NCBI GenBank assembly: GCA_038227875.1
Contig: JBBRPR010000013.1
Span: forward strand, 96,001 to 160,000
DNA length: 64,000 bases
Source: Planctomycetota bacterium
Lineage (GTDB): Bacteria; Planctomycetota; SZUA-567; H5-PLA8
Direction of reading: 5' to 3'
Position 1 is the first letter of the stretch; each line of letters opens with the position of its first letter. Position numbers and translations under genes: made by a program. Shown here in pieces: positions 1-64,000 of the stretch. The notes beneath the pieces were generated by a model. It ran no database searches. It saw only the letters and a list, made by a program, of their open reading frames with translations, and was not told the origin of the DNA.

Positions 1-715
1 CAATGATAAAGCCCGACGAATTATCCACGCCTGAATTTGGAACTGCAACGTCGTTCGACTGCCACCAGATTCTCACCGCGGGATTCGATTGATCCGCGTC
101 CGGTCCGTAAACCACAGCAACAACTTTATACGCATTGGTAGACGATGGCTTCACATTCACCTGGAAAGACACCGATGAAACAAGGAATTCCGATGTTGGA
201 ATGTTCACGATCAGATCGTCGGTCGACACATTTACGTCCGGGCCTTGCGACATCAGCACGACCGGATCTGCTCCGACCGTATAACTAAAAGCGTTACCCC
301 AACCATCCGCCAGGGTGGACTGGCCCGGTCCCAACCGCAGGTACGAGCGCCATCCACGCGGCACTGCCACAAAGTATGTGTTCGCGGGCGAATAACTGAT
401 GCTATCGGCAAACACTTTTGCTGATGCGTAGAGAGCGTTTGAATCGGCAGGCGGTTTGATGAGATCATCCAGAGTCGCGGGCACGCCGCCGACATCTGCC
501 ACGAATCCGCTCATAATCGGCGTACCGTCGACCTGTTTCAAGTTCTTGGCGCCCGTAATCGCGTCGTGAATTTCATTCATCTGTCGCGTCGTCATATCGA
601 AACGTGACTGATCCTGCACCCCTTCCAGCGACGTGGCCGCAACAGCCGTCAGCGTCACCAGGATCACCAGCACCACCAGCAGTTCGATGAGCGTAAAGCC
701 GCGCGGCTTATTCAT
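1..715 (-). CDS. Prepilin/pseudopilin (class III signal peptide), GspG-like; 3' end runs off the window
   Basis: Not in the ORF track. Hand translation from ATG 715 gives MNKPRG|FTLIELLVVLVILVTLTAVA..., then GWRSYL, DGWGNAF and SQGPD...TDDL motifs. The frame is open to position 1 and the ATG overlaps the previous gene's stop (ATGAATAA). Confidence 0.85.
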   Translation of the reverse strand, partial: MNKPRGFTLIELLVVLVILVTLTAVAATSLEGVQDQSRFDMTTRQMNEIHDAITGAKNLKQVDGTPIMSGFVADVGGVPATLDDLIKPPADSNALYASAKVFADSISYSPANTYFVAVPRGWRSYLRLGPGQSTLADGWGNAFSYTVGADPVVLMSQGPDVNVSTDDLIVNIPTSEFLVSSVSFQVNVKPSSTNAYKVVAVVYGPDADQSNPAVRIWWQSNDVAVPNSGVDNSSGFII

Positions 716-1475
716 AGATGTCCGCCCTGTTCAAAAAGAGAATGATGTCGTCTCCACGTGACGTGACTCCAGTGGACGTACGACCAGCAAGCGGATCATT
801 GGGATCGGTCTGGATTTTGCCATCTGCACCGGCGGAAACGACGCGCGCAAATTTCCAGCAGTCCACACTGTTGAGAACATGAGCGACACCGCTTTTGTCG
901 GTGAATGTCGTGCCAGCGATCGGAATCTGCACTACGACGGGATTGCCCCACGTGTCCGCCGCGACGGGATCGCCGACATGGCCGTAGAGATCCGAACCAT
1001 CGCTTTTGAAAAAATTCCGCGTCCTGAACGTCTCGGCGTCCCCATTGAAGCGCTTATCGTCTACATCGGGATAAACCAGGGTTGACGTGGGATGCGTGAA
1101 GTTGGCAACCGGCTGGTTCGCTGAAACATAAGGACCATTCCAGCCCAGATGCGAGTTGTGATCCCAGGCGGCGAACGGGACGTGAATGCCGCCGTCTTTG
1201 ACAAACAAATCCGCCATCCTGCATTGGGTATAGTCAAAGCCGCTGCTGAATTTCACATCCTGCGCCAGTTGCAGCCAGCCGGAGCGCAGATTAGCCATCG
1301 TCACCTGCGTCAGGTCAGCTTGCGCACTCGCTTGCGTCGAATTCAGCGCCGGCAATACCAGCCCCGCCAGCGCCGCCAAAATCGCAACGACCACGACCAT
1401 TTCCAGCAGCGTGAATCCACGACGGATCCGAAGCATTTTCACGTCGCGCATACTTGACTCGTTCTTCATTCTCAA
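708..1475 (-). CDS. Prepilin/pseudopilin, GspG (T2SS-G)-like
   Basis: RRG|FTLLEMVVVVAILAALAGLVLP cleavage/methylation motif, plus GWNGPY, DTWGNP, SAGADG and GDDI motifs typical of GspG. The exact start is uncertain; later ATGs are possible. Confidence 0.85.
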   Translation of the reverse strand: MRMKNESSMRDVKMLRIRRGFTLLEMVVVVAILAALAGLVLPALNSTQASAQADLTQVTMANLRSGWLQLAQDVKFSSGFDYTQCRMADLFVKDGGIHVPFAAWDHNSHLGWNGPYVSANQPVANFTHPTSTLVYPDVDDKRFNGDAETFRTRNFFKSDGSDLYGHVGDPVAADTWGNPVVVQIPIAGTTFTDKSGVAHVLNSVDCWKFARVVSAGADGKIQTDPNDPLAGRTSTGVTSRGDDIILFLNRADIYE

Positions 1476-1516
1476 TCCCGCAACGTCCGCTAACAGGAAA
1501 CCTTTTGTTAAGCCTA

Positions 1517-1549
1517 AAGCGGACGAGCGTATTTCACGCCCGTCCGCTT
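1517..1549 (-). terminator. Stem-loop after the first pilin gene (attenuator/stabiliser)
   Basis: Minus strand AAGCGGACGGGCGT-gaaat-ACGCTCGTCCGCTT forms a 14-bp stem with one G-U pair. Confidence 0.6.
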
Positions 1550-1583
1550 AGTTTTTTCCGTACTACAATTCGAGCAGTACAAC

Positions 1584-2444
1584 CTACTTGGTCGTGTAGT
1601 ACTCGTTGATTTCGTCGGCCATCAGGTCGCAGTCAGCACCCGTCGCCAGTTTGAACGACGCGCGGCTGCCATCCTGATAGGCTTCGAAAAAGACCACGAA
1701 GCGGTTGTAGTAGGCCGTCTGATCCAGGTTCGGATAGAAGGGCACGTCCTGCAGAGTCGATCCGATCGCCGAATTGTTCGGGCCGAACCCGAAGGCCACC
1801 AGTTTCGCGCCAACCGGCTGCTTGCCACCGTTGCCGTAAATCTTTGTGAAGATGGCTTGGGCGTCGCCGTCGCCGCCCGTCAACGTGCCCGACGCATCGA
1901 CTGTAACGTTCAACGTGGCGATTTTGACAGTGCTCGTGAAATCCAGCGAGCGGGGCTGATCGAACTTGTTGCCGGGAATTGCATTGTTGACGTGGTCCAG
2001 AGCATCGAAAACAGTCGTGATTCCCATGCGGTTAAGGGAACGGCCATAGGCACTCGTTGCGCCATCCGCCGGCAGCGTGTCCAGCTTCAATTTTTGCGGG
2101 GTGTTGGCCGGGAGCCCGGACGTATCGCCGCCCGTCAATTCCGGGTGCAGGCCGATCTTAAACGTCGGATCCGTCGGGGAAGATCCGGTCGTGGTCCAGA
2201 ATGCGCCAGAGGTATCCAGCAGCGAATCCATCTTGTCCGGGTAAATGTTGTTCAGCACGCGGTGCGTCTGAATATACCGAGACACGCCGCTGATGTTGCT
2301 GGCCGACACGCCCTTGTTGGCCTTCAAAATGTAAGTGTCCAACTTCGGCAGCACCAAGCCCGCCAAGATTGCAAGGACGGCGACCACCACAACCAACTCG
2401 ATCAATGTAAACCCGCTGTTCCGGCGCTGCTGTCGTGACTTCAT
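1584..2444 (-). CDS. Prepilin-type N-terminal cleavage/methylation protein (probable major pilin/pseudopilin)
   Basis: MKSRQQRRNSG|FTLIELVVVVAVLAILAGLVLP; GGAGGA RBS just upstream of ATG 2444. Confidence 0.88.
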   Translation of the reverse strand: MKSRQQRRNSGFTLIELVVVVAVLAILAGLVLPKLDTYILKANKGVSASNISGVSRYIQTHRVLNNIYPDKMDSLLDTSGAFWTTTGSSPTDPTFKIGLHPELTGGDTSGLPANTPQKLKLDTLPADGATSAYGRSLNRMGITTVFDALDHVNNAIPGNKFDQPRSLDFTSTVKIATLNVTVDASGTLTGGDGDAQAIFTKIYGNGGKQPVGAKLVAFGFGPNNSAIGSTLQDVPFYPNLDQTAYYNRFVVFFEAYQDGSRASFKLATGADCDLMADEINEYYTTK

Positions 2445-2565
2445 TCTTCCTCCTGTCCCAGGTTGAGGGCTCAATTCCAAAGAGACAGTTCACCACTAGC
2501 GCGCTCAGCCACCCAAGGCGAGGCGCTTAATATGAAGAACCCATCTCGAAGCTCAATGGAGGTAA

Positions 2566-2582
2566 TGGCAAAGTGAATGCCA
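2566..2582 (-). promoter_or_regulatory. Putative sigma54 (-24/-12) promoter for the pilin genes
   Basis: Minus strand TGGCATTCACTTTGCCA fits GG-N10-GC with TGGCA and TTGC, about 120 nt upstream of the pilin ATG in AT-rich intergenic DNA. Confidence 0.6.
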
Positions 2583-2781
2583 TCATTGTAATTAAATCGT
2601 AATGTTGAAAATTAGTGACACAGAACGCCTATTGTTCATAGGTAAATTGGTGTGTTTTCACTTCAATTAGTGGCCGGCCTTCGGCCATTTGCACAATGCG
2701 CAAGGATGTTCATTGTACACCGCGTGCACCCGGCAATGACAATGCCGTGTACATCTCTTAGACACTTTTTCGAATGATTGA

Positions 2782-5445
2782 TTACCGTGGCAGGGCGTCA
2801 CGGAACTGGCGGACGCGGTCTTCGTATTCTTTGCGCGACTGTGGGGCGGCGTTGGCGGGAAGCAGCGTGATTGCTTTCTCTTCGGTGCTGAGTGCCACCG
2901 CTGCCCTGCCGTTAGAAAAATAAGCCAGCGCGAGCGTGTCGAGAATAATTGGGTCCGCGTGCTTTGTCAGCTCCGCGCTCTTTTCGGAGTACTGCAACGC
3001 CACTTTCGGGTCGCGCAGACTGTTGTCGGCACACGTCAGCAACTCCCACGCGTAGTAATTCATCGCCTGTGCCGATTCAGGTTTTGAATCGGCCCATTGC
3101 TTCAGGTAACTCATCATCTCCCGGTAATTCTTCAATTGGCGGGCGATGTCTGCCAGTTGCTGATACGCGCCTTTGACCCCGATGGACGGATCGCGCTTCA
3201 ATACTTCCTTCAGGTCCTCAGCGCATTCCGCCACACGTCCGAGTTCCAAACGCGAATGCGCGCGCGCTAACAGATCGTTAACACTATCGAGCGCTTTCCC
3301 TTCTAGCGGTTTCCCCATCTGAATCGCTCGCGCACGCTGAGCATCGTGTTGCAGTCGTTGCTCCATTTGAGCGACGGTTGACTGGCTCATCTGCGCCGCG
3401 GTCTCCACTGCTTTGTGGTACTCGTCGTCGCGGCTCAACCCGAAGCAGATCATCGCGCGCAATCCCCACGACTGCCAGGTTTTTGAACCCAGCGCGATGG
3501 CCTGGTCAACATCGGCCAACGCGCCGAAGTTGTCGCCGAGCTGAAATTTCATGGCCGCGCGATTGTGAAAAATGGCGTGCTGATTGGAATCCAATTGCAC
3601 GGCTTTGTCGAGATCGGCAATCGCGCCAGCATAGTCGTGAGCTTCAGCGCAGGTCCGTCCGTGGTTTAACAGCGCGGAGAGGCTCTCCCCCTGTTCCTTG
3701 GACGTCGCGATGATACGAACGGGCGGCGTTGAGTCCATGGGGTTGGGCGGAGTGGGCGGAGCCGGCGGAGCCGTCAGCTTTCCTTTCAAAATGCGCGCGC
3801 GCGAACCGGCCATGGTCTCGGAGAATTCCTTCTCGAAGATATCGATCGCTGCGACTTTCTGCTCGACGGTGGCAAGCGTGGCGAGCTTCTTCTCCAATCC
3901 GTCAAATTCAATCTGAGCCCGGCGCTCCAGTTGAACCGACTCCGTGGCGAAGTCGCTGGTGCCATCGCCGCCTTGTGTGGAGTGATTCACTGAAGGCGGA
4001 GGCTGCGGAGGAAGCACCGGATTCGACGGCGACGGTAGTGACGGGAGCGCGACGCTGCCCGGATCCTTCGAAGCACCCACCCCGGTTTGGGTCGAAGAGA
4101 AAGTTGTGGTCAACGCGACCTTGGTATTCGTCAACTTATCCTGCGAGAACATGCTGGCCACAAGCGCGCAGCCCACCAGCACCAATGCGGCGACGCTGAG
4201 AATCCCGATCAGACTCGATTTGGCTTGAGCGTTCATGCGTTCGGCTACGAGCCGGCGCACGGAATGCTGCGCGGGCGGCGTCTTCGTGCGGGAGGCCGCG
4301 ATGCCTATTCCGGCACCGGACGCGCGGGCCGGCTTTTCCGCAACCACGCGCGCTACCTGCTCCACCCGCTCCACCTGTTCCATGGAATCCGACGAGCCTA
4401 CCGAGATTGGATCCTGGCCGGACATCACCCGGTGCAAATCCGTCAGCAGCGCATCGCAATCGCTGTAACGCTCGGCGGGATTGCGCGCCATCATTTTCCA
4501 TAACAAGGCTACGACACCGTCGGGGATATCAGCCTGGACGTCCTGCGGATTGGGCACGTCGTCGGTGAGATGCTTGAGCATCACGGTCGCCGCCGTCGGT
4601 CCGTCAAACGGCGGCTCGCCGGCTAGCAGATGATAGAACGTCGCGCCGAGTCCATAAATATCCGCGCGACCATCGATCTTCTCGCCCTTCGCCTGCTCCG
4701 GCGACATGTAATGCGGCGTGCCGACGGCATTGCCGCTCTGGGTATGAAACGACGAGCCGGGATCCTCCACATCTTTGGACAGTCCCAGGTCGAGAATCTT
4801 TGCAGTGTCATTGGTTGTTAGAAAAATGTTGTCCGGCTTGATGTCGCGGTGAAGCACTCCGTTTTCGTGTGCGTGTTTCAACCCTTCGGCCACTTGTGTG
4901 ACGATGGATACCGCGCGCTGCCACGGCAAAAATTTCACCGACTTGAGCAATTGCGACAGCGGCTTGCCCGCGCAATACTCCATCGCGTAATAGTGCCGGC
5001 CTTGATCTTCTCCCGCATCAAACGCCGCGACGATATTCTGGTGGTTGAGCTTGCCGGTCGCTTTCGCTTCGCGCCGGAACCGGCTGATGAAATCGCGGTT
5101 CTCGGCGAGCTTCTTCGACAATACTTTCAGCGCAACCTGGCGTCCGGCCAGCGTGTCTTCCGCCAGAAAGACCTTGCCCATCCCGCCGCGGCCCAACTCC
5201 TTCAGAATCTTGTATTTTCCCAGTTTGGCGATCGAGCCCTGGCCGATGAGCGTTTTCAGCGCTTGATCGCGCTGCTCTTTTGAAATGATGCCATCGGCGA
5301 CCAGAATGTCCGGCAACTGCAGCGTGTGACCCGACTGCTGCGCCAGTGCCTGAGCATGCCGGGCGGCACGGATTTGCTCAAACGTGGCGAGCTTCGCCTG
5401 GACGACGTGGCGCGCAAAGATTTCGTCAGAGACACCGTCGGTCAT
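2782..5445 (-). CDS. Hanks-type Ser/Thr protein kinase with TM helix and C-terminal TPR region
   Basis: GRGGMGKV, VALK, HRDIKPDN, DLGL and GTPHYMSPEQ motifs; hydrophobic segment LIGILSVAALVLVGCALVA; Pro-rich linker; TPR-like repeats. Confidence 0.92.
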   Translation of the reverse strand: MTDGVSDEIFARHVVQAKLATFEQIRAARHAQALAQQSGHTLQLPDILVADGIISKEQRDQALKTLIGQGSIAKLGKYKILKELGRGGMGKVFLAEDTLAGRQVALKVLSKKLAENRDFISRFRREAKATGKLNHQNIVAAFDAGEDQGRHYYAMEYCAGKPLSQLLKSVKFLPWQRAVSIVTQVAEGLKHAHENGVLHRDIKPDNIFLTTNDTAKILDLGLSKDVEDPGSSFHTQSGNAVGTPHYMSPEQAKGEKIDGRADIYGLGATFYHLLAGEPPFDGPTAATVMLKHLTDDVPNPQDVQADIPDGVVALLWKMMARNPAERYSDCDALLTDLHRVMSGQDPISVGSSDSMEQVERVEQVARVVAEKPARASGAGIGIAASRTKTPPAQHSVRRLVAERMNAQAKSSLIGILSVAALVLVGCALVASMFSQDKLTNTKVALTTTFSSTQTGVGASKDPGSVALPSLPSPSNPVLPPQPPPSVNHSTQGGDGTSDFATESVQLERRAQIEFDGLEKKLATLATVEQKVAAIDIFEKEFSETMAGSRARILKGKLTAPPAPPTPPNPMDSTPPVRIIATSKEQGESLSALLNHGRTCAEAHDYAGAIADLDKAVQLDSNQHAIFHNRAAMKFQLGDNFGALADVDQAIALGSKTWQSWGLRAMICFGLSRDDEYHKAVETAAQMSQSTVAQMEQRLQHDAQRARAIQMGKPLEGKALDSVNDLLARAHSRLELGRVAECAEDLKEVLKRDPSIGVKGAYQQLADIARQLKNYREMMSYLKQWADSKPESAQAMNYYAWELLTCADNSLRDPKVALQYSEKSAELTKHADPIILDTLALAYFSNGRAAVALSTEEKAITLLPANAAPQSRKEYEDRVRQFRDALPR

Positions 5446-5787
5446 GAACCCAAGTCCGCCCAGTACAAATGCTGCTCATGTGAGCTCGACAGGCAGAAAC
5501 TGCCGTCGTTGCCAAAAGCGCCATCCTTGATTGGTGCTCATTAATCTTGTGCAATTGAAGTGCCCGCACACAAAATCATCGTCCGCTAATCTGAAAAGTT
5601 TAGTCACCCGTGCGTGATCTTTACTAATGGCTGACTTAAAACAACATGCAACTTTCCAGCCTGCCACACCGACTGGCGCTCCCCTTGCTCATGACTTTTC
5701 GCCCGCTGAAGACTGTTCGCTTTTGCGACAGCACGAACCCCAAGCGCTAACGTGTGCGCTTGTGAACGGTACAGATTGGAGTTGCCC

Positions 5788-6162
5788 ATGGCAGACGCGC
5801 CCCTGCTCGTTTGGTTCGATCTTCTGGAAGAACTGGGAATCGTGGTGCTCACCGCCAAGGGTCCGGTCGACGGCTACACCTACGATCTCCTCCAGAAGCG
5901 CATCAACCAATCCATCGCCGACGGACACTACCGCATCGTCGTGGACCTGTCGGGCGTGAACTATATATCGTCGGCGGGACTGGGCGTGTTCATCGCCGCG
6001 CGCAACCGAGTCATCGAAAAGGGCGGCTCGATCGTGCTGCTGAATCTGTCCAAGCCTGTCCGCGAAATTTTCAGAGCGTTGAGCATGGACGAATACATGA
6101 ACGTCGCCGCGAGCATGCAAGACGCCATTCAAGCCTTCCACCCCAAGAAAAAAACCGGCTGA
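5788..6162 (+). CDS. STAS-domain anti-sigma factor antagonist (SpoIIAA-like)
   Basis: VVDLSGVNYISSAGLG motif; GGAG RBS before ATG 5788. Confidence 0.88.
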   Translation: MADAPLLVWFDLLEELGIVVLTAKGPVDGYTYDLLQKRINQSIADGHYRIVVDLSGVNYISSAGLGVFIAARNRVIEKGGSIVLLNLSKPVREIFRALSMDEYMNVAASMQDAIQAFHPKKKTG

Positions 6163-6185
6163 AGCCGCTCAAGCCTCAAGCCTGA

Positions 6186-6221
6186 AACGAAAAGCCCCGC
6201 GAACTCGCGGGGCTTTTCGTT
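6186..6221. terminator. Bidirectional intrinsic terminator
   Basis: AACGAAAAGCCCCGCGA-ac-TCGCGGGGCTTTTCGTT between convergent genes. Confidence 0.85.
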
Positions 6222-6244
6222 CCTCACGCCTCACTCATTGTTCA

Positions 6245-7789
6245 TCACTTGCCGTCATCGGTCGGCAGCAGCGCCGTGACTTCCTTGATGATCGCCACCG
6301 GCAGCGCCAATTCGCAGCGCAGTCCGTCAGCCGCCGGCTCGGCTTTGAACGTGATCGGCGTGGTCGCCTTCGCCAGCGACGCGGCCAGCGCTGGCGGCAA
6401 GGGCAGCGGCGTCTTCTGCTTCTTGTTCACCGCGTCGATCGTTTTAGCGACATCGATTTGAATATACGCGCCCTTCTTCAACTGCTGGTTCGGTACGTCC
6501 TGGTCCAACGGCATCGTTTCGACGAACTTCTTGTCGCTGTCCGAGATGGTCATGTAAACGCGCTTGCCCTTCGAGAGAAAATCGATGTACGCGAATGGTT
6601 TTTCCTTATCGAACAGCGTCTCGCGAACGACCTTCGCTCCGGCCGCGGTCGTGTACGTCTCGACCTTCAGATGTTCCTTTTCGCCGTCAACGGCACTCAA
6701 CTTCGTGGCGTCTGCGGCGAGTTTTTTCAGAATGGCTTCGATGTCCTCTTCCTTCGAATTCTGCCGCACAACATACGCCACGCAGGCATCGTCCTTCACT
6801 GTCCAGCCCAGCGAGTTGGCTTCGCCGGAAAAATGCGCGGCCAGGTAGTCGGCAATGAATCCGCGGATGTCCGCTTCGGGTACCTTGGAGCTCTTTGGCG
6901 GAGAAACACCCGAATCGATCACCCACTTTATTCCGCTGTCCCATATATCGCGGTTCGGCGCGGTGCACACCAGGTCCACGCGTCCCGCGCAATCCGCCGG
7001 CAGAACCGGCATCGCCACGGGCGCATCCGCGCCATTCCACGGCGGCGGCGGAGCGATCAGCATACGCACGGCCAGCGAATCGGCGGTGCTCTTCAACACG
7101 CTCAGTTCCAGCCGATCCAGCACCTTCTCGAAATAATTATAGACCATCTCCCGCCCGAATTTCTCACCGTCTGTTTCAGCGGGCTTGTCCACGTCCTTCT
7201 TGCGCATGTCGTCGATAAACGCTTTGATGATTTCAGGATGGTTCTTGCGGATGTCTTTGATGTCGCCCCACGTCGCGGCAATCGTCTTGCCATCGGCGTA
7301 CTGCTTGGCCAGCGCCACATCGTCGGCAAACTTCAACGCCGTTTCCGTTCCGCCGAAGATCACCCGATCCTTCGTAAACTTGATGAAGATCGGTCCGAGC
7401 GGGAAGACGTCCTGGCCTTCCACGGCCGTTTTTGCGCCCTGCTCCTTCAATTTGGCCAGGTACGAGGCGGGATCCTTGGACGGGAATGAGAAGAAGGCGC
7501 GATTGGACTGCGGAATGTCCGGCCGAGCCAAAAACGTGATGCTGCACGGACGCTTGTCGTCGACGCCGCCCAAAAACGGAAACGTGCCATCGATGCCTTC
7601 CGCCGACAGCGTCGGCGGCACCGGCACACCCAACTCTTTCAACTGACTGACCAGCGCCGAAATGGACGCAAACGAGGCCTCAGCAACAATCGGCTCCGTC
7701 GCCGCCTTCTCCGCATCCGCCGCCCGAATCCATCCCGGGAGTAGACCGGCCAGACACAGCGCGACCACCATCAAACAGCGCAAACGCAT
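6245..7789 (-). CDS. Secreted hypothetical protein
   Basis: 514-aa ORF with a signal peptide (MRLRCLMVVALCLAGLLPGWIRA) and GGAGG RBS; no family recognised. Confidence 0.75.
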   Translation of the reverse strand: MRLRCLMVVALCLAGLLPGWIRAADAEKAATEPIVAEASFASISALVSQLKELGVPVPPTLSAEGIDGTFPFLGGVDDKRPCSITFLARPDIPQSNRAFFSFPSKDPASYLAKLKEQGAKTAVEGQDVFPLGPIFIKFTKDRVIFGGTETALKFADDVALAKQYADGKTIAATWGDIKDIRKNHPEIIKAFIDDMRKKDVDKPAETDGEKFGREMVYNYFEKVLDRLELSVLKSTADSLAVRMLIAPPPPWNGADAPVAMPVLPADCAGRVDLVCTAPNRDIWDSGIKWVIDSGVSPPKSSKVPEADIRGFIADYLAAHFSGEANSLGWTVKDDACVAYVVRQNSKEEDIEAILKKLAADATKLSAVDGEKEHLKVETYTTAAGAKVVRETLFDKEKPFAYIDFLSKGKRVYMTISDSDKKFVETMPLDQDVPNQQLKKGAYIQIDVAKTIDAVNKKQKTPLPLPPALAASLAKATTPITFKAEPAADGLRCELALPVAIIKEVTALLPTDDGK

Positions 7790-7896
7790 TCAAAATCCTC
7801 CAGTTGGGGTTGCGAGGATCATCGTCGCTGGGGGCGCGGATACAAGAAGAAACCGCTCCACCCCGCGCGTACCCTCCGTCCCAACGTGAGGTTTAG

Positions 7897-10845
7897 TTAA
7901 GGCTTCGCCGTCACCGCGGAAGTCCGAACTGGCGCGTCTTTCAACACGACTTTCTCCTCTGTGGCGTATCCGAGTTTTACGCTCAGGATGCGGTAGTTGG
8001 CGTAGTCGGCAATGAACAGCCGCCGGTCGGAATGCGTGGCCACGTAGCACGGTGCGGCCAGCGCCACTTCGTCGCCGCCCATGGCTCGCGGTGCTCCCGG
8101 TCCACCCTCGGCAATCAGTGGTGTGCCGCAGTCCACATTTCCATACCGGCCAATGCGCATGATCAGGCTGCCGTTGGTGTCCAGCACCGCCACCGTGGAT
8201 CGCCCCAGTTCCGTCACGAACGAGCGGGCGTACAGATCCAGCGCGCCGCGCGAATTCCAGCATGAACAATTCGGAGCCCAATGCGGAATGAAGCCGTCCC
8301 GCCCCACTCCGCCGTACATCCATTCCGCGCCTTCCACCCACGTGTTCTCGCCAAACGCCATGTCCACATCGGCCGGACGCTTCGGTGTCATTTCGGGCGA
8401 AAGCGGTATCGGGAGTTCCTTGCTGTGACTGATCACCTTGCCCACCTTCGGCTTGAACTTCATCAACGTTTCGGAGCACACCGGCAGAGTGTCCTTGCCG
8501 TCAATCAAGCGCCGGCCGGCAGCCAGAGCATAGATATTGTCGTCGCGGTCCAGGTTCATGCCGTCGGTCAAACTTAAGCCCGGCACCGCGTCCTGGTAGA
8601 TCGGCTTGCCGTGCTTGTCCCAGACATGCACCTCCGCGTAGCGTACCCGCCCCGGAAAATTCGATGGTTCGTAGGCCTTGCCCGCCTGCGATATGATCCG
8701 GGGCGCGTTGGGATCCAGAGCACGGGTATCTTTGATGTTGAAGCACGAGACCACAATGTTGCCCCGCGGCGAGACGCCAAACCCACCCAGATGAAACTGG
8801 CCCGGCTTGCCCGCGCCCGGCAGCGGAATCACCGCCAGCGTCGCGTGTGCGTCGCCATCGAATCCAGGATTGGTCATCTCATCGCCGTAGTCCCAGGGGA
8901 CCTCGCGCATGGTCGTCGGATCGTAGCGAGCCACCACCACGTCGGTCCGCAGGTAGATCAGCCCTTCCAGATCGAACGCAATTTCCTCCGTCGAGAACGG
9001 CAGCGTCATCGGCGTGCATTTGCCGGTAGCGGGATCGATTCGCAAGAGTTCCCGCGTCGATTTTCCCACGCCGCCGTCGCCTTCCATCACGTAAAGCATT
9101 CCGTCTTTCGGATTCACATAGAGTCGTTGTCGTCCGTGTGCCGGGCATTGCGGCGGCGTGATGCGCGTGATGGCTTCGCCGACATCTTTGGCGAAATTGA
9201 CTTTCTCTTCCAGTTTTCCGTTCTTCTCCACCAGGAGTTGATAGAAGGACTTTGCCCAGCCCTCAAATTGCCACTGCCCTTTGGAATAATCCCGCCGCTG
9301 CTGCATCACCTTTTCCGTGCTGTCGCCGGTGCCCGGAACCAGCCAGATCGTTGGAGGCTCGGTGTTGAAATCCATCGCGATTTCGTGGGTGTCGTACGTC
9401 CGGTTCATGAACGCCTGATCGGCGTAGCCGGAGAGCGTCAGCGGATACGTGGCCACGGTTTTCGGGTCGTCCACCGGCCCCAGATGCGTGAACGTGGCAG
9501 CCAGTTTGCCCTGAATCCGCGGCGTAACGTAAAACCACGATGCGAAATAGATGTGCCCGGTTTTGGGATGCACGAAGACCCGCAACGGCTTCACTGCGGG
9601 AACGCTCTTCACCAGTTTTCCATCCGGCGAGAGCACCTGGATTCGGTCGTTATCGTAATCGGCGACGTACACGCGGCCCTGGCTATCGCACGCGATGCTC
9701 ATGGGACTGCTGAACTGATTCTCTCCCGCGCCGCCTTTGTCGTACTGAAGACTGCCCGCCCACAATTCCGGGCCCTTGTCTCCCTCGTACGACATGCGCA
9801 GCACCGCCGGAATAAATCCGGCCGGTCGCGAATCCCCGTACGGCCAGCCGTACCGAAAGCCCGACAGGTAAATCCACTTGCCGTCCGGTGAAACCGCTGC
9901 GCTTTGCGGAATGCCTTCGTTGTGATTGACTCCAGCCGCGGGTTCAACCGTGGTCTTCGGCCCCTGCAGCGACAAGCCGTCCGTCGTGCCGTCGGAGGCC
10001 ACGCGATTCAGTGAGCGTTTGATCAGCGCGATGTGGCTGGGTTTTCCAGCCTCTGCCGGCAGCAGCGCCATGGCCGAAGCCGCCGCCCCGTACTTGGTGG
10101 GATTGATCCGGCCCGTGCCTGTTCCCGCGTCGTCGCCGGACGTCAGCAGCGTGCTGAACATCAACCCCTGCCACTCCGGATACAGCTTTCCGTCCTGAGG
10201 AAGTTCCAGCCACTTCAAGCCGACCACTTTGCTCAGCGCCGATTGCAGGCTCGTCGCCGAATTCGATTTGGCATCCGCAGAGGAATAGTCCGCGGGAAAC
10301 GGATACACGGTGCGAACGTAATTCCCCTGATGGTCGAACAGGCGCAGGTGATCCACGCCGCCGCCTTCGAACGCGTACATCCCTTCCGGACCGGCAGCGA
10401 AGATCGGCCGGATGCCCGGCGCGATGCGCTTCTTCGGGCTCCAGAACAACGTCCGCTCAAACTGCGGCTTCAATCCCAGTGAGACACGAATCACTTCTCC
10501 GTTCACGTACTCGCCCCGGTCGTCCTTGCCGTCCCAGACGATCCGCTGTTTCTTCGAATTTTTTTGAAACGGTTCCGGCGCGTTGGGCCCCAGCACGCCG
10601 CTGACGAAGTGTCGCAAAATCTTCCCGCCGGCGTCTTCGACCGCCACGGTCACATCGCAGAAGCCCACGGTTTCGAATTCAATCGACACATCTTTTTCGT
10701 TCAGACGTGAAACCACCGGCTTCTGCGCGAATTCAAAGACCTGCTCCCGCTTGATTTTGAATTCGTCCGCTTCCGCCGCGCAAACCTGCAGCGCCAGAAG
10801 TGATGGAAGCATACCGAGCAGTATGCATGCGAGTACCCTTCTCAT
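7897..10845 (-). CDS. Secreted protein with N-terminal FlgD-like Ig domain and NHL-repeat beta-propeller
   Basis: Signal peptide; WDGKDDRG (FlgD-Ig-like); FSSPMSIACDSQGRVYVADYDNDRIQV NHL repeat. Confidence 0.75.
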   Translation of the reverse strand: MRRVLACILLGMLPSLLALQVCAAEADEFKIKREQVFEFAQKPVVSRLNEKDVSIEFETVGFCDVTVAVEDAGGKILRHFVSGVLGPNAPEPFQKNSKKQRIVWDGKDDRGEYVNGEVIRVSLGLKPQFERTLFWSPKKRIAPGIRPIFAAGPEGMYAFEGGGVDHLRLFDHQGNYVRTVYPFPADYSSADAKSNSATSLQSALSKVVGLKWLELPQDGKLYPEWQGLMFSTLLTSGDDAGTGTGRINPTKYGAAASAMALLPAEAGKPSHIALIKRSLNRVASDGTTDGLSLQGPKTTVEPAAGVNHNEGIPQSAAVSPDGKWIYLSGFRYGWPYGDSRPAGFIPAVLRMSYEGDKGPELWAGSLQYDKGGAGENQFSSPMSIACDSQGRVYVADYDNDRIQVLSPDGKLVKSVPAVKPLRVFVHPKTGHIYFASWFYVTPRIQGKLAATFTHLGPVDDPKTVATYPLTLSGYADQAFMNRTYDTHEIAMDFNTEPPTIWLVPGTGDSTEKVMQQRRDYSKGQWQFEGWAKSFYQLLVEKNGKLEEKVNFAKDVGEAITRITPPQCPAHGRQRLYVNPKDGMLYVMEGDGGVGKSTRELLRIDPATGKCTPMTLPFSTEEIAFDLEGLIYLRTDVVVARYDPTTMREVPWDYGDEMTNPGFDGDAHATLAVIPLPGAGKPGQFHLGGFGVSPRGNIVVSCFNIKDTRALDPNAPRIISQAGKAYEPSNFPGRVRYAEVHVWDKHGKPIYQDAVPGLSLTDGMNLDRDDNIYALAAGRRLIDGKDTLPVCSETLMKFKPKVGKVISHSKELPIPLSPEMTPKRPADVDMAFGENTWVEGAEWMYGGVGRDGFIPHWAPNCSCWNSRGALDLYARSFVTELGRSTVAVLDTNGSLIMRIGRYGNVDCGTPLIAEGGPGAPRAMGGDEVALAAPCYVATHSDRRLFIADYANYRILSVKLGYATEEKVVLKDAPVRTSAVTAKP

Positions 10846-10967
10846 GCGCGTCTCCTTCCATATGTGGTTCGCGCGGCCGATTGGACCTCGGCCTGTGAGA
10901 AAGAGTACACCAGAATAGTTTCACTACATACAAAAATCTTTCTATAAATTTATATTACAGATGCGTG

Positions 10968-12761
10968 TCATTTCTCCGGACGCGGCCCATACTGCGGAAG
11001 TTCCTCGCCCAACTCATACGCGCCCAGGTCGGGTGCCTTGCCTTTGAAACCGTCGTTGAAGCCGGGCAGCACCTCGCCCGCATCCACCGCCGCACTTTCA
11101 GGCTTCAACCGCGCATCGACCTTGGTATTCGAGAACTGGACCCCGCGGTCCTCCGGCGGACGCAGCCCCGAAGCAAACGCCGTGGCCGGATCCACCACCA
11201 CCGCATGTTTGTAGCACGGCGCGTTCGGGGCGCTCTTGAGCTGCTCCAGCGTGTCGAACTTCGCGCCGTTGTATTTCAGGAACTTCTCCCACGGTCCGCC
11301 GCCGAAGCCGTCGTAATCGAAATCGCAGCCCAGCATCTTCGGATCACATTCAAACGCGTACGTGCTCTTGGTACCGATGAACAGGTTGTTCCGCTGCATG
11401 CAATTGCGTACAGGCTCCGGCGTCCACACCGCCCACGCGTTATCTTTCTTGACGACGGTGTTGTGGAAAAAAATCGCGCCGGACGGCGAGTTGTGATACT
11501 TGAACGGCTCTTCCCCGCAGTTGTAGACCACATTGCGGAACACGTACACCGGACCGCCGAAAATCGGCTGCACGGAAATCCCCTGGAACACGTTGGTGAA
11601 GCGGTTGAAAAAGCAGCGCGTATTCCGCTCGGAATAATCCATCTCGATGCCGTCGTCGTTCGATTCACTGCAATCGTTGTGATGAAAGTCGATCGCGCAG
11701 GTGATGCTTGAAGGACTCACGTCGAGCGCATCCTTAAAATGGTGGATGCGGTTGTAGCAGATGTCGTGACCGCAACCGGCCAGCTCAATGCCGCGCCATT
11801 CCGTCTCCCAGAGTTTCTCCCACTCCTTGTTGTGATTGCCCACCGGGCCGCAGTCGAGCCACGAATAGAACTGTCCTTCGAGCAGATTGTCCGCGATGAA
11901 AAATCCGGTGCAGTGTTCTTTCCGGTTTCCCGACGCCGTGATGCCTTCGTTGATTTTGTAAAAGTGACAGCGGCGAATGACCAGGCGCTGACCGTCGTGG
12001 GCGACCAGACCCCACTCGGAATTCCGCACGCTCAATTTCTCAAACCAGACGTCGTGAGCGTCATTGGCCGTAATTACATTCCCCTTGCCCGTTCCTTCGA
12101 TCACGGACTCGCCATCCCCCGCCCCGCGCCAGATGATCGGTTTGCCCTGCTCGCCGGACTTTGTGATTTCCCAGACACCACCGTAGACGCCGGCATGCAC
12201 GAGAAACAAATCCCCCGGCTTTGCCGCCGCCTGGGCTGCAGCCAGGCCTTTGAACGGATCTGATGCACTCCCGCTTCCGCCGCCCGCTCCCGGAGCGACG
12301 TGAAGCGTATGCATGTCTTTGGGCGCCACCGGCTCAGCGTTGGTTCTGCATTTCAGCACGCGCTCCGCGCTGCCGCCATCCGGATCGGTCAGTGAGAGCT
12401 GCAGCTCGTAATCAGTATCCGGAGTCAACAACACCACGCTTCCCGCGAATAGCCACGCGCCTTCCGGCACATCAAGCTTGCTGTGATGCTTGTCTTTCAT
12501 GCGGATGCCGTTGTGTGCGCCCTTTTCGACGCGCAGCATCGGCATGCTCTTGGTCCACGCGGAAGTTCCCGCTTTTCGGTACGCCATACCCACCGCGGCG
12601 TTGGAATTGTCATCGCCTTTAATGATCCAGTACGCGCCCAGCGAGTGCAGCGTCGGCGGATCGAGCACCGGATCGGCCAGCGGCGACGACGCATTCTCCG
12701 CCCACACGCTGGCAGCCAACAGCAACGTCATCCCCAAAACAGTGCAGCGATGTCGAATCAT
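10968..12761 (-). CDS. Secreted right-handed beta-helix protein (pectate-lyase-like fold)
   Basis: Signal peptide; GSGSASDPF...AKPGDLFLVHAGVY opener; parallel beta-helix-like repeats; terminal APDLGAYE motif. Confidence 0.75.
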   Translation of the reverse strand: MIRHRCTVLGMTLLLAASVWAENASSPLADPVLDPPTLHSLGAYWIIKGDDNSNAAVGMAYRKAGTSAWTKSMPMLRVEKGAHNGIRMKDKHHSKLDVPEGAWLFAGSVVLLTPDTDYELQLSLTDPDGGSAERVLKCRTNAEPVAPKDMHTLHVAPGAGGGSGSASDPFKGLAAAQAAAKPGDLFLVHAGVYGGVWEITKSGEQGKPIIWRGAGDGESVIEGTGKGNVITANDAHDVWFEKLSVRNSEWGLVAHDGQRLVIRRCHFYKINEGITASGNRKEHCTGFFIADNLLEGQFYSWLDCGPVGNHNKEWEKLWETEWRGIELAGCGHDICYNRIHHFKDALDVSPSSITCAIDFHHNDCSESNDDGIEMDYSERNTRCFFNRFTNVFQGISVQPIFGGPVYVFRNVVYNCGEEPFKYHNSPSGAIFFHNTVVKKDNAWAVWTPEPVRNCMQRNNLFIGTKSTYAFECDPKMLGCDFDYDGFGGGPWEKFLKYNGAKFDTLEQLKSAPNAPCYKHAVVVDPATAFASGLRPPEDRGVQFSNTKVDARLKPESAAVDAGEVLPGFNDGFKGKAPDLGAYELGEELPQYGPRPEK

Positions 12762-12870
12762 TGCGTGTCACCTCGTCCAGTGTCGGCTTCCACTCTCCAT
12801 ATCTTTCCTGAGAAATCTTTATGGGAGATTTTTGGCAGGAACCCGCCGCCTGGCCTGCTACATTTGCTGC

Positions 12871-13323
12871 ATGGAACCCTTGATCGAAATTGCTCGTGCC
12901 GACCGCCCGGACGCCGTCGCCTTGATCGCCGCGCTCGACACCTATCTCGAAGCGCTCTACCCGGCAGCCAGCAACCATCTGCTCAGCGTTAGCGAATTGC
13001 TCAAACCGGAATTCGTCTTCCTGTTGGCAACCGTCGAGGGTCAGACTGTCGGCTGCGGCGCACTGCGAAATTGCGGGGAGTATGGCGAGATCAAACGAAT
13101 GTTCGTGAAACCCGAGCAGCGTGGGAAGCGCATCGGCGTGCAGTTGCTCTCGCGGTTGGAAAAACTCGCCGCGGAACAAGGTCTGCGCGTACTGCGCCTG
13201 GAAACAGGCGTCGCGCAGCCGGAATCGCTCCGGCTTTACGAACGCTGTGGCTACCACCGCATCGGCGCGTTTGGGCCGTACACGGAAGATGCGCTCAGTC
13301 TGTTTTACGAGAAGACGCTTTAA
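12871..13323 (+). CDS. GNAT N-acetyltransferase
   Basis: GEIKRMFVKPEQRGKRIG and LRLETG...LYERCGY motifs; start set at ATG 12871. Confidence 0.88.
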   Translation: MEPLIEIARADRPDAVALIAALDTYLEALYPAASNHLLSVSELLKPEFVFLLATVEGQTVGCGALRNCGEYGEIKRMFVKPEQRGKRIGVQLLSRLEKLAAEQGLRVLRLETGVAQPESLRLYERCGYHRIGAFGPYTEDALSLFYEKTL

Positions 13324-13326
13324 AGT

Positions 13327-14145
13327 TCAGGACGCGACGCGTTCCACCGCAAGCAAGCGACGCTGCCGCGCCAGCCGTTCGGCGGGCGTCGTGTTCTTGC
13401 TCGAAAGTCCCGCACCCAGGCGCCGCAATTCCTCGCTCCGCGGCGGCGTGTAGACATCCAGCAGCAGGCGCTGCCGCCGTTTGAGCGTCTCGGCCGAGGC
13501 GTAAAGCTCCGTCACCTTCTCGCGCGTGATGCGCATCGCCACCGTGTCCGCTTCCTTGAATCGAGCGTCGCGCACCGGCTGGCCAAACGGCACGAACCCC
13601 AGGCACCGCTCGTAGAAATGCTGGTGCGACGGCTTGAGCGTCACAATCGCGTCGGTCGCTTGAGTGAAGTGCAGCAGGAACAGCGTCGCCTGCCGGAACA
13701 TCTGCAGAAACACTTTCGACGACGTCTTCTCACGCTCCAGGCTCACCGCCAGCGAACACACTTCGCACGGCGAGCGGCCGAGGCTGCGCAGCGCCTCCAA
13801 TTCGTTCGCGTAGAGGCTTTCCATCGGCAGTCCGCGCGCCGAATCAGTCACCACGGAAACGGTGCCGTGAACCACATGATCCTCGCGCGCGATGAAGACA
13901 GTCGCCTGATCGAAGCTGTGATGCTCCGTAAAGAACGGCTGCGACTCGCCGTGGCTTTCATCGAGATACCCCGCCTCGCGGTACATCCGCGCGACCAGCA
14001 TTCCGGCTGCGTAACGCTCACCGGGCGTCGTTGCCATGCTCACATCCAAGCCGGGATTTTGGCACTCACGCGGACTAAGCCGATCGCCAGTCTGAGCATG
14101 AAGGGCGAGCGATTGAAGCCGCTGGGAGATTCCGGTGGTCTGCAT
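13327..14145 (-). CDS. N-acyl amino acid synthase (FeeM-like, GNAT/AHL-synthase fold), copy A
   Basis: LVARMYREAGY, GTVSVVTDSARGLPME, EVCSLAV and PSHQHFYERCLGF motifs; GAGG RBS. Confidence 0.75.
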   Translation of the reverse strand: MQTTGISQRLQSLALHAQTGDRLSPRECQNPGLDVSMATTPGERYAAGMLVARMYREAGYLDESHGESQPFFTEHHSFDQATVFIAREDHVVHGTVSVVTDSARGLPMESLYANELEALRSLGRSPCEVCSLAVSLEREKTSSKVFLQMFRQATLFLLHFTQATDAIVTLKPSHQHFYERCLGFVPFGQPVRDARFKEADTVAMRITREKVTELYASAETLKRRQRLLLDVYTPPRSEELRRLGAGLSSKNTTPAERLARQRRLLAVERVAS

Positions 14146-14331
14146 GGCGCCTCACTTTCCGGGAAATTGAGTTGTCGTTACTACCACACCAGTCCGACCC
14201 CGCGTGCCTTCCGCCCACAAATGGAAAATACAAAAACTGTAAATCTGATAGGTGCACGTGGGCAAAAACGCGTACGAAAATGGATATAATTATATCATAG
14301 GGACTATAGTCCCCATGTTGACTTTTGACCC

Positions 14332-15162
14332 TCAGGACAGTTGGCCACAAGTTTCGGCGACGCTCCAGCTCACCGGATCAACGACCACCATCGCCGGCGC
14401 CAGCGGCACCGCTTCCCCCCTTATAAGGTGGACGAGCAACGAAGCCGTCAGCGACGCCGCCGAGAACGTCCCCGCGCCGAGCTGTGAAATCGGACACGGC
14501 TTGCGATCCCGAATCTGCGCGAACTGCGCGTGCACGACTTCCGCGACATACGGCGGCAGCCCGTCGCCCAACTTCGCCAGCGCTTCCAAAAAGAGCGCCG
14601 AATACGTGATGCCTTCCGGCACGTCGCCGTCTTTCAGTCCGACCAGATCGTGCAGCGACGCGCCGCCCTTGTTCGGATCGAACACCAGCGCCGCGCTGCC
14701 CCACCCCGCGGCCACCGGCGAGATGATCGGAATCCCGCGCCGCCGCGCTTCGCTGTGCAGCGCCAGGATGGCCGACGCGTCGAGAAAATCGATGCTGTCG
14801 ACGATCACGTCAATCTCTTCCATCAGCGCGGGGATATTCCCGCCGTCGAGCATGCACGGCAACGCTCGCGCATGAATGTCCGGATGAATCGCGCACAACC
14901 GCGCCGCCAGCCGTTCGGCCTTGTTGCCGCCGACGTCGCTGAAATCAAAAAGCTGCCGGTTGAGGTTATGGACGTCGACGCTGTCCCCGTCGGCGACGGT
15001 GATCTCGGTGAAGCCCGTCCGCGCCAGAACCTCGGCGATCACGCTGCCCAGGCCACAGCCGGCGACCAGCACGCGCGCACGGCGAATCTTCTGCTGCACG
15101 TCCTGGCCGAGAAAACCTGTATTGCGGGAGGTCCACGTCGCGTATTCGGCGGTCGCATGCAT
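14332..15162 (-). CDS. ThiF-family adenylyltransferase, copy A
   Basis: SRNTGF, VAGCGLG, DGDSVDVHNLNRQ and KAE motifs; lacks the MoeB/ThiF CxxC zinc pairs. Confidence 0.88.
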   Translation of the reverse strand: MHATAEYATWTSRNTGFLGQDVQQKIRRARVLVAGCGLGSVIAEVLARTGFTEITVADGDSVDVHNLNRQLFDFSDVGGNKAERLAARLCAIHPDIHARALPCMLDGGNIPALMEEIDVIVDSIDFLDASAILALHSEARRRGIPIISPVAAGWGSAALVFDPNKGGASLHDLVGLKDGDVPEGITYSALFLEALAKLGDGLPPYVAEVVHAQFAQIRDRKPCPISQLGAGTFSAASLTASLLVHLIRGEAVPLAPAMVVVDPVSWSVAETCGQLS

Positions 15163-15188
15163 GGGGCAGTCTCCAAAAAAGGTGAACG

Positions 15189-16655
15189 TCAGTTGCCGTA
15201 GGTGATGCGCAAATTGTCGATCAGAAAATTCGCGCCGTAGATTTCATAGAACTCGACAGACTTCGCATCGGTCCACGCGGGCGCCTTTGATTCTTCGAGG
15301 TAATCGCCGCGCTGCACGCCGTCGTAAAGCGAACGGGTGATGACGACGCCGTGGTCTTCGCGCACGGTCCGTTGGACATGAATCCAGACGCCGCCCTTCC
15401 ACGTCGTCGGCACGGTGTCCTTCTGAAGTTTCAGAATGTCACGGGTCGGTCCGCCGGCATTGCGGCCGGTCCAGATCCCGATGCTCATGGTGTTGGGATC
15501 GAGCACCCAGAGCTCGAATTCAAATTTGACCGGCAACTGCGTGACGGGAATGCCAGTCTTCAGAAACAGACTCGCGCCAGAGGCCGGAAACTTCAGCGCG
15601 CCCGACCCATCCTTGCCGGACTTGGTCACGAAAGTCGGCAGCGGGAAGTTGGCGCGCAGTTCGCCACTCGCCCAATGCCCCCGGTCGACAAATTCCGCCC
15701 CAAGTCCCGTGTCGAAATTCCAGTTCAACACCGTCGGCGCCGGGACGGCCGGAACTGCCGGAACTGCCGGAGCTGCCGGCGTTGGCAGGGCTGCCGGGGC
15801 GACCAGCGGAGCAGGCGGCGCGGAAGGCGTTCGAGTTAATGCGAATACTCCAGCCGCCGCGAGTGCCACGGTGACGGCCGTCGCGGGCATCCAGCTCCCC
15901 GTTTTGCCCGCGCGCGCCAGCCGACCTGTTCGTTTTGACAGTTCGCGGGCCGCATGCATTCCGGGACCGTCGAGACGGCTGAGAATCTTCGCCGTCAATT
16001 CCGGCGGGCAGGTGTGGCCGCCACGCGCGGCTTGCGTCAGCGCTTCCATGCTCGCCCCGGCCAGCGGAATCGCCGCCGCTAGTCCGGCACGCGTAAGACT
16101 GGAACGGAGACGCTCCAGCGCCTTCTGAATTTTCTCCGTCACGCTCGAGCGCGAGAGGCTGAACGTTTCCGCGATGTGCTGGTGCGTCATGTTCGCACCG
16201 TAGCAGCACGTCAGGAGCTGGCATTCCAACTCCGGAAGCGTGTCGAGATGCTGGCGCACCGCCGCGATCAACTCCGCGTTGGCGGCGGAGTCGGCACCGG
16301 AAGACTGCAGCTGGTTGCGCTCCGCGCTCACCCGCTCCTCCCGCTTGGCGCTCTGGTTCAGGCTGCGGCGCAGATCGATGCTTTTGTGGATGATGATTCC
16401 CATGATCCAATTCTCGGCATTGCCACGTTGTTTGGGGAGTGCGGACGGCTCAGTCAGCCAGATGGCGAGCATCGCGTCCTGGACGGCGTCTTCAGCGAGT
16501 TCAGACTTTCGCAGAATGCGCACGGCGAAGCTGTACGCGCGGTCGCGGTGGCGTTCACACAACTCCGTGAACGCCGCCCGGTCGCGCCGCGTCGCGATGG
16601 CCTCCAGCAGTGCCGCGTCCTCAAGTCCGCTCATGTCCGCCTGGTTCCTGTCCAT
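15189..16655 (-). CDS. ECF sigma-70 factor with C-terminal extension (TM plus extracytoplasmic domain), copy A
   Basis: Region 2 (AEDAVQDAMLAIW), region 4 (LDTLP...IAETF), hydrophobic TVTVALAAAGVFAL, Pro/Ala linker, beta-rich C-terminal domain starting LNWNFD. Confidence 0.88.
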   Translation of the reverse strand: MDRNQADMSGLEDAALLEAIATRRDRAAFTELCERHRDRAYSFAVRILRKSELAEDAVQDAMLAIWLTEPSALPKQRGNAENWIMGIIIHKSIDLRRSLNQSAKREERVSAERNQLQSSGADSAANAELIAAVRQHLDTLPELECQLLTCCYGANMTHQHIAETFSLSRSSVTEKIQKALERLRSSLTRAGLAAAIPLAGASMEALTQAARGGHTCPPELTAKILSRLDGPGMHAARELSKRTGRLARAGKTGSWMPATAVTVALAAAGVFALTRTPSAPPAPLVAPAALPTPAAPAVPAVPAVPAPTVLNWNFDTGLGAEFVDRGHWASGELRANFPLPTFVTKSGKDGSGALKFPASGASLFLKTGIPVTQLPVKFEFELWVLDPNTMSIGIWTGRNAGGPTRDILKLQKDTVPTTWKGGVWIHVQRTVREDHGVVITRSLYDGVQRGDYLEESKAPAWTDAKSVEFYEIYGANFLIDNLRITYGN

Positions 16656-16678
16656 TGTCTTCGTCTTTCAACAGTGTC

Positions 16679-16719
16679 TCGGAACCGATCGCGAGTTGGT
16701 CGGAAGAAAGTTGAAAAAT
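16679..16719 (-). promoter_or_regulatory. Conserved upstream motif of ECF copy A (putative ECF promoter)
   Basis: Minus strand ATTTTTCAActtTCTTCCGaCCAACTcgcgATCGgtTCcGA; 31/41 identical by hand count to 24152..24192. Confidence 0.6.
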
Positions 16720-16740
16720 CTTTTCAGGCGGGCGAAATAC

Positions 16741-17805
16741 CTATGACCGGGGGCGGGTCAGCAACGCCTGTTTAAAGCGTTCCAGCAGCTCTTCAGTGTA
16801 GCAGGCCCGCGCCGCACACCGCAGCAGATTGTGCCGGGGCTCTGACGGATATTTGAAGTAAGGCGCGACCAGGCCGAAGGTTACCAGATGCGCGGCCAGT
16901 GCCGCGGCTTCGTGTTCATCTTTGAGCATCAGCGCGACAATCGGCGAATCCGGACAGACTACGCCCAACCCCGCCGTGCGCGCCGTCTCCCGCATGAACG
17001 TAGCGTGTTTCCACATTTTCTCGCGCAGACCGGGCTCAGTCCGCACGATTTCCATCGCCTTAACGCACGCCGCCGAGATCGGTGGCGGCGGCATCGACGC
17101 GCCAGAATTGTGCGACGAACGCCGGTACTGCTCCACGCGTTCGCGGCTGCCGAGCAGGAATCCACCGTTACATCCCAGCGCCTTGCTCATGCTGCCCAGA
17201 ATCACCGCGTCATTGGGCTGCAACCCGCACGCTTCCGCCGCGCCGCGTCCGGATTTTCCCAGCGCGAAAACGCCGTGCGCATCGTCGATGAACAATTCCG
17301 CGCCATGCGCCTTGGCCACGGCATAAAGTTCCTGCAGCGGCGCGACCTCGCCGCTGATGCCGTAAACACCGTCGGTGGCGACAATCGGTGGCGGTCCGGA
17401 ATGCGCGGCAAGCTGACGCTTCAAGTCCGCGGCATCGAGGTGCTTGAAACGCCGGATCGTGAATCCGGCCGACTTCATGCCCATGTACTGATTGGAGTGC
17501 ACCGTCTCATCGCAATAAACGGTGTCAGATTTCGTCCGCGCAACTTCGTAGTACACGGCGCCGCCCAAGTACGTCGCGCCGAGAATACAACTGTCCTCCG
17601 CGCCAAAGTACGCCGCCAGATCGGACTCCAGGCGTGCATGAATTTCCGTCCAGCCCAGCGCCCAGCGGGAGCTCATCGACGACACCCCGTGCCGCCGCGC
17701 GCCCTCGTACATGGCATCCGCCAGGCGCGGATCGCCCGCCAATCCGAGGTAATCGTTTCCAGCGAACGCGGTTTTTCCGGGCGTCAGAGCGATCTGCGGC
17801 GGCAT
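16741..17805 (-). CDS. PLP-dependent alpha-oxoamine synthase family protein (BioF/KBL/SPT/CqsA-like)
   Basis: NDYLGLA, FKHLD, TDGVYGISG, DDAHG and GSMSKALG (PLP lysine) motifs. Confidence 0.85.
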   Translation of the reverse strand: MPPQIALTPGKTAFAGNDYLGLAGDPRLADAMYEGARRHGVSSMSSRWALGWTEIHARLESDLAAYFGAEDSCILGATYLGGAVYYEVARTKSDTVYCDETVHSNQYMGMKSAGFTIRRFKHLDAADLKRQLAAHSGPPPIVATDGVYGISGEVAPLQELYAVAKAHGAELFIDDAHGVFALGKSGRGAAEACGLQPNDAVILGSMSKALGCNGGFLLGSRERVEQYRRSSHNSGASMPPPPISAACVKAMEIVRTEPGLREKMWKHATFMRETARTAGLGVVCPDSPIVALMLKDEHEAAALAAHLVTFGLVAPYFKYPSEPRHNLLRCAARACYTEELLERFKQALLTRPRS

Positions 17806-17886
17806 GGTTTTTCGTCTCCCGAATGGAGGCGGATTTATACACCGCTCACATTTGGCAGCGAACTAAAAACAAGAATTTCAGCGCGA

Positions 17887-20004
17887 CTACTTCAATTCCT
17901 TCAGCTCCTTCAATACCTTCGCCGCCATTTTCCGAACCTCCGGATCGCCATCGTTCAGCGCCTTCTCAATCCGCTTCGCGGCATTGGCCTCGCCCACGCT
18001 CCCCAGTGCAGCGATGGCCTGGCCTCTCACCTCGGGGCTCTTATCATCCAGGGCCTGCAGCAGCAACTCCTCGGCTTCTGCGTTGCCGATTTCGCCCAGC
18101 GCGTATATCGCGTCGCCGCGCACGGCCGGGTGTGCGTCGCTGCTCAGCCGCTTGAGCAACGCGAGCGATTTTTCGCCGCCGATGCTGCCCAACCCGTAGG
18201 CCACGCCTTCGCGCAGTCGAAAGTCGGGAGATTCCGCGAGTTTCTCAAGAAATGGCAACGCCGGCCAACCGCCACCATGACCGACCGCAGCCGCCGCCGC
18301 ATAACGCACGTCTGGATTGGCATCCGCGCAAGCTTGCTCGACCAGGCGCAGCGCCTCGGCGTTGTACATGTAGCCCAAGGCACACACCAGACTTTGTCGT
18401 TCTCCCGTGGCATCCGCTTTGAGTTCGGACAATCTATTTTGAAAGAGAATCACGTCGCGCTCATCGTTCAGTGCCGCCAATGCCAGGTACGCCTGATTCC
18501 TGACCGCACGATCGACGTCGGGCAGCGTGTCCTTCACCAGCGCTCTGGCTTTTTCGCCGCCGAATAGACCCAGCGCTTTCACCGCTGTCGTACGGACTTT
18601 TGCGTCCGGCGAATGGAGCGCGCGTTCCAGTAGCGGCAGCGTCTTCTCGTCATGGCAACGTCCAATTTCGGAGGAGAGAAAAGGAAAGCCCAGGTTGGCA
18701 TCCTCTTCCAACGCACCCCACACGCCTCCGTCCAATGCCGCGACCGCATCCCAGACCAACGAACGCAATGACGCCAAGGCTGCGCGCTTTACTTCCACAT
18801 CCTTGTCATGAACCGCCTTCAGGATTAGGGGAACGGTGCGCACATCTTCCAGTGTGGCTGCACGCTTCGCCGCATCGCGGCGCTTTGCGGCGTCGGCAGA
18901 TTCCAGATCCGTGCGAAGTTGCGCGATTTCACCATCACTCGCACCCGGAAAGAGCACCGCGGATTTTCCATCCGCCGACCACTGGACTTTCCAGCCGTAC
19001 TTTTGCGCCACACCCTCCACCAACTGTGCGCCCGACGTCCGCGCAAACCGCATCGCGCCAGGCACCAACGGAAATTTCTGGCTACCCAGAACGGAGATCG
19101 ACAAGCCCTGCGCTTGCAATGCCTGAAACGCGACCGACGCCGGCGAACCTATCGGCGCGACATAGAGCGAGGCCGCGAAGACTGAAGATCCACTCGCAGG
19201 TGCAGGCGTCTGAATTTTCAGCACGCCGAACGCCACGGCGCCGCTGAGCGCGCCAGCCAGCACCACCATGGCGACGGCCGTCTTGACCTTCACCCACCAC
19301 ATCGCCTTGGCGGTAGCGTTGGCCAGCAGCGCCACCTTCGCCGACGCCGATCCGCTCGCCACTGCAGCCGAAAGCGCGGCGGCTCCCGCCGGCACCGTAG
19401 TTGTCGCATGTGAGGTCAGCAGCAGACCGAATGCCGCGACCGTCAGTTGCGTGTCGCGCACGCCCAGCTTGCGGCGAAGCGCTTCCAGCCCACGGCGGCA
19501 ATATCCCGCCAAAACATTTCGCGGCACGCCCATCGCCGTCGAGACTTCCTCCTGCGTGCGCCCTTCCAGGTAACAGGCCGCCAGCGCCAGCCGGTGTTTT
19601 TCAGGCAGGGAACTCAGCGCAGCGTCGAGCTTCGGGCTGATGGCTTCCCAGATCGATTCGCTGGCGACCTGACTTTGTCTGGACGAAACCACGTTGCCTG
19701 CCTCCTTCTCCCGAGCCGCGCGCCGCCGCCGTTCACGCAAAACCACCGTCGCCGCGTACCACGCAGAGCGGTGCATCCAGCCGGCCAGATCGTTTTTCGA
19801 AACAAGTTCCGCGGCTTTGCGGCTGAGCATCAGAAAGACCGACTGCATCACTTCTTCCGCTTCACCCGTCTGGCCCAGCACGCGGCGGCAAACGGCCAGC
19901 ACCAGCGCGCCGTGGCGGCGCACAATCTCTTCGAACGCCTGTGGATCACCGGCGAGGTAGGCGGCCAGCAGCTCGCCGTCCGGCTTCATGGACTCATTGC
20001 TCAT
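17887..20004 (-). CDS. ECF sigma-70 factor with TM helix and C-terminal HEAT repeats
   Basis: DGELLAAY...AFEEIVRRHGALV...AEEVMQSVF, region 4, TM AVAMVVLAGALSGAVAFGV, and many D..VR..A..ALG repeats. Confidence 0.9.
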   Translation of the reverse strand: MSNESMKPDGELLAAYLAGDPQAFEEIVRRHGALVLAVCRRVLGQTGEAEEVMQSVFLMLSRKAAELVSKNDLAGWMHRSAWYAATVVLRERRRRAAREKEAGNVVSSRQSQVASESIWEAISPKLDAALSSLPEKHRLALAACYLEGRTQEEVSTAMGVPRNVLAGYCRRGLEALRRKLGVRDTQLTVAAFGLLLTSHATTTVPAGAAALSAAVASGSASAKVALLANATAKAMWWVKVKTAVAMVVLAGALSGAVAFGVLKIQTPAPASGSSVFAASLYVAPIGSPASVAFQALQAQGLSISVLGSQKFPLVPGAMRFARTSGAQLVEGVAQKYGWKVQWSADGKSAVLFPGASDGEIAQLRTDLESADAAKRRDAAKRAATLEDVRTVPLILKAVHDKDVEVKRAALASLRSLVWDAVAALDGGVWGALEEDANLGFPFLSSEIGRCHDEKTLPLLERALHSPDAKVRTTAVKALGLFGGEKARALVKDTLPDVDRAVRNQAYLALAALNDERDVILFQNRLSELKADATGERQSLVCALGYMYNAEALRLVEQACADANPDVRYAAAAAVGHGGGWPALPFLEKLAESPDFRLREGVAYGLGSIGGEKSLALLKRLSSDAHPAVRGDAIYALGEIGNAEAEELLLQALDDKSPEVRGQAIAALGSVGEANAAKRIEKALNDGDPEVRKMAAKVLKELKELK

Positions 20005-20154
20005 GGCACGTTGTTACCGGCACCGAAGGACAGGATGTGCGCTAAATCCGCGCAAAATTTATCTTTACCAAAATTATCGAGATTCCGCGCACATGTTTCA
20101 CCCCGGCGGCGGTAACCCAGCGAAAGCACCGTTCCGCCGTCCGGGAGATCGACC

Positions 20155-21273
20155 ATGCGCACCTGCCTTGGAATCGCCACGCTGACTCTCGCCGCGTATC
20201 TTTTCGTCCAATTCAGTGTCTGCGCCGCCGAGCCCGAAGAGACCACCCTCCCCCCGGCCTACTTCCTCGACATGGCCGAACTAAAAGTCCGCTACAAGCT
20301 CTATCCGGAGGCGCTGGCGCTGTACAAGACGGCGCTGGAAAAGTCGTCCGACAAAATGGAGCGCTCGCGCTGCCAGATGGGAATCGCGTTTCTCCTGGAA
20401 GCCCAGGGCAACGCCTCCGAATCCCTGAACGCCTGGAAACGTCTCGCCGCGTCGACAGACGACCCGGTTGTCGCGAGTCGCGCGCGCCTGGTCCTTGGAC
20501 AGCGCTACGCCGATGCCGGAAAAATCGATGAGGCCATCGCTACTCTAGAAGCCGTCGTGCTTCGCGAGAAGATGGAGATTCTCCGCCAGACCGCCGCGAC
20601 GAAGCTTTCCACGCTGCTGCTCTCAACATCGCGCGCAAAAGAAAAACTCGCCGCCTATCAGCAACTTCTTATCGCAAACCCGAAAGATGCGGTGCTGCTC
20701 CAGTTGGTGATTGGCCTGCAGGAAGACGATCCGGCCGGTCGCGCGGCGACCTTCAGCGCCGTCTCAAAGTCCGCGACGCTCGATGCGTATCAGTTGGATC
20801 AGTGGGGCAGCGCCCTGATCGACGCCGGAAAGACCGACGAAGCCACGCAGCTCTACCAGACGCTGGCGAAGAAGGACGCGGCACAGGCCGGCCTGCTCTA
20901 CGACCGCCTTGCGGCCATCGCCGTCAAGAATGGAAAGCTCGACGACGCCGAAGCACTCGTCGTCAGCGGCAGCAACCTCGAGCCGGGGGACGTGCGCGGC
21001 GAACTGGAGGTCTGCCGCAAACTGCTCGCGTTGAACCTGTACCCCGGCGCGGAAAAACACGGCCGCGCCGCCTACCAGGCGGTCACGGAGCCGGTCATGA
21101 AAGGCGCCGTGGCGATGGAGCTGGGCGAAGCGCTCTTCCGGCAGAACAAGCTCGATGAAGCGCGGGTGTTGCTTGCGCCACTGGCCGATCAGGATGCATG
21201 GCAGGGATTAAAGCAGCGTGCTCGCGCCATACTGGCGGACTTTCCTCCTACAGCCACCGCGGAAAAATTTTGA
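20155..21273 (+). CDS. Secreted tetratricopeptide-repeat protein
   Basis: Signal peptide; helical A/L/G-patterned TPR repeats. Confidence 0.75.
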   Translation: MRTCLGIATLTLAAYLFVQFSVCAAEPEETTLPPAYFLDMAELKVRYKLYPEALALYKTALEKSSDKMERSRCQMGIAFLLEAQGNASESLNAWKRLAASTDDPVVASRARLVLGQRYADAGKIDEAIATLEAVVLREKMEILRQTAATKLSTLLLSTSRAKEKLAAYQQLLIANPKDAVLLQLVIGLQEDDPAGRAATFSAVSKSATLDAYQLDQWGSALIDAGKTDEATQLYQTLAKKDAAQAGLLYDRLAAIAVKNGKLDDAEALVVSGSNLEPGDVRGELEVCRKLLALNLYPGAEKHGRAAYQAVTEPVMKGAVAMELGEALFRQNKLDEARVLLAPLADQDAWQGLKQRARAILADFPPTATAEKF

Positions 21274-21306
21274 ACCGGACTTGGGTCCTCGTGGAGAACT
21301 GAACTC

Positions 21307-24003
21307 ATGCGCAAAATTCTGATCGGCTTGGCAATGCTGGCGTTCGCTACGTCGGCTTTCGGAGCCAGCCAGGACTTAAGCCCGCTCATGCCCCCGCCGA
21401 TGGACCAGAAATGGCCGCTGGTTCCCAGCTGCGGCAGCTGTACGTTCGGCTACGCGCTCAAGACATACTACGAGGGCCTCGACCGGGGCTGGAGCGTGCT
21501 GACGCCCAATCACCAGTTCGCGCCGAACTACCTCCACAATCAGGTGCAGTATCAGGAAGGGCTGGGCATCAACGAAGGTGAACGCAATTGCTGGATCATG
21601 GCCAACCGCGGCATTTGCACGCTGGCCGATGAACCGTACACGACCGATCAGCTCACGTGGCCCACCGCCGCGCAATGCCAGGCCGGTTTGAATTATCAGA
21701 ACGACCTGATCGGCGGGCTGCCCTACGGTTCGATCGTGGGCTACGATTCCGTCACCCGCAAACCCAATCTCACCAACATCCGCGCGGCGTTGGACCAGGG
21801 CAAGGTGCTGGGCATGTACTTTGTCTACTTCAACGGTTTTGAGACGCTGAGCAGCGCGACGAATTATGTTTACTACTCCGTCTACCAGAGCGGCACCCAG
21901 ACTTACCATTGGATCACCATCGTCGGCTACGACGACACGCGGACCGACGGCACCGGCCACGTGGGCGCGCTGAAGGTTCAAAATTCATTCGGAGCGACAT
22001 GGGCCGATCACGGCTATGGCTGGATCGCTTACGACGCGTTGAACTACGCGAGCATGCCGGTCGCCAACACGCAGGGAAAATTTTACTACCTGAAAAATCT
22101 GCCCGCGACGTACGTCTCGACCCTTTCAGCGCGCATTTCGCTCAATCATCCGCTCGTCGCCGGAACGCGCATCAGCGTGGGCGTCGGCGACATCGCAGCT
22201 CCGTCCTGGACGCATACGTTCTACGATTTCACTCCCGATTACTTCACCGACCTCGCCGATCCCGTTCACGCCAATTTCTCGACCGTGGTCGATCTCACCG
22301 GCGCCAGCGCGTTCTGGCCGCCGTCGGCAGCCCGGCCGTGGTGGGTCAAAGTCGAAGACCCGTTGACCGATGGCTTGACCGGTACGATCACTGAATTTTC
22401 CGTGACGCAAGGCGGCACAACGTTCTCCACAAAGACGCCGCTGCCGGTCAGCATTCCCGACACCGGATCGGCCTACGCCTACATCTACGGCAATCGCCCG
22501 CCGGTGATCACGTCCGCGATTTCAGCCACGCCCAACCCGGCCAAGGTCGGCCAGACCGTCACGTTCTCTGCCGCCGCGACCGATCCAGACGGCGATGCGC
22601 TGACCTACAGGTGGACGTTCGGCGACTCCGCGACGCAAACCGGCGCGACGACCTCGCACGCCTACGCCGCGCCGGGCGTCTACCCGGTCACCGTCACCGC
22701 CACCGATGGCGGCGGACTTTTCGCGACAACCTCGGCTTCGGTCACCGTCACGGCGCTCGCGACGCCGGTCGTCATCACCACTGCATCGCCGCTGCCCAGC
22801 GGCACCGTGGGCACCGCATACTCGTTGCAATTCACGGCCTCCGGCGGTACGCCGCCGTATCACTGGTCGTCAATCGATCCGCTCGGACTCGGCGCGCTGC
22901 CGCCCCCCGGATTGGTGTTCTCAAACGGCGGCTTATTGCTGGGTACGCCGAAAACCGCCGGCACCTACAGTTTCATGATTGGCTGCAACGACAGCGCCAG
23001 CGGCAGCGCATCGGCCACCGTTACGATCACCATCAACTCCGCGCCCGTCGCGCCCTCGATTCAGACGCAGCCGTCGAACGCCACCGTGATCGCCGGACAG
23101 ACCGCGACCTTCAGCGTCGCTGCCACGGGAACAGCGCTCACCTATCAATGGTTCCGCAACGGCGTCAACATCGCCGGCGCAACGGGTGCGTCGAATACCA
23201 CGCCGGCGACCACGGTCACGGATAGTGGTTCCACCTATTACGTCGTCGTGAAAAATACCTTGGGCAACGTCACGAGCGCCACGGCCACGTTGACGGTCAA
23301 TCCGGCGGTACAACCCGTCACGATCACCACCGTCTCTCCGCTGCTCAGCGGCACCGTGGGCTCGGCCTACCGCTTGCAATTTACGGCGACGGGAGGTACG
23401 GCGCCGTATCAATGGTCGTCGATCGATCCACTGGGGCTTGGCGCGTTGCCTCCGCCCGGCATGCTCTTCTCCACCGGTGGTCTGCTTTTGGGAACTCCGA
23501 AGACCGCGGGCACATACTCGTTTATGGTCGGTTGCCGCGCTTCGTCCGGTGGTTCGGCCACGGCCACGGTTACGATCACCATTAACGCCGCCAAGCCGCT
23601 CACTGTTACTGCTCTTCAGGGCAGCGTGAGCTTCGTGGCGAGCGGACGCGACACCGCTTCCGTTTCCGGCACGATTCCCGGATCGTCACTGCTTGCCACG
23701 AACGGCCAGTCGATCAGTTTGAATCTCGGTGGCGTCACGCAGTCCTTTGTGCTGGACGCGAAGGGGCATGGCAAGTCGGCCAACGGCATCGCCACAGTTT
23801 CGACCAAAGGCGGCCGCACGACGTTTACCGCGAAGCTCCACTCGGGCTCGTTTAAAGAAGCGTTTGGTCTCAGCGCATCGCACACGTCGACCAAGTCCCG
23901 GACGACGCTGACCGTCTATCTCGAAGTGGGCGGAGAAACCTATGCGTCAGACGTAAACGTGTCGTGTCTGACCAAGACGAGCGGCGGAAGTTTTAAAAAG
24001 TAG
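21307..24003 (+). CDS. Secreted papain-like (C1) cysteine peptidase with PKD, Ig-like domains and a C-terminal domain
   Basis: Signal peptide; DQ...SCGSCTFGY (Cys), HWITIVGYDD (His), QNSFG (Asn); PKD YRWTFGD; two He_PIG-like Ig domains and one immunoglobulin domain. Confidence 0.82.
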   Translation: MRKILIGLAMLAFATSAFGASQDLSPLMPPPMDQKWPLVPSCGSCTFGYALKTYYEGLDRGWSVLTPNHQFAPNYLHNQVQYQEGLGINEGERNCWIMANRGICTLADEPYTTDQLTWPTAAQCQAGLNYQNDLIGGLPYGSIVGYDSVTRKPNLTNIRAALDQGKVLGMYFVYFNGFETLSSATNYVYYSVYQSGTQTYHWITIVGYDDTRTDGTGHVGALKVQNSFGATWADHGYGWIAYDALNYASMPVANTQGKFYYLKNLPATYVSTLSARISLNHPLVAGTRISVGVGDIAAPSWTHTFYDFTPDYFTDLADPVHANFSTVVDLTGASAFWPPSAARPWWVKVEDPLTDGLTGTITEFSVTQGGTTFSTKTPLPVSIPDTGSAYAYIYGNRPPVITSAISATPNPAKVGQTVTFSAAATDPDGDALTYRWTFGDSATQTGATTSHAYAAPGVYPVTVTATDGGGLFATTSASVTVTALATPVVITTASPLPSGTVGTAYSLQFTASGGTPPYHWSSIDPLGLGALPPPGLVFSNGGLLLGTPKTAGTYSFMIGCNDSASGSASATVTITINSAPVAPSIQTQPSNATVIAGQTATFSVAATGTALTYQWFRNGVNIAGATGASNTTPATTVTDSGSTYYVVVKNTLGNVTSATATLTVNPAVQPVTITTVSPLLSGTVGSAYRLQFTATGGTAPYQWSSIDPLGLGALPPPGMLFSTGGLLLGTPKTAGTYSFMVGCRASSGGSATATVTITINAAKPLTVTALQGSVSFVASGRDTASVSGTIPGSSLLATNGQSISLNLGGVTQSFVLDAKGHGKSANGIATVSTKGGRTTFTAKLHSGSFKEAFGLSASHTSTKSRTTLTVYLEVGGETYASDVNVSCLTKTSGGSFKK
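22774..23586 (+). repeat. Two near-identical ~88-aa Ig (He_PIG-like) domains inside the protease
   Basis: ITT.SPL.SGTVG.AY.LQFTA.GGT.PY.WSSIDPLGLGALPPPG..FS.GGLLLGTPKTAGTYSFM.GC occurs at ~22774 and ~23323. Confidence 0.85.
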
Positions 24004-24151
24004 CACACCAGAACTTCCGTTTAATACGGAGAGGGCACAATTTACAAAGCATTATCAGCAATGATATTGCGCGCCAAAAGGCGCGCATTTTTGTTTCCCA
24101 AGACTCCCTATTTGCACATGTTCCTTCCGCTCTGATAAAAGTCCGTCGTAC

Positions 24152-24192
24152 ATTTTTCAAGAATCTTCCGCCCAACTTTCAATCGTCTCGGA
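24152..24192 (+). promoter_or_regulatory. Conserved upstream motif of ECF copy B (putative ECF promoter)
   Basis: ATTTTTCAAgaaTCTTCCGcCCAACTttcaATCGtcTCgGA, matching the motif upstream of copy A. Confidence 0.6.
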
Positions 24193-24247
24193 ATAACCTT
24201 TCAGAGCAGCAAAGAATGTTGGCTGCCTGGCGTCCGGTGAGACTACA

Positions 24248-25717
24248 ATGGCCGTCCGAGTTTCAAACCTGGCTGGTGCGACCGCGATGGAAACGATGGA
24301 CGACATTTCGTTGCTGAAAGCCATCGCCGAACGGCGGGATCACGCGGCCTTCGCGGAACTCTGCGAGCGCTGCCACAAACGCGCCTTCAATCTCGCCTTT
24401 CGAATTCTGCGCAATCCGGCGGCAGCCGAAGATGCGGTTCAAGAAGCCATGCTCGCGGTCTGGCTCTCGGCAGGTTCGTTTCAGCCGGACCGGGGAAACC
24501 CACAATCGTGGATACTGAGTATCGTGATGAATAAATGCGTCAACTTAGGGGCCGCTCAGCGACAACGCGCCAAGCGCGAGGAGCGTCTGGCCATGGAACG
24601 AAGCAGTCTGGAGTCCGAATCCACATCCCGGATTGAAGACCGGGAGTTGATCGTCACGCTGCGCAGTCACCTCGACCGGTTGCCGGATCTGGACGGCCGG
24701 ATCCTGGCGTGCTGCTACGGCGCCAACATGTCGCATCAGAAGGCCGCGGAATTTCTGGGCATCCCCCGGCGCACGGTCTCCGAGAAGATCCAGCGCGCGC
24801 TCGATTCCCTCCGCGGCAGCCTGTTGAAGGCCGGTGTCGCCGCGGTGGTGCCGCTGCTCAGCGCCGAGAATCTCTTTGAAGCCATGACCACCGGCCACGA
24901 ATGCCCGCCCGGCATGGGTGAACGGATTGTCCGCCACGTCACGTCGGCGGGACGCTCCGCGCGCGCCTTGCCGCGCCGTCCGGTCCCCGCGAAGGGCGGC
25001 ATCGGCATGTTCCTGGCTGTCGGCGCGGTGGCCGCCGTCGCCGTAGGCGTCGTTGCCAGCCGCGGCTATTTCACGCCAACCCCGAATTCCGCCGCGCCGA
25101 CTCTCGCTCCCGCCCCGGACGCGCTGCATCTCCATTGGTCGTTCGAGAAGGAAGCACCTGCCGATCTGCGCGTGTTGCAGCAAAGTTGGACGTGGAAGTA
25201 CTCCGAGGAAAAGAAGACTGGCTACCTCGCCACGCCGTCCGGCGAATCGAACGCCGTCTTCGTGACTCTGCCCTTCACGCTTCCGGCGCAGCCGGTTCTG
25301 ATCCACTCGGAAGCTTTTCTGCCGCTGGAAGGCGTGTTTGCGCTGAGCGCCATGCCGATGCGAGGCAACCAGGTTCTGCCCACGGTACGCTGGCGCACGT
25401 TCTATAATTTGCGCGGAACCACCGTGTCCAGTCTGCAAGTCACGCATCACAGCGACATCTACATTGTCGATCACCACATCGTCCAGTTGCTGGACGGTCA
25501 TGTGATGGAAATCCGGATTGTCCCAGAAGCCGCAACCTCGATCGCACTGGGCATCCGCAATTGGGGCCTGCTGAGCATGGATGTCAAAACCATCAGCCCG
25601 GCGGACCTGCCCGCTCCGCTCAAGGATGTTCCGGCGTTGATTCTAACGATGAAGGAAGGGCCCGAAAAAGAAAACGTGCCCGGCGATCCGCCGCCCAGGG
25701 AGCCCGTCCGTAACTGA
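24248..25717 (+). CDS. ECF sigma-70 factor with C-terminal extension (TM plus extracytoplasmic domain), copy B
   Basis: Clear paralogue of 15189..16655 (AFAELCER, AEDAVQEAMLA, CCYGANMSHQ, GHECPP); TM MFLAVGAVAAVAVGVVA; C-domain starting LHWSFE. The start could be 24287 or 24296. Confidence 0.88.
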   Translation: MAVRVSNLAGATAMETMDDISLLKAIAERRDHAAFAELCERCHKRAFNLAFRILRNPAAAEDAVQEAMLAVWLSAGSFQPDRGNPQSWILSIVMNKCVNLGAAQRQRAKREERLAMERSSLESESTSRIEDRELIVTLRSHLDRLPDLDGRILACCYGANMSHQKAAEFLGIPRRTVSEKIQRALDSLRGSLLKAGVAAVVPLLSAENLFEAMTTGHECPPGMGERIVRHVTSAGRSARALPRRPVPAKGGIGMFLAVGAVAAVAVGVVASRGYFTPTPNSAAPTLAPAPDALHLHWSFEKEAPADLRVLQQSWTWKYSEEKKTGYLATPSGESNAVFVTLPFTLPAQPVLIHSEAFLPLEGVFALSAMPMRGNQVLPTVRWRTFYNLRGTTVSSLQVTHHSDIYIVDHHIVQLLDGHVMEIRIVPEAATSIALGIRNWGLLSMDVKTISPADLPAPLKDVPALILTMKEGPEKENVPGDPPPREPVRN

Positions 25718-25830
25718 TTAACCGCCCGCCGCCGCGGGAAACAAAACAACAGGGAATAGAACAGGAAAGACACCGTGCGTGTGCTTGATGGAGCCTCATT
25801 GTCCCGCGTTTTCCAAACTAAGGAGCCGCC

Positions 25831-26523
25831 ATGTTCCAGTCGCAGAGTGAAGACGTGCGTACGTTACCGAAGTCCTCGAAGATTTCGCAGGCCTTGCGCG
25901 CCATTCAGCCCAGCGCGATCGGAACCGCCGAAACCGAAAACGTGGCCGAGCCCGAGGTCATCATCCGTCCGATTCTCGGCGAGCACGAACTCGATCGCGT
26001 CTATCAACTGACCTACGACGCCTACGTCGAACGCGGGTACTGCGAAGAACACCCGTCGCGCCGGCTGATTCATTATCCGCATCTCGACCGTATCCCCGAG
26101 ACCACGGTCCTGGTCGCGGTCGTGGACGGCAAGATCGTCGGCACCAATTCCTGGACCTTGGACGGGCCCAATGGTCTCCATGTGGACAAGGATTTCCATG
26201 CGGAGACCCGCGTCGTGCGCAGCGAAGGCCGCCGCCTGGCCGCGTCCTGGCGTATCGCCACTTCAAGTTGCTTCCGGGCCGAACGCAAAGTGGTCATGGC
26301 GCTGATTCAGCAGACCTGCCAGGGAATCGTCGCCGCCAACGTGGACACCTCGATCTTCACCTTCAACCCACGGCACGAACGCATTTATCAGCGCCTGCTG
26401 AACATGAAGACCATCGCGACCAGCGCGGGCACCAACGGTCTGCGCAATGCGCCCGCCGTGTTGATGCGCCTGGACCTGAAGGACTTGCCGGAACGCTGGC
26501 TGCAGCCCATGTCCGTCGGTTGA
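25831..26523 (+). CDS. N-acyl amino acid synthase (FeeM-like), copy B
   Basis: LTYDAYVERGY, GTNSWTLDGPNGL, NPRHERIYQRLL and NAPAVLMRLD motifs; AAGGAG RBS. Confidence 0.78.
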   Translation: MFQSQSEDVRTLPKSSKISQALRAIQPSAIGTAETENVAEPEVIIRPILGEHELDRVYQLTYDAYVERGYCEEHPSRRLIHYPHLDRIPETTVLVAVVDGKIVGTNSWTLDGPNGLHVDKDFHAETRVVRSEGRRLAASWRIATSSCFRAERKVVMALIQQTCQGIVAANVDTSIFTFNPRHERIYQRLLNMKTIATSAGTNGLRNAPAVLMRLDLKDLPERWLQPMSVG

Positions 26524-26654
26524 TGAGAATTTAAAACATTTCTTTGGTCAAACCGGGCGCAGCTGGTTTTGCATAGTGGAAGACAGTCGTAACTCACGTT
26601 TTAGATCGGGAGTCGCCAGGAAACGCACAATGTAGTTCAACGGAGCCGTTCATC

Positions 26655-27608
26655 ATGCCCAGCAGCGCGGTTTTCGAATACGACAACGCCTTCGCCCGCA
26701 ACCTCGGGTTGGTCAACGTTGATGAACAGTCCCGCCTGCGCCAGACCCGCGTCGGCTTGCCGGGACTAGGCGGCGTCGGCGGTGCGCATCTGCAGGCGCT
26801 GGCCCGCATGGGCATCGGGGCGTTTCATCTCGCCGATCCGGATACGTTCGACGTCGTCAACATGAATCGCCAGCTCGGCGCGTCGATGAACACCGTCGGA
26901 CGCTCCAAGGCGGAAGTCGTCGGCGAATCCTTGAAGACCATCAATCCCGACGCGCAGGTCGAACTCTTCCGCGACGGCATCAACGCACAGAACATCGATG
27001 CTTTCTTGGATGGCGTCGACGTCGTCGTCGATGGACTGGAGTTCTTCCGCATCGAAACGCGGCGCATGCTCTACCGCGCCTGTCGCGAACGCGGCATTCC
27101 GGTCGTCAACGCCGGCCCGATCGGCTTTGGCGCGGCAGTGCTGGTCTTCATGCCCAACGCGATGTCCTTCGACGAATACTTCCGCATCAACGACGCGATG
27201 ACCCGCGCCGAACAGTTGCTCGCGATGGCGCTGGGACTGGCGCCCGGCCTGGTCAGCGATGTCGATCCCGCGCGCGTCGACGTGGAGAACGAGAAGGGCC
27301 CCGCCCTCGCATCGGCCTGCTTTCTCTGCGCCGCCGCCGCTGCGACGGAAGTGCTCAAGCTGGTCTGCGGTCGAGGACGGGTCACCGCCGCGCCGCGCGG
27401 CATCTACTACGATCCATATCGCGGCAAAACCGTCCGCCTCCGCCCGCGACCCGCGTTGACCTCCAGCCTGCGCGGCCGGGTCCTGCGCTGGATGAGCTTC
27501 CGCCGCTTTCCCGCTTTCCGCACCATGCACGAGCGTGAATTGCTCGAGCGCAAAAACATTCGCCAGCTGGATCTCGAGGCTGCCTCCCATGCCGCGCCAA
27601 CGGTCTGA
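26655..27608 (+). CDS. ThiF-family adenylyltransferase, copy B
   Basis: AFARNLG, GLGGVGG, ADPDTFDVVNMNRQ, KAE and VVDGLEFF motifs; no CxxC pairs. Confidence 0.9.
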   Translation: MPSSAVFEYDNAFARNLGLVNVDEQSRLRQTRVGLPGLGGVGGAHLQALARMGIGAFHLADPDTFDVVNMNRQLGASMNTVGRSKAEVVGESLKTINPDAQVELFRDGINAQNIDAFLDGVDVVVDGLEFFRIETRRMLYRACRERGIPVVNAGPIGFGAAVLVFMPNAMSFDEYFRINDAMTRAEQLLAMALGLAPGLVSDVDPARVDVENEKGPALASACFLCAAAAATEVLKLVCGRGRVTAAPRGIYYDPYRGKTVRLRPRPALTSSLRGRVLRWMSFRRFPAFRTMHERELLERKNIRQLDLEAASHAAPTV

Positions 27609-27843
27609 AAAAGAAGTCGATGAACTGATCGCGCTCGCGCGCACGTACTGCGAAATTCGCGCGCGATTGAACGATGCCCCTGCCGATTGGCCGGCCGACG
27701 AACGCACGCGCGCGCACCTCGCCCAGCTCGACGAGAAAATCGCGCTGCTGAACAGCTACAGCGAGCTGGACCGCAAGAAGGCCCGCGCCATCCGCAACAC
27801 CAACATCGTCCAATTGCATCGCACCCGGAGGGCGGCCCGATGA
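27589..27843 (+). CDS. Small (84-aa) helical hypothetical protein inside the operon
   Basis: GAGG RBS; overlaps the ThiF end; its TGA overlaps the nitroreductase ATG (ATGA); high-GC3 codon use. Confidence 0.65.
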   Translation: MPRQRSEKEVDELIALARTYCEIRARLNDAPADWPADERTRAHLAQLDEKIALLNSYSELDRKKARAIRNTNIVQLHRTRRAAR

Positions 27844-28910
27844 ACGTCATGGAATGCATTCCGCACGTGGCCGCGCCGACACTGCAAAAATGCCTGGCCG
27901 CCGCCGTGCGCGCGCCGTCCGGCGACAACACACAGCCCTGGCGTTTTGAAACGGATGACTCCGCTGGACGCATTTCCGTATTCATCGACGAAACGCGCGA
28001 TTCATCGCCGATGAACTGCGGGCAGACCATGTCGCGCATGGCCTGCGGCGCGGCGGTGGAAAACATCCTGATCCAGGCCGCCGCGGATGGCTGGGCCGCC
28101 TCCGTGGAAGAAGGCTTCGGCAACCACGTCGCCACGATTCAGCTCGATCAGGAATCGCCGCTGAGCCCCGTCACCCGCCAGACGCTGAACGCCATATACA
28201 ATCGCGTCAGCAACCGCCGCCTTTACGACGCCAGGCCCGTGGATCCGCTTGTGCTCTCCACGCTGAATGAATCGACCCCGCTCCTCGACGACGTCCGCAC
28301 GCATTGGTGCACCGAACGCAGCCGCATCAACACGCTTGCGCCGATCATTGGCGCGGCCGACGGCATTCTGTTTGGCGAAAGTTCAATGCGCAATGCCTTC
28401 CTCGCCAACGTCCGCTTCGATCGTCCGGTGAATGAAGAAGTCGACTCCGGTCTTTCGCTGGCGTCGCTGGAGCTCTCCCTGCCTGACCGCGCCGCCATGC
28501 GCATGATGAGTCATATTCCCAGCGTGGTGCTGAAAGCCACCGGCGCTTCGCGTCTCTTCAACCTGCACGCGCGGAAGCTGATCAAGAGCGCCTCCGGCGT
28601 TTGCGCGATCTCTGTTCCAGAAGCACACACGTCGTATTTCCAGGCCGGCCGAGCCCTCCAGCGGGCATGGCTGGTGCTCACGGAACTGGGCTTCGCCGTG
28701 CAGCCGATGATGTCCCTAATGGTCTTGCTGAATGCACTGCATCACGGATCGTCGCAACTGAAGGTGGCACTAGGCACTAAGCGGATAATTGAATTAGCAG
28801 CACAATTTGACACAGCAATTCCGGAATTCACCTGCAGAAAACCCCTGTTCCTGCTACGCTTTGGATACGCCAAATCACCGAGCGGACGGACAGGGCGATT
28901 GCAACCATGA
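27840..28910 (+). CDS. Nitroreductase-superfamily FMN oxidoreductase (Acg/Rv1355c/OxzB C-terminal-like)
   Basis: AVRAPSGDNTQPW, RVSNRR, GRALQRAWL...GFAVQP and RFGY motifs; GGAGG RBS before ATG 27840. Confidence 0.85.
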   Translation: MNVMECIPHVAAPTLQKCLAAAVRAPSGDNTQPWRFETDDSAGRISVFIDETRDSSPMNCGQTMSRMACGAAVENILIQAAADGWAASVEEGFGNHVATIQLDQESPLSPVTRQTLNAIYNRVSNRRLYDARPVDPLVLSTLNESTPLLDDVRTHWCTERSRINTLAPIIGAADGILFGESSMRNAFLANVRFDRPVNEEVDSGLSLASLELSLPDRAAMRMMSHIPSVVLKATGASRLFNLHARKLIKSASGVCAISVPEAHTSYFQAGRALQRAWLVLTELGFAVQPMMSLMVLLNALHHGSSQLKVALGTKRIIELAAQFDTAIPEFTCRKPLFLLRFGYAKSPSGRTGRLQP

Positions 28911-30052
28911 TGAGTATTGGATGGCGGAATTTGAAGCGCGATCCCTGGCGCGCGGCCGTCGCCGTGCTCGGGGTTGTCTTCGCTGTCGTCCTGGTCACTG
29001 TCGAAGTCGGCATGCTCATGGGCCTCGTCCGCAACGCCTCGCTCCTGATCGATCAATCTCGCGCCGATCTCTGGGTCTCCACCGTCGATGTGAAAACCTT
29101 CGACTTCGCCACGCCCGTGGACAACCGCAAGCGCTACCGCATCGCGGCTGTTCCCGGCGTCGATCATGTCGAAGAATTCAATGTCACCTACAGCGTCTGG
29201 AAATTGCCCAGCGGCGGAAACGCCAACTGCCAGGTCATTGCCCTCGACGAACACGGCACCCTCGCCCCGCCCTTGAACCTGATCGAAGGCAGTGTGGAAG
29301 CGCTGCACAACCAGGACGCCGTAATCATCGATAAAGGCGACTGCGCCAAGCTGGGCAACATCCACGTCGGCGACACGGTTGAAATCCTCGAACGCCGCGC
29401 CAGAGTCGTCGGGCTGACGCAGGGCATGAGTTCCTTCACCACCACGCCGTATATTTTCACGTCTCTGCGCCGCGGCGAGCGCTACGGATACCTGACTTCC
29501 GATTCCGGTTCGCCCAGCGGCAAGCAGTCGATTTATTTTCTGGTCAAACTCAGTCCCGGCGCCGATCTCGAAACCGTCCGCAATGCCATCACCTCGGGAA
29601 TTCCCGGCGTCGAAGTTCACACGCGCGAGAGCTTCAGTTACCGCACGCGAAAGTATTGGCTGATCGAGACGGGCGTGGGCCTGGGCTTCCTGGCCGCGGC
29701 CGTGCTGGGCTTGCTCGTCGGCGGCGTGATCGTCTCGCAGATTCTTTACGCCATGACCATGGAAAAACTCCCCGAGTTTGGCGTGATGAAAGCGCTCGGC
29801 GCGGGCATGGGTGAAATCTCCCGCGTCGTCCTCGACCAGGGCCTGATCTGCGGCGGCGTCGGGCTGGTCATCGGAATCGCCTGCAGTTATGGCATCGCCG
29901 CGGCGGCAGCGGCGGCGGGAACCACGGTTGAAATTCCCACTGGACTGCTCATCGGCGTTTCGGTGATCACCGCATTGCTGTGTACGTTTGCGTCCCTGTT
30001 TTCAATTCTCCGCTTACGGCGCGTCGAGCCGGGGATGGTGTTCCGCACATGA
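28907..30052 (+). CDS. ABC exporter permease (FtsX/MacB/DevC-like)
   Basis: N-terminal TM, periplasmic domain, three C-terminal TMs, EFGVMKALGA; ATGA-coupled to the previous gene. Confidence 0.9.
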   Translation: MMSIGWRNLKRDPWRAAVAVLGVVFAVVLVTVEVGMLMGLVRNASLLIDQSRADLWVSTVDVKTFDFATPVDNRKRYRIAAVPGVDHVEEFNVTYSVWKLPSGGNANCQVIALDEHGTLAPPLNLIEGSVEALHNQDAVIIDKGDCAKLGNIHVGDTVEILERRARVVGLTQGMSSFTTTPYIFTSLRRGERYGYLTSDSGSPSGKQSIYFLVKLSPGADLETVRNAITSGIPGVEVHTRESFSYRTRKYWLIETGVGLGFLAAAVLGLLVGGVIVSQILYAMTMEKLPEFGVMKALGAGMGEISRVVLDQGLICGGVGLVIGIACSYGIAAAAAAAGTTVEIPTGLLIGVSVITALLCTFASLFSILRLRRVEPGMVFRT

Positions 30053-30795
30053 CCCCCACAATCTCGGTGCGCTCCGTCTCCAAGCACTACGCAGGCGGCG
30101 AATCCTGGGCCGTCCGCGGCATCTCGCTCTCCGTGTTTCCCGCTGAAGTCACCGTGCTGATGGGACCCTCGGGCAGCGGCAAGACAACGCTGCTCTCCAT
30201 GATCGGCGGCGTCCTTACGCCCACCGAAGGCTCGCTCAGTGTCTGCGGCGTGGAACTCAGCGGCTGCGACGAATCGCAATTGCAGAGCTTCCGGCGCGGC
30301 CAGATCGGTTTCATTTTCCAGAGCTTCAATCTGCTCTCGTCGCTGACCGCGCTGGAAAACATTGAACTGGCGCTTTCCCTGCGCGGCAAAGGACCCTCGA
30401 CTGCCGCGGAACTGCTCGACCATGTCGGCCTGGCCGCCAAAGCGCAGGCGTATCCGATGGAACTGTCCGGCGGACAGCGCCAGCGCATCGGCGTCGCACG
30501 CGCGCTGGCCGGCGATCCTCCGGTGCTCCTGGCCGACGAACCGACCGCCGCGCTCGATGCCTTTCAAGGCCGCCGCGTCATGGATCTGCTCCGCACCCGC
30601 GCCCGTGAATCCGGCACGACGGTGCTGGTCGTCACGCACGATCCGCGTGTCCGTGAATTCGCCGACCGCGTGATCGAGATGGAAGATGGAAAACTCAAGC
30701 GCATCGTCCGCCGCGTGCGGCCGGAGCAGGCTGAGGATGGGCAGTGGTTGGTTTCCCGAACCGGCACGATTGTAGCCGAGACTGCGAGCACCTGA
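30049..30795 (+). CDS. ABC transporter ATP-binding protein (LolD/DevA-like)
   Basis: GPSGSGKTT, LSGGQRQR, LLADEPT and VTHD motifs; ATGA-coupled. Confidence 0.93.
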   Translation: MTPTISVRSVSKHYAGGESWAVRGISLSVFPAEVTVLMGPSGSGKTTLLSMIGGVLTPTEGSLSVCGVELSGCDESQLQSFRRGQIGFIFQSFNLLSSLTALENIELALSLRGKGPSTAAELLDHVGLAAKAQAYPMELSGGQRQRIGVARALAGDPPVLLADEPTAALDAFQGRRVMDLLRTRARESGTTVLVVTHDPRVREFADRVIEMEDGKLKRIVRRVRPEQAEDGQWLVSRTGTIVAETAST

Positions 30796-32441
30796 TGGCC
30801 AAAGAGGCCAAAGAACCCTCCGAGTCCACCCCTGCCGCCGCCCCCCAGGCTGCCGCCCATGATCTCATGGACGCGGAAGCGGCTCGTCAGCTCTTGAAAA
30901 TGCCGGCGGCCAAGTTCGAATTGCTCATCTCCACCGGACAGGTACGCGTCTTCCGTTCCGACGGACAGCCGTGCTTCCGCCGCGAAGACATTGCCGCGCT
31001 GGCCTTGAAGCGACAGGCCGCGCCGGCCAAGAGCGCCGCACCGCGCAAAGTTGCTCCGCCTGCGGCTGCTCCCGCCGCACCGGGCGCATCTGCCGCGAAA
31101 TCCTCTCCGCGCAGTGAAGCCGTGAAACCGCCGGCGTCCAAGGCCACTCCTTCCATTCCCAAGCCTTCTGAACCCGACGATATGGAAGAGGAGGAATTTG
31201 AAGAACCGCCGCCGCCCGCGCCGCGCCAGAAATCACGCGCCGTCTCGCGGTTCCTGTTGCCGGCCGCGATCGTGATCGCGATCATCGCATTCGCCTGGAC
31301 CTTCAACACCGCCAGCAAACACAGCGAGCTGCCGATGGCAGTACCGCCGCCCGCGCCGGGAGCTTTCGCCAATTCGAAGGCGGCACCGGGGCTGATCGAA
31401 TCCGTCTCTGGCGAACGCCCGCTCTCCTTTGAGGTAGGTGGAAAAATTCACGCCGTCCTGGTCGAAGAAGGCCAGTCCGTGAATGTCGGCGATACGATCG
31501 CTGAGCTGGAAAACGCGGACCTGAACGCGAAGCTGAAATCCAGCCAGGCCGATTTAAGCGCCGCCGAGGCGAAGCTGGGCATGCTCAATGGCAATCTCGA
31601 GAGCGATCTCAAGAAATCCGAAAGCGAAGTCGCACGGTTGAAGGCCGAAATACTCCTGCTCGAACCCCGCAAGGAAGACATTGAGCGCGCGCGCGCCGAA
31701 ACGGCCGCAACCGAGGCCGACTGCACGCGCCTGACTGAGGACGCCAAGCGCAACGCCGACATCCATGCTCAGAATACGGGAGCGGTGCCGCAGCAACTCG
31801 TCGATCAGACGAAACGGCTCGCGGAAGCAGCCGCCGCAAAATGCAACGCCTCGAAAGCCCAGCTTCACGCTCTGGAAGCCGGTTCGCGTCCCGAGGAAAA
31901 GGATCGTCTCAGTGCCATGCTCGCGAGCGCCGAAGCCGAAGTCTCCCGCCAGAAAACCACCAGCGCGTATCAAATCCAGTCCGTTCAGGCGCAGGTTGAT
32001 CAGTCCAAAGCGCAAGTCGAGCTGGTCAAGGCCGACCTGCAGAAGACGCGCATCGTATCGGCCAGTTCCGGCACGGTGGTGCGGAAGTACATGCATCCCG
32101 GCGAAGTGATTGATGCGCTCCACCCGCAACCGGTGGTCACCGTTGCCGACCTGACCCAACTGCGCGTCCGCGCCGATGTCGACGAAGCGGACTTTCCGGG
32201 CATCTCCGTCGGTCAGCGCGTGAAGATCACCGCGGACGCCTGGGAGGAAGGAAAATTCCTGACTGGAGTTGTCGAACGCATCAGCACCACCACCGGACAG
32301 AAGCGCTTCTCCACCGGCGAAGCCCGCGAGAAGATGGACATCAAGATCGTCGAAACGATCGTGAAGTTCGACGCACCGCCGCCACCCAAGCTCGTCAAGC
32401 TCAACCTGCGCGTCACCGCCTACTTCGAAATCTCGAAGTAA
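30795..32441 (+). CDS. HlyD/DevB-like periplasmic adaptor with an N-terminal HTH_17-like domain
   Basis: TGATG coupling; TM FLLPAAIVIAIIAFAW; lipoyl halves GKIHAVLVEEGQSV and SGTVVRKYMHPGE; coiled coil; N-terminal LMDAEAARQLL...GQVRVFR...FRREDI. Confidence 0.88.
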   Translation: MAKEAKEPSESTPAAAPQAAAHDLMDAEAARQLLKMPAAKFELLISTGQVRVFRSDGQPCFRREDIAALALKRQAAPAKSAAPRKVAPPAAAPAAPGASAAKSSPRSEAVKPPASKATPSIPKPSEPDDMEEEEFEEPPPPAPRQKSRAVSRFLLPAAIVIAIIAFAWTFNTASKHSELPMAVPPPAPGAFANSKAAPGLIESVSGERPLSFEVGGKIHAVLVEEGQSVNVGDTIAELENADLNAKLKSSQADLSAAEAKLGMLNGNLESDLKKSESEVARLKAEILLLEPRKEDIERARAETAATEADCTRLTEDAKRNADIHAQNTGAVPQQLVDQTKRLAEAAAAKCNASKAQLHALEAGSRPEEKDRLSAMLASAEAEVSRQKTTSAYQIQSVQAQVDQSKAQVELVKADLQKTRIVSASSGTVVRKYMHPGEVIDALHPQPVVTVADLTQLRVRADVDEADFPGISVGQRVKITADAWEEGKFLTGVVERISTTTGQKRFSTGEAREKMDIKIVETIVKFDAPPPPKLVKLNLRVTAYFEISK

Positions 32442-32472
32442 CGCGAGTTGTGAGTACAGCTTCGGAAAACTC

Positions 32473-32507
32473 AAAAAAAGCGGCGGATTTTCTCTGCCGT
32501 TTTTTTT
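32473..32507 (+). terminator. Intrinsic terminator ending the module B operon
   Basis: A-tract, GCGGCGGA/TCTGCCGT stem and long T-tract. Confidence 0.8.
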
Positions 32508-32622
32508 GTATCACCGCCTCCGCACCTCAAATTACAATTAAAGGGGCACCTTCCGACTGCCGATAATGTTCACGACGGTCAAACGTTGAACTTACGGCAC
32601 GTTGCGAAAGGACGAGCGCCCC

Positions 32623-33528
32623 ATGAACCGACTCTGTTCGTTTTTGAAGCCCTGGACCATTAACGCCGCCCGGGTTGGCCTGGTGGGACTGCTGCTGGCT
32701 GGCGTCACCGGCTGCGACAAGGACGATCAGGACGGGCCTGTTCCCGCCTCCTCGACCAAGGTCATCCCGACGCGACCCGAAGCACTAAGCCTTGCGCGCC
32801 AGGACATCAGGGCCGGCAACGGTCCCAGCGCTCAACAGCGCGTCGAAGCATACCTGAAAGAAAATCGGACCACGCCGTTCCGCGCGGAAGCCGAATACCT
32901 GCTCGGCCAGGCCTTCACCACGCAGGGCGATTTCGACACCGGCAAGAAGCATCTGGAAATCGCCATCGACGAAGCGCAGGATCGCGATCTCAAGGCCTTC
33001 GCCATGCTCGGCCGCGCCAACTGCAATATGGAAATGAAGGCTTACCACCTCGCCAGCCGCCAGTACCACTGGCTGGAAACGATGTACCGCGACGTGAAGG
33101 GTTTGCCGCAGGACGAAATCATGTTCAAGCTCGGCCTCTCCTCCAAGCGCGCCGGAGCTCCCGAAACCGCCGACTACTGGTTCAACCGCGTGATTGAACT
33201 TTACGCCACCGGCCCGTACGCCGAAGACGCCAAGCGCGAGAACTCCAAGTACACGCCCTCGAACTCCAGCGATAAGCCGCTGGTCTACTCGCTGGAATTC
33301 AAGAATTACAATGATGAAAAGAAGGCCAACGAAGAAGCCGATATTCTCCGCGCCAAGGGCTACCGCGACGTGGAAGTCATCCCGACGTCACGCAATGGTT
33401 TCGCGACGTGGGAAGTCCACATCGGCAAGTTCTACAATAAGAACGACGCCCAGCTCGCCAAGACCGACGCCGATCTCGCCGGCCTCGACACGCACATTCG
33501 CCCGGCCATCGTCGAACCGATGAAATAG
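32623..33528 (+). CDS. Lipoprotein with TPR repeats and a C-terminal SPOR-like domain
   Basis: Lipobox AGVTG|C; TPR (AEYLLGQA, IMFKLG); C-terminal LRAKGY...WEVHIGKF SPOR-like pattern. Confidence 0.75.
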   Translation: MNRLCSFLKPWTINAARVGLVGLLLAGVTGCDKDDQDGPVPASSTKVIPTRPEALSLARQDIRAGNGPSAQQRVEAYLKENRTTPFRAEAEYLLGQAFTTQGDFDTGKKHLEIAIDEAQDRDLKAFAMLGRANCNMEMKAYHLASRQYHWLETMYRDVKGLPQDEIMFKLGLSSKRAGAPETADYWFNRVIELYATGPYAEDAKRENSKYTPSNSSDKPLVYSLEFKNYNDEKKANEEADILRAKGYRDVEVIPTSRNGFATWEVHIGKFYNKNDAQLAKTDADLAGLDTHIRPAIVEPMK

Positions 33529-33554
33529 TCGCCCGATCGGACTTCCGCTTTAAG

Positions 33555-33587
33555 ACGCCCGGAGCTTGCTCCGGGCGTTTTCATTTT
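33555..33587 (+). terminator. Intrinsic terminator
   Basis: ACGCCCGGAGC-tt-GCTCCGGGCGT followed by TTTCATTTT. Confidence 0.75.
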
Positions 33588-33603
33588 CCGGCGGTAGCTG
33601 TTA

Positions 33604-33705
33604 ATCTCACGCAAAGCCGCAAAGACGCTAAGAACAGCTAACGGCGGGAAGCGGGATTGGGGATTCGCCGATGCGGATTCGCGACGAATCCCGATTCCCG
33701 CCGTT
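33604..33705. repeat. REP-like intergenic palindromic element
   Basis: CGCAAAG/CGCTAAG short repeats, then 19-bp inverted arms at 33640..33658 and 33687..33705 (18/19 match). Confidence 0.55.
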
Positions 33706-33745
33706 GCATGAGCATAAACACGTTCTCCGACCAAGGCGGGACCGC

Positions 33746-35218
33746 ATGCCAAAGAACGTCCTCTTCATCATCGCCGACCAGTTCCGCGCCGACTGCCTTG
33801 GCGCCGCCGGAAATCCATTAATCAAGACGCCGAATCTCGACGCACTGGCCGCGGCGGGCGTGCTGTTTTCGCACGCATTCATCCAGACGACACCTTGCGG
33901 ACCCAGCCGCATGTCGATCTTCAATAGCCGCTACCTCTGTTCCACGCGCGCCGTCGAGAATATGACTCCGTTGCCCGACGCCGACGACAATCTGGCCGCG
34001 GCGTTGCGTCATGGCGGCTACGCGCCGGCGCTGATTGGCTACAACGACTACGCTATCGATCCGCGCATCCTTCCGGCCGGCGATCCGCGCACGGTCTCGC
34101 TCAGCTACGACAACGTACTTCCCGGCTTCGATTGGGTTCTTAATCACACTTACGATTCCAGCGAGTACTTCGATTGGCTGCGCAAAAAGGGCTATCCCGA
34201 AGAACTCCTGAGCCACAAAGCGATCCACGCGCCCGCAGTGCCGCCGCAAGGCCCCGGCGATCACCTGCCGCTCCACTACCCCGCCCGCTACCGCGTCGAA
34301 CACAGCGAATGCCGCTTCCTGACCGAAGTCGCCACAGATTGGATCCGCGCGCGCCCGGAGACGGGCAACTGGTTCCTCAGCCTCAACTACATCAAGCCCC
34401 ACCCGCCGCGCATCTGCGCCGCGCCGTACCATCAAATGTACGACCCCGCGAAAATGCCCGCCGCCAATCGCCGCGCCGAAGAACTCACCGATCCGCAGGT
34501 CAGCAAACGCTTCATGCACCACCATCCGAAACTCGTCTCCGAGCGCGATCTCCGTGAAACGCAGGCGTGTTACTACGGAATGATCTCGGAACTCGACGAG
34601 AGCCTCGGCCTGCTCTTCGCCGAGCTCAAACGCACCGGGCGCTGGGACGACACACTGATCATCTTTTCATCCGATCATGGTGAATACCTGGGCGATCATT
34701 ACCTGCTCGACAAAATGTACTTCTACGATGAGACCATGCGCGTCCCGATGATCGTGCGCGATCCGTCGAACTCCGCCGACGCCACGCGCGGAAAGCAGTT
34801 CAACGGCTTCGTCGAATCGATCGACGTGGCGCCGACCATCTTGCAGCACCTCGGCATCCCCGCGCCGGAACGTTTCCAGGGCCGCAGCCTGCTGCCGGCA
34901 CTGCGCGGAGAAGCCAACGCGCTCAAGACGGAAATCTTCTACGAGGACGATTTCCGCTCCAACCGCGTCCCGGGGATCGATCCGGAACGCAGTCTGCTGT
35001 GGGTGATCCGCGATCACCGCTTCAAGTACGTGCAGTTCGCCGATGAATCGATGCCGTCGTTCCTCTTCGATCTGAAATCCGATGCCGGCGAGCAGGTCAA
35101 TCTGGCGGCGCGCCCCGAACACGCGGCGACGGTAGCCGACTTCTGCCAGCGGCTGTTGCGCTGGCGCATGAAGCACGAAGACCACAGAATGGAACGTTGG
35201 GCCTCACAGTACCGATAG
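33746..35218 (+). CDS. Sulfatase/alkaline-phosphatase superfamily hydrolase, phosphonate monoester hydrolase-like
   Basis: NVLFIIADQFRAD, TPNLD, CGPSR formylglycine motif, GYAPALIGY, PHPP and SDHGEYLGDH. Confidence 0.85.
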   Translation: MPKNVLFIIADQFRADCLGAAGNPLIKTPNLDALAAAGVLFSHAFIQTTPCGPSRMSIFNSRYLCSTRAVENMTPLPDADDNLAAALRHGGYAPALIGYNDYAIDPRILPAGDPRTVSLSYDNVLPGFDWVLNHTYDSSEYFDWLRKKGYPEELLSHKAIHAPAVPPQGPGDHLPLHYPARYRVEHSECRFLTEVATDWIRARPETGNWFLSLNYIKPHPPRICAAPYHQMYDPAKMPAANRRAEELTDPQVSKRFMHHHPKLVSERDLRETQACYYGMISELDESLGLLFAELKRTGRWDDTLIIFSSDHGEYLGDHYLLDKMYFYDETMRVPMIVRDPSNSADATRGKQFNGFVESIDVAPTILQHLGIPAPERFQGRSLLPALRGEANALKTEIFYEDDFRSNRVPGIDPERSLLWVIRDHRFKYVQFADESMPSFLFDLKSDAGEQVNLAARPEHAATVADFCQRLLRWRMKHEDHRMERWASQYR

Positions 35219-35238
35219 TGTTTCCGAACGGAGCACCC

Positions 35239-36261
35239 ATGAAATCATTCGCAAGCGACAACTATGCCGGCGTTCACCCGGCCGTTCTGGATGCCATCGG
35301 CAAGGCCAACGTCGCGCACGCGCGAGCGTACGGTTACGATGAGGTCACGGCCGAAGCAGAAGCCCTTTTCAAGCGGGAGTTTGACGCCTCCATCGCCGTG
35401 CATTTTGTGCTGATCGGCACCGCGGCGAATGTGCTCTCGATCAAAACGCTCGCCACGTCATACGAAGCCGCGATCGTCTCCCAGGACTCGCACCTCAACA
35501 ACGACGAGTGCGGCGCGCCCGAGCATCTCGCCTGCAAGTTGCGCCCCATCCCCCCGACCCATGGCAAGCTGCGCCCGCAGGACCTGGAACCGTGCTTCAT
35601 CAATCTCGACGAACACCGCGTCCGGCCGAAAGTCATCTCCATTTCGCAGTCCACCGAATGGGGCACGGTTTATTCCATCGCGGAGACCCGAGCGCTCGCG
35701 GACTTTGCCCACAAGCACGGCTGCTACCTCCACGTCGACGGCGCGCGCATCGCCAACGCGGCGGCGTCGCTCAACGTTTCGCTGCGGCAGCTCACCGTCG
35801 ATGCAGGCGTCGATGTGCTCTCCTTCGGCGGCACGAAAAACGGAATGATGTGCGGCGAAGCCGTGGTCTTTTTCGATGGCGCGCTCGCGAAGGATTTCAA
35901 ATACATCCGCAAGCAGAACATGCAGCTCGCCTCGAAGATGCGTTTCATCTCCGCGCAGTTTGTGGCGATGCTCACCAATGAACTCTGGCGCAAGAACGCG
36001 GCGCATGCCAACGCCATGGCCAAAATGCTGGCCGAAAGCATCCGCGGCGTGGCGCGCGTGAAAATCATCGAAAGCGTCGACGCCAACGCGCTTTTCGTTC
36101 AGCTTCCGCCGGAATGCGTCGAGCCGCTGCGCGAACGCTTCCCCTTCTATCTCTGGAAGGAACGCGAATCGATCGCGCGCTGGATGACCGCGTTCGATAC
36201 CACGCCGGAAGAGATTCGCGAATTTGCCGCGCTGGTTGCGAAGATCTGCGCCGCCAAGTAA
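35239..36261 (+). CDS. ltaE: Low-specificity L-threonine aldolase
   Basis: FASDNYAG, GTAAN, DECGAPE, HVDGARIANA and SFGGTKNG motifs; GGAG RBS. Confidence 0.9.
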   Translation: MKSFASDNYAGVHPAVLDAIGKANVAHARAYGYDEVTAEAEALFKREFDASIAVHFVLIGTAANVLSIKTLATSYEAAIVSQDSHLNNDECGAPEHLACKLRPIPPTHGKLRPQDLEPCFINLDEHRVRPKVISISQSTEWGTVYSIAETRALADFAHKHGCYLHVDGARIANAAASLNVSLRQLTVDAGVDVLSFGGTKNGMMCGEAVVFFDGALAKDFKYIRKQNMQLASKMRFISAQFVAMLTNELWRKNAAHANAMAKMLAESIRGVARVKIIESVDANALFVQLPPECVEPLRERFPFYLWKERESIARWMTAFDTTPEEIREFAALVAKICAAK

Positions 36262-36412
36262 TGAGACGACTTTGTCTATCGATGTAACCTTGTTGCAAAT
36301 TTGCAGCAGGGTATCTGCTGATCGATGGATAAAACCTCGCACATACTCCGAAGCTTGATTCGCCCACGGATTGCGCTAGGAATGACACCTCATTTTGGAG
36401 GACAGAGTAGAC

Positions 36413-38068
36413 GTGTCGACTGAACGCATTTCTGTACGCAAGACCGGGGTTGCCAACCCGAAGATTCTCATCGCCGATGCCTTAAGCGAACGCGGCGGCG
36501 CGATCCTGAAAGAGGGCGGCCTGACCGTCGAGACGCGCACGGGCCTCAAGGAAGACGAGCTCTGCGCGATTATCGGCGATTACGAAGGACTGATCGTGCG
36601 TTCCGCCACGACCGTCACGCCCAAAGTGATTTCGCACGCCAAAAAGATGCAGGTGATCGGACGCGCCGGCGTCGGCGTCGACAACATCGACCTGAAGGCC
36701 GCGACGCAGGCCGGCATCATCGTGCAGAACACGCCGTTGGGGAACATCACCTCCGCCGCCGAACATGCCGTGGCGCTGCTCTTCCCATCGGTGAGAAATA
36801 TTCCGCGCGCCGACAAAGAGATGAAGGCCGGCAAGTGGCCGAAGAAGGGCCTGACCGGCGTCGAGCTGACGTCCAAGACGATCGGCATCATGGGCATGGG
36901 CAAGGTCGGAGGCATCGTCGCGCGCGTCGCCAAGGCGCTGGACATGACCATCATTGTCTACGATCCGTACCTGACCGACCGTAAGGCCGAAGACCTCGGC
37001 GTCACCAAATGCGATCTGGATAAGTTGCTGAAAGAGTCCGACTTCATCACCGTCCACACACCGCTGACGCCGGAAACGAAAGGCTTGATCAATCTCGACA
37101 AGCTCAAGCTGATGAAGAAATCGGCGCGCATCATCAACGCGGCGCGCGGCGGTATCGTCAACGAGGCGGATCTCGCGCAGGCGCTGAAGGACGGCGTGAT
37201 CGCCGGCGCGGCGCTGGATGTCTTCGAGGCCGAACCCCTGGCCGCCGATTCGCCTCTGCGCGGAATTGAGAACGTGGTGCTGACGCCGCATCTCGGCGCA
37301 AGCACGGAAGAAGCGCAGGAACGCGTGGCCGAAGACGTGGCGCGACAGTTCGTCGATTTCTTCCGCGACGGCGTGATCCGCAACGCGGTGAATCTCGCCG
37401 TCGTCCTCGACCCCAAGATCGCACCGTACGCGCGGCTGGCTGAACTGATGGCCAACATGGCCGCGCAGATGGCCAACGCGCCGATCACCAGCGTCAAAGT
37501 CGGCGTCTACGGCAAACTCGCGGCGGGCGACACACGCGAGCTGGGATTGAGCGCCCTGAAAGGACTGCTGGCGAAGAGCACCGGCTACCCCGTCACGCTG
37601 GTCAATGCGCCGGGTCTGGCTGAAGCACGCGGCATCGAACTGATCGAGCACAAAAGCGAACAGGCGCGCAATTACCAGACGCTGCTGGTCGTCTCCGCCG
37701 TCACGGAAGGTCCCGGCGGCACGGTCGAACGCACACTGGCCGGCACCTGCTTCGATGGCCAGGAAGGGCGCATCGTCCGCATCAACGATTTCGAAATCGA
37801 TCTGAAGCCCGCGCCGGTGATCCTGCTGATGCTCTATCCCGACCGCCCCGGCATGGTCGGCAAAATCGGAACGATCCTCGGCGAAGCGGACATCAACATC
37901 GCCAGCATGGCCGTCGGCCGTCGCGAAAAGCGCGGACAAGCCGCCGTAGCGCTGACGCTCGACGATGCCGTCACGCCGGAAATTCAGGCGCGCATCCGCC
38001 AGGCAATCACCGTGGAGGAATTGTTCGCGATCGAACTGCCGTCGCTGAACAAGAATCACGGCCACTAG
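36413..38068 (+). CDS. serA: D-3-phosphoglycerate dehydrogenase (with ASB and ACT domains)
   Basis: IVRSAT, GRAGVGVDNID, GMGKVG, INAARGG, TPHLGAST and DRPGMVG motifs; GTG start after GGAGG. Confidence 0.95.
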   Translation: MSTERISVRKTGVANPKILIADALSERGGAILKEGGLTVETRTGLKEDELCAIIGDYEGLIVRSATTVTPKVISHAKKMQVIGRAGVGVDNIDLKAATQAGIIVQNTPLGNITSAAEHAVALLFPSVRNIPRADKEMKAGKWPKKGLTGVELTSKTIGIMGMGKVGGIVARVAKALDMTIIVYDPYLTDRKAEDLGVTKCDLDKLLKESDFITVHTPLTPETKGLINLDKLKLMKKSARIINAARGGIVNEADLAQALKDGVIAGAALDVFEAEPLAADSPLRGIENVVLTPHLGASTEEAQERVAEDVARQFVDFFRDGVIRNAVNLAVVLDPKIAPYARLAELMANMAAQMANAPITSVKVGVYGKLAAGDTRELGLSALKGLLAKSTGYPVTLVNAPGLAEARGIELIEHKSEQARNYQTLLVVSAVTEGPGGTVERTLAGTCFDGQEGRIVRINDFEIDLKPAPVILLMLYPDRPGMVGKIGTILGEADINIASMAVGRREKRGQAAVALTLDDAVTPEIQARIRQAITVEELFAIELPSLNKNHGH

Positions 38069-38080
38069 TTTACCAAATCT

Positions 38081-38144
38081 GAAACGCGCTGTTGTACGCC
38101 GCATCCACACCGTGGAAATCGGCGTACAACAGCGCGTTTCTTTT
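38081..38144 (+). terminator. Long stem-loop/terminator after serA
   Basis: 21-bp perfect stem GAAACGCGCTGTTGTACGCCG/CGGCGTACAACAGCGCGTTTC followed by TTTT. Confidence 0.75.
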
Positions 38145-38244
38145 GCTCCATCTGCTCAATTTCACACTGAATTGGCCTGTCATGGTGTAGGTAGTCACGT
38201 CGTTACTGATGATGACTTCGACTGCTGCCGGAATACGAAAACGA

Positions 38245-40704
38245 ATGCACGACCGCTCGCGACTGACGTTGCTTGTTCTGATCGCCTCATCTCTTCTTAC
38301 AATCCACGCCTTCGCGCAGGATGCGCAGCAACTTCCCGATGACCTGAAGAAACGCCTGATCGACGAAATCGACGGCATGAAAAAGGCCGGCGAAAAGCCC
38401 AAGGCCTGGCTGGACGTTTTCGGTGAGAAAGCCGAGCGCCCGATTGACGGCGCGGACGCCAAGGCGCTGACCGTGCTCGTGCAGGGCAATCCGTTTCCCG
38501 TAAGCTGGGAGAAACTCTGCGCCAGCGACACGCTGGTGGTCGCGCGCTCGGTTGCGCAGGGAAATGGCGAGCGGCTGCTTCTCGCCGCGGAAATCGCGCT
38601 CGCCTACGGCAATAACGATCAGGCCTCCGATCTGGCCCTCCAGGCCGGGCAAGCCGCGGGAACAGATGCGGCGCTCGCGGAAAAAGTGAAGGCACTGGCG
38701 GCGCGCATTCCTGCCCACGCGGCCACGCCTGCAGCCACATCAGACCAGCCGCACACGGGAACGCCAACTGCCACACAGAACACTGGCATGTCAACCAGCG
38801 TGGTGCCGAAGCGCTCCGGTTCCGCGCGCAAGGAACGGCCGCGTGTGCTCATGGATGCTCCTCGCCTGGCCGCGGTTCGAGCCAAGTCCGGGAATCCGGA
38901 TGGCAAGCGCTTTCTCAATTACATCAGCAAGGGCGTTACCGATCAGGAATCGATCGCATACCCGCTGGCCTATCTGATGACCAACGACGAACAGTATTCG
39001 CGCCAGGCCATGGACATCATTCAAAAGTACGTCGACCGTGGCCCGCTCAAGGATCTCAACCAGATCGGTGAGTTGGGATTCTCCGGCATCGTCTACGATT
39101 GGTGCCACGACAAGCTCTCCGAAGATAAACGCAAGACGTGGCAGACGTGGATGCTGAAGAGCTATGACAATTACAAAGACCAGTACATGGTCGGCTACCA
39201 CAACTACATGATGCGTTGCGCGTGGGCGTTTGCGCTCGTCGGTTACGCGCTGGAAGGGGACAACCCGCGCGCGGCCGAGTTGCTCGAAAACGCGTACGTT
39301 CAGCGCTGGAGCAAACGGATTCTGCCCGCCTGCAAGGCCGGTCTCGTTGGCGGGGCATGGGCCGAAGGCGAAGGCTACGGCTCGACGACGGCCATTGCGC
39401 TGCTGGAACTTGCCGAAGCGGCGCGCTGCGCGGAAGGCAAGGATCTCTATTCGGAAGCGCCGGAATTCTTCGCGGGACGGCTGGCCTTCGAAATGTTCCT
39501 CGAAGAGCCCGGCGTGCTCGACGGAGGACGGCGTCTGTGGATCAACGGCGACATGAAGCGCGTCCGCAATTGGGACGATGTCCTGGAACAGCGCCTGTTC
39601 CTCCAGGATGCGCTGCGCGGAACGGATCTCGCCGCGTACGCGCAGGCCTACGCGGAATCCGCCGCCGCACCCAAGTGCCAGTACAACTCGATGAACTTCG
39701 TCGATGTCCTCTGGCGCGACCGCACCGCACCGCAAAAGCCGTTGGAGACCTTCAAGCTTTCGCATCTCGCCGCGGGTCGCGGCACGGTCCTGATGCGCAG
39801 CGACTGGACCGAGAACGCCACGCACGTTGGCTTCGTAGCCGGACCACTGATCACCGCCTCGCACGCGCACGCTGACGCGGGGCATTTCACGATCTGGAAA
39901 GACGATGAGCTGGCGTCACAGGCCGGCGATTACCGCGGCACCACCGGCCCCTGGCCGCTCGATGCCTACAAGCGCACCGTTGCCCACAACACGCTGCTGA
40001 TCTACGACCCGGCTGAGAAATTCGAGGTCCGCCACACGCCCTCGCTGAACGACGGCGGCCAGCTCTGGAACGATGAAGAGGAGTACCTCGGCGGCGCGAA
40101 GATCGTCGCCTACGACGCGCGACGCACGTACACCTATGTCTGCGCCGACCTGACGCCGGCGTACTCCAAAAATAAGGCTGCGGTCGTGCGGCGGCAGTTC
40201 CTCTATTTACGTCCGTGTACGATCATCGTGCTCGATCGCGTCATCAGCACGCATCCGGAATTCCAGAAAGTCTGGCAGTGCTACCTGTCCGGGGTGGCGA
40301 CGGTAACCGGCAACGCGTTCGCCACGACTCACAACAAGGGAAAGTTGAAGGCCGAAGCGCTGCTTCCCACCGATGCCAAGGTCACGCTGCTCGGCGGCCA
40401 GGACAAGGCGCTCAACGTCTTCGGCAAGAGCATCGCGCAGCCGGCTGAGCGAAATTCCGATTCCGGACCCCAGTGGCGCGTGGAGATCAAGCCCGGTGCC
40501 GCGCGCGCCTCGGACACGTTTCTTGTCGTTCTTCACGCCTACGATGGCGCCGAACCGGCCGCCGCGACTTGTAAAGATGGCGGCTCTCAAATAACAATCA
40601 GCATTCCCGGTTTCGGCGATGTGGTCTTGAACGCCGATGGCTCGCCCGGCGGTTCGGTCGCCGGCAAAGCGCTGGCGCAGACCGTCGTCGCGAAAGAAGA
40701 GTGA
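38245..40704 (+). CDS. Secreted heparinase II/III-like polysaccharide lyase-family protein
   Basis: Signal peptide; YHNY, GGAWAEGEGY, MRSDW, HAHADAGHF, AHNTLLI and QWRVEI motifs. Confidence 0.75.
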   Translation: MHDRSRLTLLVLIASSLLTIHAFAQDAQQLPDDLKKRLIDEIDGMKKAGEKPKAWLDVFGEKAERPIDGADAKALTVLVQGNPFPVSWEKLCASDTLVVARSVAQGNGERLLLAAEIALAYGNNDQASDLALQAGQAAGTDAALAEKVKALAARIPAHAATPAATSDQPHTGTPTATQNTGMSTSVVPKRSGSARKERPRVLMDAPRLAAVRAKSGNPDGKRFLNYISKGVTDQESIAYPLAYLMTNDEQYSRQAMDIIQKYVDRGPLKDLNQIGELGFSGIVYDWCHDKLSEDKRKTWQTWMLKSYDNYKDQYMVGYHNYMMRCAWAFALVGYALEGDNPRAAELLENAYVQRWSKRILPACKAGLVGGAWAEGEGYGSTTAIALLELAEAARCAEGKDLYSEAPEFFAGRLAFEMFLEEPGVLDGGRRLWINGDMKRVRNWDDVLEQRLFLQDALRGTDLAAYAQAYAESAAAPKCQYNSMNFVDVLWRDRTAPQKPLETFKLSHLAAGRGTVLMRSDWTENATHVGFVAGPLITASHAHADAGHFTIWKDDELASQAGDYRGTTGPWPLDAYKRTVAHNTLLIYDPAEKFEVRHTPSLNDGGQLWNDEEEYLGGAKIVAYDARRTYTYVCADLTPAYSKNKAAVVRRQFLYLRPCTIIVLDRVISTHPEFQKVWQCYLSGVATVTGNAFATTHNKGKLKAEALLPTDAKVTLLGGQDKALNVFGKSIAQPAERNSDSGPQWRVEIKPGAARASDTFLVVLHAYDGAEPAAATCKDGGSQITISIPGFGDVVLNADGSPGGSVAGKALAQTVVAKEE

Positions 40705-42446
40705 ATGTACGTCTTCCAATGCGGAGTGCCTTGATGCTCACCTTGCAGGATAAGTCCGTCCGTTACCTGGCTTCACACGCTGATGAAATCCTGGGCAAGC
40801 AGAACGAGGCGGGAGAATTCTGGCCCGATTCCGGATTTCGCGCGCACTTCAACACCGACTACCAGCAGTTTGCCTACTATCCCCTCGCCTACCTCTTTAC
40901 ACTAAAGCACGCGGAAAATCCGTGGTTTGAGCATCCGCGCCTGCTGGCCGCCGTCACGCGTTCACTGAAAAATAATCTCGCGATCCAGCAGCCCGACGGC
41001 ACGTTTCTCGGCAGTTCCCACGACGCGGCGCCCCAGCCGTACGCCAACAACTGGCGCAGCTTTACGTTCCTGAGGACGTGGGAACTGATGCGCGGCCACA
41101 TCGGCAAAGACCTGGAGTCGCAATGCGAACAAGGCCTGCGCAAGTCGCTGGTCGCGATTGAAAAACACACGCGGCACGAAACCAGCGAAGCGCGCTTCTG
41201 CCGCAATCACAACGTCCGCAATCACCCGATCTGGTATCTGCTCGCCACGTATTCACTCGGCCGGGCCTTCAACGACGAGAAAGCCACAGCGTTCGCCACG
41301 GAACAGTTCGAGCGCGTCTGCGCGGCGCAGCATCCCGCGGGTCTCTGGTTTGAGCACAACGGCCCGGTCGCCGTCTACCAGCATGTTTCGATGAGCGGCC
41401 TGTCGCACTACCACACGCTGAGCGGCTCGCCGGCGGCGCGCGTGGCGCTTGAGAAATGTCTCGAATACTTCCGCGTCTTTACCTATCCCAGCGGACATCC
41501 CGTCGAAGTGCTCGACGGCCGCGTGCGCTATACCGGCTACGTAATGTCGATTCATCCCGCGCAGTGGAGCCAGTCGGCCGCCGGCCGCAGCCATCTTCAT
41601 TTTCTGCTCGACCAACTGCTCGCGGCGCCGCTCGGACCCGGCTACCAGACGCACGGCAGTTGGCTGGGCCTGCCGTTCTTCACACAGTTCACGCGCGATC
41701 TTCCCGCCACGGAACCCGCGGAAGCATTGCCGCCGCCGCTGGCCGGAGACGGCGTCCACGAACTTCCGCAACTGCCCGTCCGGTTGATCCGCAAAGGTCC
41801 GTGGACGGTGACGCTCTCCGGCTTCACGCGCCCCGAAGCGCCGCGCAACCGCTGGGAACTCGATTTCCAGACGCACGTCTCCGTTCATCACGCGAAGGCG
41901 GGCCTGATCATCGGCGGCGGAGGCGGGAAGCGGCAGGCCGCGCTCTCGCAGTTCACCGCCGGCAGCCGGCCGCTCGGCCTGCCGTGCCTGGCGCTCGACG
42001 GTTCCGCGGAATCCTCCGGCGTGGCCTCGGCGCGGTTGAAACTCAATTACTCCGGCTTCACCGCCAGTGTCAACGCCGCGATCGACGGCGATGGCGTGAA
42101 CCTCGCCTTTTCCGTTACTCAGAAGACGGGCGAGGCGGACCCGTCGCCCATTTTCCTGCAGCTAACCTCCCCGATGAAAGGATCCGCCCCGATCGTCACC
42201 GAAAAAGGCGCACGCCCCGAAATGGATCTGCAGGACGAATTGCTTCCCGACGAGATCGGCACGTGGATCGGCCGTGAGGGACTCTACAAGATCTCCGGCG
42301 TGGACGGCGCGCGCGGTCTGCTTCACGTCCTGCCCTACAACACCCACTGGCGCGACGGCCGCGCGCCCGCGGAGAAAGCGATGAGCGTCGTGGCACTGCC
42401 GATCGGCCCAGACTCGCCGCGCCAGATCCGCATTACCGCTGAGTAG
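40701..42446 (+). CDS. Hypothetical protein, probable alpha/alpha-toroid (lyase-like) fold
   Basis: 581-aa ORF overlapping the previous stop (GTGA); QHPAGLWFEHNGP...Y and DGR motifs; no signal peptide. The start may be slightly downstream. Confidence 0.6.
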   Translation: MNVRLPMRSALMLTLQDKSVRYLASHADEILGKQNEAGEFWPDSGFRAHFNTDYQQFAYYPLAYLFTLKHAENPWFEHPRLLAAVTRSLKNNLAIQQPDGTFLGSSHDAAPQPYANNWRSFTFLRTWELMRGHIGKDLESQCEQGLRKSLVAIEKHTRHETSEARFCRNHNVRNHPIWYLLATYSLGRAFNDEKATAFATEQFERVCAAQHPAGLWFEHNGPVAVYQHVSMSGLSHYHTLSGSPAARVALEKCLEYFRVFTYPSGHPVEVLDGRVRYTGYVMSIHPAQWSQSAAGRSHLHFLLDQLLAAPLGPGYQTHGSWLGLPFFTQFTRDLPATEPAEALPPPLAGDGVHELPQLPVRLIRKGPWTVTLSGFTRPEAPRNRWELDFQTHVSVHHAKAGLIIGGGGGKRQAALSQFTAGSRPLGLPCLALDGSAESSGVASARLKLNYSGFTASVNAAIDGDGVNLAFSVTQKTGEADPSPIFLQLTSPMKGSAPIVTEKGARPEMDLQDELLPDEIGTWIGREGLYKISGVDGARGLLHVLPYNTHWRDGRAPAEKAMSVVALPIGPDSPRQIRITAE

Positions 42447-42447
42447 C

Positions 42448-42481
42448 AACGAAAACTCCCGCTTACGCGGGAGTTCTCGTT
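42448..42481. terminator. Bidirectional intrinsic terminator
   Basis: AACGAAAACTCCCGC-ttac-GCGGGAGTTCTCGTT between convergent genes. Confidence 0.8.
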
Positions 42482-42501
42482 ACTCGACTATTGCTTGAAC
42501 C

Positions 42502-45500
42502 TTACCGTTTCGCGCCGGCCAGACGTCCCGTGCCATTCTTCGCCAGGAAGCCGGCGGAGATCAAGGAAGCATACGAGAGGCTCTGGTCGATCAGCAGCGC
42601 GACCTGAACATTGAGCGGCTGCAGCGCGCCGTTCTTGCCTGTGGCACCAAACGTGGCCACCACGCCGCTGGAATCGAATCCACCCTGCGACATGTTGGGG
42701 AACGTCACCATCGTGCTCAGCACCGCGCGCTGATTTTTGACGTCCAGAATAAAGCGGAAGAGCTTCGCGGCTTTCGGACCATGATCGACACCCAGCGCGT
42801 CGACCACGCTGGTGGCCGTGCCCTTGCCCTTCGCGTCAACTGTGCCGGAAATAATGATGTTGCCCAGCCCGACGTGGAAGCTGTGCGTGCCGGTGGGATA
42901 GTCGGACGGGTTGAGCGGGAAGCGTCCGCGGAAGACGACGCTGTCCTTTGACTTCGGCTTGTTGAACGCAAACCGGCCGATGATGAAGCTCTGATCCGAT
43001 TTGAACGCGGCGATGTTCTTACGCTCGCCGCCCAGCGTTTCGTTGAGCGTGATCGGCACCATCTTGCGCACGGTGTTTCCCACCGAGTCGGTGGCCTTCA
43101 CCACGAAGATGCCGGGCTTGGAGAACAGCGCGAAGAACGTCAGCCCCTTGATTGTGCCCTGCGGCGAGACGCCATCGCTGGGTTCGATCGTCGAGGTCAC
43201 AGCGCCCACCGCACCGGTGATGCTGAAGCGCACCGCGCCTTTGGAGCCCTTCGACGCGATGGTCAGGTTGCTGATCGGATTGTCGGTGGTGATGTCGTCG
43301 ACGACGCTGACGACGTTGCCGAACGGATTGAGCAGCTTGATCGAGACCTGCTGCACGACCTTGCCGGCCGACGGTCCGCGCACGGGATCGGTAATCGTGA
43401 CAGTGGCGGTCACCTGCACGGTGCCGTCCGCCGCGAACGCCGACTTGGGGAAGCTGTCGAGCGGATACGTGTGCGTGACGGTCTGGCCGCTGGCAGTGAC
43501 GCCGTCGCCGAAATCCCAGGCGAAGTTCAGTGCGTCGCCGTCCTGGTCGAGACCGCCCATGCCCAGCGTCGTGATGGTGAACGATTCTTCCGTATCGAAG
43601 CCGATCGGGTTGAGTCCCAGCACGATGCCATTGCCATCGGTGCGCGGCGGAGTATTGATGCTGACGCCCAGTGTACTGATCACCGGCGCGCCACCGCGGC
43701 CATCGTTGACCGTCACCTTCACGGTCAAGTTTCCGGCCGCGGCAAATTGATGCGTGATGAAATTCGTCGCGCCGGTGGTCGTCGCCGTCGTACCGTCTCC
43801 AAAATCCCAGGTGTACGTGAGCACATTCGCGGCCACCGGGAACGGCGGATTGAGATCCAGATCTGTGACGCTGACGGAGAACGTCTGCGTCTGACCCGGC
43901 AAACCGACACCAGGGATCTGATCGGTGGCGAACGCCGGATCGAAGGCAACCGATAGCGGCGAAGCCAGTAGTGGGGCGGCGTTGATCTTGATCTGCTTGC
44001 CTGGGAAGTTCGGCATCGGCGTGGTCAGGATCAGGCTGTTGCCGACGTTGTCTCCAGCCACCGCACCGACGCCCAGCGAGACCGTAGCGGCCGCGACGTT
44101 GAGATTGTCGCTGGGATCGCTGGCCGACGTTTCCTGTGCGCCAACGGTGTAGGTGACGTTAACATTGTTGGCCGGCCCGAACGGCGGAATGCTCAGCACC
44201 ACGCCTGTATCCAGCGGAATCAACAGATTGCCGCCCGTCAGCGTAACGTTCTTGGTGAACTGAACGTTGACCACGAGGCTGTCGCCGGCGTTGTAGACGC
44301 CATCCGGCGCAACGGAGGTAATGCCGATGATCGCCGGCTTCGTCTTGACGATGTCATAGGTCGAGGTACCGGGGAAGGTCATGGTGAAGCCGGTCACGAA
44401 GGCATTGCCCGCGGCGTCCACGATCGTGGTACCTGCCGCGGGAACGTTGAGGCCAAGCGTACCGTCGCCGGAACCGGTGTTAAGCGTGATCGTGTAGGTC
44501 GTACCGCTGCCGGAGACGTTGGAGACCGAGAATCCCGCAATCGGAAAGAGCGAACCGGCCAGCGGCGCCGACGGGATCGTGAAATCCGCCGCGACGACGT
44601 TGAGCACCGACTTGCTGAAGACCACGGTGTACTGCACCGCCGCCAGATTGGTCGGCGAGGAATTCACACGCGTGACGGTCAAGACCGTCGGCGGGACGGT
44701 ATCAAAGAGAACTGTGCCCGTGTTCGAGGCCAGCGTGTTGGCCGTGCCCTGCGCGTCGGTAACGCCACTGCCGCCGGCGCCGGATTTCACCTGCAGCGTC
44801 ACATTAGTGGCCGGATTGCTCGTCGCTCCGGTAACGGTCACCACGTAAACGCTCGGTCCACCCGTGATGGTCTGGACTGTTCCATTGGTCGTCGTCACCG
44901 ACGACGAGGTGAATCCCGTGACTGCCTTGTTGAAGGTGACGGTGAAGACAATCGTGCCGTTGTTGGTCGGATTGGCCTGGCCCGGCGTGGTGATCGCGAC
45001 CGTCGGTCCCAGACCATCGTCGTTCAAGGCGATGTTGCCCTGCCCCAGCGTCAGCGACGGCGAGGACGGCGAGACGTTGGTTCCCACGAAGGAAATTCCA
45101 TTCGGCGGGCCGACAGGAGTCGTGTCAATGGTGTTGCTGACCGTCAGCGTGTTCGGCAGCGCGCTGACGCTGACGTTCTTGCCGCTGGTCTTGATGCCAC
45201 TGGTCGCGCCGACCGTGCCGACCGTCAGCGCCGAACCGTTGAACACCGAAAGCGCGCCATTGATATTCGCCGCGAGCGTGCCGATGGCGTTCGACTTGGT
45301 CAGCGTCATCGTGCCCGCTCCGGTCAGGAGCAGATTCGTGGCGGTAACGATTCCGCCGGTCTGATTCACACCGCCGACGGTGACATTGAGTGTCAATGTG
45401 GTTGTTACTGACACGTTGAACCCGAGCGTCAGGATCTTGCTGGCATTCACGGTCAGATTGGTGAGCGGCGTGGCTCCAACGATTCCGCCAAGCGTCACGC

Positions 45501-48500
45501 CCTTCGTGGCGGTGGTCGCGTTGAGTGTCAGGGACCGCGCGCCATCGATCGTGCTGGAGAAAATCACATTTCCGGTCGACGACGTCAACGTGGGATTGGC
45601 GCCCAGCGTCACGGCGCCAGTGTAGGTCTGATCGCCCGTGGTCGAGATCGCGGTCGTGTTGATCGCCGTCGCCACCGAGACGCTCAAGCTGGAAAGCGGA
45701 GTCGTTCCACCCACCAGGCCGCCGAAGGACGCACCGCCGGTGATCGCGACAACCATTCCAGCCGCCGACCCGTCCAGTGTGCTGGCGAAGCTGACCGTCG
45801 AGCCGGTGAACGTCGTGGTCGCAGCAGCAACGGTCAGAGCGTTGTTGAAATTCTGCGCGCCGCTGGTCTTAACGGTCGCCGTCGTCACCGCCGTGGTCGC
45901 GCCACCGCCAGTGATGGTCAGACTCGTCAGTGGTGTGGTGTTACCGATCGTGGAATTGATGTTCACCGCGCCGGTCGTCGTGACGATCAAGCTGTTGCTG
46001 CCATCCACCGCGCCGCCGAAGGTAATCGCCGTGCCGCCGCTGTCCGACAACGTGCTGGCGCTGCCCACAGTCACCGCAGCGTACGTCTGTCCGGCGGCCG
46101 TGCTCACGGTTGCGCCGTTGAGAATGGTAAGTCCCGTCGCCGACAGAGCGCCGTCGCAGGTGAGCGCGTCGGCCAGCGTCAGGCTGGTGGAGGCCTGGTT
46201 GCGCAGATCAAAGAAATGTTCGCCGCCGCTGGTCAGCGACTGGGTCGTGCCATTAAAGGTGACCTTGCCGCCGTTGGCCGTGAACGAGCCCCCCGTGCGC
46301 GACCAGTTACCGGAGACCGTGAAACTCACGCCGAAGCCGGGAGCTGTAAAATTGCCGCCGGCAAGCGTCAGGTTGTTGAACGAAACCGCCAGCCCGCCCG
46401 CCGTGAATGCACCGCTGGTTTGCTTGAATGTTCCGGCAAGCGCCAATGCGTTGGTAACCAACCCCAGTCCGGTGCTCTGGTTGTCGATGTCGAAGAACGA
46501 TTGCCCGCCGCTGTTGAGCGACTGCGCCGCGCCGCCGTTGAAGGTCACCTTGCCGCCATTGGCCGTAAACGCGCCGCCCGACCGCGACCAGTTTCCAGAG
46601 ACCGTGAAACTCCCGGTGGAGTTGGGCGCGGTCAAGGTTCCACCCGTGATCGTCACGTTATTCGCGGTGATCGACAGCGCGCCCCCCGAGAACGTTCCAC
46701 TGGATTGCGAGAATGTTCCAGTGCTCGTCACGCCCGTGGTCAGCAGCGACAAGCCGCCGGTGCTCTGGTTGTCGAAATCGAAAAACGCCTGCCCGCCGCT
46801 GTTGAGCGTCTGCGCCGCTCCGCCGTTGAACGTTACCTTGCCGCCGTTGGCCGTGAATGTGCCGGCCGAGTAGGTCCAATTTCCTGAGACCGTGAAACTC
46901 GTCCCGGTGGGCGGCGCCGTAAATGTGCCGCCGGCAATCGCGACGTTCTTGGCGGTAATCGCCAGTGCTCCCGCAGTGAAGGAGCCGCTGGTCTGCGTAA
47001 ACGTTCCGGTGCTCGTCAAGCCCGTGGTCAGCAGCGACAGTCCGCCGACGGTGTTCTGGTTATCGAGATCGAAGAACGTTTGCCCGCCACTATTGAGCGT
47101 CTGCGCCGCGCCGCCATTGAACGTCACCTTGCCGCTGTTGTGTGTGAATATTCCCGTCGGCGTGCGCGACCAGTTACCGGAGACCGTGAAACTCGTACCG
47201 GCCGGCGGCGCTGTAAATGTGCCGCCGGTAATTGAGACGTTCTTCGTCGTGATCGACTGCGCGCCGGGCGTAAACGCACCGCTGGTCTGCGAGAGTGTTC
47301 CCGCGATCGTGACGCCCGTGGTCAGCAGCGACAGTCCGCCGGTGCTCTGAACGTCGAGATCGAAAAACGACTGCCCGCCGCTATTTAGGGTTTGTGCGGT
47401 TCCGCCGTTGAAGGTCACCATGCCGCTATTGGCGGCGAACGCGCCGCCTGTGTACGTCCAGTTCCCGGAGACCAGGAAGCTTACACCCACATTCGGCGCC
47501 GTGAGCGTTCCGCCCGCGATCGTGACATTCTTGGCCGTCACCGTTCGGGCGCCCGCGGTAAACAACCCGCTGGTCTGCGAAAACGTTCCGGCGCTCGTTA
47601 CACCCGTGCTTTGAAGAGCGAGCCCGGCGCTCTGAACGTCGAGATCGAAGAACGCCTGCCCGCCGCTGTTAAGCGTCTGCGCCGCTCCGCCGTTGAACGT
47701 AACCTTGCCGTTGTTGTGCGAGAACGTGCCGGCCGTATAGACCCAGTTACCGGAAACAGTGAAACTGGCTCCGGCGGACGGTGCGGTAAACGTACCAAGC
47801 ACGATGGAAACATTTTTCGCGGTGATTGCATTGGCGCCCGCCGAGAACGAACCGCTGGTCTGCGAGAGCGTGCCGGCGCTGTTGACAGCCGCACTGAGCG
47901 TCAAGCCGCCGGCGCTTTGAACGTCAAGATCGAAGAACGTTTTCCCGCCGCTGTTCAGTGTCTGCGGCGAGCCGCCATTGAAAATCACCTTGCCGCTATT
48001 GTTGGTGAATGTGCCGCTGCCGGCGAAGCTCCAGTTTCCGCCCACCTTCATCGAGAACGCGGACGTCGGCGCGATCAGGTTGCCGGAGGTGTTGATGTCG
48101 ACGTTGCCCGTGACGGTGAGATTGTTACTCAGCGCCTTGAACGTGCCGCCCGTAACCGTCAGGCTTGAGCAGGTTGCGGCGTTGCTGTTGGTGTCGAACG
48201 TCCCGGTCTGCACGGTGATCGCGCCAGCGTTCAACGTGATGCCGCTGAGCGACGCACCCGCGGCGTTGTTGAGTGTAATTGCAGCAAACGAGCCGCCGCC
48301 CTGGAGTGTCTGCGCCGCAGCGCCTTGCAGCAGAAGCGATGTGCCCGCTGCCCAGCTGCCGCCGAGGTTGCTCACGATTGTGCCCGGAAAAACGACCGTA
48401 GTCGTACCCAGTACTTGTCCAGCATTTACCAGGGTGCTGGCGGTCCCAACGATGTTGAGATTGTAGCCTTGGTTTGCGTCATCAACGGATGCCCCTGAGT

Positions 48501-51303
48501 TTATCGTCAGCGATTTCACCGATCGGTCCTGGTCAAGAATTGGATAGGTGCCCAAAGCGCCCGGAATCGTCACGTCTGCAGTGAAGTCTGGCACCACGCC
48601 CGACGACCAGTTGGACGCTTTGCCCCAATTCGTATTCGAAGTGCCAGTCCACGAAACCGCGCCTTGGATGCCGAACACCCAATTGGCGCTATTTCCACCG
48701 GAGTTCGTAGAGGAAGTTGCAACAATCGTGCTTCCGCTGGCGTTGCTATCCTTGACGTCCACAAATGAAGCGGTTTGAGCGGAACTGAGCACGAGATTCC
48801 ACGACTGATTTTTCTGACTGGAGCGCAGCGTGATCGAATTGCTCAACGCGCCGGTCAGCGTGAGCGTGTTGGTAACCGTCTGCGTCGTTGCCTTGGTAAA
48901 GGTCAAGGCCGAACCGCCAACCGTATCGGAAAGATTGTAGAAGGAGGTGTCGCCGACGAACAGATGATTCACGCCCAGCAGATTCACGGTGCCCGTGCCT
49001 GCGGCGAACGTACCGCCAGTGTTATCCCACGTGCTGTTCGTGTTACCGATGTTGATCGTGCCGGTACCCGCCGTAATCGTTCCCGCGTTGACTAGGTTGC
49101 GGGTGATGGTGGTCGTGGCCGGCAGCGTAAATGAGCCGCCAGTGTTGACGGTTAGATCGGTGGTCGCCTGCACCGCTGCAATCGATCCAGCGGTCGTCAA
49201 TGTGCTCCCTGTGTTCACGGTCAGGTTGTTGAACACTTCCGACGCGGCGGTGCCCTTGATCTTCTGCGTCGTGCCGTTGAAGGTCACGCCGCCGCTGGAC
49301 GTATGCGTGCCGCCATTGTTGGTCCAATCGCCGGAGACACTGACCGTCGCGACCAGATCGGCGAACGAGGTACCACTGCCAATCGTAACATTCGCGACGC
49401 TCAGGGACGTACCGCCCGCTCGGAACTGACCCGTTCCACTCACGACGACATCGCTGTAGGAAGCGCCGTCTGTGCTGGTTGCGATCACCGAGCCGCCCAC
49501 CGTCAGTGTGCCGGCGATCGTCGCCGACGGAATGGAAGTCGAGCCGGAACCCGAGAGCGTCAGATTAACGTAGCCGCCGGCCGCGCTGGCAATGGTTGGG
49601 GCGGCTCCCGTGTAGTTGACGGTATTGCCCGCAGCCGTCGCCACAAGGTTTCCGGTCGCGCTGCCAAGATTAAATGTTTGACTTGCGCCTTGGGTAAACG
49701 TACCTGCGCCCGAGAGCGTTCCGGCGATGGTCACCGTCGTGTTGTTGGTCACAGTGCCTGCATTGATCACGAGGTTGGAAAGACTGAACGTCTGTCCCAC
49801 TGGGTTGGTAAACGTTCCCGTACCGCAGCTCAGCGTCAGGGCCTGGCTGTTGTTGGCGACGCCGTTGACGGTGCTCGAGAACAGGATCACTCCCGAACCG
49901 GCATTCAAAGTCGCGCTTCCGGAAAGCGTAACCGCACCCGAGTAAGTCTGATTGCCCGTGCCGGGCGAACTGGTACTGATCGTAACGCCAGCAATGGTGC
50001 TGGTACCGCTGACGGACAGAAACTCCAGCGGCTTGGTCGCGCCGACGGCGCCATTAAAGGTGGCGTTGGCGTTGATGGTCAAGGATTCGGTGCCGGTGCC
50101 CGTGCCATTCACGGCGTTGAGGCTGACACTGGTGTTTGTTGCCAGCGTGACATCCTGTTGCAGCGTCACGGCGCCGTTGAATGTTTGTATGCCCGTGTCG
50201 AAGCCGGGGAAGTTGGTGGTGATTGAGGAAGTATTAATTACGGCAGGGCCCGAGACCGTCAACCTGCTGGGAACCAACGTTCCGCCAACCACTCCATTAA
50301 AGGTGGTGGAGCCGCCGGTGCAGTTTGTGACCAGAGGATATAATGAACCGTCAACGGTCGAATTGAAGTTGATGCCGCCCCCAGAGGTCAACGTCGTTAA
50401 ACCCGTAAACGTCAGGGCCGTGTAATTCTGTGCGCCTGTCGTTGTGATAGTGACACCATTCAAGGTGACCGGGCCATTATTAACGGTCAAGCTGCCCAGA
50501 GACCCCCCATTAAAGATGGTAGTCGTGCCGGCGGTGTTGATGGTTAAACCAAAAGTCAGGCCCGTAAAGCCGTTATTGACAATCGAGATGGCCCCACTCG
50601 TGGTGGATTGCAATTGTGTGGTGGCGCCCAGAATAATTCCTTGTCCATAATTCTGACCATGAACAGTTTTAATGGATGCACAATTGATCGTCGCGGTCTG
50701 GTTGGAGGCAATCGAATCCAGCGGTTGCGTCCCACCGACGTTTCCGCCGAAAGTGACATTAGCTCCACTGAATGAGAGTACTTCAGAGCCCGCTGTTCCG
50801 TCGACCGTGGAACTGAACAGCACTTTATTTGACGTTGAATTGACTCCAAGCGTCGTGCTGGCGGTCAGTGTTACCGCGCCTGTATAGGTCTGGTCGCCGT
50901 TATTGGTATTGATCGTGTCTGTTCCAATCGACGTCGTCGAAGTAATCGTCAGGAAACCCAGCGACGTCAATGAGCCGACGCGTCCATTTATGACTGCAGT
51001 TTGACTTACGGTCAGTCCAAAGACGCCGTCCAACTTTCCTGTTCCGTTAATCGTCAGGGTTTTGCAGTTCTCATTATTGTTATTGATCGTCACCGCATGA
51101 TTGATAATCACATCGTCGCCGCCGCCAGGCGTAGTTGCTACGCCCCAAGTTGCGGGCGTATCCCAACTTCCCGCAACCGCGCTCGTATACGTCGCGGCTC
51201 GTACATTTCCGCACATCACCGCACTGCACACTGCGACGACCAACGCAAACGTTCCCGCGACGGTTCGCAACCAATTCTGCGACGCTGGCTTATGAAACAT
51301 CAT
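42502..51303 (-). CDS. Giant (2933-aa) secreted/surface protein: beta-helix-like T/G/S-rich repeats, Ig-like domains, two PKD domains and a C-terminal domain
   Basis: Signal peptide ending NVRA; tandem repeats; Big-like FTVTFNKAVTGF and YTVVFSKSV; PKD YTWDFGDG and FAWDFGDG. Confidence 0.9.
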   Translation of the reverse strand: MMFHKPASQNWLRTVAGTFALVVAVCSAVMCGNVRAATYTSAVAGSWDTPATWGVATTPGGGDDVIINHAVTINNNNENCKTLTINGTGKLDGVFGLTVSQTAVINGRVGSLTSLGFLTITSTTSIGTDTINTNNGDQTYTGAVTLTASTTLGVNSTSNKVLFSSTVDGTAGSEVLSFSGANVTFGGNVGGTQPLDSIASNQTATINCASIKTVHGQNYGQGIILGATTQLQSTTSGAISIVNNGFTGLTFGLTINTAGTTTIFNGGSLGSLTVNNGPVTLNGVTITTTGAQNYTALTFTGLTTLTSGGGINFNSTVDGSLYPLVTNCTGGSTTFNGVVGGTLVPSRLTVSGPAVINTSSITTNFPGFDTGIQTFNGAVTLQQDVTLATNTSVSLNAVNGTGTGTESLTINANATFNGAVGATKPLEFLSVSGTSTIAGVTISTSSPGTGNQTYSGAVTLSGSATLNAGSGVILFSSTVNGVANNSQALTLSCGTGTFTNPVGQTFSLSNLVINAGTVTNNTTVTIAGTLSGAGTFTQGASQTFNLGSATGNLVATAAGNTVNYTGAAPTIASAAGGYVNLTLSGSGSTSIPSATIAGTLTVGGSVIATSTDGASYSDVVVSGTGQFRAGGTSLSVANVTIGSGTSFADLVATVSVSGDWTNNGGTHTSSGGVTFNGTTQKIKGTAASEVFNNLTVNTGSTLTTAGSIAAVQATTDLTVNTGGSFTLPATTTITRNLVNAGTITAGTGTINIGNTNSTWDNTGGTFAAGTGTVNLLGVNHLFVGDTSFYNLSDTVGGSALTFTKATTQTVTNTLTLTGALSNSITLRSSQKNQSWNLVLSSAQTASFVDVKDSNASGSTIVATSSTNSGGNSANWVFGIQGAVSWTGTSNTNWGKASNWSSGVVPDFTADVTIPGALGTYPILDQDRSVKSLTINSGASVDDANQGYNLNIVGTASTLVNAGQVLGTTTVVFPGTIVSNLGGSWAAGTSLLLQGAAAQTLQGGGSFAAITLNNAAGASLSGITLNAGAITVQTGTFDTNSNAATCSSLTVTGGTFKALSNNLTVTGNVDINTSGNLIAPTSAFSMKVGGNWSFAGSGTFTNNSGKVIFNGGSPQTLNSGGKTFFDLDVQSAGGLTLSAAVNSAGTLSQTSGSFSAGANAITAKNVSIVLGTFTAPSAGASFTVSGNWVYTAGTFSHNNGKVTFNGGAAQTLNSGGQAFFDLDVQSAGLALQSTGVTSAGTFSQTSGLFTAGARTVTAKNVTIAGGTLTAPNVGVSFLVSGNWTYTGGAFAANSGMVTFNGGTAQTLNSGGQSFFDLDVQSTGGLSLLTTGVTIAGTLSQTSGAFTPGAQSITTKNVSITGGTFTAPPAGTSFTVSGNWSRTPTGIFTHNSGKVTFNGGAAQTLNSGGQTFFDLDNQNTVGGLSLLTTGLTSTGTFTQTSGSFTAGALAITAKNVAIAGGTFTAPPTGTSFTVSGNWTYSAGTFTANGGKVTFNGGAAQTLNSGGQAFFDFDNQSTGGLSLLTTGVTSTGTFSQSSGTFSGGALSITANNVTITGGTLTAPNSTGSFTVSGNWSRSGGAFTANGGKVTFNGGAAQSLNSGGQSFFDIDNQSTGLGLVTNALALAGTFKQTSGAFTAGGLAVSFNNLTLAGGNFTAPGFGVSFTVSGNWSRTGGSFTANGGKVTFNGTTQSLTSGGEHFFDLRNQASTSLTLADALTCDGALSATGLTILNGATVSTAAGQTYAAVTVGSASTLSDSGGTAITFGGAVDGSNSLIVTTTGAVNINSTIGNTTPLTSLTITGGGATTAVTTATVKTSGAQNFNNALTVAAATTTFTGSTVSFASTLDGSAAGMVVAITGGASFGGLVGGTTPLSSLSVSVATAINTTAISTTGDQTYTGAVTLGANPTLTSSTGNVIFSSTIDGARSLTLNATTATKGVTLGGIVGATPLTNLTVNASKILTLGFNVSVTTTLTLNVTVGGVNQTGGIVTATNLLLTGAGTMTLTKSNAIGTLAANINGALSVFNGSALTVGTVGATSGIKTSGKNVSVSALPNTLTVSNTIDTTPVGPPNGISFVGTNVSPSSPSLTLGQGNIALNDDGLGPTVAITTPGQANPTNNGTIVFTVTFNKAVTGFTSSSVTTTNGTVQTITGGPSVYVVTVTGATSNPATNVTLQVKSGAGGSGVTDAQGTANTLASNTGTVLFDTVPPTVLTVTRVNSSPTNLAAVQYTVVFSKSVLNVVAADFTIPSAPLAGSLFPIAGFSVSNVSGSGTTYTITLNTGSGDGTLGLNVPAAGTTIVDAAGNAFVTGFTMTFPGTSTYDIVKTKPAIIGITSVAPDGVYNAGDSLVVNVQFTKNVTLTGGNLLIPLDTGVVLSIPPFGPANNVNVTYTVGAQETSASDPSDNLNVAAATVSLGVGAVAGDNVGNSLILTTPMPNFPGKQIKINAAPLLASPLSVAFDPAFATDQIPGVGLPGQTQTFSVSVTDLDLNPPFPVAANVLTYTWDFGDGTTATTTGATNFITHQFAAAGNLTVKVTVNDGRGGAPVISTLGVSINTPPRTDGNGIVLGLNPIGFDTEESFTITTLGMGGLDQDGDALNFAWDFGDGVTASGQTVTHTYPLDSFPKSAFAADGTVQVTATVTITDPVRGPSAGKVVQQVSIKLLNPFGNVVSVVDDITTDNPISNLTIASKGSKGAVRFSITGAVGAVTSTIEPSDGVSPQGTIKGLTFFALFSKPGIFVVKATDSVGNTVRKMVPITLNETLGGERKNIAAFKSDQSFIIGRFAFNKPKSKDSVVFRGRFPLNPSDYPTGTHSFHVGLGNIIISGTVDAKGKGTATSVVDALGVDHGPKAAKLFRFILDVKNQRAVLSTMVTFPNMSQGGFDSSGVVATFGATGKNGALQPLNVQVALLIDQSLSYASLISAGFLAKNGTGRLAGAKR
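46165..48078 (-). repeat. Six full plus one partial ~96-aa tandem repeats in the giant protein
   Basis: Unit approximately FTAP....SFTVSGNW....G.F..N.GKVTFNGGAAQTLNSGGQ.FFDLD.QS.GL.L...G...QTSG. Confidence 0.9.
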
Positions 51304-51391
51304 TACAGTATCTCCCTGCTGCTGATCGCAACGGCGGTGAATCTAAAATTAAATTGCTATGAGTCGGACGCGGGATGCTTCAAAGTACGTG

Positions 51392-52975
51392 TCAGAAACC
51401 GACCTGAAAGTTTACGACGAACACGTTGTTGTTTACTTCGCGCAAGCCCAACTGCGGGTTACTGGAGGTCGGATCCCTTACGATCATGTAGTTAAACTGC
51501 ACTTTTGTTCCACGTCCCGAAACATAATAATTCAGGCCGCTGGTGTAGACAGAAGTCTTGAACTGGAGCGTGTTTCTGTCCGGGTTCGCCGGGTTTTCCA
51601 TAGCCAGATTCTGATAGACTTCATAGCGGAAAGCGAATTCCATGTTCGCCAGCGCCTTGTCCAGCACGCCACCCTTCTTCAAGCTCGGCTCGAAAATCGA
51701 TTCCGGCATATAATAACCGGTCGAAAAATACCAGCCTTCCGCCGTGACTGGCGCAGGATTACGCTGGGTGAATCCATTGCCGCCGCGCGGACCGTTCTGA
51801 CCCAGGTCAACGCTGCCGATGCCCAGGAAACTCGTGATCGCGCCCGAGCCGTAACGGTCGTGACCGTCGCCCCATTCGCCGCGCAGCCACCAGCCCTTGA
51901 CCGGACCTTCCGGGCGGTACCACGCCCACGCCGCATTGCGGCGCACGGCCGTGCGCTGACGGTCGAGCGAATTGGTCGAGAAATCCGGATCGTATTCCTG
52001 GCCGTTTCCACCATGGACGCCATTGGTCTGCGCGTAACCGAGTTCCAAGCGGCCGTACCACTTCTTGGTATCCCAGACCGGACGTCCGGCGATGCGCCAG
52101 GCGAAATCCTTCTTGCTGTTGTCGTCGGTGCGGTTGCCGGCTTCAGTGATTTCAGGGTCGCTTAGGATCGTGCCCGACGGACCGTTGAACGCTCCGAAGG
52201 AGTACTTCAAGCGATCATCGAACCACGTTCCGGAAACCATCGCGCCCAGGTCGCGGACGTTGTTGATCCCCGTGACCATCGCGCGTTCGACGAAATCCAG
52301 CTGGCCGCTATTGCGGAACGCTTCTTCGCCCGCCGGCGGCTTGAACTGCCCGATCGTGAACGAATGGTGCGGCACATAGCCGGAGAAATTGATGTACGCG
52401 TCCTGGAGCACACGGGGCTGAACGTTCTTGGACTGAATCTCGCCCGTCTGCAGCACTTGGAGATTGCCATTGGGCGTATTGTGCTTCGGGAATGTCGGCA
52501 ACGGGTAAAATCCCGGGTTGGCTTCGCGCGCCGGATCCAGCAGCACGAATCCGGAAATGTGCTCATCGACCTGATACGTGAAATGCAATTCCGAACGGCG
52601 GATGCGGAACGTGCTGTTCTGGTTGCCTTCGTTGGTTTCCTTCCGGAGCTGCGGCGTGCCGTTGCCCGGCGGGAAGAACAGCTGCTGCGTCGAATTTCCA
52701 ATGTTGTCTTTTTCAGGGCACTGAAACCAGCACTGCAACAGTCCGCCCATCGTCAACTTACCTTGCCGATTGGTGACGATGGCGTTGGGGCCGTAGCGGT
52801 TTTCCAACGCCAATTCCGCTTGTGCGATAGGTGCTTTGGGCGTGTTCTTTTCTTTGTCGTTGAGGTCTTTGCGAAGCTGATCGACTTGGGCACGAAGGTC
52901 CTCGGTGACGTCAGAGGCCACAAGTGCATTTTGCATGAGGACAAGTAACAGAACCAGCAACAACGGTTGGCGCAT
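51392..52975 (-). CDS. Outer-membrane porin (phosphate-selective porin O/P-like)
   Basis: Signal peptide, short coiled coil, FRIRRSEL, QDAYIN, GQFKPP, RDLGAM, GLNYY and terminal NFQVGF. Confidence 0.8.
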   Translation of the reverse strand: MRQPLLLVLLLVLMQNALVASDVTEDLRAQVDQLRKDLNDKEKNTPKAPIAQAELALENRYGPNAIVTNRQGKLTMGGLLQCWFQCPEKDNIGNSTQQLFFPPGNGTPQLRKETNEGNQNSTFRIRRSELHFTYQVDEHISGFVLLDPAREANPGFYPLPTFPKHNTPNGNLQVLQTGEIQSKNVQPRVLQDAYINFSGYVPHHSFTIGQFKPPAGEEAFRNSGQLDFVERAMVTGINNVRDLGAMVSGTWFDDRLKYSFGAFNGPSGTILSDPEITEAGNRTDDNSKKDFAWRIAGRPVWDTKKWYGRLELGYAQTNGVHGGNGQEYDPDFSTNSLDRQRTAVRRNAAWAWYRPEGPVKGWWLRGEWGDGHDRYGSGAITSFLGIGSVDLGQNGPRGGNGFTQRNPAPVTAEGWYFSTGYYMPESIFEPSLKKGGVLDKALANMEFAFRYEVYQNLAMENPANPDRNTLQFKTSVYTSGLNYYVSGRGTKVQFNYMIVRDPTSSNPQLGLREVNNNVFVVNFQVGF

Positions 52976-53118
52976 TTCCGCCCCATGAGGGAAAAACTGC
53001 TCGGCTGAATATATCTAAGCTATCAGAATCGTGGGGCGTGTCAACTGGCGATAGTCATTTGTTAGCCCGGCTTAAGTATACATAAACACAATGGCGGATT
53101 AATCATAGGTATTTACGA

Positions 53119-53943
53119 CTACTTCAGTGCACGCAGCACTTCGTTCATATTCTTGAAGCGGTCCGCTGGCTCCTTTTCGATCATCTTGAGGATCAGGGTG
53201 GCCAAAGTTGCCGGAACCGTGGGGTTGAAATGCTGCAGCGGCTCAGCCCGAGGGGCCTTGGAGAAGTTCGAAATCAACTCCAACGCCGTGCGCCCATCAA
53301 AGGGAGTGCGGCCAGTCAGCACGTGGTAAAAGGTCGCACCGAGACTGTAAACATCACTGCGCTCGTCGACGTTCCGGGCTTCCCACTGCTCAGGCGCCAT
53401 ATAATGGGGCGTACCCACGATCGTGCCTTCGGTCGTCAACCGTGAGCCGTCGATGGTGCCGAGCACCGCCAGCCCGAAGTCTACAACTTTGATCTTGCCG
53501 TCCTTCGTCAACATCAGGTTGTCGGGCTTCAAGTCGCGATGAATCACACCCTTCTCGTGAGCCACGAGCAGACCGCGCGCGGCGCCGCGCATGAATTCAA
53601 TGACGCGCGGAAAATCGGAACTCGCGCCATTGCGGAGCAGCTCCGCCAGCGAACCGCCGGAGATGTATTCCATTTCGATGAACTGGTATTGGCCTTCGCG
53701 CCCGACGTTGCGGATCTGGACGATGTTCTCGTGGTTCAGCTGCGCGGCCGTGCGGGCTTCGCGCAGGAAGCGCTGTTCGACGCGCTTGTCGCGGCGGCCG
53801 GACTGATGGAGCACCTTGATTGCGACGTCCATGTCCAGCGCCAGGTGGCGGGCGTGGTAGACCTCCCCCATCCCGCCCCGGCCAATGCGCTGCATGATCC
53901 CGCAGCCGCCGATGATCGTGCCGCGAGACAACAGCGGCGGCAT
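53119..53943 (-). CDS. Ser/Thr kinase domain (probably the C-terminal part of a frameshifted ATPase-kinase fusion)
   Basis: GRGGMGEV, VAIK, HRDLKPDN, DFG and GTPHYMAPE motifs; protein-like sequence begins near ATG 53943. Confidence 0.85.
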   Translation of the reverse strand: MPPLLSRGTIIGGCGIMQRIGRGGMGEVYHARHLALDMDVAIKVLHQSGRRDKRVEQRFLREARTAAQLNHENIVQIRNVGREGQYQFIEMEYISGGSLAELLRNGASSDFPRVIEFMRGAARGLLVAHEKGVIHRDLKPDNLMLTKDGKIKVVDFGLAVLGTIDGSRLTTEGTIVGTPHYMAPEQWEARNVDERSDVYSLGATFYHVLTGRTPFDGRTALELISNFSKAPRAEPLQHFNPTVPATLATLILKMIEKEPADRFKNMNEVLRALK

Positions 53944-55274
53944 CGTGCGCGAGCCTTCTGCGACGAGCCCGTCAGATCGCGACTGAGCGCCTCCTCCAGC
54001 GGCAGATCTTCGGTGCTGGCGTGATGGGCCGGCGAGGGCGACGTACCGCGGAACGCGCTGGTCACGATGCGCTGGTTGGCCGCCAAGGGCTGGCGACCCG
54101 AGGCGGGTTTCGGGGCGTCTTTCTGCGAAACGGCCTTGTGGCGCGCGCCGGATTTCATTCCCGGCCGCAGCTTGCCCACCGACGACGCCGATTCCTTCCA
54201 CAGCGCCACCGACGGATGCGCCGCGCCGGCGATGTTCAAGGCCGAGGCCAGCACTTGGGAATAGAGCAGATTGCGCGGCCGGCCAATGCCGTCTTCGTCG
54301 GCGCGGATCAGGCCGAGGTGAAGCAGTTCGCGGATCGGGCGGTGAATCTTGTCGCACGGCACGCTGCTGTCCGGTGAGTAGATTTCCGAGGCCGTGCGCC
54401 GCAGATCGGCGCGGCCGGCCAGCAGGCCCAGCGTGGAGCCGAGCAGATCGGTGACCATCTCGTTGACGGCCGGATAGACTTCCTTCCACGCATCGGCCGG
54501 AGAATTTCCAGCGGAGCGCTGCTCGTAGGCGAAGTGGCCGATCATCTGCGTGATCGCGGGGTGACCCGTCGCCAGTTCCCACGTCTGGCGCGACCAGTCG
54601 GCGACTTCCATCTCGCTGATCGCCGGGACGAGACCTTTGAGCAGCAGTTCGTTGACCTCTTCGAACGTAAAGTCCTGCAGGAAAATCTGCTGCGCGATGT
54701 TCAGCGGCGACGTACGGCCGGACGCCGTGAGGTCGCGCAAGTCCATCGAACTTCCCGTGATCAGCGAGAAGCCGCGCGCATCCTGAGAGAGCGTGCGCTG
54801 TTCGGTGTAGGCCGCGCGCAGAGCGAGAACCAGTTTCCGCGCGGGCTCGTCGGACCACGCGTCGAAGCCGTCGACAAAAACGGTCAGCATCTCCGGCTGC
54901 GGCTTTTTGGCTTCGGCGCGCGCGACGGCGTTCAGCACGTCGGTGACGTTGGCCGGATGCGCGGGGAGGTCCAGATCGGGATTGACTTCCGCGATCTCTC
55001 TCGCGAGCACGCGCGCCGCTTCCTTGGGTGGATCGTCCATGAACGACAGGTTGGCCAGGTCGAGAAACGCCGAACGCGGCAGGATCTTGCGCAAGCCGAG
55101 CAAAAACGTCGTCGTCCCGGATCGCGGCGGAGCGGAGACCGTCAGGAACCCGCCACGGCGCAGCAGCGCCAGGGCCTGCTTCTGAGCCGCCGCGCGTTCG
55201 CAGGCGACGGCACGGCCGGACTTCTCATCGCGCGGTGTCAACGGTTCCTGATATTCGAATGGATTGCTTTGCAT
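53736..55274 (-). CDS. AAA-like/STAND-type P-loop domain protein with degenerate Walker motifs; apparently frameshifted near 53960
   Basis: NPF, APPRSGTT (Walker A Lys replaced), VFVDGFD, SPLNI and TGHP motifs. The last ~69 codons overlap the kinase gene and read like off-frame sequence. Confidence 0.7.
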   Translation of the reverse strand: MQSNPFEYQEPLTPRDEKSGRAVACERAAAQKQALALLRRGGFLTVSAPPRSGTTTFLLGLRKILPRSAFLDLANLSFMDDPPKEAARVLAREIAEVNPDLDLPAHPANVTDVLNAVARAEAKKPQPEMLTVFVDGFDAWSDEPARKLVLALRAAYTEQRTLSQDARGFSLITGSSMDLRDLTASGRTSPLNIAQQIFLQDFTFEEVNELLLKGLVPAISEMEVADWSRQTWELATGHPAITQMIGHFAYEQRSAGNSPADAWKEVYPAVNEMVTDLLGSTLGLLAGRADLRRTASEIYSPDSSVPCDKIHRPIRELLHLGLIRADEDGIGRPRNLLYSQVLASALNIAGAAHPSVALWKESASSVGKLRPGMKSGARHKAVSQKDAPKPASGRQPLAANQRIVTSAFRGTSPSPAHHASTEDLPLEEALSRDLTGSSQKARARCRRCCLAARSSAAAGSCSALAGAGWGRSTTPATWRWTWTSQSRCSISPAAATSASNSASCAKPARPRS

Positions 55275-55276
55275 CT

Positions 55277-55377
55277 AGCAGCCCGTTGAAAAAATTTGTT
55301 CCGCCAAGTTTCTCCGTGAAACGCCTGGCAGTAAAGGCGTTTCGCGGCGCAGTACAGGAGTTTATCTACGGGCTGCT
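55277..55377. mobile_element. Putative MITE/REP-like element (101 bp) with terminal inverted repeats
   Basis: The left end AGCAGCCCGTTGAAAAA and the reverse-complemented right end AGCAGCCCGTAGATAAA match at 15/17. There is an internal GAAACGCCT/AGGCGTTTC hairpin and CTAG at the left junction. Confidence 0.5.
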
Positions 55378-55383
55378 GTGCGC

Positions 55384-57720
55384 TCAGCTTCCCTTCGTTT
55401 TTCGCTTGGACTCGCGCGGCGCTCCGCGCTCCTTCGAAACTTCGTCGGTGTAGTGCATGATCATCGATTCCATGTCGCGGTGCTGCAGAATCGTGGCGAA
55501 GTAAGGATGCGCGAAATCGTACTGCCCTTCACGCTCTTCGAACACCGCATAAAGCACCAGCCGGTCGAGAATCCGCGTGACTTCCTCCAGCGAGATGTTG
55601 ACTTCCCAATCGCCCAGCAGATCGGCCACCTGCTGCGCGGAGAGCGGCCGGATGTTCTGCCACGCGACCAGCAGCAACAGCAGCTTCTCGGTCGGGCGGA
55701 TGAGATTGGAATTCATCACACGCACGATCGCTTCTTCGAAATCCGGATGCCGCGCCGTCTCCTCGACGTCGCTGGCCAGGATCGTGCGCCGTTTGCGCTG
55801 CGCCAGCCGCTTGACCAGCAGGTCCGAGAAAATCTGAATGATGTTCGGATGCGTGCTGGTCTTTTCCAGGATCGCCGCGACCAGCGTATCCTGGTCCTCA
55901 AACGTCAATCCCAGCTCCAGCATCGGCGTGGTCACCAGCGACACGGCGCTCTGCCGGTCCAGGTACGAGAGCTTGCGGAAGATCAGGAAGTTAAAGAAGA
56001 GCGATTCGTAGTCGCGGAATCGCGCAAACAGTTCACTGAAGCCGGCGACGTAAATCGTCATCCGACCCTCAAAGCTCAGCGACTTGAAAATCTGCATCAG
56101 CGGCTCAGCGCCCTTGCCGATCGCGACGAAGTCGTCGATCTCGTCGAAGAAGCAATAGAGTTCCTTCCCCGACGAATCCAGCCAGCGGCGCAACGCGCGT
56201 TCGAAATCGGCGAGCACGAAATTCAACGGCAGCTGGAGTTTCAGCGCAAAGGCCACGCGTTCGGCCAGAGCCAGCGCATCGGTGACGCCGCCGCACTCCA
56301 GGAAAATCGTTTCCGCGCGCGGGCGCTTCTTGATTTCGTCCTGGAGACGGAAGAGCAGCGAGGTTTTGCCGAGGCGGCGCGTGCCGACCAGCGCGTAGCC
56401 CTTCGGCGAGCGCAGGATTTCCTTGAGCAGACCTTCGCGGCCGTAGAACATCTCGCGCACCGGCGCCTGCGATTCGTACGGGGAGAGACTTTCCAGGTCG
56501 CAACCGTCGAGCACCGGCTTCATGAACGCGGTGTCGGGCTCCTTCGACAGCGCCACCTGGAACATGTCGCTTTCTTCCAGCACCACGATGTCGTGCCCGG
56601 ATTGCGCCGCCTCTTCGCGCAACCGCGAACGGTTGGAGCGCATCGTCAGGATCACGAAGATCTTCTGCGTGAAGCTCTCGCGCAGGATCCACTCGTCCAG
56701 CCGCGCGATGGCGTTGGCGTCCAGATCGTGGCGGCGCGGCAGCAGCAACGTCAGCTGCGAGAGCTTCATGTTGCGCAGGCCCAATTTTCGTCCGGCGAAA
56801 TAAAGGAAGTCGTCGGTCTGGCCGCTCTGCTGCAGTTCGAAGCGGATGCGGCCGGTGAGATCGTGGATGATCGGTTCTGCCGCGCGGGCCAGGTCCTTGG
56901 TGGTCGGGTGCGTCTGCATCACGCGCCGCCATTCCTGGAGCAACCCGATGAACGCTTCGCGATTCTTCCAGACGTTCGCGTCGAGACCGAAGCAATCCAG
57001 CCAGTGAGCCATGGAGATCTGCTTGCTGCGCTTGATGGCGCTGCCCAGCGCCAAAAAATTATCGAACGAGAGCAGCCCGATGAATTCGTGCGCGTGTTCG
57101 CGGATCAGCTGCGGAATGTCGCCGAAATGGACCACGTGTTTGCGGTCCTGCTCGTCTGAGAACTGATAACGCCCGTCCGCATCGCGGCGCAGAAGCTGCG
57201 TTTCGACGAAGCCGTCGAGCTTCAGGCGCACTTCGATTTCCGGCAGCAGCGGTTCGAAGATGCCCAGCGCGCCATTGATTTCCCGCAGCGAACGCGGCCC
57301 CGGTTCGCCCGCTCCGGCACTGGAACCCAGCGCGCGCAGAATGACTTTTTCGGCGAGGCTCAGCTTCTTCCACAGCCCCGAGACCCGCGTGGTGATCGAC
57401 GCCGTGAGCTTCTCCGCGTCGCGGTCCCAGCCCCGCGAATACTCCAGCAGCCGTTCGAGAATCTGCGTGCGCGCCGCCGGTTCGCGGTTGGCGAGTTTGG
57501 TCAGCGACGAGACCAGCGAGTTGCGAATGTCCGGGCTGCTCAGCGCGCCCATGCGGTCGTAAACGGAAAATGTATGGGCCAGATCCAGCGGCTGATGCCC
57601 CTGGATGAACCGCAGCGCATCGAGGCACAGATCAATGCGCCCCGACTCCGCGATCCCCTGCAGCATCCACCACATCTGCTCCAGGCGCCCTTCCCGCTGC
57701 GCCTGTCGCACGAGATTCAT
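55384..57720 (-). CDS. STAND/AAA-like P-loop ATPase with long N-terminal region and C-terminal winged helix
   Basis: SPY...PV.EMFYGRE, GTRRLGKTS (Walker A), CFFDEID (Walker B) and THPNIIQ motifs. Start set at ATG 57720 because the longer start lies within a repeat. Confidence 0.8.
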   Translation of the reverse strand: MNLVRQAQREGRLEQMWWMLQGIAESGRIDLCLDALRFIQGHQPLDLAHTFSVYDRMGALSSPDIRNSLVSSLTKLANREPAARTQILERLLEYSRGWDRDAEKLTASITTRVSGLWKKLSLAEKVILRALGSSAGAGEPGPRSLREINGALGIFEPLLPEIEVRLKLDGFVETQLLRRDADGRYQFSDEQDRKHVVHFGDIPQLIREHAHEFIGLLSFDNFLALGSAIKRSKQISMAHWLDCFGLDANVWKNREAFIGLLQEWRRVMQTHPTTKDLARAAEPIIHDLTGRIRFELQQSGQTDDFLYFAGRKLGLRNMKLSQLTLLLPRRHDLDANAIARLDEWILRESFTQKIFVILTMRSNRSRLREEAAQSGHDIVVLEESDMFQVALSKEPDTAFMKPVLDGCDLESLSPYESQAPVREMFYGREGLLKEILRSPKGYALVGTRRLGKTSLLFRLQDEIKKRPRAETIFLECGGVTDALALAERVAFALKLQLPLNFVLADFERALRRWLDSSGKELYCFFDEIDDFVAIGKGAEPLMQIFKSLSFEGRMTIYVAGFSELFARFRDYESLFFNFLIFRKLSYLDRQSAVSLVTTPMLELGLTFEDQDTLVAAILEKTSTHPNIIQIFSDLLVKRLAQRKRRTILASDVEETARHPDFEEAIVRVMNSNLIRPTEKLLLLLVAWQNIRPLSAQQVADLLGDWEVNISLEEVTRILDRLVLYAVFEEREGQYDFAHPYFATILQHRDMESMIMHYTDEVSKERGAPRESKRKTKGS

Positions 57721-57795
57721 ATCGAAGTCTGTGGGCGAGGTGGTCACGGGTGTTGAGTGTAGCAAGTCTTTTGGGGATTGGAAGGCGGGACGGAC

Positions 57796-58092
57796 GAACG
57801 GATGGGATCGGGGATCGGGCATCAGGCATCCGTAAATGGGTGAGTACTGTTATGAAATCAACGCGCAGTTTGGAAGTCGTGACCGCCACAATTGCGGGTA
57901 GAGGGTCAGATTCAAAGTAATCGGGATGATTTGGAATTCGGACTCCAATACGACGGTGCTTGGGTGCCTGCTGACAATCACAGGTCAATATATTTTGGAT
58001 TCAAACTGACCCGCCCCCACCTGCGCACTATCTTAACGCAGCGCACACCAACTGACCGATGCCAGATGCCCGATCCCCGATCCCATCCGTTC
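57796..58092. repeat. 35-bp inverted repeats flanking a ~227-bp lower-GC spacer
   Basis: 57796..57830 and 58058..58092 match at 34/35 as inverted copies of GATGCC(T/A)GATGCCCGATCCCCGATCCCATCCGTTC. Confidence 0.85.
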
Positions 58093-59209
58093 ACTCCTTC
58101 GACTCCGGCACTCCGACCAGCTTCAACACGCTCGGCGGCGGGTCCTTTTCGAGGACTTCGATGTACGCGTCGCGTTTCAGTTTTTCGAAGAGTTCCTTCT
58201 TGCGGGCTTTGAGTTGCTCCTGGAGGCAGAGGCCTTCGGCTTTCTCAGACGCTTGTTCAAAAGTCTGCGTCGCGGCGGCGCGGTAGCCGACGCGCTGGAC
58301 GATCACGAACCAGTCGCCGACGTCGATGGGCTGCGACAACTCGCCGTCTTTCAAACCCTGGGCGATCTTCTCCTCGCCGGGAAAGCAACCAGACGGCAGT
58401 TCGGTTTTGCTGCCGCGGGAGAGCAAGCCGCCCTGCTTGGCAAATTGCGGATCGTCGCTGACCTTCACGGCGATGTCGGCGAAGCTGGCGCCGGAGTTGA
58501 TCTTGTCACGCACGAGCTTGGCTTTCTCGAGCGCGATCTCCGGCGTCGAAGATTCGGCCTTGGGAATGCGGATACGGCGGAGTTGCCACGCGTCCTCCTC
58601 GTGGAACTGCTCGGGGTGTTTTTCGAAATAGGCCTTCGCGGCGGCGGGCGAATTCACCAGCGCGCCCAGGCGCATCGACAGCACGTAACGGCGGAAGAGT
58701 TCGCGGGAGAGACCCTTTTCCCATTCGTCAAGCGTTTGGCCGCGGCGCTTCAGGGCGGCTTTCAGTTCTTCCTCGCCACCGGCGGCAGAGATCAGTTCGC
58801 GGCGCAGGCGGCGGATTTCATCGGCTTCCTGGCGCGTGAAATAGTCGATCGCCTGTTGCGCACTGAGTTCCTGACCGGAGCGCGAGACGAAGTACTTGAT
58901 GATGTCCTTGCGCGTCTTGTCGGCGAGCATGTCGATGATCTTGTCCTGCGTGGCGGTGTCGAGCGCCTCGGTCCACGCGCGCTGAACTTCCTTCTGCAAC
59001 GCCGCCGGTGTGAGCATGCCGGCTTTAAGTTTGTCCTGGATCAGTTTGTAGCTGTCGGAAAAGACGAGCTGCACTTCGCGGATGCTGACGATGTCCGTGT
59101 CGATTTTGACGGCCGGTGCGTTGAACGTGCCGCCACTGCCCGGCGACGCCGCGTGCGTGAGTGTCGTGGCGCAGCACAGAATTACAGCAGCAAGCCAACC
59201 GCTTTTCAT
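58091..59209 (-). CDS. SurA/PpiC (parvulin-type) peptidyl-prolyl isomerase/chaperone
   Basis: Signal peptide; YFEKHPEQF, GASFADIA..VSDDP..AKQGGL and LKDGELSQPI motifs; GGAG RBS. Confidence 0.85.
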   Translation of the reverse strand: MKSGWLAAVILCCATTLTHAASPGSGGTFNAPAVKIDTDIVSIREVQLVFSDSYKLIQDKLKAGMLTPAALQKEVQRAWTEALDTATQDKIIDMLADKTRKDIIKYFVSRSGQELSAQQAIDYFTRQEADEIRRLRRELISAAGGEEELKAALKRRGQTLDEWEKGLSRELFRRYVLSMRLGALVNSPAAAKAYFEKHPEQFHEEDAWQLRRIRIPKAESSTPEIALEKAKLVRDKINSGASFADIAVKVSDDPQFAKQGGLLSRGSKTELPSGCFPGEEKIAQGLKDGELSQPIDVGDWFVIVQRVGYRAAATQTFEQASEKAEGLCLQEQLKARKKELFEKLKRDAYIEVLEKDPPPSVLKLVGVPESKE

Positions 59210-59246
59210 CACATCCGCTCCAATAGAATAGACTGGATTGCGATCT

Positions 59247-62200
59247 TCATTTCTTGGGACCCGTTCCGTTGGGACCATTCGGCGCGACAGGAATCAAGGG
59301 CGCGTCGGGTGGCGGATTGAGCATCAATTCCAGCGACTCCTTGGGCGAGATGCCCTTGTCGATATAATTGAGCGTCTTCTTCAAGCTCGTCGGCAATCCT
59401 GGAATGCGTTCGATGATCATCTCGCCTTGAATGTGGCTGCCAGTGGTGCCGGGCAGACCGGCGCCCATGCGGTCGGCCAGCTTCGCGGCGTTTTCGTGGT
59501 CTTCCGGCAACGGCCAGTTGCGCAGGAAATTCTGGCGGCCCGTGTCGAGCGCGGTGAGGTCCTCCATCGACTTCAACCCAAACAACGCCTGCCGCGCTTC
59601 GTCGCGGACATCGGCCCACGGGAATTTCAGCGTCGGCGTTGCCGCGGTACCGGCGATCTTCAACGGAATATCGCCTTTGGCCATGCGCGCAAAGTACGCA
59701 TTGGACTGCACCGCCCAATTGGCAATGGACAGCCGCGCCCGGGCGCTCTGCGGCAGGGTGGTCGGATAGACAGACGTCTCGGCCAGCGTTTCATCGGTCA
59801 AAATCACGCCTAAATTTGCGACGCGCAGATCCAGGCCGCTGGTGTCGCCCTTGCCGGTCATCTGGAAGGGTTGCGCCGACGCCACGCCCTGGCGGATCAC
59901 CACGGTGACCGTGACGGGGTCGAACTCCCAGTGTTCCTGCTCGAAGCCAAACGCCTTGGAAAGATACGCATCGAGCCCCACCAGCAGACCGTTGACGTTG
60001 CGAATCGGGCCGGACGCGACGAGATCGGCGTTGGCGGCGTCGCTGCTGACGGCATCGTGGCCGGCGGCCAGCGCATACGCGTTGGCAAATTTGTCGCCGC
60101 CGTTGAGGTAGGAACTCTGCCATGCCGGCAGCGCGTCGGCCTTCGCGAGCTGGGCGGCGGGGATGCGTTTGACGGCGAGGTTCGAGAATCTGAATTTCAT
60201 GCCGCCATTCCAGGTCAGGCGGTTTTCCAGATCGAAATCGGAGCCCTGCAGAGTCCCCTGCATTTCGGCGCGGCCGCTGACGGCGTAGCCGCCCTTCGGT
60301 TCGCCCAGTCCGAGCACCGCATTGAGATCGGCGTCGAGCAACTTGAGCTGTTCGTGGTGTTCGACGCCGCGCACGGCCAGTTCGCCATTCGTGTTGAGCA
60401 GCCGCGCTTTGGTCAGATCGCAGTCGGCATCGCTGAAGGTCAGCTTGCCGCCAAAGAGCGAAACGGTGAGCACCGGGTACGAAATTTTGAGATTCTTCCA
60501 CGTGAATTCCGGCAGTTCGACAAACGAATGGGTGGTGTGTCCGGCGATCAGCGCCGGTGCCTTGAGGCTGCCGCTCACGGCCAGTTGGTTCAGCGCCGCG
60601 AATTTCCGTTCCGCATTCTCCGCGATCGGCGGCGTCAGGCCGACCATGCTGAAGAGATGATCGTGCGCGCGGAAGAGCGCGTTGACGTTCAGCGGCGTGC
60701 TGAAGCTGACCGGCAGACTGATGTCCAGCGGCATCCCCGGCGCGCGGAAGGCGCGGGCAAGGCTGAGCTTGGCGTCGAGCGAATTGACGTGGAGATTGGG
60801 CATCGTAAACGACTGCTTCACCGCGCCGCCGGGCTGCAGGCAGTCGACGTCGGCGGTGAGTTCCTTCCAGATCAGATCGCGTCCGGTCAGGTGGAGCGTG
60901 CCGCCGAGCGCGGCCTTCACGCCGTTCTCGTCGGTGCCCAGCGCGAGGCTGACATCCTTCAATTGCGCGTCGAGTTCCAGCGAGTCGGCTTCGGGGTTGA
61001 GCCCCTTCAGCCGCGGGTCGTCGGGCTTAAGTTCAGGGAATTTGGCGGCGAGTTCCGTCGGCGACAGGAATGAATTCTGGAACGCGATCAAGCTGCCGCG
61101 GTAGAAGAGATCGGCGTCCTTGAGCGCGCCCTTGACGTGCAGGTCGGGCGTGAAGTTGAGGATCGACGCGAGGTAATTCAAGTCGGCGTCGACGGAATGG
61201 ATGTGCATGTCGAGCCGGTCGGCGACGGGGTCGTACTGCAGGTTGCTGGCGCTGCACGGCAGCGGGCCGCCGGCGACGAGCAGCTCGTTGATCTTGAAGT
61301 TGCCGGGCTGCTGCTGGGTGATGTCGACGTCAAAGCCGGTCAACGCGAGGGTCAGTGGCTGGCCCTTCAATTCCAGGCTGCCGACGTGGGCCAGCGCATG
61401 GCGGCCGTGCGAGTAGAGGCAGTCCTTCAATTGCAGCTCACACTTTTCTTTCGCGGGCTTTTTGTATTCGTACTTCAAGGCCGGGATCTGCGCATTGATG
61501 AAGGCGTTGTCGAAGAGCAGGTTGCCGTTCATCGCCACGGTGTTGTCGGCGGCCAGCGCCAGGCCCATCTTCAATTCCCAATCGTGGCTGAAGTTGAAGA
61601 CCGCCGGCCGTTGCGCGCCGGGTTTGGGTTCTGCGCCGTAGACGGTGAAGTCGTTGCGCAGGCGTCCGCCGAGCAACTTCCACGTGCGGATTTTCGGATC
61701 GCCGATGCGCGAGAGCTGCAATCCGACCGCTGACCACGTGCCTTCCGGCTGCCAGTCGCGGCGGATCAGGCTGGCGATCAGCGCCGGCGGCGGATGGTTG
61801 GGCTGCGGCTTGCGGTAGTCCTTGCAGAGCCATTCGACCAGCGGGCGCGATTCGACCTGCAACGATTTCACGGTCAGATTGTCGCCCAGATGATCGAGCA
61901 GCGCCGCCGGGCCGCCGTCGTCGATCAGCGCGGAAAGGTTCTCGGTGAACGGCGGCGCGCCGTCGGCGACGGGAAGCAGCCGTGCGGAGAGCTCGCGCAC
62001 TTTCAAGACCGCGCCGGTGACGTCGAGGCCGCTGAGGAAGAAATCGGGCTTCTCCTTGAGCTGCTTGAAATCAAAATTCTGCAGGTCGAGCGTGTCCTTC
62101 TCGCGGTCGTAGGCGATCTGGAGGACGAGGTTGCCGGAGACTGGATATTCCGGCGGAATGATGTTGAGCGTGCGCAGAAAATCGTACGCCGGCGGATTGA

Positions 62201-64000
62201 CCTGCCCGGCCATGGTCAGTCCGGCGAGCGTGTCGGTCCAGGTCTGATCTTTAAAGACGCTCAAGTTGGCGAGCTTGAAGATGTCGAAGTCTCTCATTGA
62301 AACATTGAACTTGCCCAGGCTGCCTTCCACGTTCAGCGCATCGATGTTCAAGCGCTGAACGTCGGGCTCTTCCTTGGTGCCGCTCTGGCGCTGCAGGAAC
62401 GTGCCCTTCACGCTGACCGAGGCGTGATCCTCGGCCCAGCTCCAGCGGCCTTCGGTAAAGGTGCCGGGCGCGCCGTGATCGTCGGCCGGGCGCGCACCCT
62501 TGTAGGGCATCTCGATTTTGAAATCCTTGCCGGCGATGTTCATTTCGAAATCGATGCGGTTGTTGTCCTTGCTCTTGGGATCGAGCACGCGCTGCAGGCT
62601 GACGCGGCCGGATGGCTTGAGTGAACCGTTGAGCACGGTGTCGCGGTAGAAGCGGATGATGCGGCCGTCGTGGTCCTTCTGCAGCGCGTCGTAGTTGGCG
62701 AGGTACGATTCGATATACGGATTGAAGCGCTCGCGCAGCGCGGCGACGTCGAAGGAATCGGGATGCTCGGGATCCTTGTCGTAGGTGCCCAGTCCAATTG
62801 TCTCGGTTTTGTCGTCGCGGGTACAGTCGGCCTTGAGATGGACGTTGAGCGGCTTGCCGACTTTCGATGCGACTTCCAGATAGAGCGATAGGTAGGGTTG
62901 CTGCTTGCCGTTCACCAATTTCGGGTGCGGATAGATGTCGAGCACGCTGATCAGTTCGACCGGCGAAGGGTCGTCGGGTTTCCACTGCCGCGCGGCGGTG
63001 CCGTTGGCGGCGATGGAGATCTGATCGCCCTTGCCGGAGAGCAGCACGACCAGGTTCAGCTGCTCCTGCGGCACGCTGTAGCCGAAGAGCTTGAGCATCG
63101 GCGCGAAGTTCTGCGAGAACTGCTGGCCGTTGAGATCAAGCTTGAATTTCGCGCCGGCATTCAATGCGCCGGCGGCATCCCAGAAAATGTCGACCGGCAC
63201 CAGGCTGTCGGCGCGGATCGACGGGGCGCTGAAGCCGAAGTTGTCGACCAGCGCGTGGGTATAATGGCCGTTCTCACCCGGCTGCGCATTGGCGCGGCAG
63301 TTGAAGTTTATCGGCAGTTCCTGGCGGATGCGTTTGCGCTTCTCCGTCGGCAGCTTCTCCGCGGCCGGGTCGTCGATCATCACGTAGCTGTCTTCGCTGT
63401 TGAGTTTGACGTCGATGTTCAGGCTGCCGTTTTCGGAGAAGAGCGTGGCCTTGCCTTTGAGCAGCCCGCCGAAGCGGCCTTCCAGACCGAGGCGCTGGCC
63501 GACGTCCGTATCGAGCAGTTGCTCAGCCTGGCAGACCAGGTCGCCGGTGTAGTTGATGCCGCCGGCCACGTTGGTGCGGCCAAAGACGCGCAGTTTCAGA
63601 AAGCTGTCGCCGGTGGTGTTGGGCTTGGGTCCGCAGCGGAGGGTCACGTCGACGTCCTGCGGCAAAAATCCCTGTCCCGCGTTGAGCGACTTGACCGTGA
63701 AGTCGAGGCTCATGGGAATGTTGCCCAGCGGCGGCTGGTTGTTGGCGATGTCGACGATCGAGACCAGGCTTTCGCTTTTGACGTTACCGTTGAGGGTCAA
63801 GTGCTGCGGGTCGGCCAGCGCGAGCGTGATCTGCCCGCTGTACGGTTTGCCCGGGACGACTTTGATGTCCTTGTTGTACGGCTCCCACGCGTAGCCAAAA
63901 TGTTCGGAAAGACGGGCGACATCGAAGTCCACCAGGTCGAGCTGCAGCTTCTCGGTGGAGAGCTTGGAGAAGTCGATGGCGCAGGACGCGTCGAGCAGAT
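59247..64000 (-). CDS. Very large AsmA/TamB/YhdP-like protein; 5' end lies beyond the window
   Basis: Frame open past 64000; beta-strand-rich; LFGGKL and C-terminal IPLKIAGTAATP pattern typical of AsmA-like proteins. Confidence 0.6.
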   Translation of the reverse strand, partial: LLDASCAIDFSKLSTEKLQLDLVDFDVARLSEHFGYAWEPYNKDIKVVPGKPYSGQITLALADPQHLTLNGNVKSESLVSIVDIANNQPPLGNIPMSLDFTVKSLNAGQGFLPQDVDVTLRCGPKPNTTGDSFLKLRVFGRTNVAGGINYTGDLVCQAEQLLDTDVGQRLGLEGRFGGLLKGKATLFSENGSLNIDVKLNSEDSYVMIDDPAAEKLPTEKRKRIRQELPINFNCRANAQPGENGHYTHALVDNFGFSAPSIRADSLVPVDIFWDAAGALNAGAKFKLDLNGQQFSQNFAPMLKLFGYSVPQEQLNLVVLLSGKGDQISIAANGTAARQWKPDDPSPVELISVLDIYPHPKLVNGKQQPYLSLYLEVASKVGKPLNVHLKADCTRDDKTETIGLGTYDKDPEHPDSFDVAALRERFNPYIESYLANYDALQKDHDGRIIRFYRDTVLNGSLKPSGRVSLQRVLDPKSKDNNRIDFEMNIAGKDFKIEMPYKGARPADDHGAPGTFTEGRWSWAEDHASVSVKGTFLQRQSGTKEEPDVQRLNIDALNVEGSLGKFNVSMRDFDIFKLANLSVFKDQTWTDTLAGLTMAGQVNPPAYDFLRTLNIIPPEYPVSGNLVLQIAYDREKDTLDLQNFDFKQLKEKPDFFLSGLDVTGAVLKVRELSARLLPVADGAPPFTENLSALIDDGGPAALLDHLGDNLTVKSLQVESRPLVEWLCKDYRKPQPNHPPPALIASLIRRDWQPEGTWSAVGLQLSRIGDPKIRTWKLLGGRLRNDFTVYGAEPKPGAQRPAVFNFSHDWELKMGLALAADNTVAMNGNLLFDNAFINAQIPALKYEYKKPAKEKCELQLKDCLYSHGRHALAHVGSLELKGQPLTLALTGFDVDITQQQPGNFKINELLVAGGPLPCSASNLQYDPVADRLDMHIHSVDADLNYLASILNFTPDLHVKGALKDADLFYRGSLIAFQNSFLSPTELAAKFPELKPDDPRLKGLNPEADSLELDAQLKDVSLALGTDENGVKAALGGTLHLTGRDLIWKELTADVDCLQPGGAVKQSFTMPNLHVNSLDAKLSLARAFRAPGMPLDISLPVSFSTPLNVNALFRAHDHLFSMVGLTPPIAENAERKFAALNQLAVSGSLKAPALIAGHTTHSFVELPEFTWKNLKISYPVLTVSLFGGKLTFSDADCDLTKARLLNTNGELAVRGVEHHEQLKLLDADLNAVLGLGEPKGGYAVSGRAEMQGTLQGSDFDLENRLTWNGGMKFRFSNLAVKRIPAAQLAKADALPAWQSSYLNGGDKFANAYALAAGHDAVSSDAANADLVASGPIRNVNGLLVGLDAYLSKAFGFEQEHWEFDPVTVTVVIRQGVASAQPFQMTGKGDTSGLDLRVANLGVILTDETLAETSVYPTTLPQSARARLSIANWAVQSNAYFARMAKGDIPLKIAGTAATPTLKFPWADVRDEARQALFGLKSMEDLTALDTGRQNFLRNWPLPEDHENAAKLADRMGAGLPGTTGSHIQGEMIIERIPGLPTSLKKTLNYIDKGISPKESLELMLNPPPDAPLIPVAPNGPNGTGPKK

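Follow-up and report, generated by a model that had tools for sequence, protein, structure and literature searches.

Within the 64,000-nucleotide stretch of planctomycetal DNA that we analyzed (the window), all eight genes described at this locus by an initial annotation were recovered, each of them on the + strand, and seven of the eight match named families in Pfam and NCBIfam. They encode, in this order, an ECF sigma factor (24248..25717; 489 aa), a FeeM-type synthase of N-acyl amino acids (NAS; 25831..26523; 230 aa), a stand-alone ThiF-like adenylating enzyme/cyclase (26655..27608; 317 aa), an orphan small protein (27589..27843; 84 aa), a nitroreductase-superfamily flavin-dependent oxidase of the TyzC/FDO-like kind (NTR; 27840..28910; 356 aa), a DevC/MacB-type ABC permease (28907..30052; 381 aa), a DevA-type ABC ATPase (30049..30795; 248 aa), and a DevB/HlyD-type membrane-fusion adaptor (30795..32441). 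True intergenic gaps are found between the ECF and NAS genes (113 nt) and between the NAS and ThiF genes (131 nt). From ThiF onward the genes overlap: base-by-base reading reveals a 20-nt overlap of ThiF with the small ORF, an ATGA common to the small ORF/NTR, NTR/permease and permease/ATPase junctions, and a TGATG at the ATPase/adaptor junction. The small ORF is translationally coupled to ThiF and NTR by these overlaps, as is the DevCAB-type exporter to the enzymes.

The left border of the locus is formed by an intrinsic-terminator-like hairpin with a T-run on the + strand (24068..24087; a stem of eight pairs, seven of them GC, and the tail TTTTTGTTT) that closes an upstream PKD/peptidase gene. 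To the right, the operon ends in an intrinsic terminator behind the adaptor gene (32472..32508, + strand), consisting of an A-tract, a 16-pair hairpin and T8; its dG of -20.9 kcal/mol (z -5.35) was equaled by none of 200 shuffles. The genes flanking the locus are unrelated to it. The co-directional order, the overlapping ends from ThiF to the adaptor and the single terminator of the initial annotation are thus all present in the sequence.

Enzymes related to oxazolone biosynthesis

The NAS protein matches PF21926 (117.4 bits; E 6.8e-34), and NCBIfam gave a single match, to the N-terminal acyltransferase part of PRK14852. The ThiF protein matches PF00899 (E 1.4e-47) and scores 356 bits on NF006077 PRK08223 (cut-off 266), 293 bits on PRK14851 and 234 bits on PRK14852, compared with 98.8 bits on the best MoeB/ThiF-type model and 78.4 bits on TcdA in NCBIfam; of its ATP-site motifs, the GxGxxG, DxD, NRQ and K columns do not vary among 42 homologues. 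For NTR, the best models are the Rv1355c family (NF005901; 170.9 bits, model positions 367-712) and PRK14851 (161.5 bits, positions 322-668), and the Acg family follows with 135.6 bits, below its cut-off of 199; the protein also matches the PDB structure of Acg (2ymv; E 4.7e-08) and carries an FMN-site motif, APSGDNxQPW, that is invariant in nine homologues. The three proteins line up one after the other on the 989-position NAS-ThiF-NTR model PRK14852 (NAS 37-201, ThiF 312-578, NTR 610-797), as ThiF and NTR do on the 679-position ThiF-NTR model PRK14851. Judged by these matches, NAS, ThiF and NTR are homologous to the enzymes of the oxazolone pathway, in agreement with the kinship to OxzA and OxzB proposed in the initial annotation.

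Fourteen metagenomic fusions have an OxzB-like layout and a FeeM-like gene upstream, and the ThiF protein shares 43-51% identity with their ThiF half; on PRK14851, five metagenomic ThiF-NTR fusions that we scanned reach 647-1040 bits, and the ThiF portions of these five reach 342-395 bits on PRK08223. In a tree of 75 rows, which holds no TcdA or E1 rows and takes metagenomic fusions as references, 25 MoeB/ThiF-type proteins separate at 100% SH-aLRT, and the window's ThiF falls on the opposite side together with the 14 fusions and 26 split forms. The phylogeny hence groups it with the ThiF domains found in fusions to a nitroreductase and not with MoeB/ThiF, a placement that draws on NCBIfam models and metagenomic fusions rather than on the sequences of TyzB, TyzC, OxzB or TrzS.

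That the domains of OxzB reside here in separate genes, as initially annotated, holds by homology, but not as a novelty. In Mycobacterium tuberculosis, TyzA, TyzB (ThiF) and TyzC (a nitroreductase-fold oxidase) were described in 2023 as products of separate genes that make C12:0-tyrazolone (PMC10404671), and in 2025 NAS, ThiF and nitroreductase were described as separate genes in planctomycetal Stieleria, which belongs to the same phylum as the window, and in Thalassotalea and Massilia (PMC12479983). Separate ThiF and NTR genes occur in metagenome loci too. OxzAB of Pseudoalteromonas rubra and TrzAS (Rv1356c/Rv1355c) have the same three activities according to the available parts of their reports (bioRxiv 10.1101/2020.06.11.147165; PMC12856293), and it is the oxidase half of the Rv1355c-family model that the window's NTR matches; in both systems, however, ThiF and oxidase form one polypeptide, whereas in the window they are encoded by two genes separated by a third, and the locus is therefore not a member of the fused OxzB/TrzS class. 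TyzABC, which we liken to the locus by description, adjoins the membrane transporter gene mmpL9 and differs in phylum and gene order; the available description includes no ECF sigma factor, DevCAB-type pump or 84-aa ORF (PMC10404671). The clusters of Stieleria, Thalassotalea and Massilia share with the window NAS and stand-alone ThiF and nitroreductase genes, and occur alongside several NAS paralogues per genome (PMC12479983), but are described with methyltransferases, a DegU-like regulator and RND pumps (PMC7293339) where the window has a lectin-type ECF sigma factor and a DevCAB pump and lacks a methyltransferase. Since these organisms are reported to secrete N-acyl dehydrotyrosines, and the available text mentions no oxazolone seen there (PMC12479983), the end product of the window's locus may, by analogy, be the ring-opened acid. 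The enzyme chemistry is already known; the lectin-type sigma factor, the link to DevCAB and the 84-aa ORF go beyond what has been published.

A lectin-type sigma factor and a coupled exporter

The ECF sigma factor contains Sigma70_r2 (E 3.7e-15) and Sigma70_r4 (E 9.6e-09), with regions 2 and 4 at about residues 34-192, followed by a linker, a single transmembrane span predicted by hydropathy (about 246-275), and a C-terminal domain (about 290-489). This domain, for which no Pfam family was found, is extracytoplasmic and adopts a ConA-like lectin/glucanase fold in the AF2 model (residues 276-489; pLDDT 92.1). It matches lectin and CBM domains with Z values up to 11.4 (31 Foldseek matches at E <= 0.001), among them 2w68_A (Z 10.7, rmsd 3.6, 151 residues) and 1oq1_A (Z 10.0, rmsd 3.2, 155 residues); values of 8-11 are only moderately above background. 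The modeled fold suggests a lectin-like sensor; such a fold does not by itself identify a ligand. Sigma70_r4 is present in 51 of the 65 proteins that align with the C-terminal domain. Comparable single polypeptides are the ECF52 sigma factors, such as SCO4117 of Streptomyces coelicolor, which likewise combine an ECF sigma factor, a membrane span and an extracytoplasmic module of carbohydrate-binding type; this type controls secondary metabolism, and its release by proteolysis has been proposed (PMC5826349). Reports of ECF52 described there come only from Actinobacteria, and its members possess a zinc-finger anti-sigma domain as well as a proline-rich spacer. Neither was detected in the window's sigma factor, and its outer domain is of another, unclassified ConA-like kind.

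In the window's own genome, genes of this type are linked to NAS genes: 13 of the 15 full-length ECF-lectin genes have a FeeM gene no more than 3 kb away, and 12 of the 19 FeeM genes have an ECF-lectin gene within 3 kb, against a chance expectation of about 1.2%; the linkage exceeds chance about 50-fold. In genome G004, where coordinates were compared by eye, this applies to 15 of 23 FeeM matches; since about 61 ECF-lectin genes face 23 FeeM genes there, most of the former (about three quarters) are not beside a NAS gene. Upstream of ThiF we noticed an AT-rich promoter-like element (26526..26555, + strand; PWM score 20.9), and in the same genome a similar motif stands 68-124 nt upstream of the start codon in 12 of the 15 ECF-lectin genes. 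With an information content of 14.9 in Gibbs sampling versus 11.9-12.7 in shuffles, and a PWM scan that is only modestly specific, this shared motif is weak and serves as a lead only.

The exporter permease combines MacB_PCD and FtsX and reaches 117.4 bits on TIGR01185 DevC (cut-off 290); the ATPase, whose ATG start overlaps the permease stop, matches ABC_tran (E 1.1e-31) and reaches 232.1 bits on the DevA family TIGR02982 (cut-off 295.8); the adaptor matches HlyD_3, HlyD_D23 and Biotin_lipoyl_2 and reaches 95 bits on TIGR02971 DevB (cut-off 129). These are the best NCBIfam models for a set that shares its separate ATPase, permease type and HlyD-type adaptor with DevBCA/MacAB-type pumps, but all three proteins stay below the curated heterocyst Dev cut-offs, no outer-membrane factor or TolC-like partner is encoded in the locus, and the adaptor has a cytoplasmic, Pro/Ala-rich N-terminal extension of about 160 aa before its single span (about 164-190 by hydropathy; an alternative GTG start lies at 30744). 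DevBCA exports heterocyst glycolipids.

Synteny comparison recovered these genes, in unchanged order, in three further genera of the same family; because of this recurrence the gene set exceeds a chance assembly, and both exporter and sigma factor accompany the enzymes in these genera, in support of the dedicated exporter and regulator proposed in the initial annotation. NTR, DevC, DevA and DevB are contiguous in genomes G001, G002 and G004 and in paralogous cassettes of the window's own genome on contigs C49 and C89. On its contig C9, DevCAB follows ThiF and NAS without NTR.

A probable make-and-export unit

Considering the gene content, coupling, homology class, synteny, sensor fold and genome-wide sigma-NAS linkage, we think that the locus is probably a self-contained unit for making and exporting a Tyz/Oxz-type lipoamino acid. 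By analogy with the biochemistry described for TyzABC (PMC10404671), TrzAS (PMC12856293) and OxzAB (PMC12596934), the FeeM-type synthase would N-acylate an amino acid, probably an aromatic one, with acyl-CoA or acyl-ACP; the stand-alone ThiF would adenylate the carboxylate with ATP and close the oxazolone ring; and the nitroreductase-fold flavoenzyme would insert the alpha,beta double bond with O2, to yield an N-acyl oxazolone, the N-acyl-2,3-dehydroamino acid formed by its hydrolysis, or both. The cluster's own NAS is reported to be dispensable in Stieleria neptunia, where a NAS encoded elsewhere did the work (PMC12479983). The gene coupling suggests that the DevCAB/MacAB-like tripartite ABC pump would expel the amphiphile across the envelope, and the linkage points to the sigma factor, tethered to the membrane by one helix and exposing a lectin-like beta-sandwich outside, as a dedicated switch: on binding of a ligand from outside, for which a glycan is the most plausible candidate, its sigma domain would be released or activated and would transcribe the NAS gene and the ThiF-to-DevB operon.

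Alternatively, though this is unlikely, the acyl-amino-acid product itself could bind the outer domain of the sigma factor and establish private, positively autoregulated channels akin to LuxI/LuxR pairs, each made up of a signal synthase and the receptor that matches it. FeeM-type synthases share their fold with acyl-homoserine-lactone synthases (PMC10404671), the sigma-NAS pairing is one-to-one in 12 of the 19 NAS cases of the window's own genome, the paralogous C-terminal domains there are only 23-28% identical, as expected for diversified specificity, and a dedicated exporter would place the product where the sensor is located. The nearest folds of the sensor, however, bind sugars and not lipids, and the many ECF-lectin genes of genome G004 without a NAS neighbor do not fit such pairs. 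The same genes, the sub-threshold Dev scores, and the Stieleria maiorica cluster, for which a DegU-like regulator and RND pumps are described in their place (PMC7293339), would suit a loose neighborhood in which the enzymes make the lipid and the sigma factor and/or the pump, merely adjacent, serve other purposes, for example general envelope stress or drug efflux. This we consider improbable: the pump genes overlap the enzyme genes and one another by 1-4 nt, the whole set keeps its order in the three other genera, and sigma-NAS linkage far exceeds chance.

The 84-aa protein

Homologues of the 84-aa protein are encoded at the same position in genomes G002 and G004 and on contig C49 of the window's own genome, which has a third copy between NTR and DevC on contig C89. 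The family comprises 15 clusters of 82-95 aa among 5.8 billion proteins, all unnamed or 'hypothetical', and the protein gave no Pfam, Atlas or fold match. Three helices are predicted (AF2 pLDDT 73), conservation extends over the full length, and Cys21, the single cysteine, and Glu59 are invariant. We take the ORF to encode a genuine but uncommon orphan protein, predicted to be helical, whose Cys does not vary.

Its position between two enzyme genes and near an ABC/HlyD exporter could suggest a RiPP-type precursor modified by an E1/ThiF-like protein and an NTR-fold dehydrogenase, in the manner of thiazole/oxazole-modified microcins, and then exported, with NAS incidental. Dehydrogenases that use FMN and belong to the nitroreductase superfamily are known from RiPP pathways. 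ThiF-like enzymes are found in them as well (PMC12596934), but we regard this reading as very improbable: Pfam and NCBIfam detect no YcaO or other cyclodehydratase among the eight ORFs, NTR matches the Rv1355c/TrzS family and PRK14851 best and no SagB-type model, ThiF is PRK08223-type, ATPase and permease lack a peptidase domain, the helical 84-aa protein has no Cys/Ser/Thr-rich core, and its gene is missing from otherwise complete cassettes (genome G001, contig C105 and a second cassette on C49). Equally remote is sulfur-carrier/E1-type chemistry, in which ThiF would adenylate the 84-aa protein as MoeB and ThiF do MoaD and ThiS and oxazolones would be uninvolved; family membership, the small gene directly after ThiF and the invariant Cys, which invites the idea of a thioester, stand against the more than threefold higher score of ThiF on the oxazolone-type model than on any MoeB/ThiF model, its separation from MoeB-type rows at 100% support, the helical prediction, and the lack of the last one or two residues in 4 of 16 aligned homologues. 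MoaD and ThiS adopt a beta-grasp fold and have Gly-Gly as their last residues. Within the make-and-export unit, our guess is that the 84-aa protein could assist the split ThiF/oxidase/exporter set as an accessory subunit.

Gene content and enzymes of the biosynthetic core

Flanked on its left border by a terminator-like hairpin (24068-24087) and on its right by a strong T8-tailed hairpin (32472-32508; dG -20.9 kcal/mol, z -5.35), the locus comprises eight genes on the plus strand. They encode an ECF sigma factor (24248-25717), a FeeM-type synthase of N-acyl amino acids (NAS; 25831-26523), a ThiF-family protein (26655-27608), an 84-aa protein (27589-27843), a nitroreductase-fold protein (NTR; 27840-28910), a MacB_PCD/FtsX permease (DevC; 28907-30052), an ABC ATPase (DevA; 30049-30795) and an HlyD-type adaptor (DevB; 30795-32441). 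Pfam and NCBIfam families were assigned to the sigma factor, NAS, ThiF, NTR and the three exporter components, and none to the 84-aa protein. From thiF to the adaptor gene, all neighbors overlap, first by 20 nt, then three times through ATGA and finally through TGATG. The terminator downstream of the adaptor gene was missed by a consensus terminator scan and was revealed by folding; a search of 23900-32700 against Rfam gave no match at E <= 0.1. The genes that flank the locus are unrelated to it and encode a PKD/peptidase C1 protein, a sulfatase and a hypothetical protein. Domain searches, overlaps and folding thus bear out the gene description of the initial annotation.

The NAS scores 117.4 bits against PF21926 (cut-off 27) and is a FeeM/GNAT-type synthase encoded beside tailoring genes. 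ThiF reaches 356 bits with the NCBIfam model PRK08223 (cut-off 266), 293 with PRK14851 and 234 with PRK14852, as opposed to 98.8 bits for the best MoeB/ThiF-type model and 78.4 bits for TcdA. The top model for NTR is that of the Rv1355c family, matched in its oxidase half with 170.9 bits, followed by PRK14851 with 161.5 bits; its score on the Acg-type (FDO-B) model stays under that model's cut-off. We therefore predict that NTR is an FDO-A-type flavin-dependent oxidase adjoining ThiF, with the subgroup assigned by best model only. ThiF covers positions 22-275 and NTR positions 322-668 of the 679 in PRK14851, and NAS (acyltransferase part), ThiF and NTR cover positions 37-201, 312-578 and 610-797 of the 989 in PRK14852. 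Because the three proteins match successive model segments, they correspond to adjacent domains of families already known as fusions, which is Rosetta-stone-type support, at the level of sequence, for a joint action of NAS, ThiF and NTR. The ATP-site columns of ThiF (GxGxxG, DxD, NRQ and K) are invariant across 42 homologues, as is the flavin (FMN)-site motif APSGDNxQPW of NTR across nine. Among the solved structures searched, which held none of TyzB, TyzC or OxzB, the closest were TcdA for ThiF (E 1.1e-18) and Acg for NTR (E 4.7e-08).

In the fused ThiF-nitroreductase synthetases OxzB and TrzS, ThiF and oxidase form one polypeptide, whereas they are separate genes here: thiF ends with a TGA codon at 27606-27608 and is set apart from the NTR gene by the conserved 84-aa gene, which is read in another frame. 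TrzS (Rv1355c) is described as a ThiF-oxidase fusion shown to produce N-acyl tryptazolones, and tryptazolones were lost on treatment with acid in that study (PMC12856293). TyzA, TyzB and TyzC of Mycobacterium tuberculosis are described as products of separate genes that make C12:0-tyrazolone, TyzB being a ThiF homologue of 318 aa and TyzC an oxidase of the nitroreductase superfamily with 372 aa (PMC10404671). Genes for NAS, stand-alone ThiF and nitroreductase are likewise reported from Stieleria neptunia and S. maiorica (Planctomycetota), Thalassotalea and Massilia; Stieleria, Thalassotalea and Massilia all yield N-acyl dehydrotyrosines with no oxazolone observed, and the in-cluster NAS of S. 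neptunia is dispensable (PMC12479983). With its FeeM-type NAS, a ThiF of the oxazolone group and an adjoining NTR-type oxidase, our locus probably belongs to the split Tyz-type pathways. In the light of these precedents, the "split OxzB" of the initial annotation is right by homology (the PRK14851 and PRK14852 segments) but already known, split pathways being in print. The core is another member of a known pathway, and its chemistry is not new; what sets the locus apart is its regulator, exporter and small protein. The cluster of S. maiorica, for comparison, is described in PMC7293339 with a DegU-like regulator and RND pumps, where our locus has an ECF sigma factor and an ABC pump.

In the pathway that we envisage, NAS would form an N-acyl amino acid, which ThiF would adenylate and cyclise and the flavoenzyme NTR would desaturate using O2; the DevCAB-like pump would then expel the oxazolone or the hydrolysed dehydro acid, and the lectin-type sigma factor would turn the unit on upon an outside cue. 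Since no oxazolone was reported from Stieleria, Thalassotalea and Massilia, the product released here may, by analogy, be the ring-opened acid. A TOMM-type RiPP cluster, which combines a YcaO cyclodehydratase with a Cys/Ser/Thr-rich precursor, does not describe the locus: there is no YcaO among the eight ORFs, and the small protein contains one Cys and is predicted to be helical.

Relatives of ThiF, the 84-aa protein and the exporter

A ThiF profile search of metagenome contigs yielded 80 loci (a single-sequence search of genome contigs gave two only); the best named homologues are from Planctomycetota MAGs. An NTR match lies 3' of thiF on the same strand in 24 of the 80 loci and 5' of it in two. 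ThiF and NTR form a single open frame of 653-691 aa in 14 of these, and all five fusions scanned match PRK14851 with 647-1040 bits; separate genes are found, for example, in the metagenomic loci L039, L040, L044, L046, L062, L065 and L073. A FeeM-like gene is present in 16 of the 80 loci, directly 5' of thiF on the same strand in 13. In a quick IQ-TREE phylogeny of 75 rows, for which fused rows were trimmed to their first 330 residues, L040 and L088 were removed for internal stops and rows for TcdA, E1, TyzB or OxzB were not included, a branch with 100% SH-aLRT support parts 25 MoeB/ThiF-type rows from all fused, split and planctomycetal ones. Together with the profile scores, this speaks against a grouping with MoeB, which the initial annotation had named as an outcome that would refute its reading. 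The ThiF of our locus falls into a nine-row clade (100%) that also contains three paralogues from its own genome, those of the three syntenic relatives and two from metagenome contigs, and the fused state takes two to three changes on the tree. The stops in L040 (2551-3588) and L088 (9992-10720) lie in frame inside the tblastn match and could point to a pseudogene, to an error in sequencing or to a different genetic code. The ThiF-NTR pair of L040 lies directly 3' of DevC- and DevB-like genes.

Nine long FeeM frames (743-862 aa) from other planctomycetes were considered as fused NAS-ThiF-NTR proteins, and none of them carries a ThiF or NTR domain. Six of the nine, from four genomes with 19-34 FeeM matches each (G021, G049, G056 and G060, which supplied loci L028-L035), join FeeM to other enzymes: B12-binding radical SAM domains in L029, L031 and L032, FAD_binding_4 oxidase domains in L034 and L035, and a GT28-like glycosyltransferase part in L028.

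The gene set is conserved together in other genomes, as the reading of the initial annotation required. With NTR as the query (E <= 1e-20), four of 41 related genomes match, the own genome included; the other matches come from three of 16 genomes of the same family, and none from the 24 further out. All three relatives (G001, G002 and G004, representing three other genera) carry the genes for ECF sigma factor, NAS, ThiF, NTR, DevC, DevA and DevB together; the order is that of our locus in G001 and G004, and the ECF-NAS pair comes after DevB in G002.

Homologues of the 84-aa gene lie between those for ThiF and NTR in G002 and G004, after thiF on metagenome contig L041 and, in the own genome, upstream of the NTR gene on contig C49, with a third own-genome copy between the NTR and DevC genes on contig C89. 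The G001 cassette, although complete, lacks the gene, and so do two own-genome cassettes. Among 5.8 billion proteins, the family amounts to 15 clusters (82-95 aa), each of which has no name or is labeled "hypothetical", and Cys21, Glu59 and Ala83 are invariant in 16 sequences. AF2 predicts three helices (pLDDT 73), for which a fold search found no match (best Foldseek E 0.57); annotation returned chance-level Pfam rows only and a best Atlas score of 0.79, under the meaningful level. No longer protein containing it was found at E <= 0.001 among 7999 scored candidates, a result of little weight. The ORF is not the relic of a fusion linker, as its profile matches nothing in 14 fused proteins (best E 2.5). 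Its adjacency to NTR and DevC suggests that the 84-aa protein may be an accessory subunit.

Permease (MacB_PCD and FtsX), ABC ATPase and HlyD-type adaptor are encoded in one operon with overlapping ends, the domain set and layout of DevBCA/MacAB tripartite exporters, but the scores stay below the curated Dev cut-offs (DevC 117.4 against 290.35 bits, DevA 232.1 against 295.8, DevB 95 against 129). We therefore class the exporter as putatively Dev-like, not as a DevBCA equivalog. The adaptor has a cytoplasmic N-terminal extension (residues about 1-165; 30795-31290), in which an excisionase/MerR-type helix-turn-helix-like stretch, recognized by eye, precedes a Pro/Ala-rich linker; over this stretch, which has no Pfam match, the G004 orthologue shares 46% identity.

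A predicted membrane-anchored sigma factor with a lectin-like domain

The ECF sigma factor contains a single hydrophobic span (about residues 246-275), and the region beyond it (residues 276-489) matches no Pfam family. Only 76 representatives of this region were found at E <= 0.001 in 1.84 billion proteins, nearly all in proteins of 470-530 aa that match in their C-terminal part, and Sigma70_r4 is present in 51 of 65 aligned members. The AF2 model is an all-beta sandwich (pLDDT 92.1, pTM 0.86) with 31 Foldseek matches in the PDB at E <= 0.001, topped by lectin domains; the leading folds are galactocerebrosidase, calreticulin, ERGIC-53 and the galectin-like 1oq1. A search independent of Foldseek returned 3zr5_A (Z 11.4, rmsd 9.9 over 168 residues), the lectin domain of a Vibrio sialidase (2w68_A; Z 10.7, rmsd 3.6 over 151) and 1oq1_A (Z 10.0, rmsd 3.2 over 155), followed by CBM66, DUF1080, GH16 and PL7 folds. 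We read the modeled domain as a probable outward-facing ConA-like lectin/glucanase fold, at the level of the fold only, which names no ligand.

Among described architectures, ECF52 comes closest, for instance SCO4117, with sigma factor, zinc finger, membrane span and carbohydrate-binding module in this order; it is reported from Actinobacteria only, where it governs secondary metabolism (PMC5826349). Common to both are sigma regions 2 and 4, the membrane span and an outer domain of carbohydrate-binding type. In contrast to ECF52, no zinc finger was detected in our sigma factor: Pfam gave no match to a zinc-finger (ZAS) anti-sigma domain between sigma part and span at E <= 0.01, and the 65-row family alignment holds no nearly invariant Cys or His. 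In our literature search, we found no publication joining an ECF sigma factor with a synthase of N-acyl amino acids, and the main text of the ECF re-classification paper contains neither "acyl" nor "ThiF".

Sigma-synthase modules in Planctomycetota

The own genome (9.34 Mb, 176 contigs) contains 19 FeeM matches above the cut-off, and the full sigma-membrane-lectin architecture is seen in 15 of its 137 ECF-like open frames. A FeeM gene lies within 3 kb of 13 of these 15; conversely, an ECF-lectin gene lies within 3 kb of 12 of the 19 FeeM genes (chance expectation about 1.2%), and any ECF-like frame within 3 kb of 17 (about 10.6%). Paralogous cassettes include ThiF on contigs C89, C51, C105, C17, C9, C49 and C86, NTR on C49 (two), C105 and C89, and DevCAB parts on C9, C49, C89 and C64. 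Across the phylum, FeeM was found in 34 of 401 sampled genomes, with 19-34 matches each in five genomes from five families. In G004, at least 61 full-length sigma-lectin matches, among the matches listed, and 178 weaker ones accompany 23 FeeM matches, so that the sigma family exceeds the NAS family there; a sigma-lectin gene was seen by eye within 3 kb of 15 of the 23.

Among bacterial lipids, acyl-oxazolones and N-acyl dehydroamino acids form a young class that has been tied to the stress resistance of M. tuberculosis and to the remodelling of biofilms by Stieleria, and in the literature on them we found neither a dedicated sensor-regulator nor a proven exporter named. The locus and its paralogues offer testable candidates for both, a one-component membrane sigma factor with a lectin-like sensor as the switch and an ABC tripartite pump as the exit, and the dozens of such synthases in some Planctomycetota represent a large untapped stock of lipoamino acid pathways. 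A joint reading, which we regard as rather unlikely, would make the lectin-type ECF sigma factor and its neighboring NAS a modular circuit that senses a surface glycan and secretes a tailored lipoamino acid. It would have been multiplied and diversified in some Planctomycetota (15 sigma factors with 19 synthases in the own genome, about 61 sigma factors, among the matches listed, with 23 synthases in the sister genus G004, and 19-34 synthases in each of four genomes from four further families), and every copy would link an external cue of its own to an acyl-amino-acid product of its own. The Cys-bearing helical 84-aa protein would be a new obligatory partner joining the split ThiF and oxidase to DevCAB, so that the hydrolysis-prone oxazolone is passed straight to export.

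A second cassette in the window (13327-16655, minus strand) encodes a 488-aa ECF sigma factor (15189-16655) with a C-terminal part unlike that of the lectin type, a divergent ThiF with only 107.9 bits on PRK08223 (14332-15162) and a FeeM synthase (13327-14145; E 1.8e-35). Upstream of it lies an aminotransferase gene (16741-17805), and it is adjoined by a 705-aa ECF sigma factor fused to a long HEAT-repeat C-terminal region (17887-20004, minus strand). In several own-genome cassettes, the NAS gene has an extra short ECF-like frame as its immediate neighbor, over and above the long lectin-type sigma factor (C88 19799-20386; C49 12804-13166; C89 13963-14541; C67 35803-36840; C64 16096-16719). The 6.6-Mb genome G004 contains tandem arrays of three or more sigma-membrane-lectin genes on contigs C11, C93, C112, C114, C131 and C183 (e.g., C11:129375-134068, C131:33636-39758 and C114:16700-22567).

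An AT-rich element found 5' of 12 of the 15 sigma-lectin genes recurs 5' of thiF at 26526-26555. The PWM derived from it mainly selects AT-rich DNA, with no cassette gene downstream of 737 of its 768 sites, and we treat the element as a lead only, a candidate regulatory site of weak specificity. Three NAS genes that follow full-length lectin-type sigma genes share (A/C)TGG(A/T)G..C(A/G/T)CATTGTC(C/T)C some 20-30 nt ahead of the start codon (25790-25830 in the window, about 11880-11912 on C49 and about 12995-13030 on C89 of the own genome), which could represent a leader element or the -10 region of a promoter.
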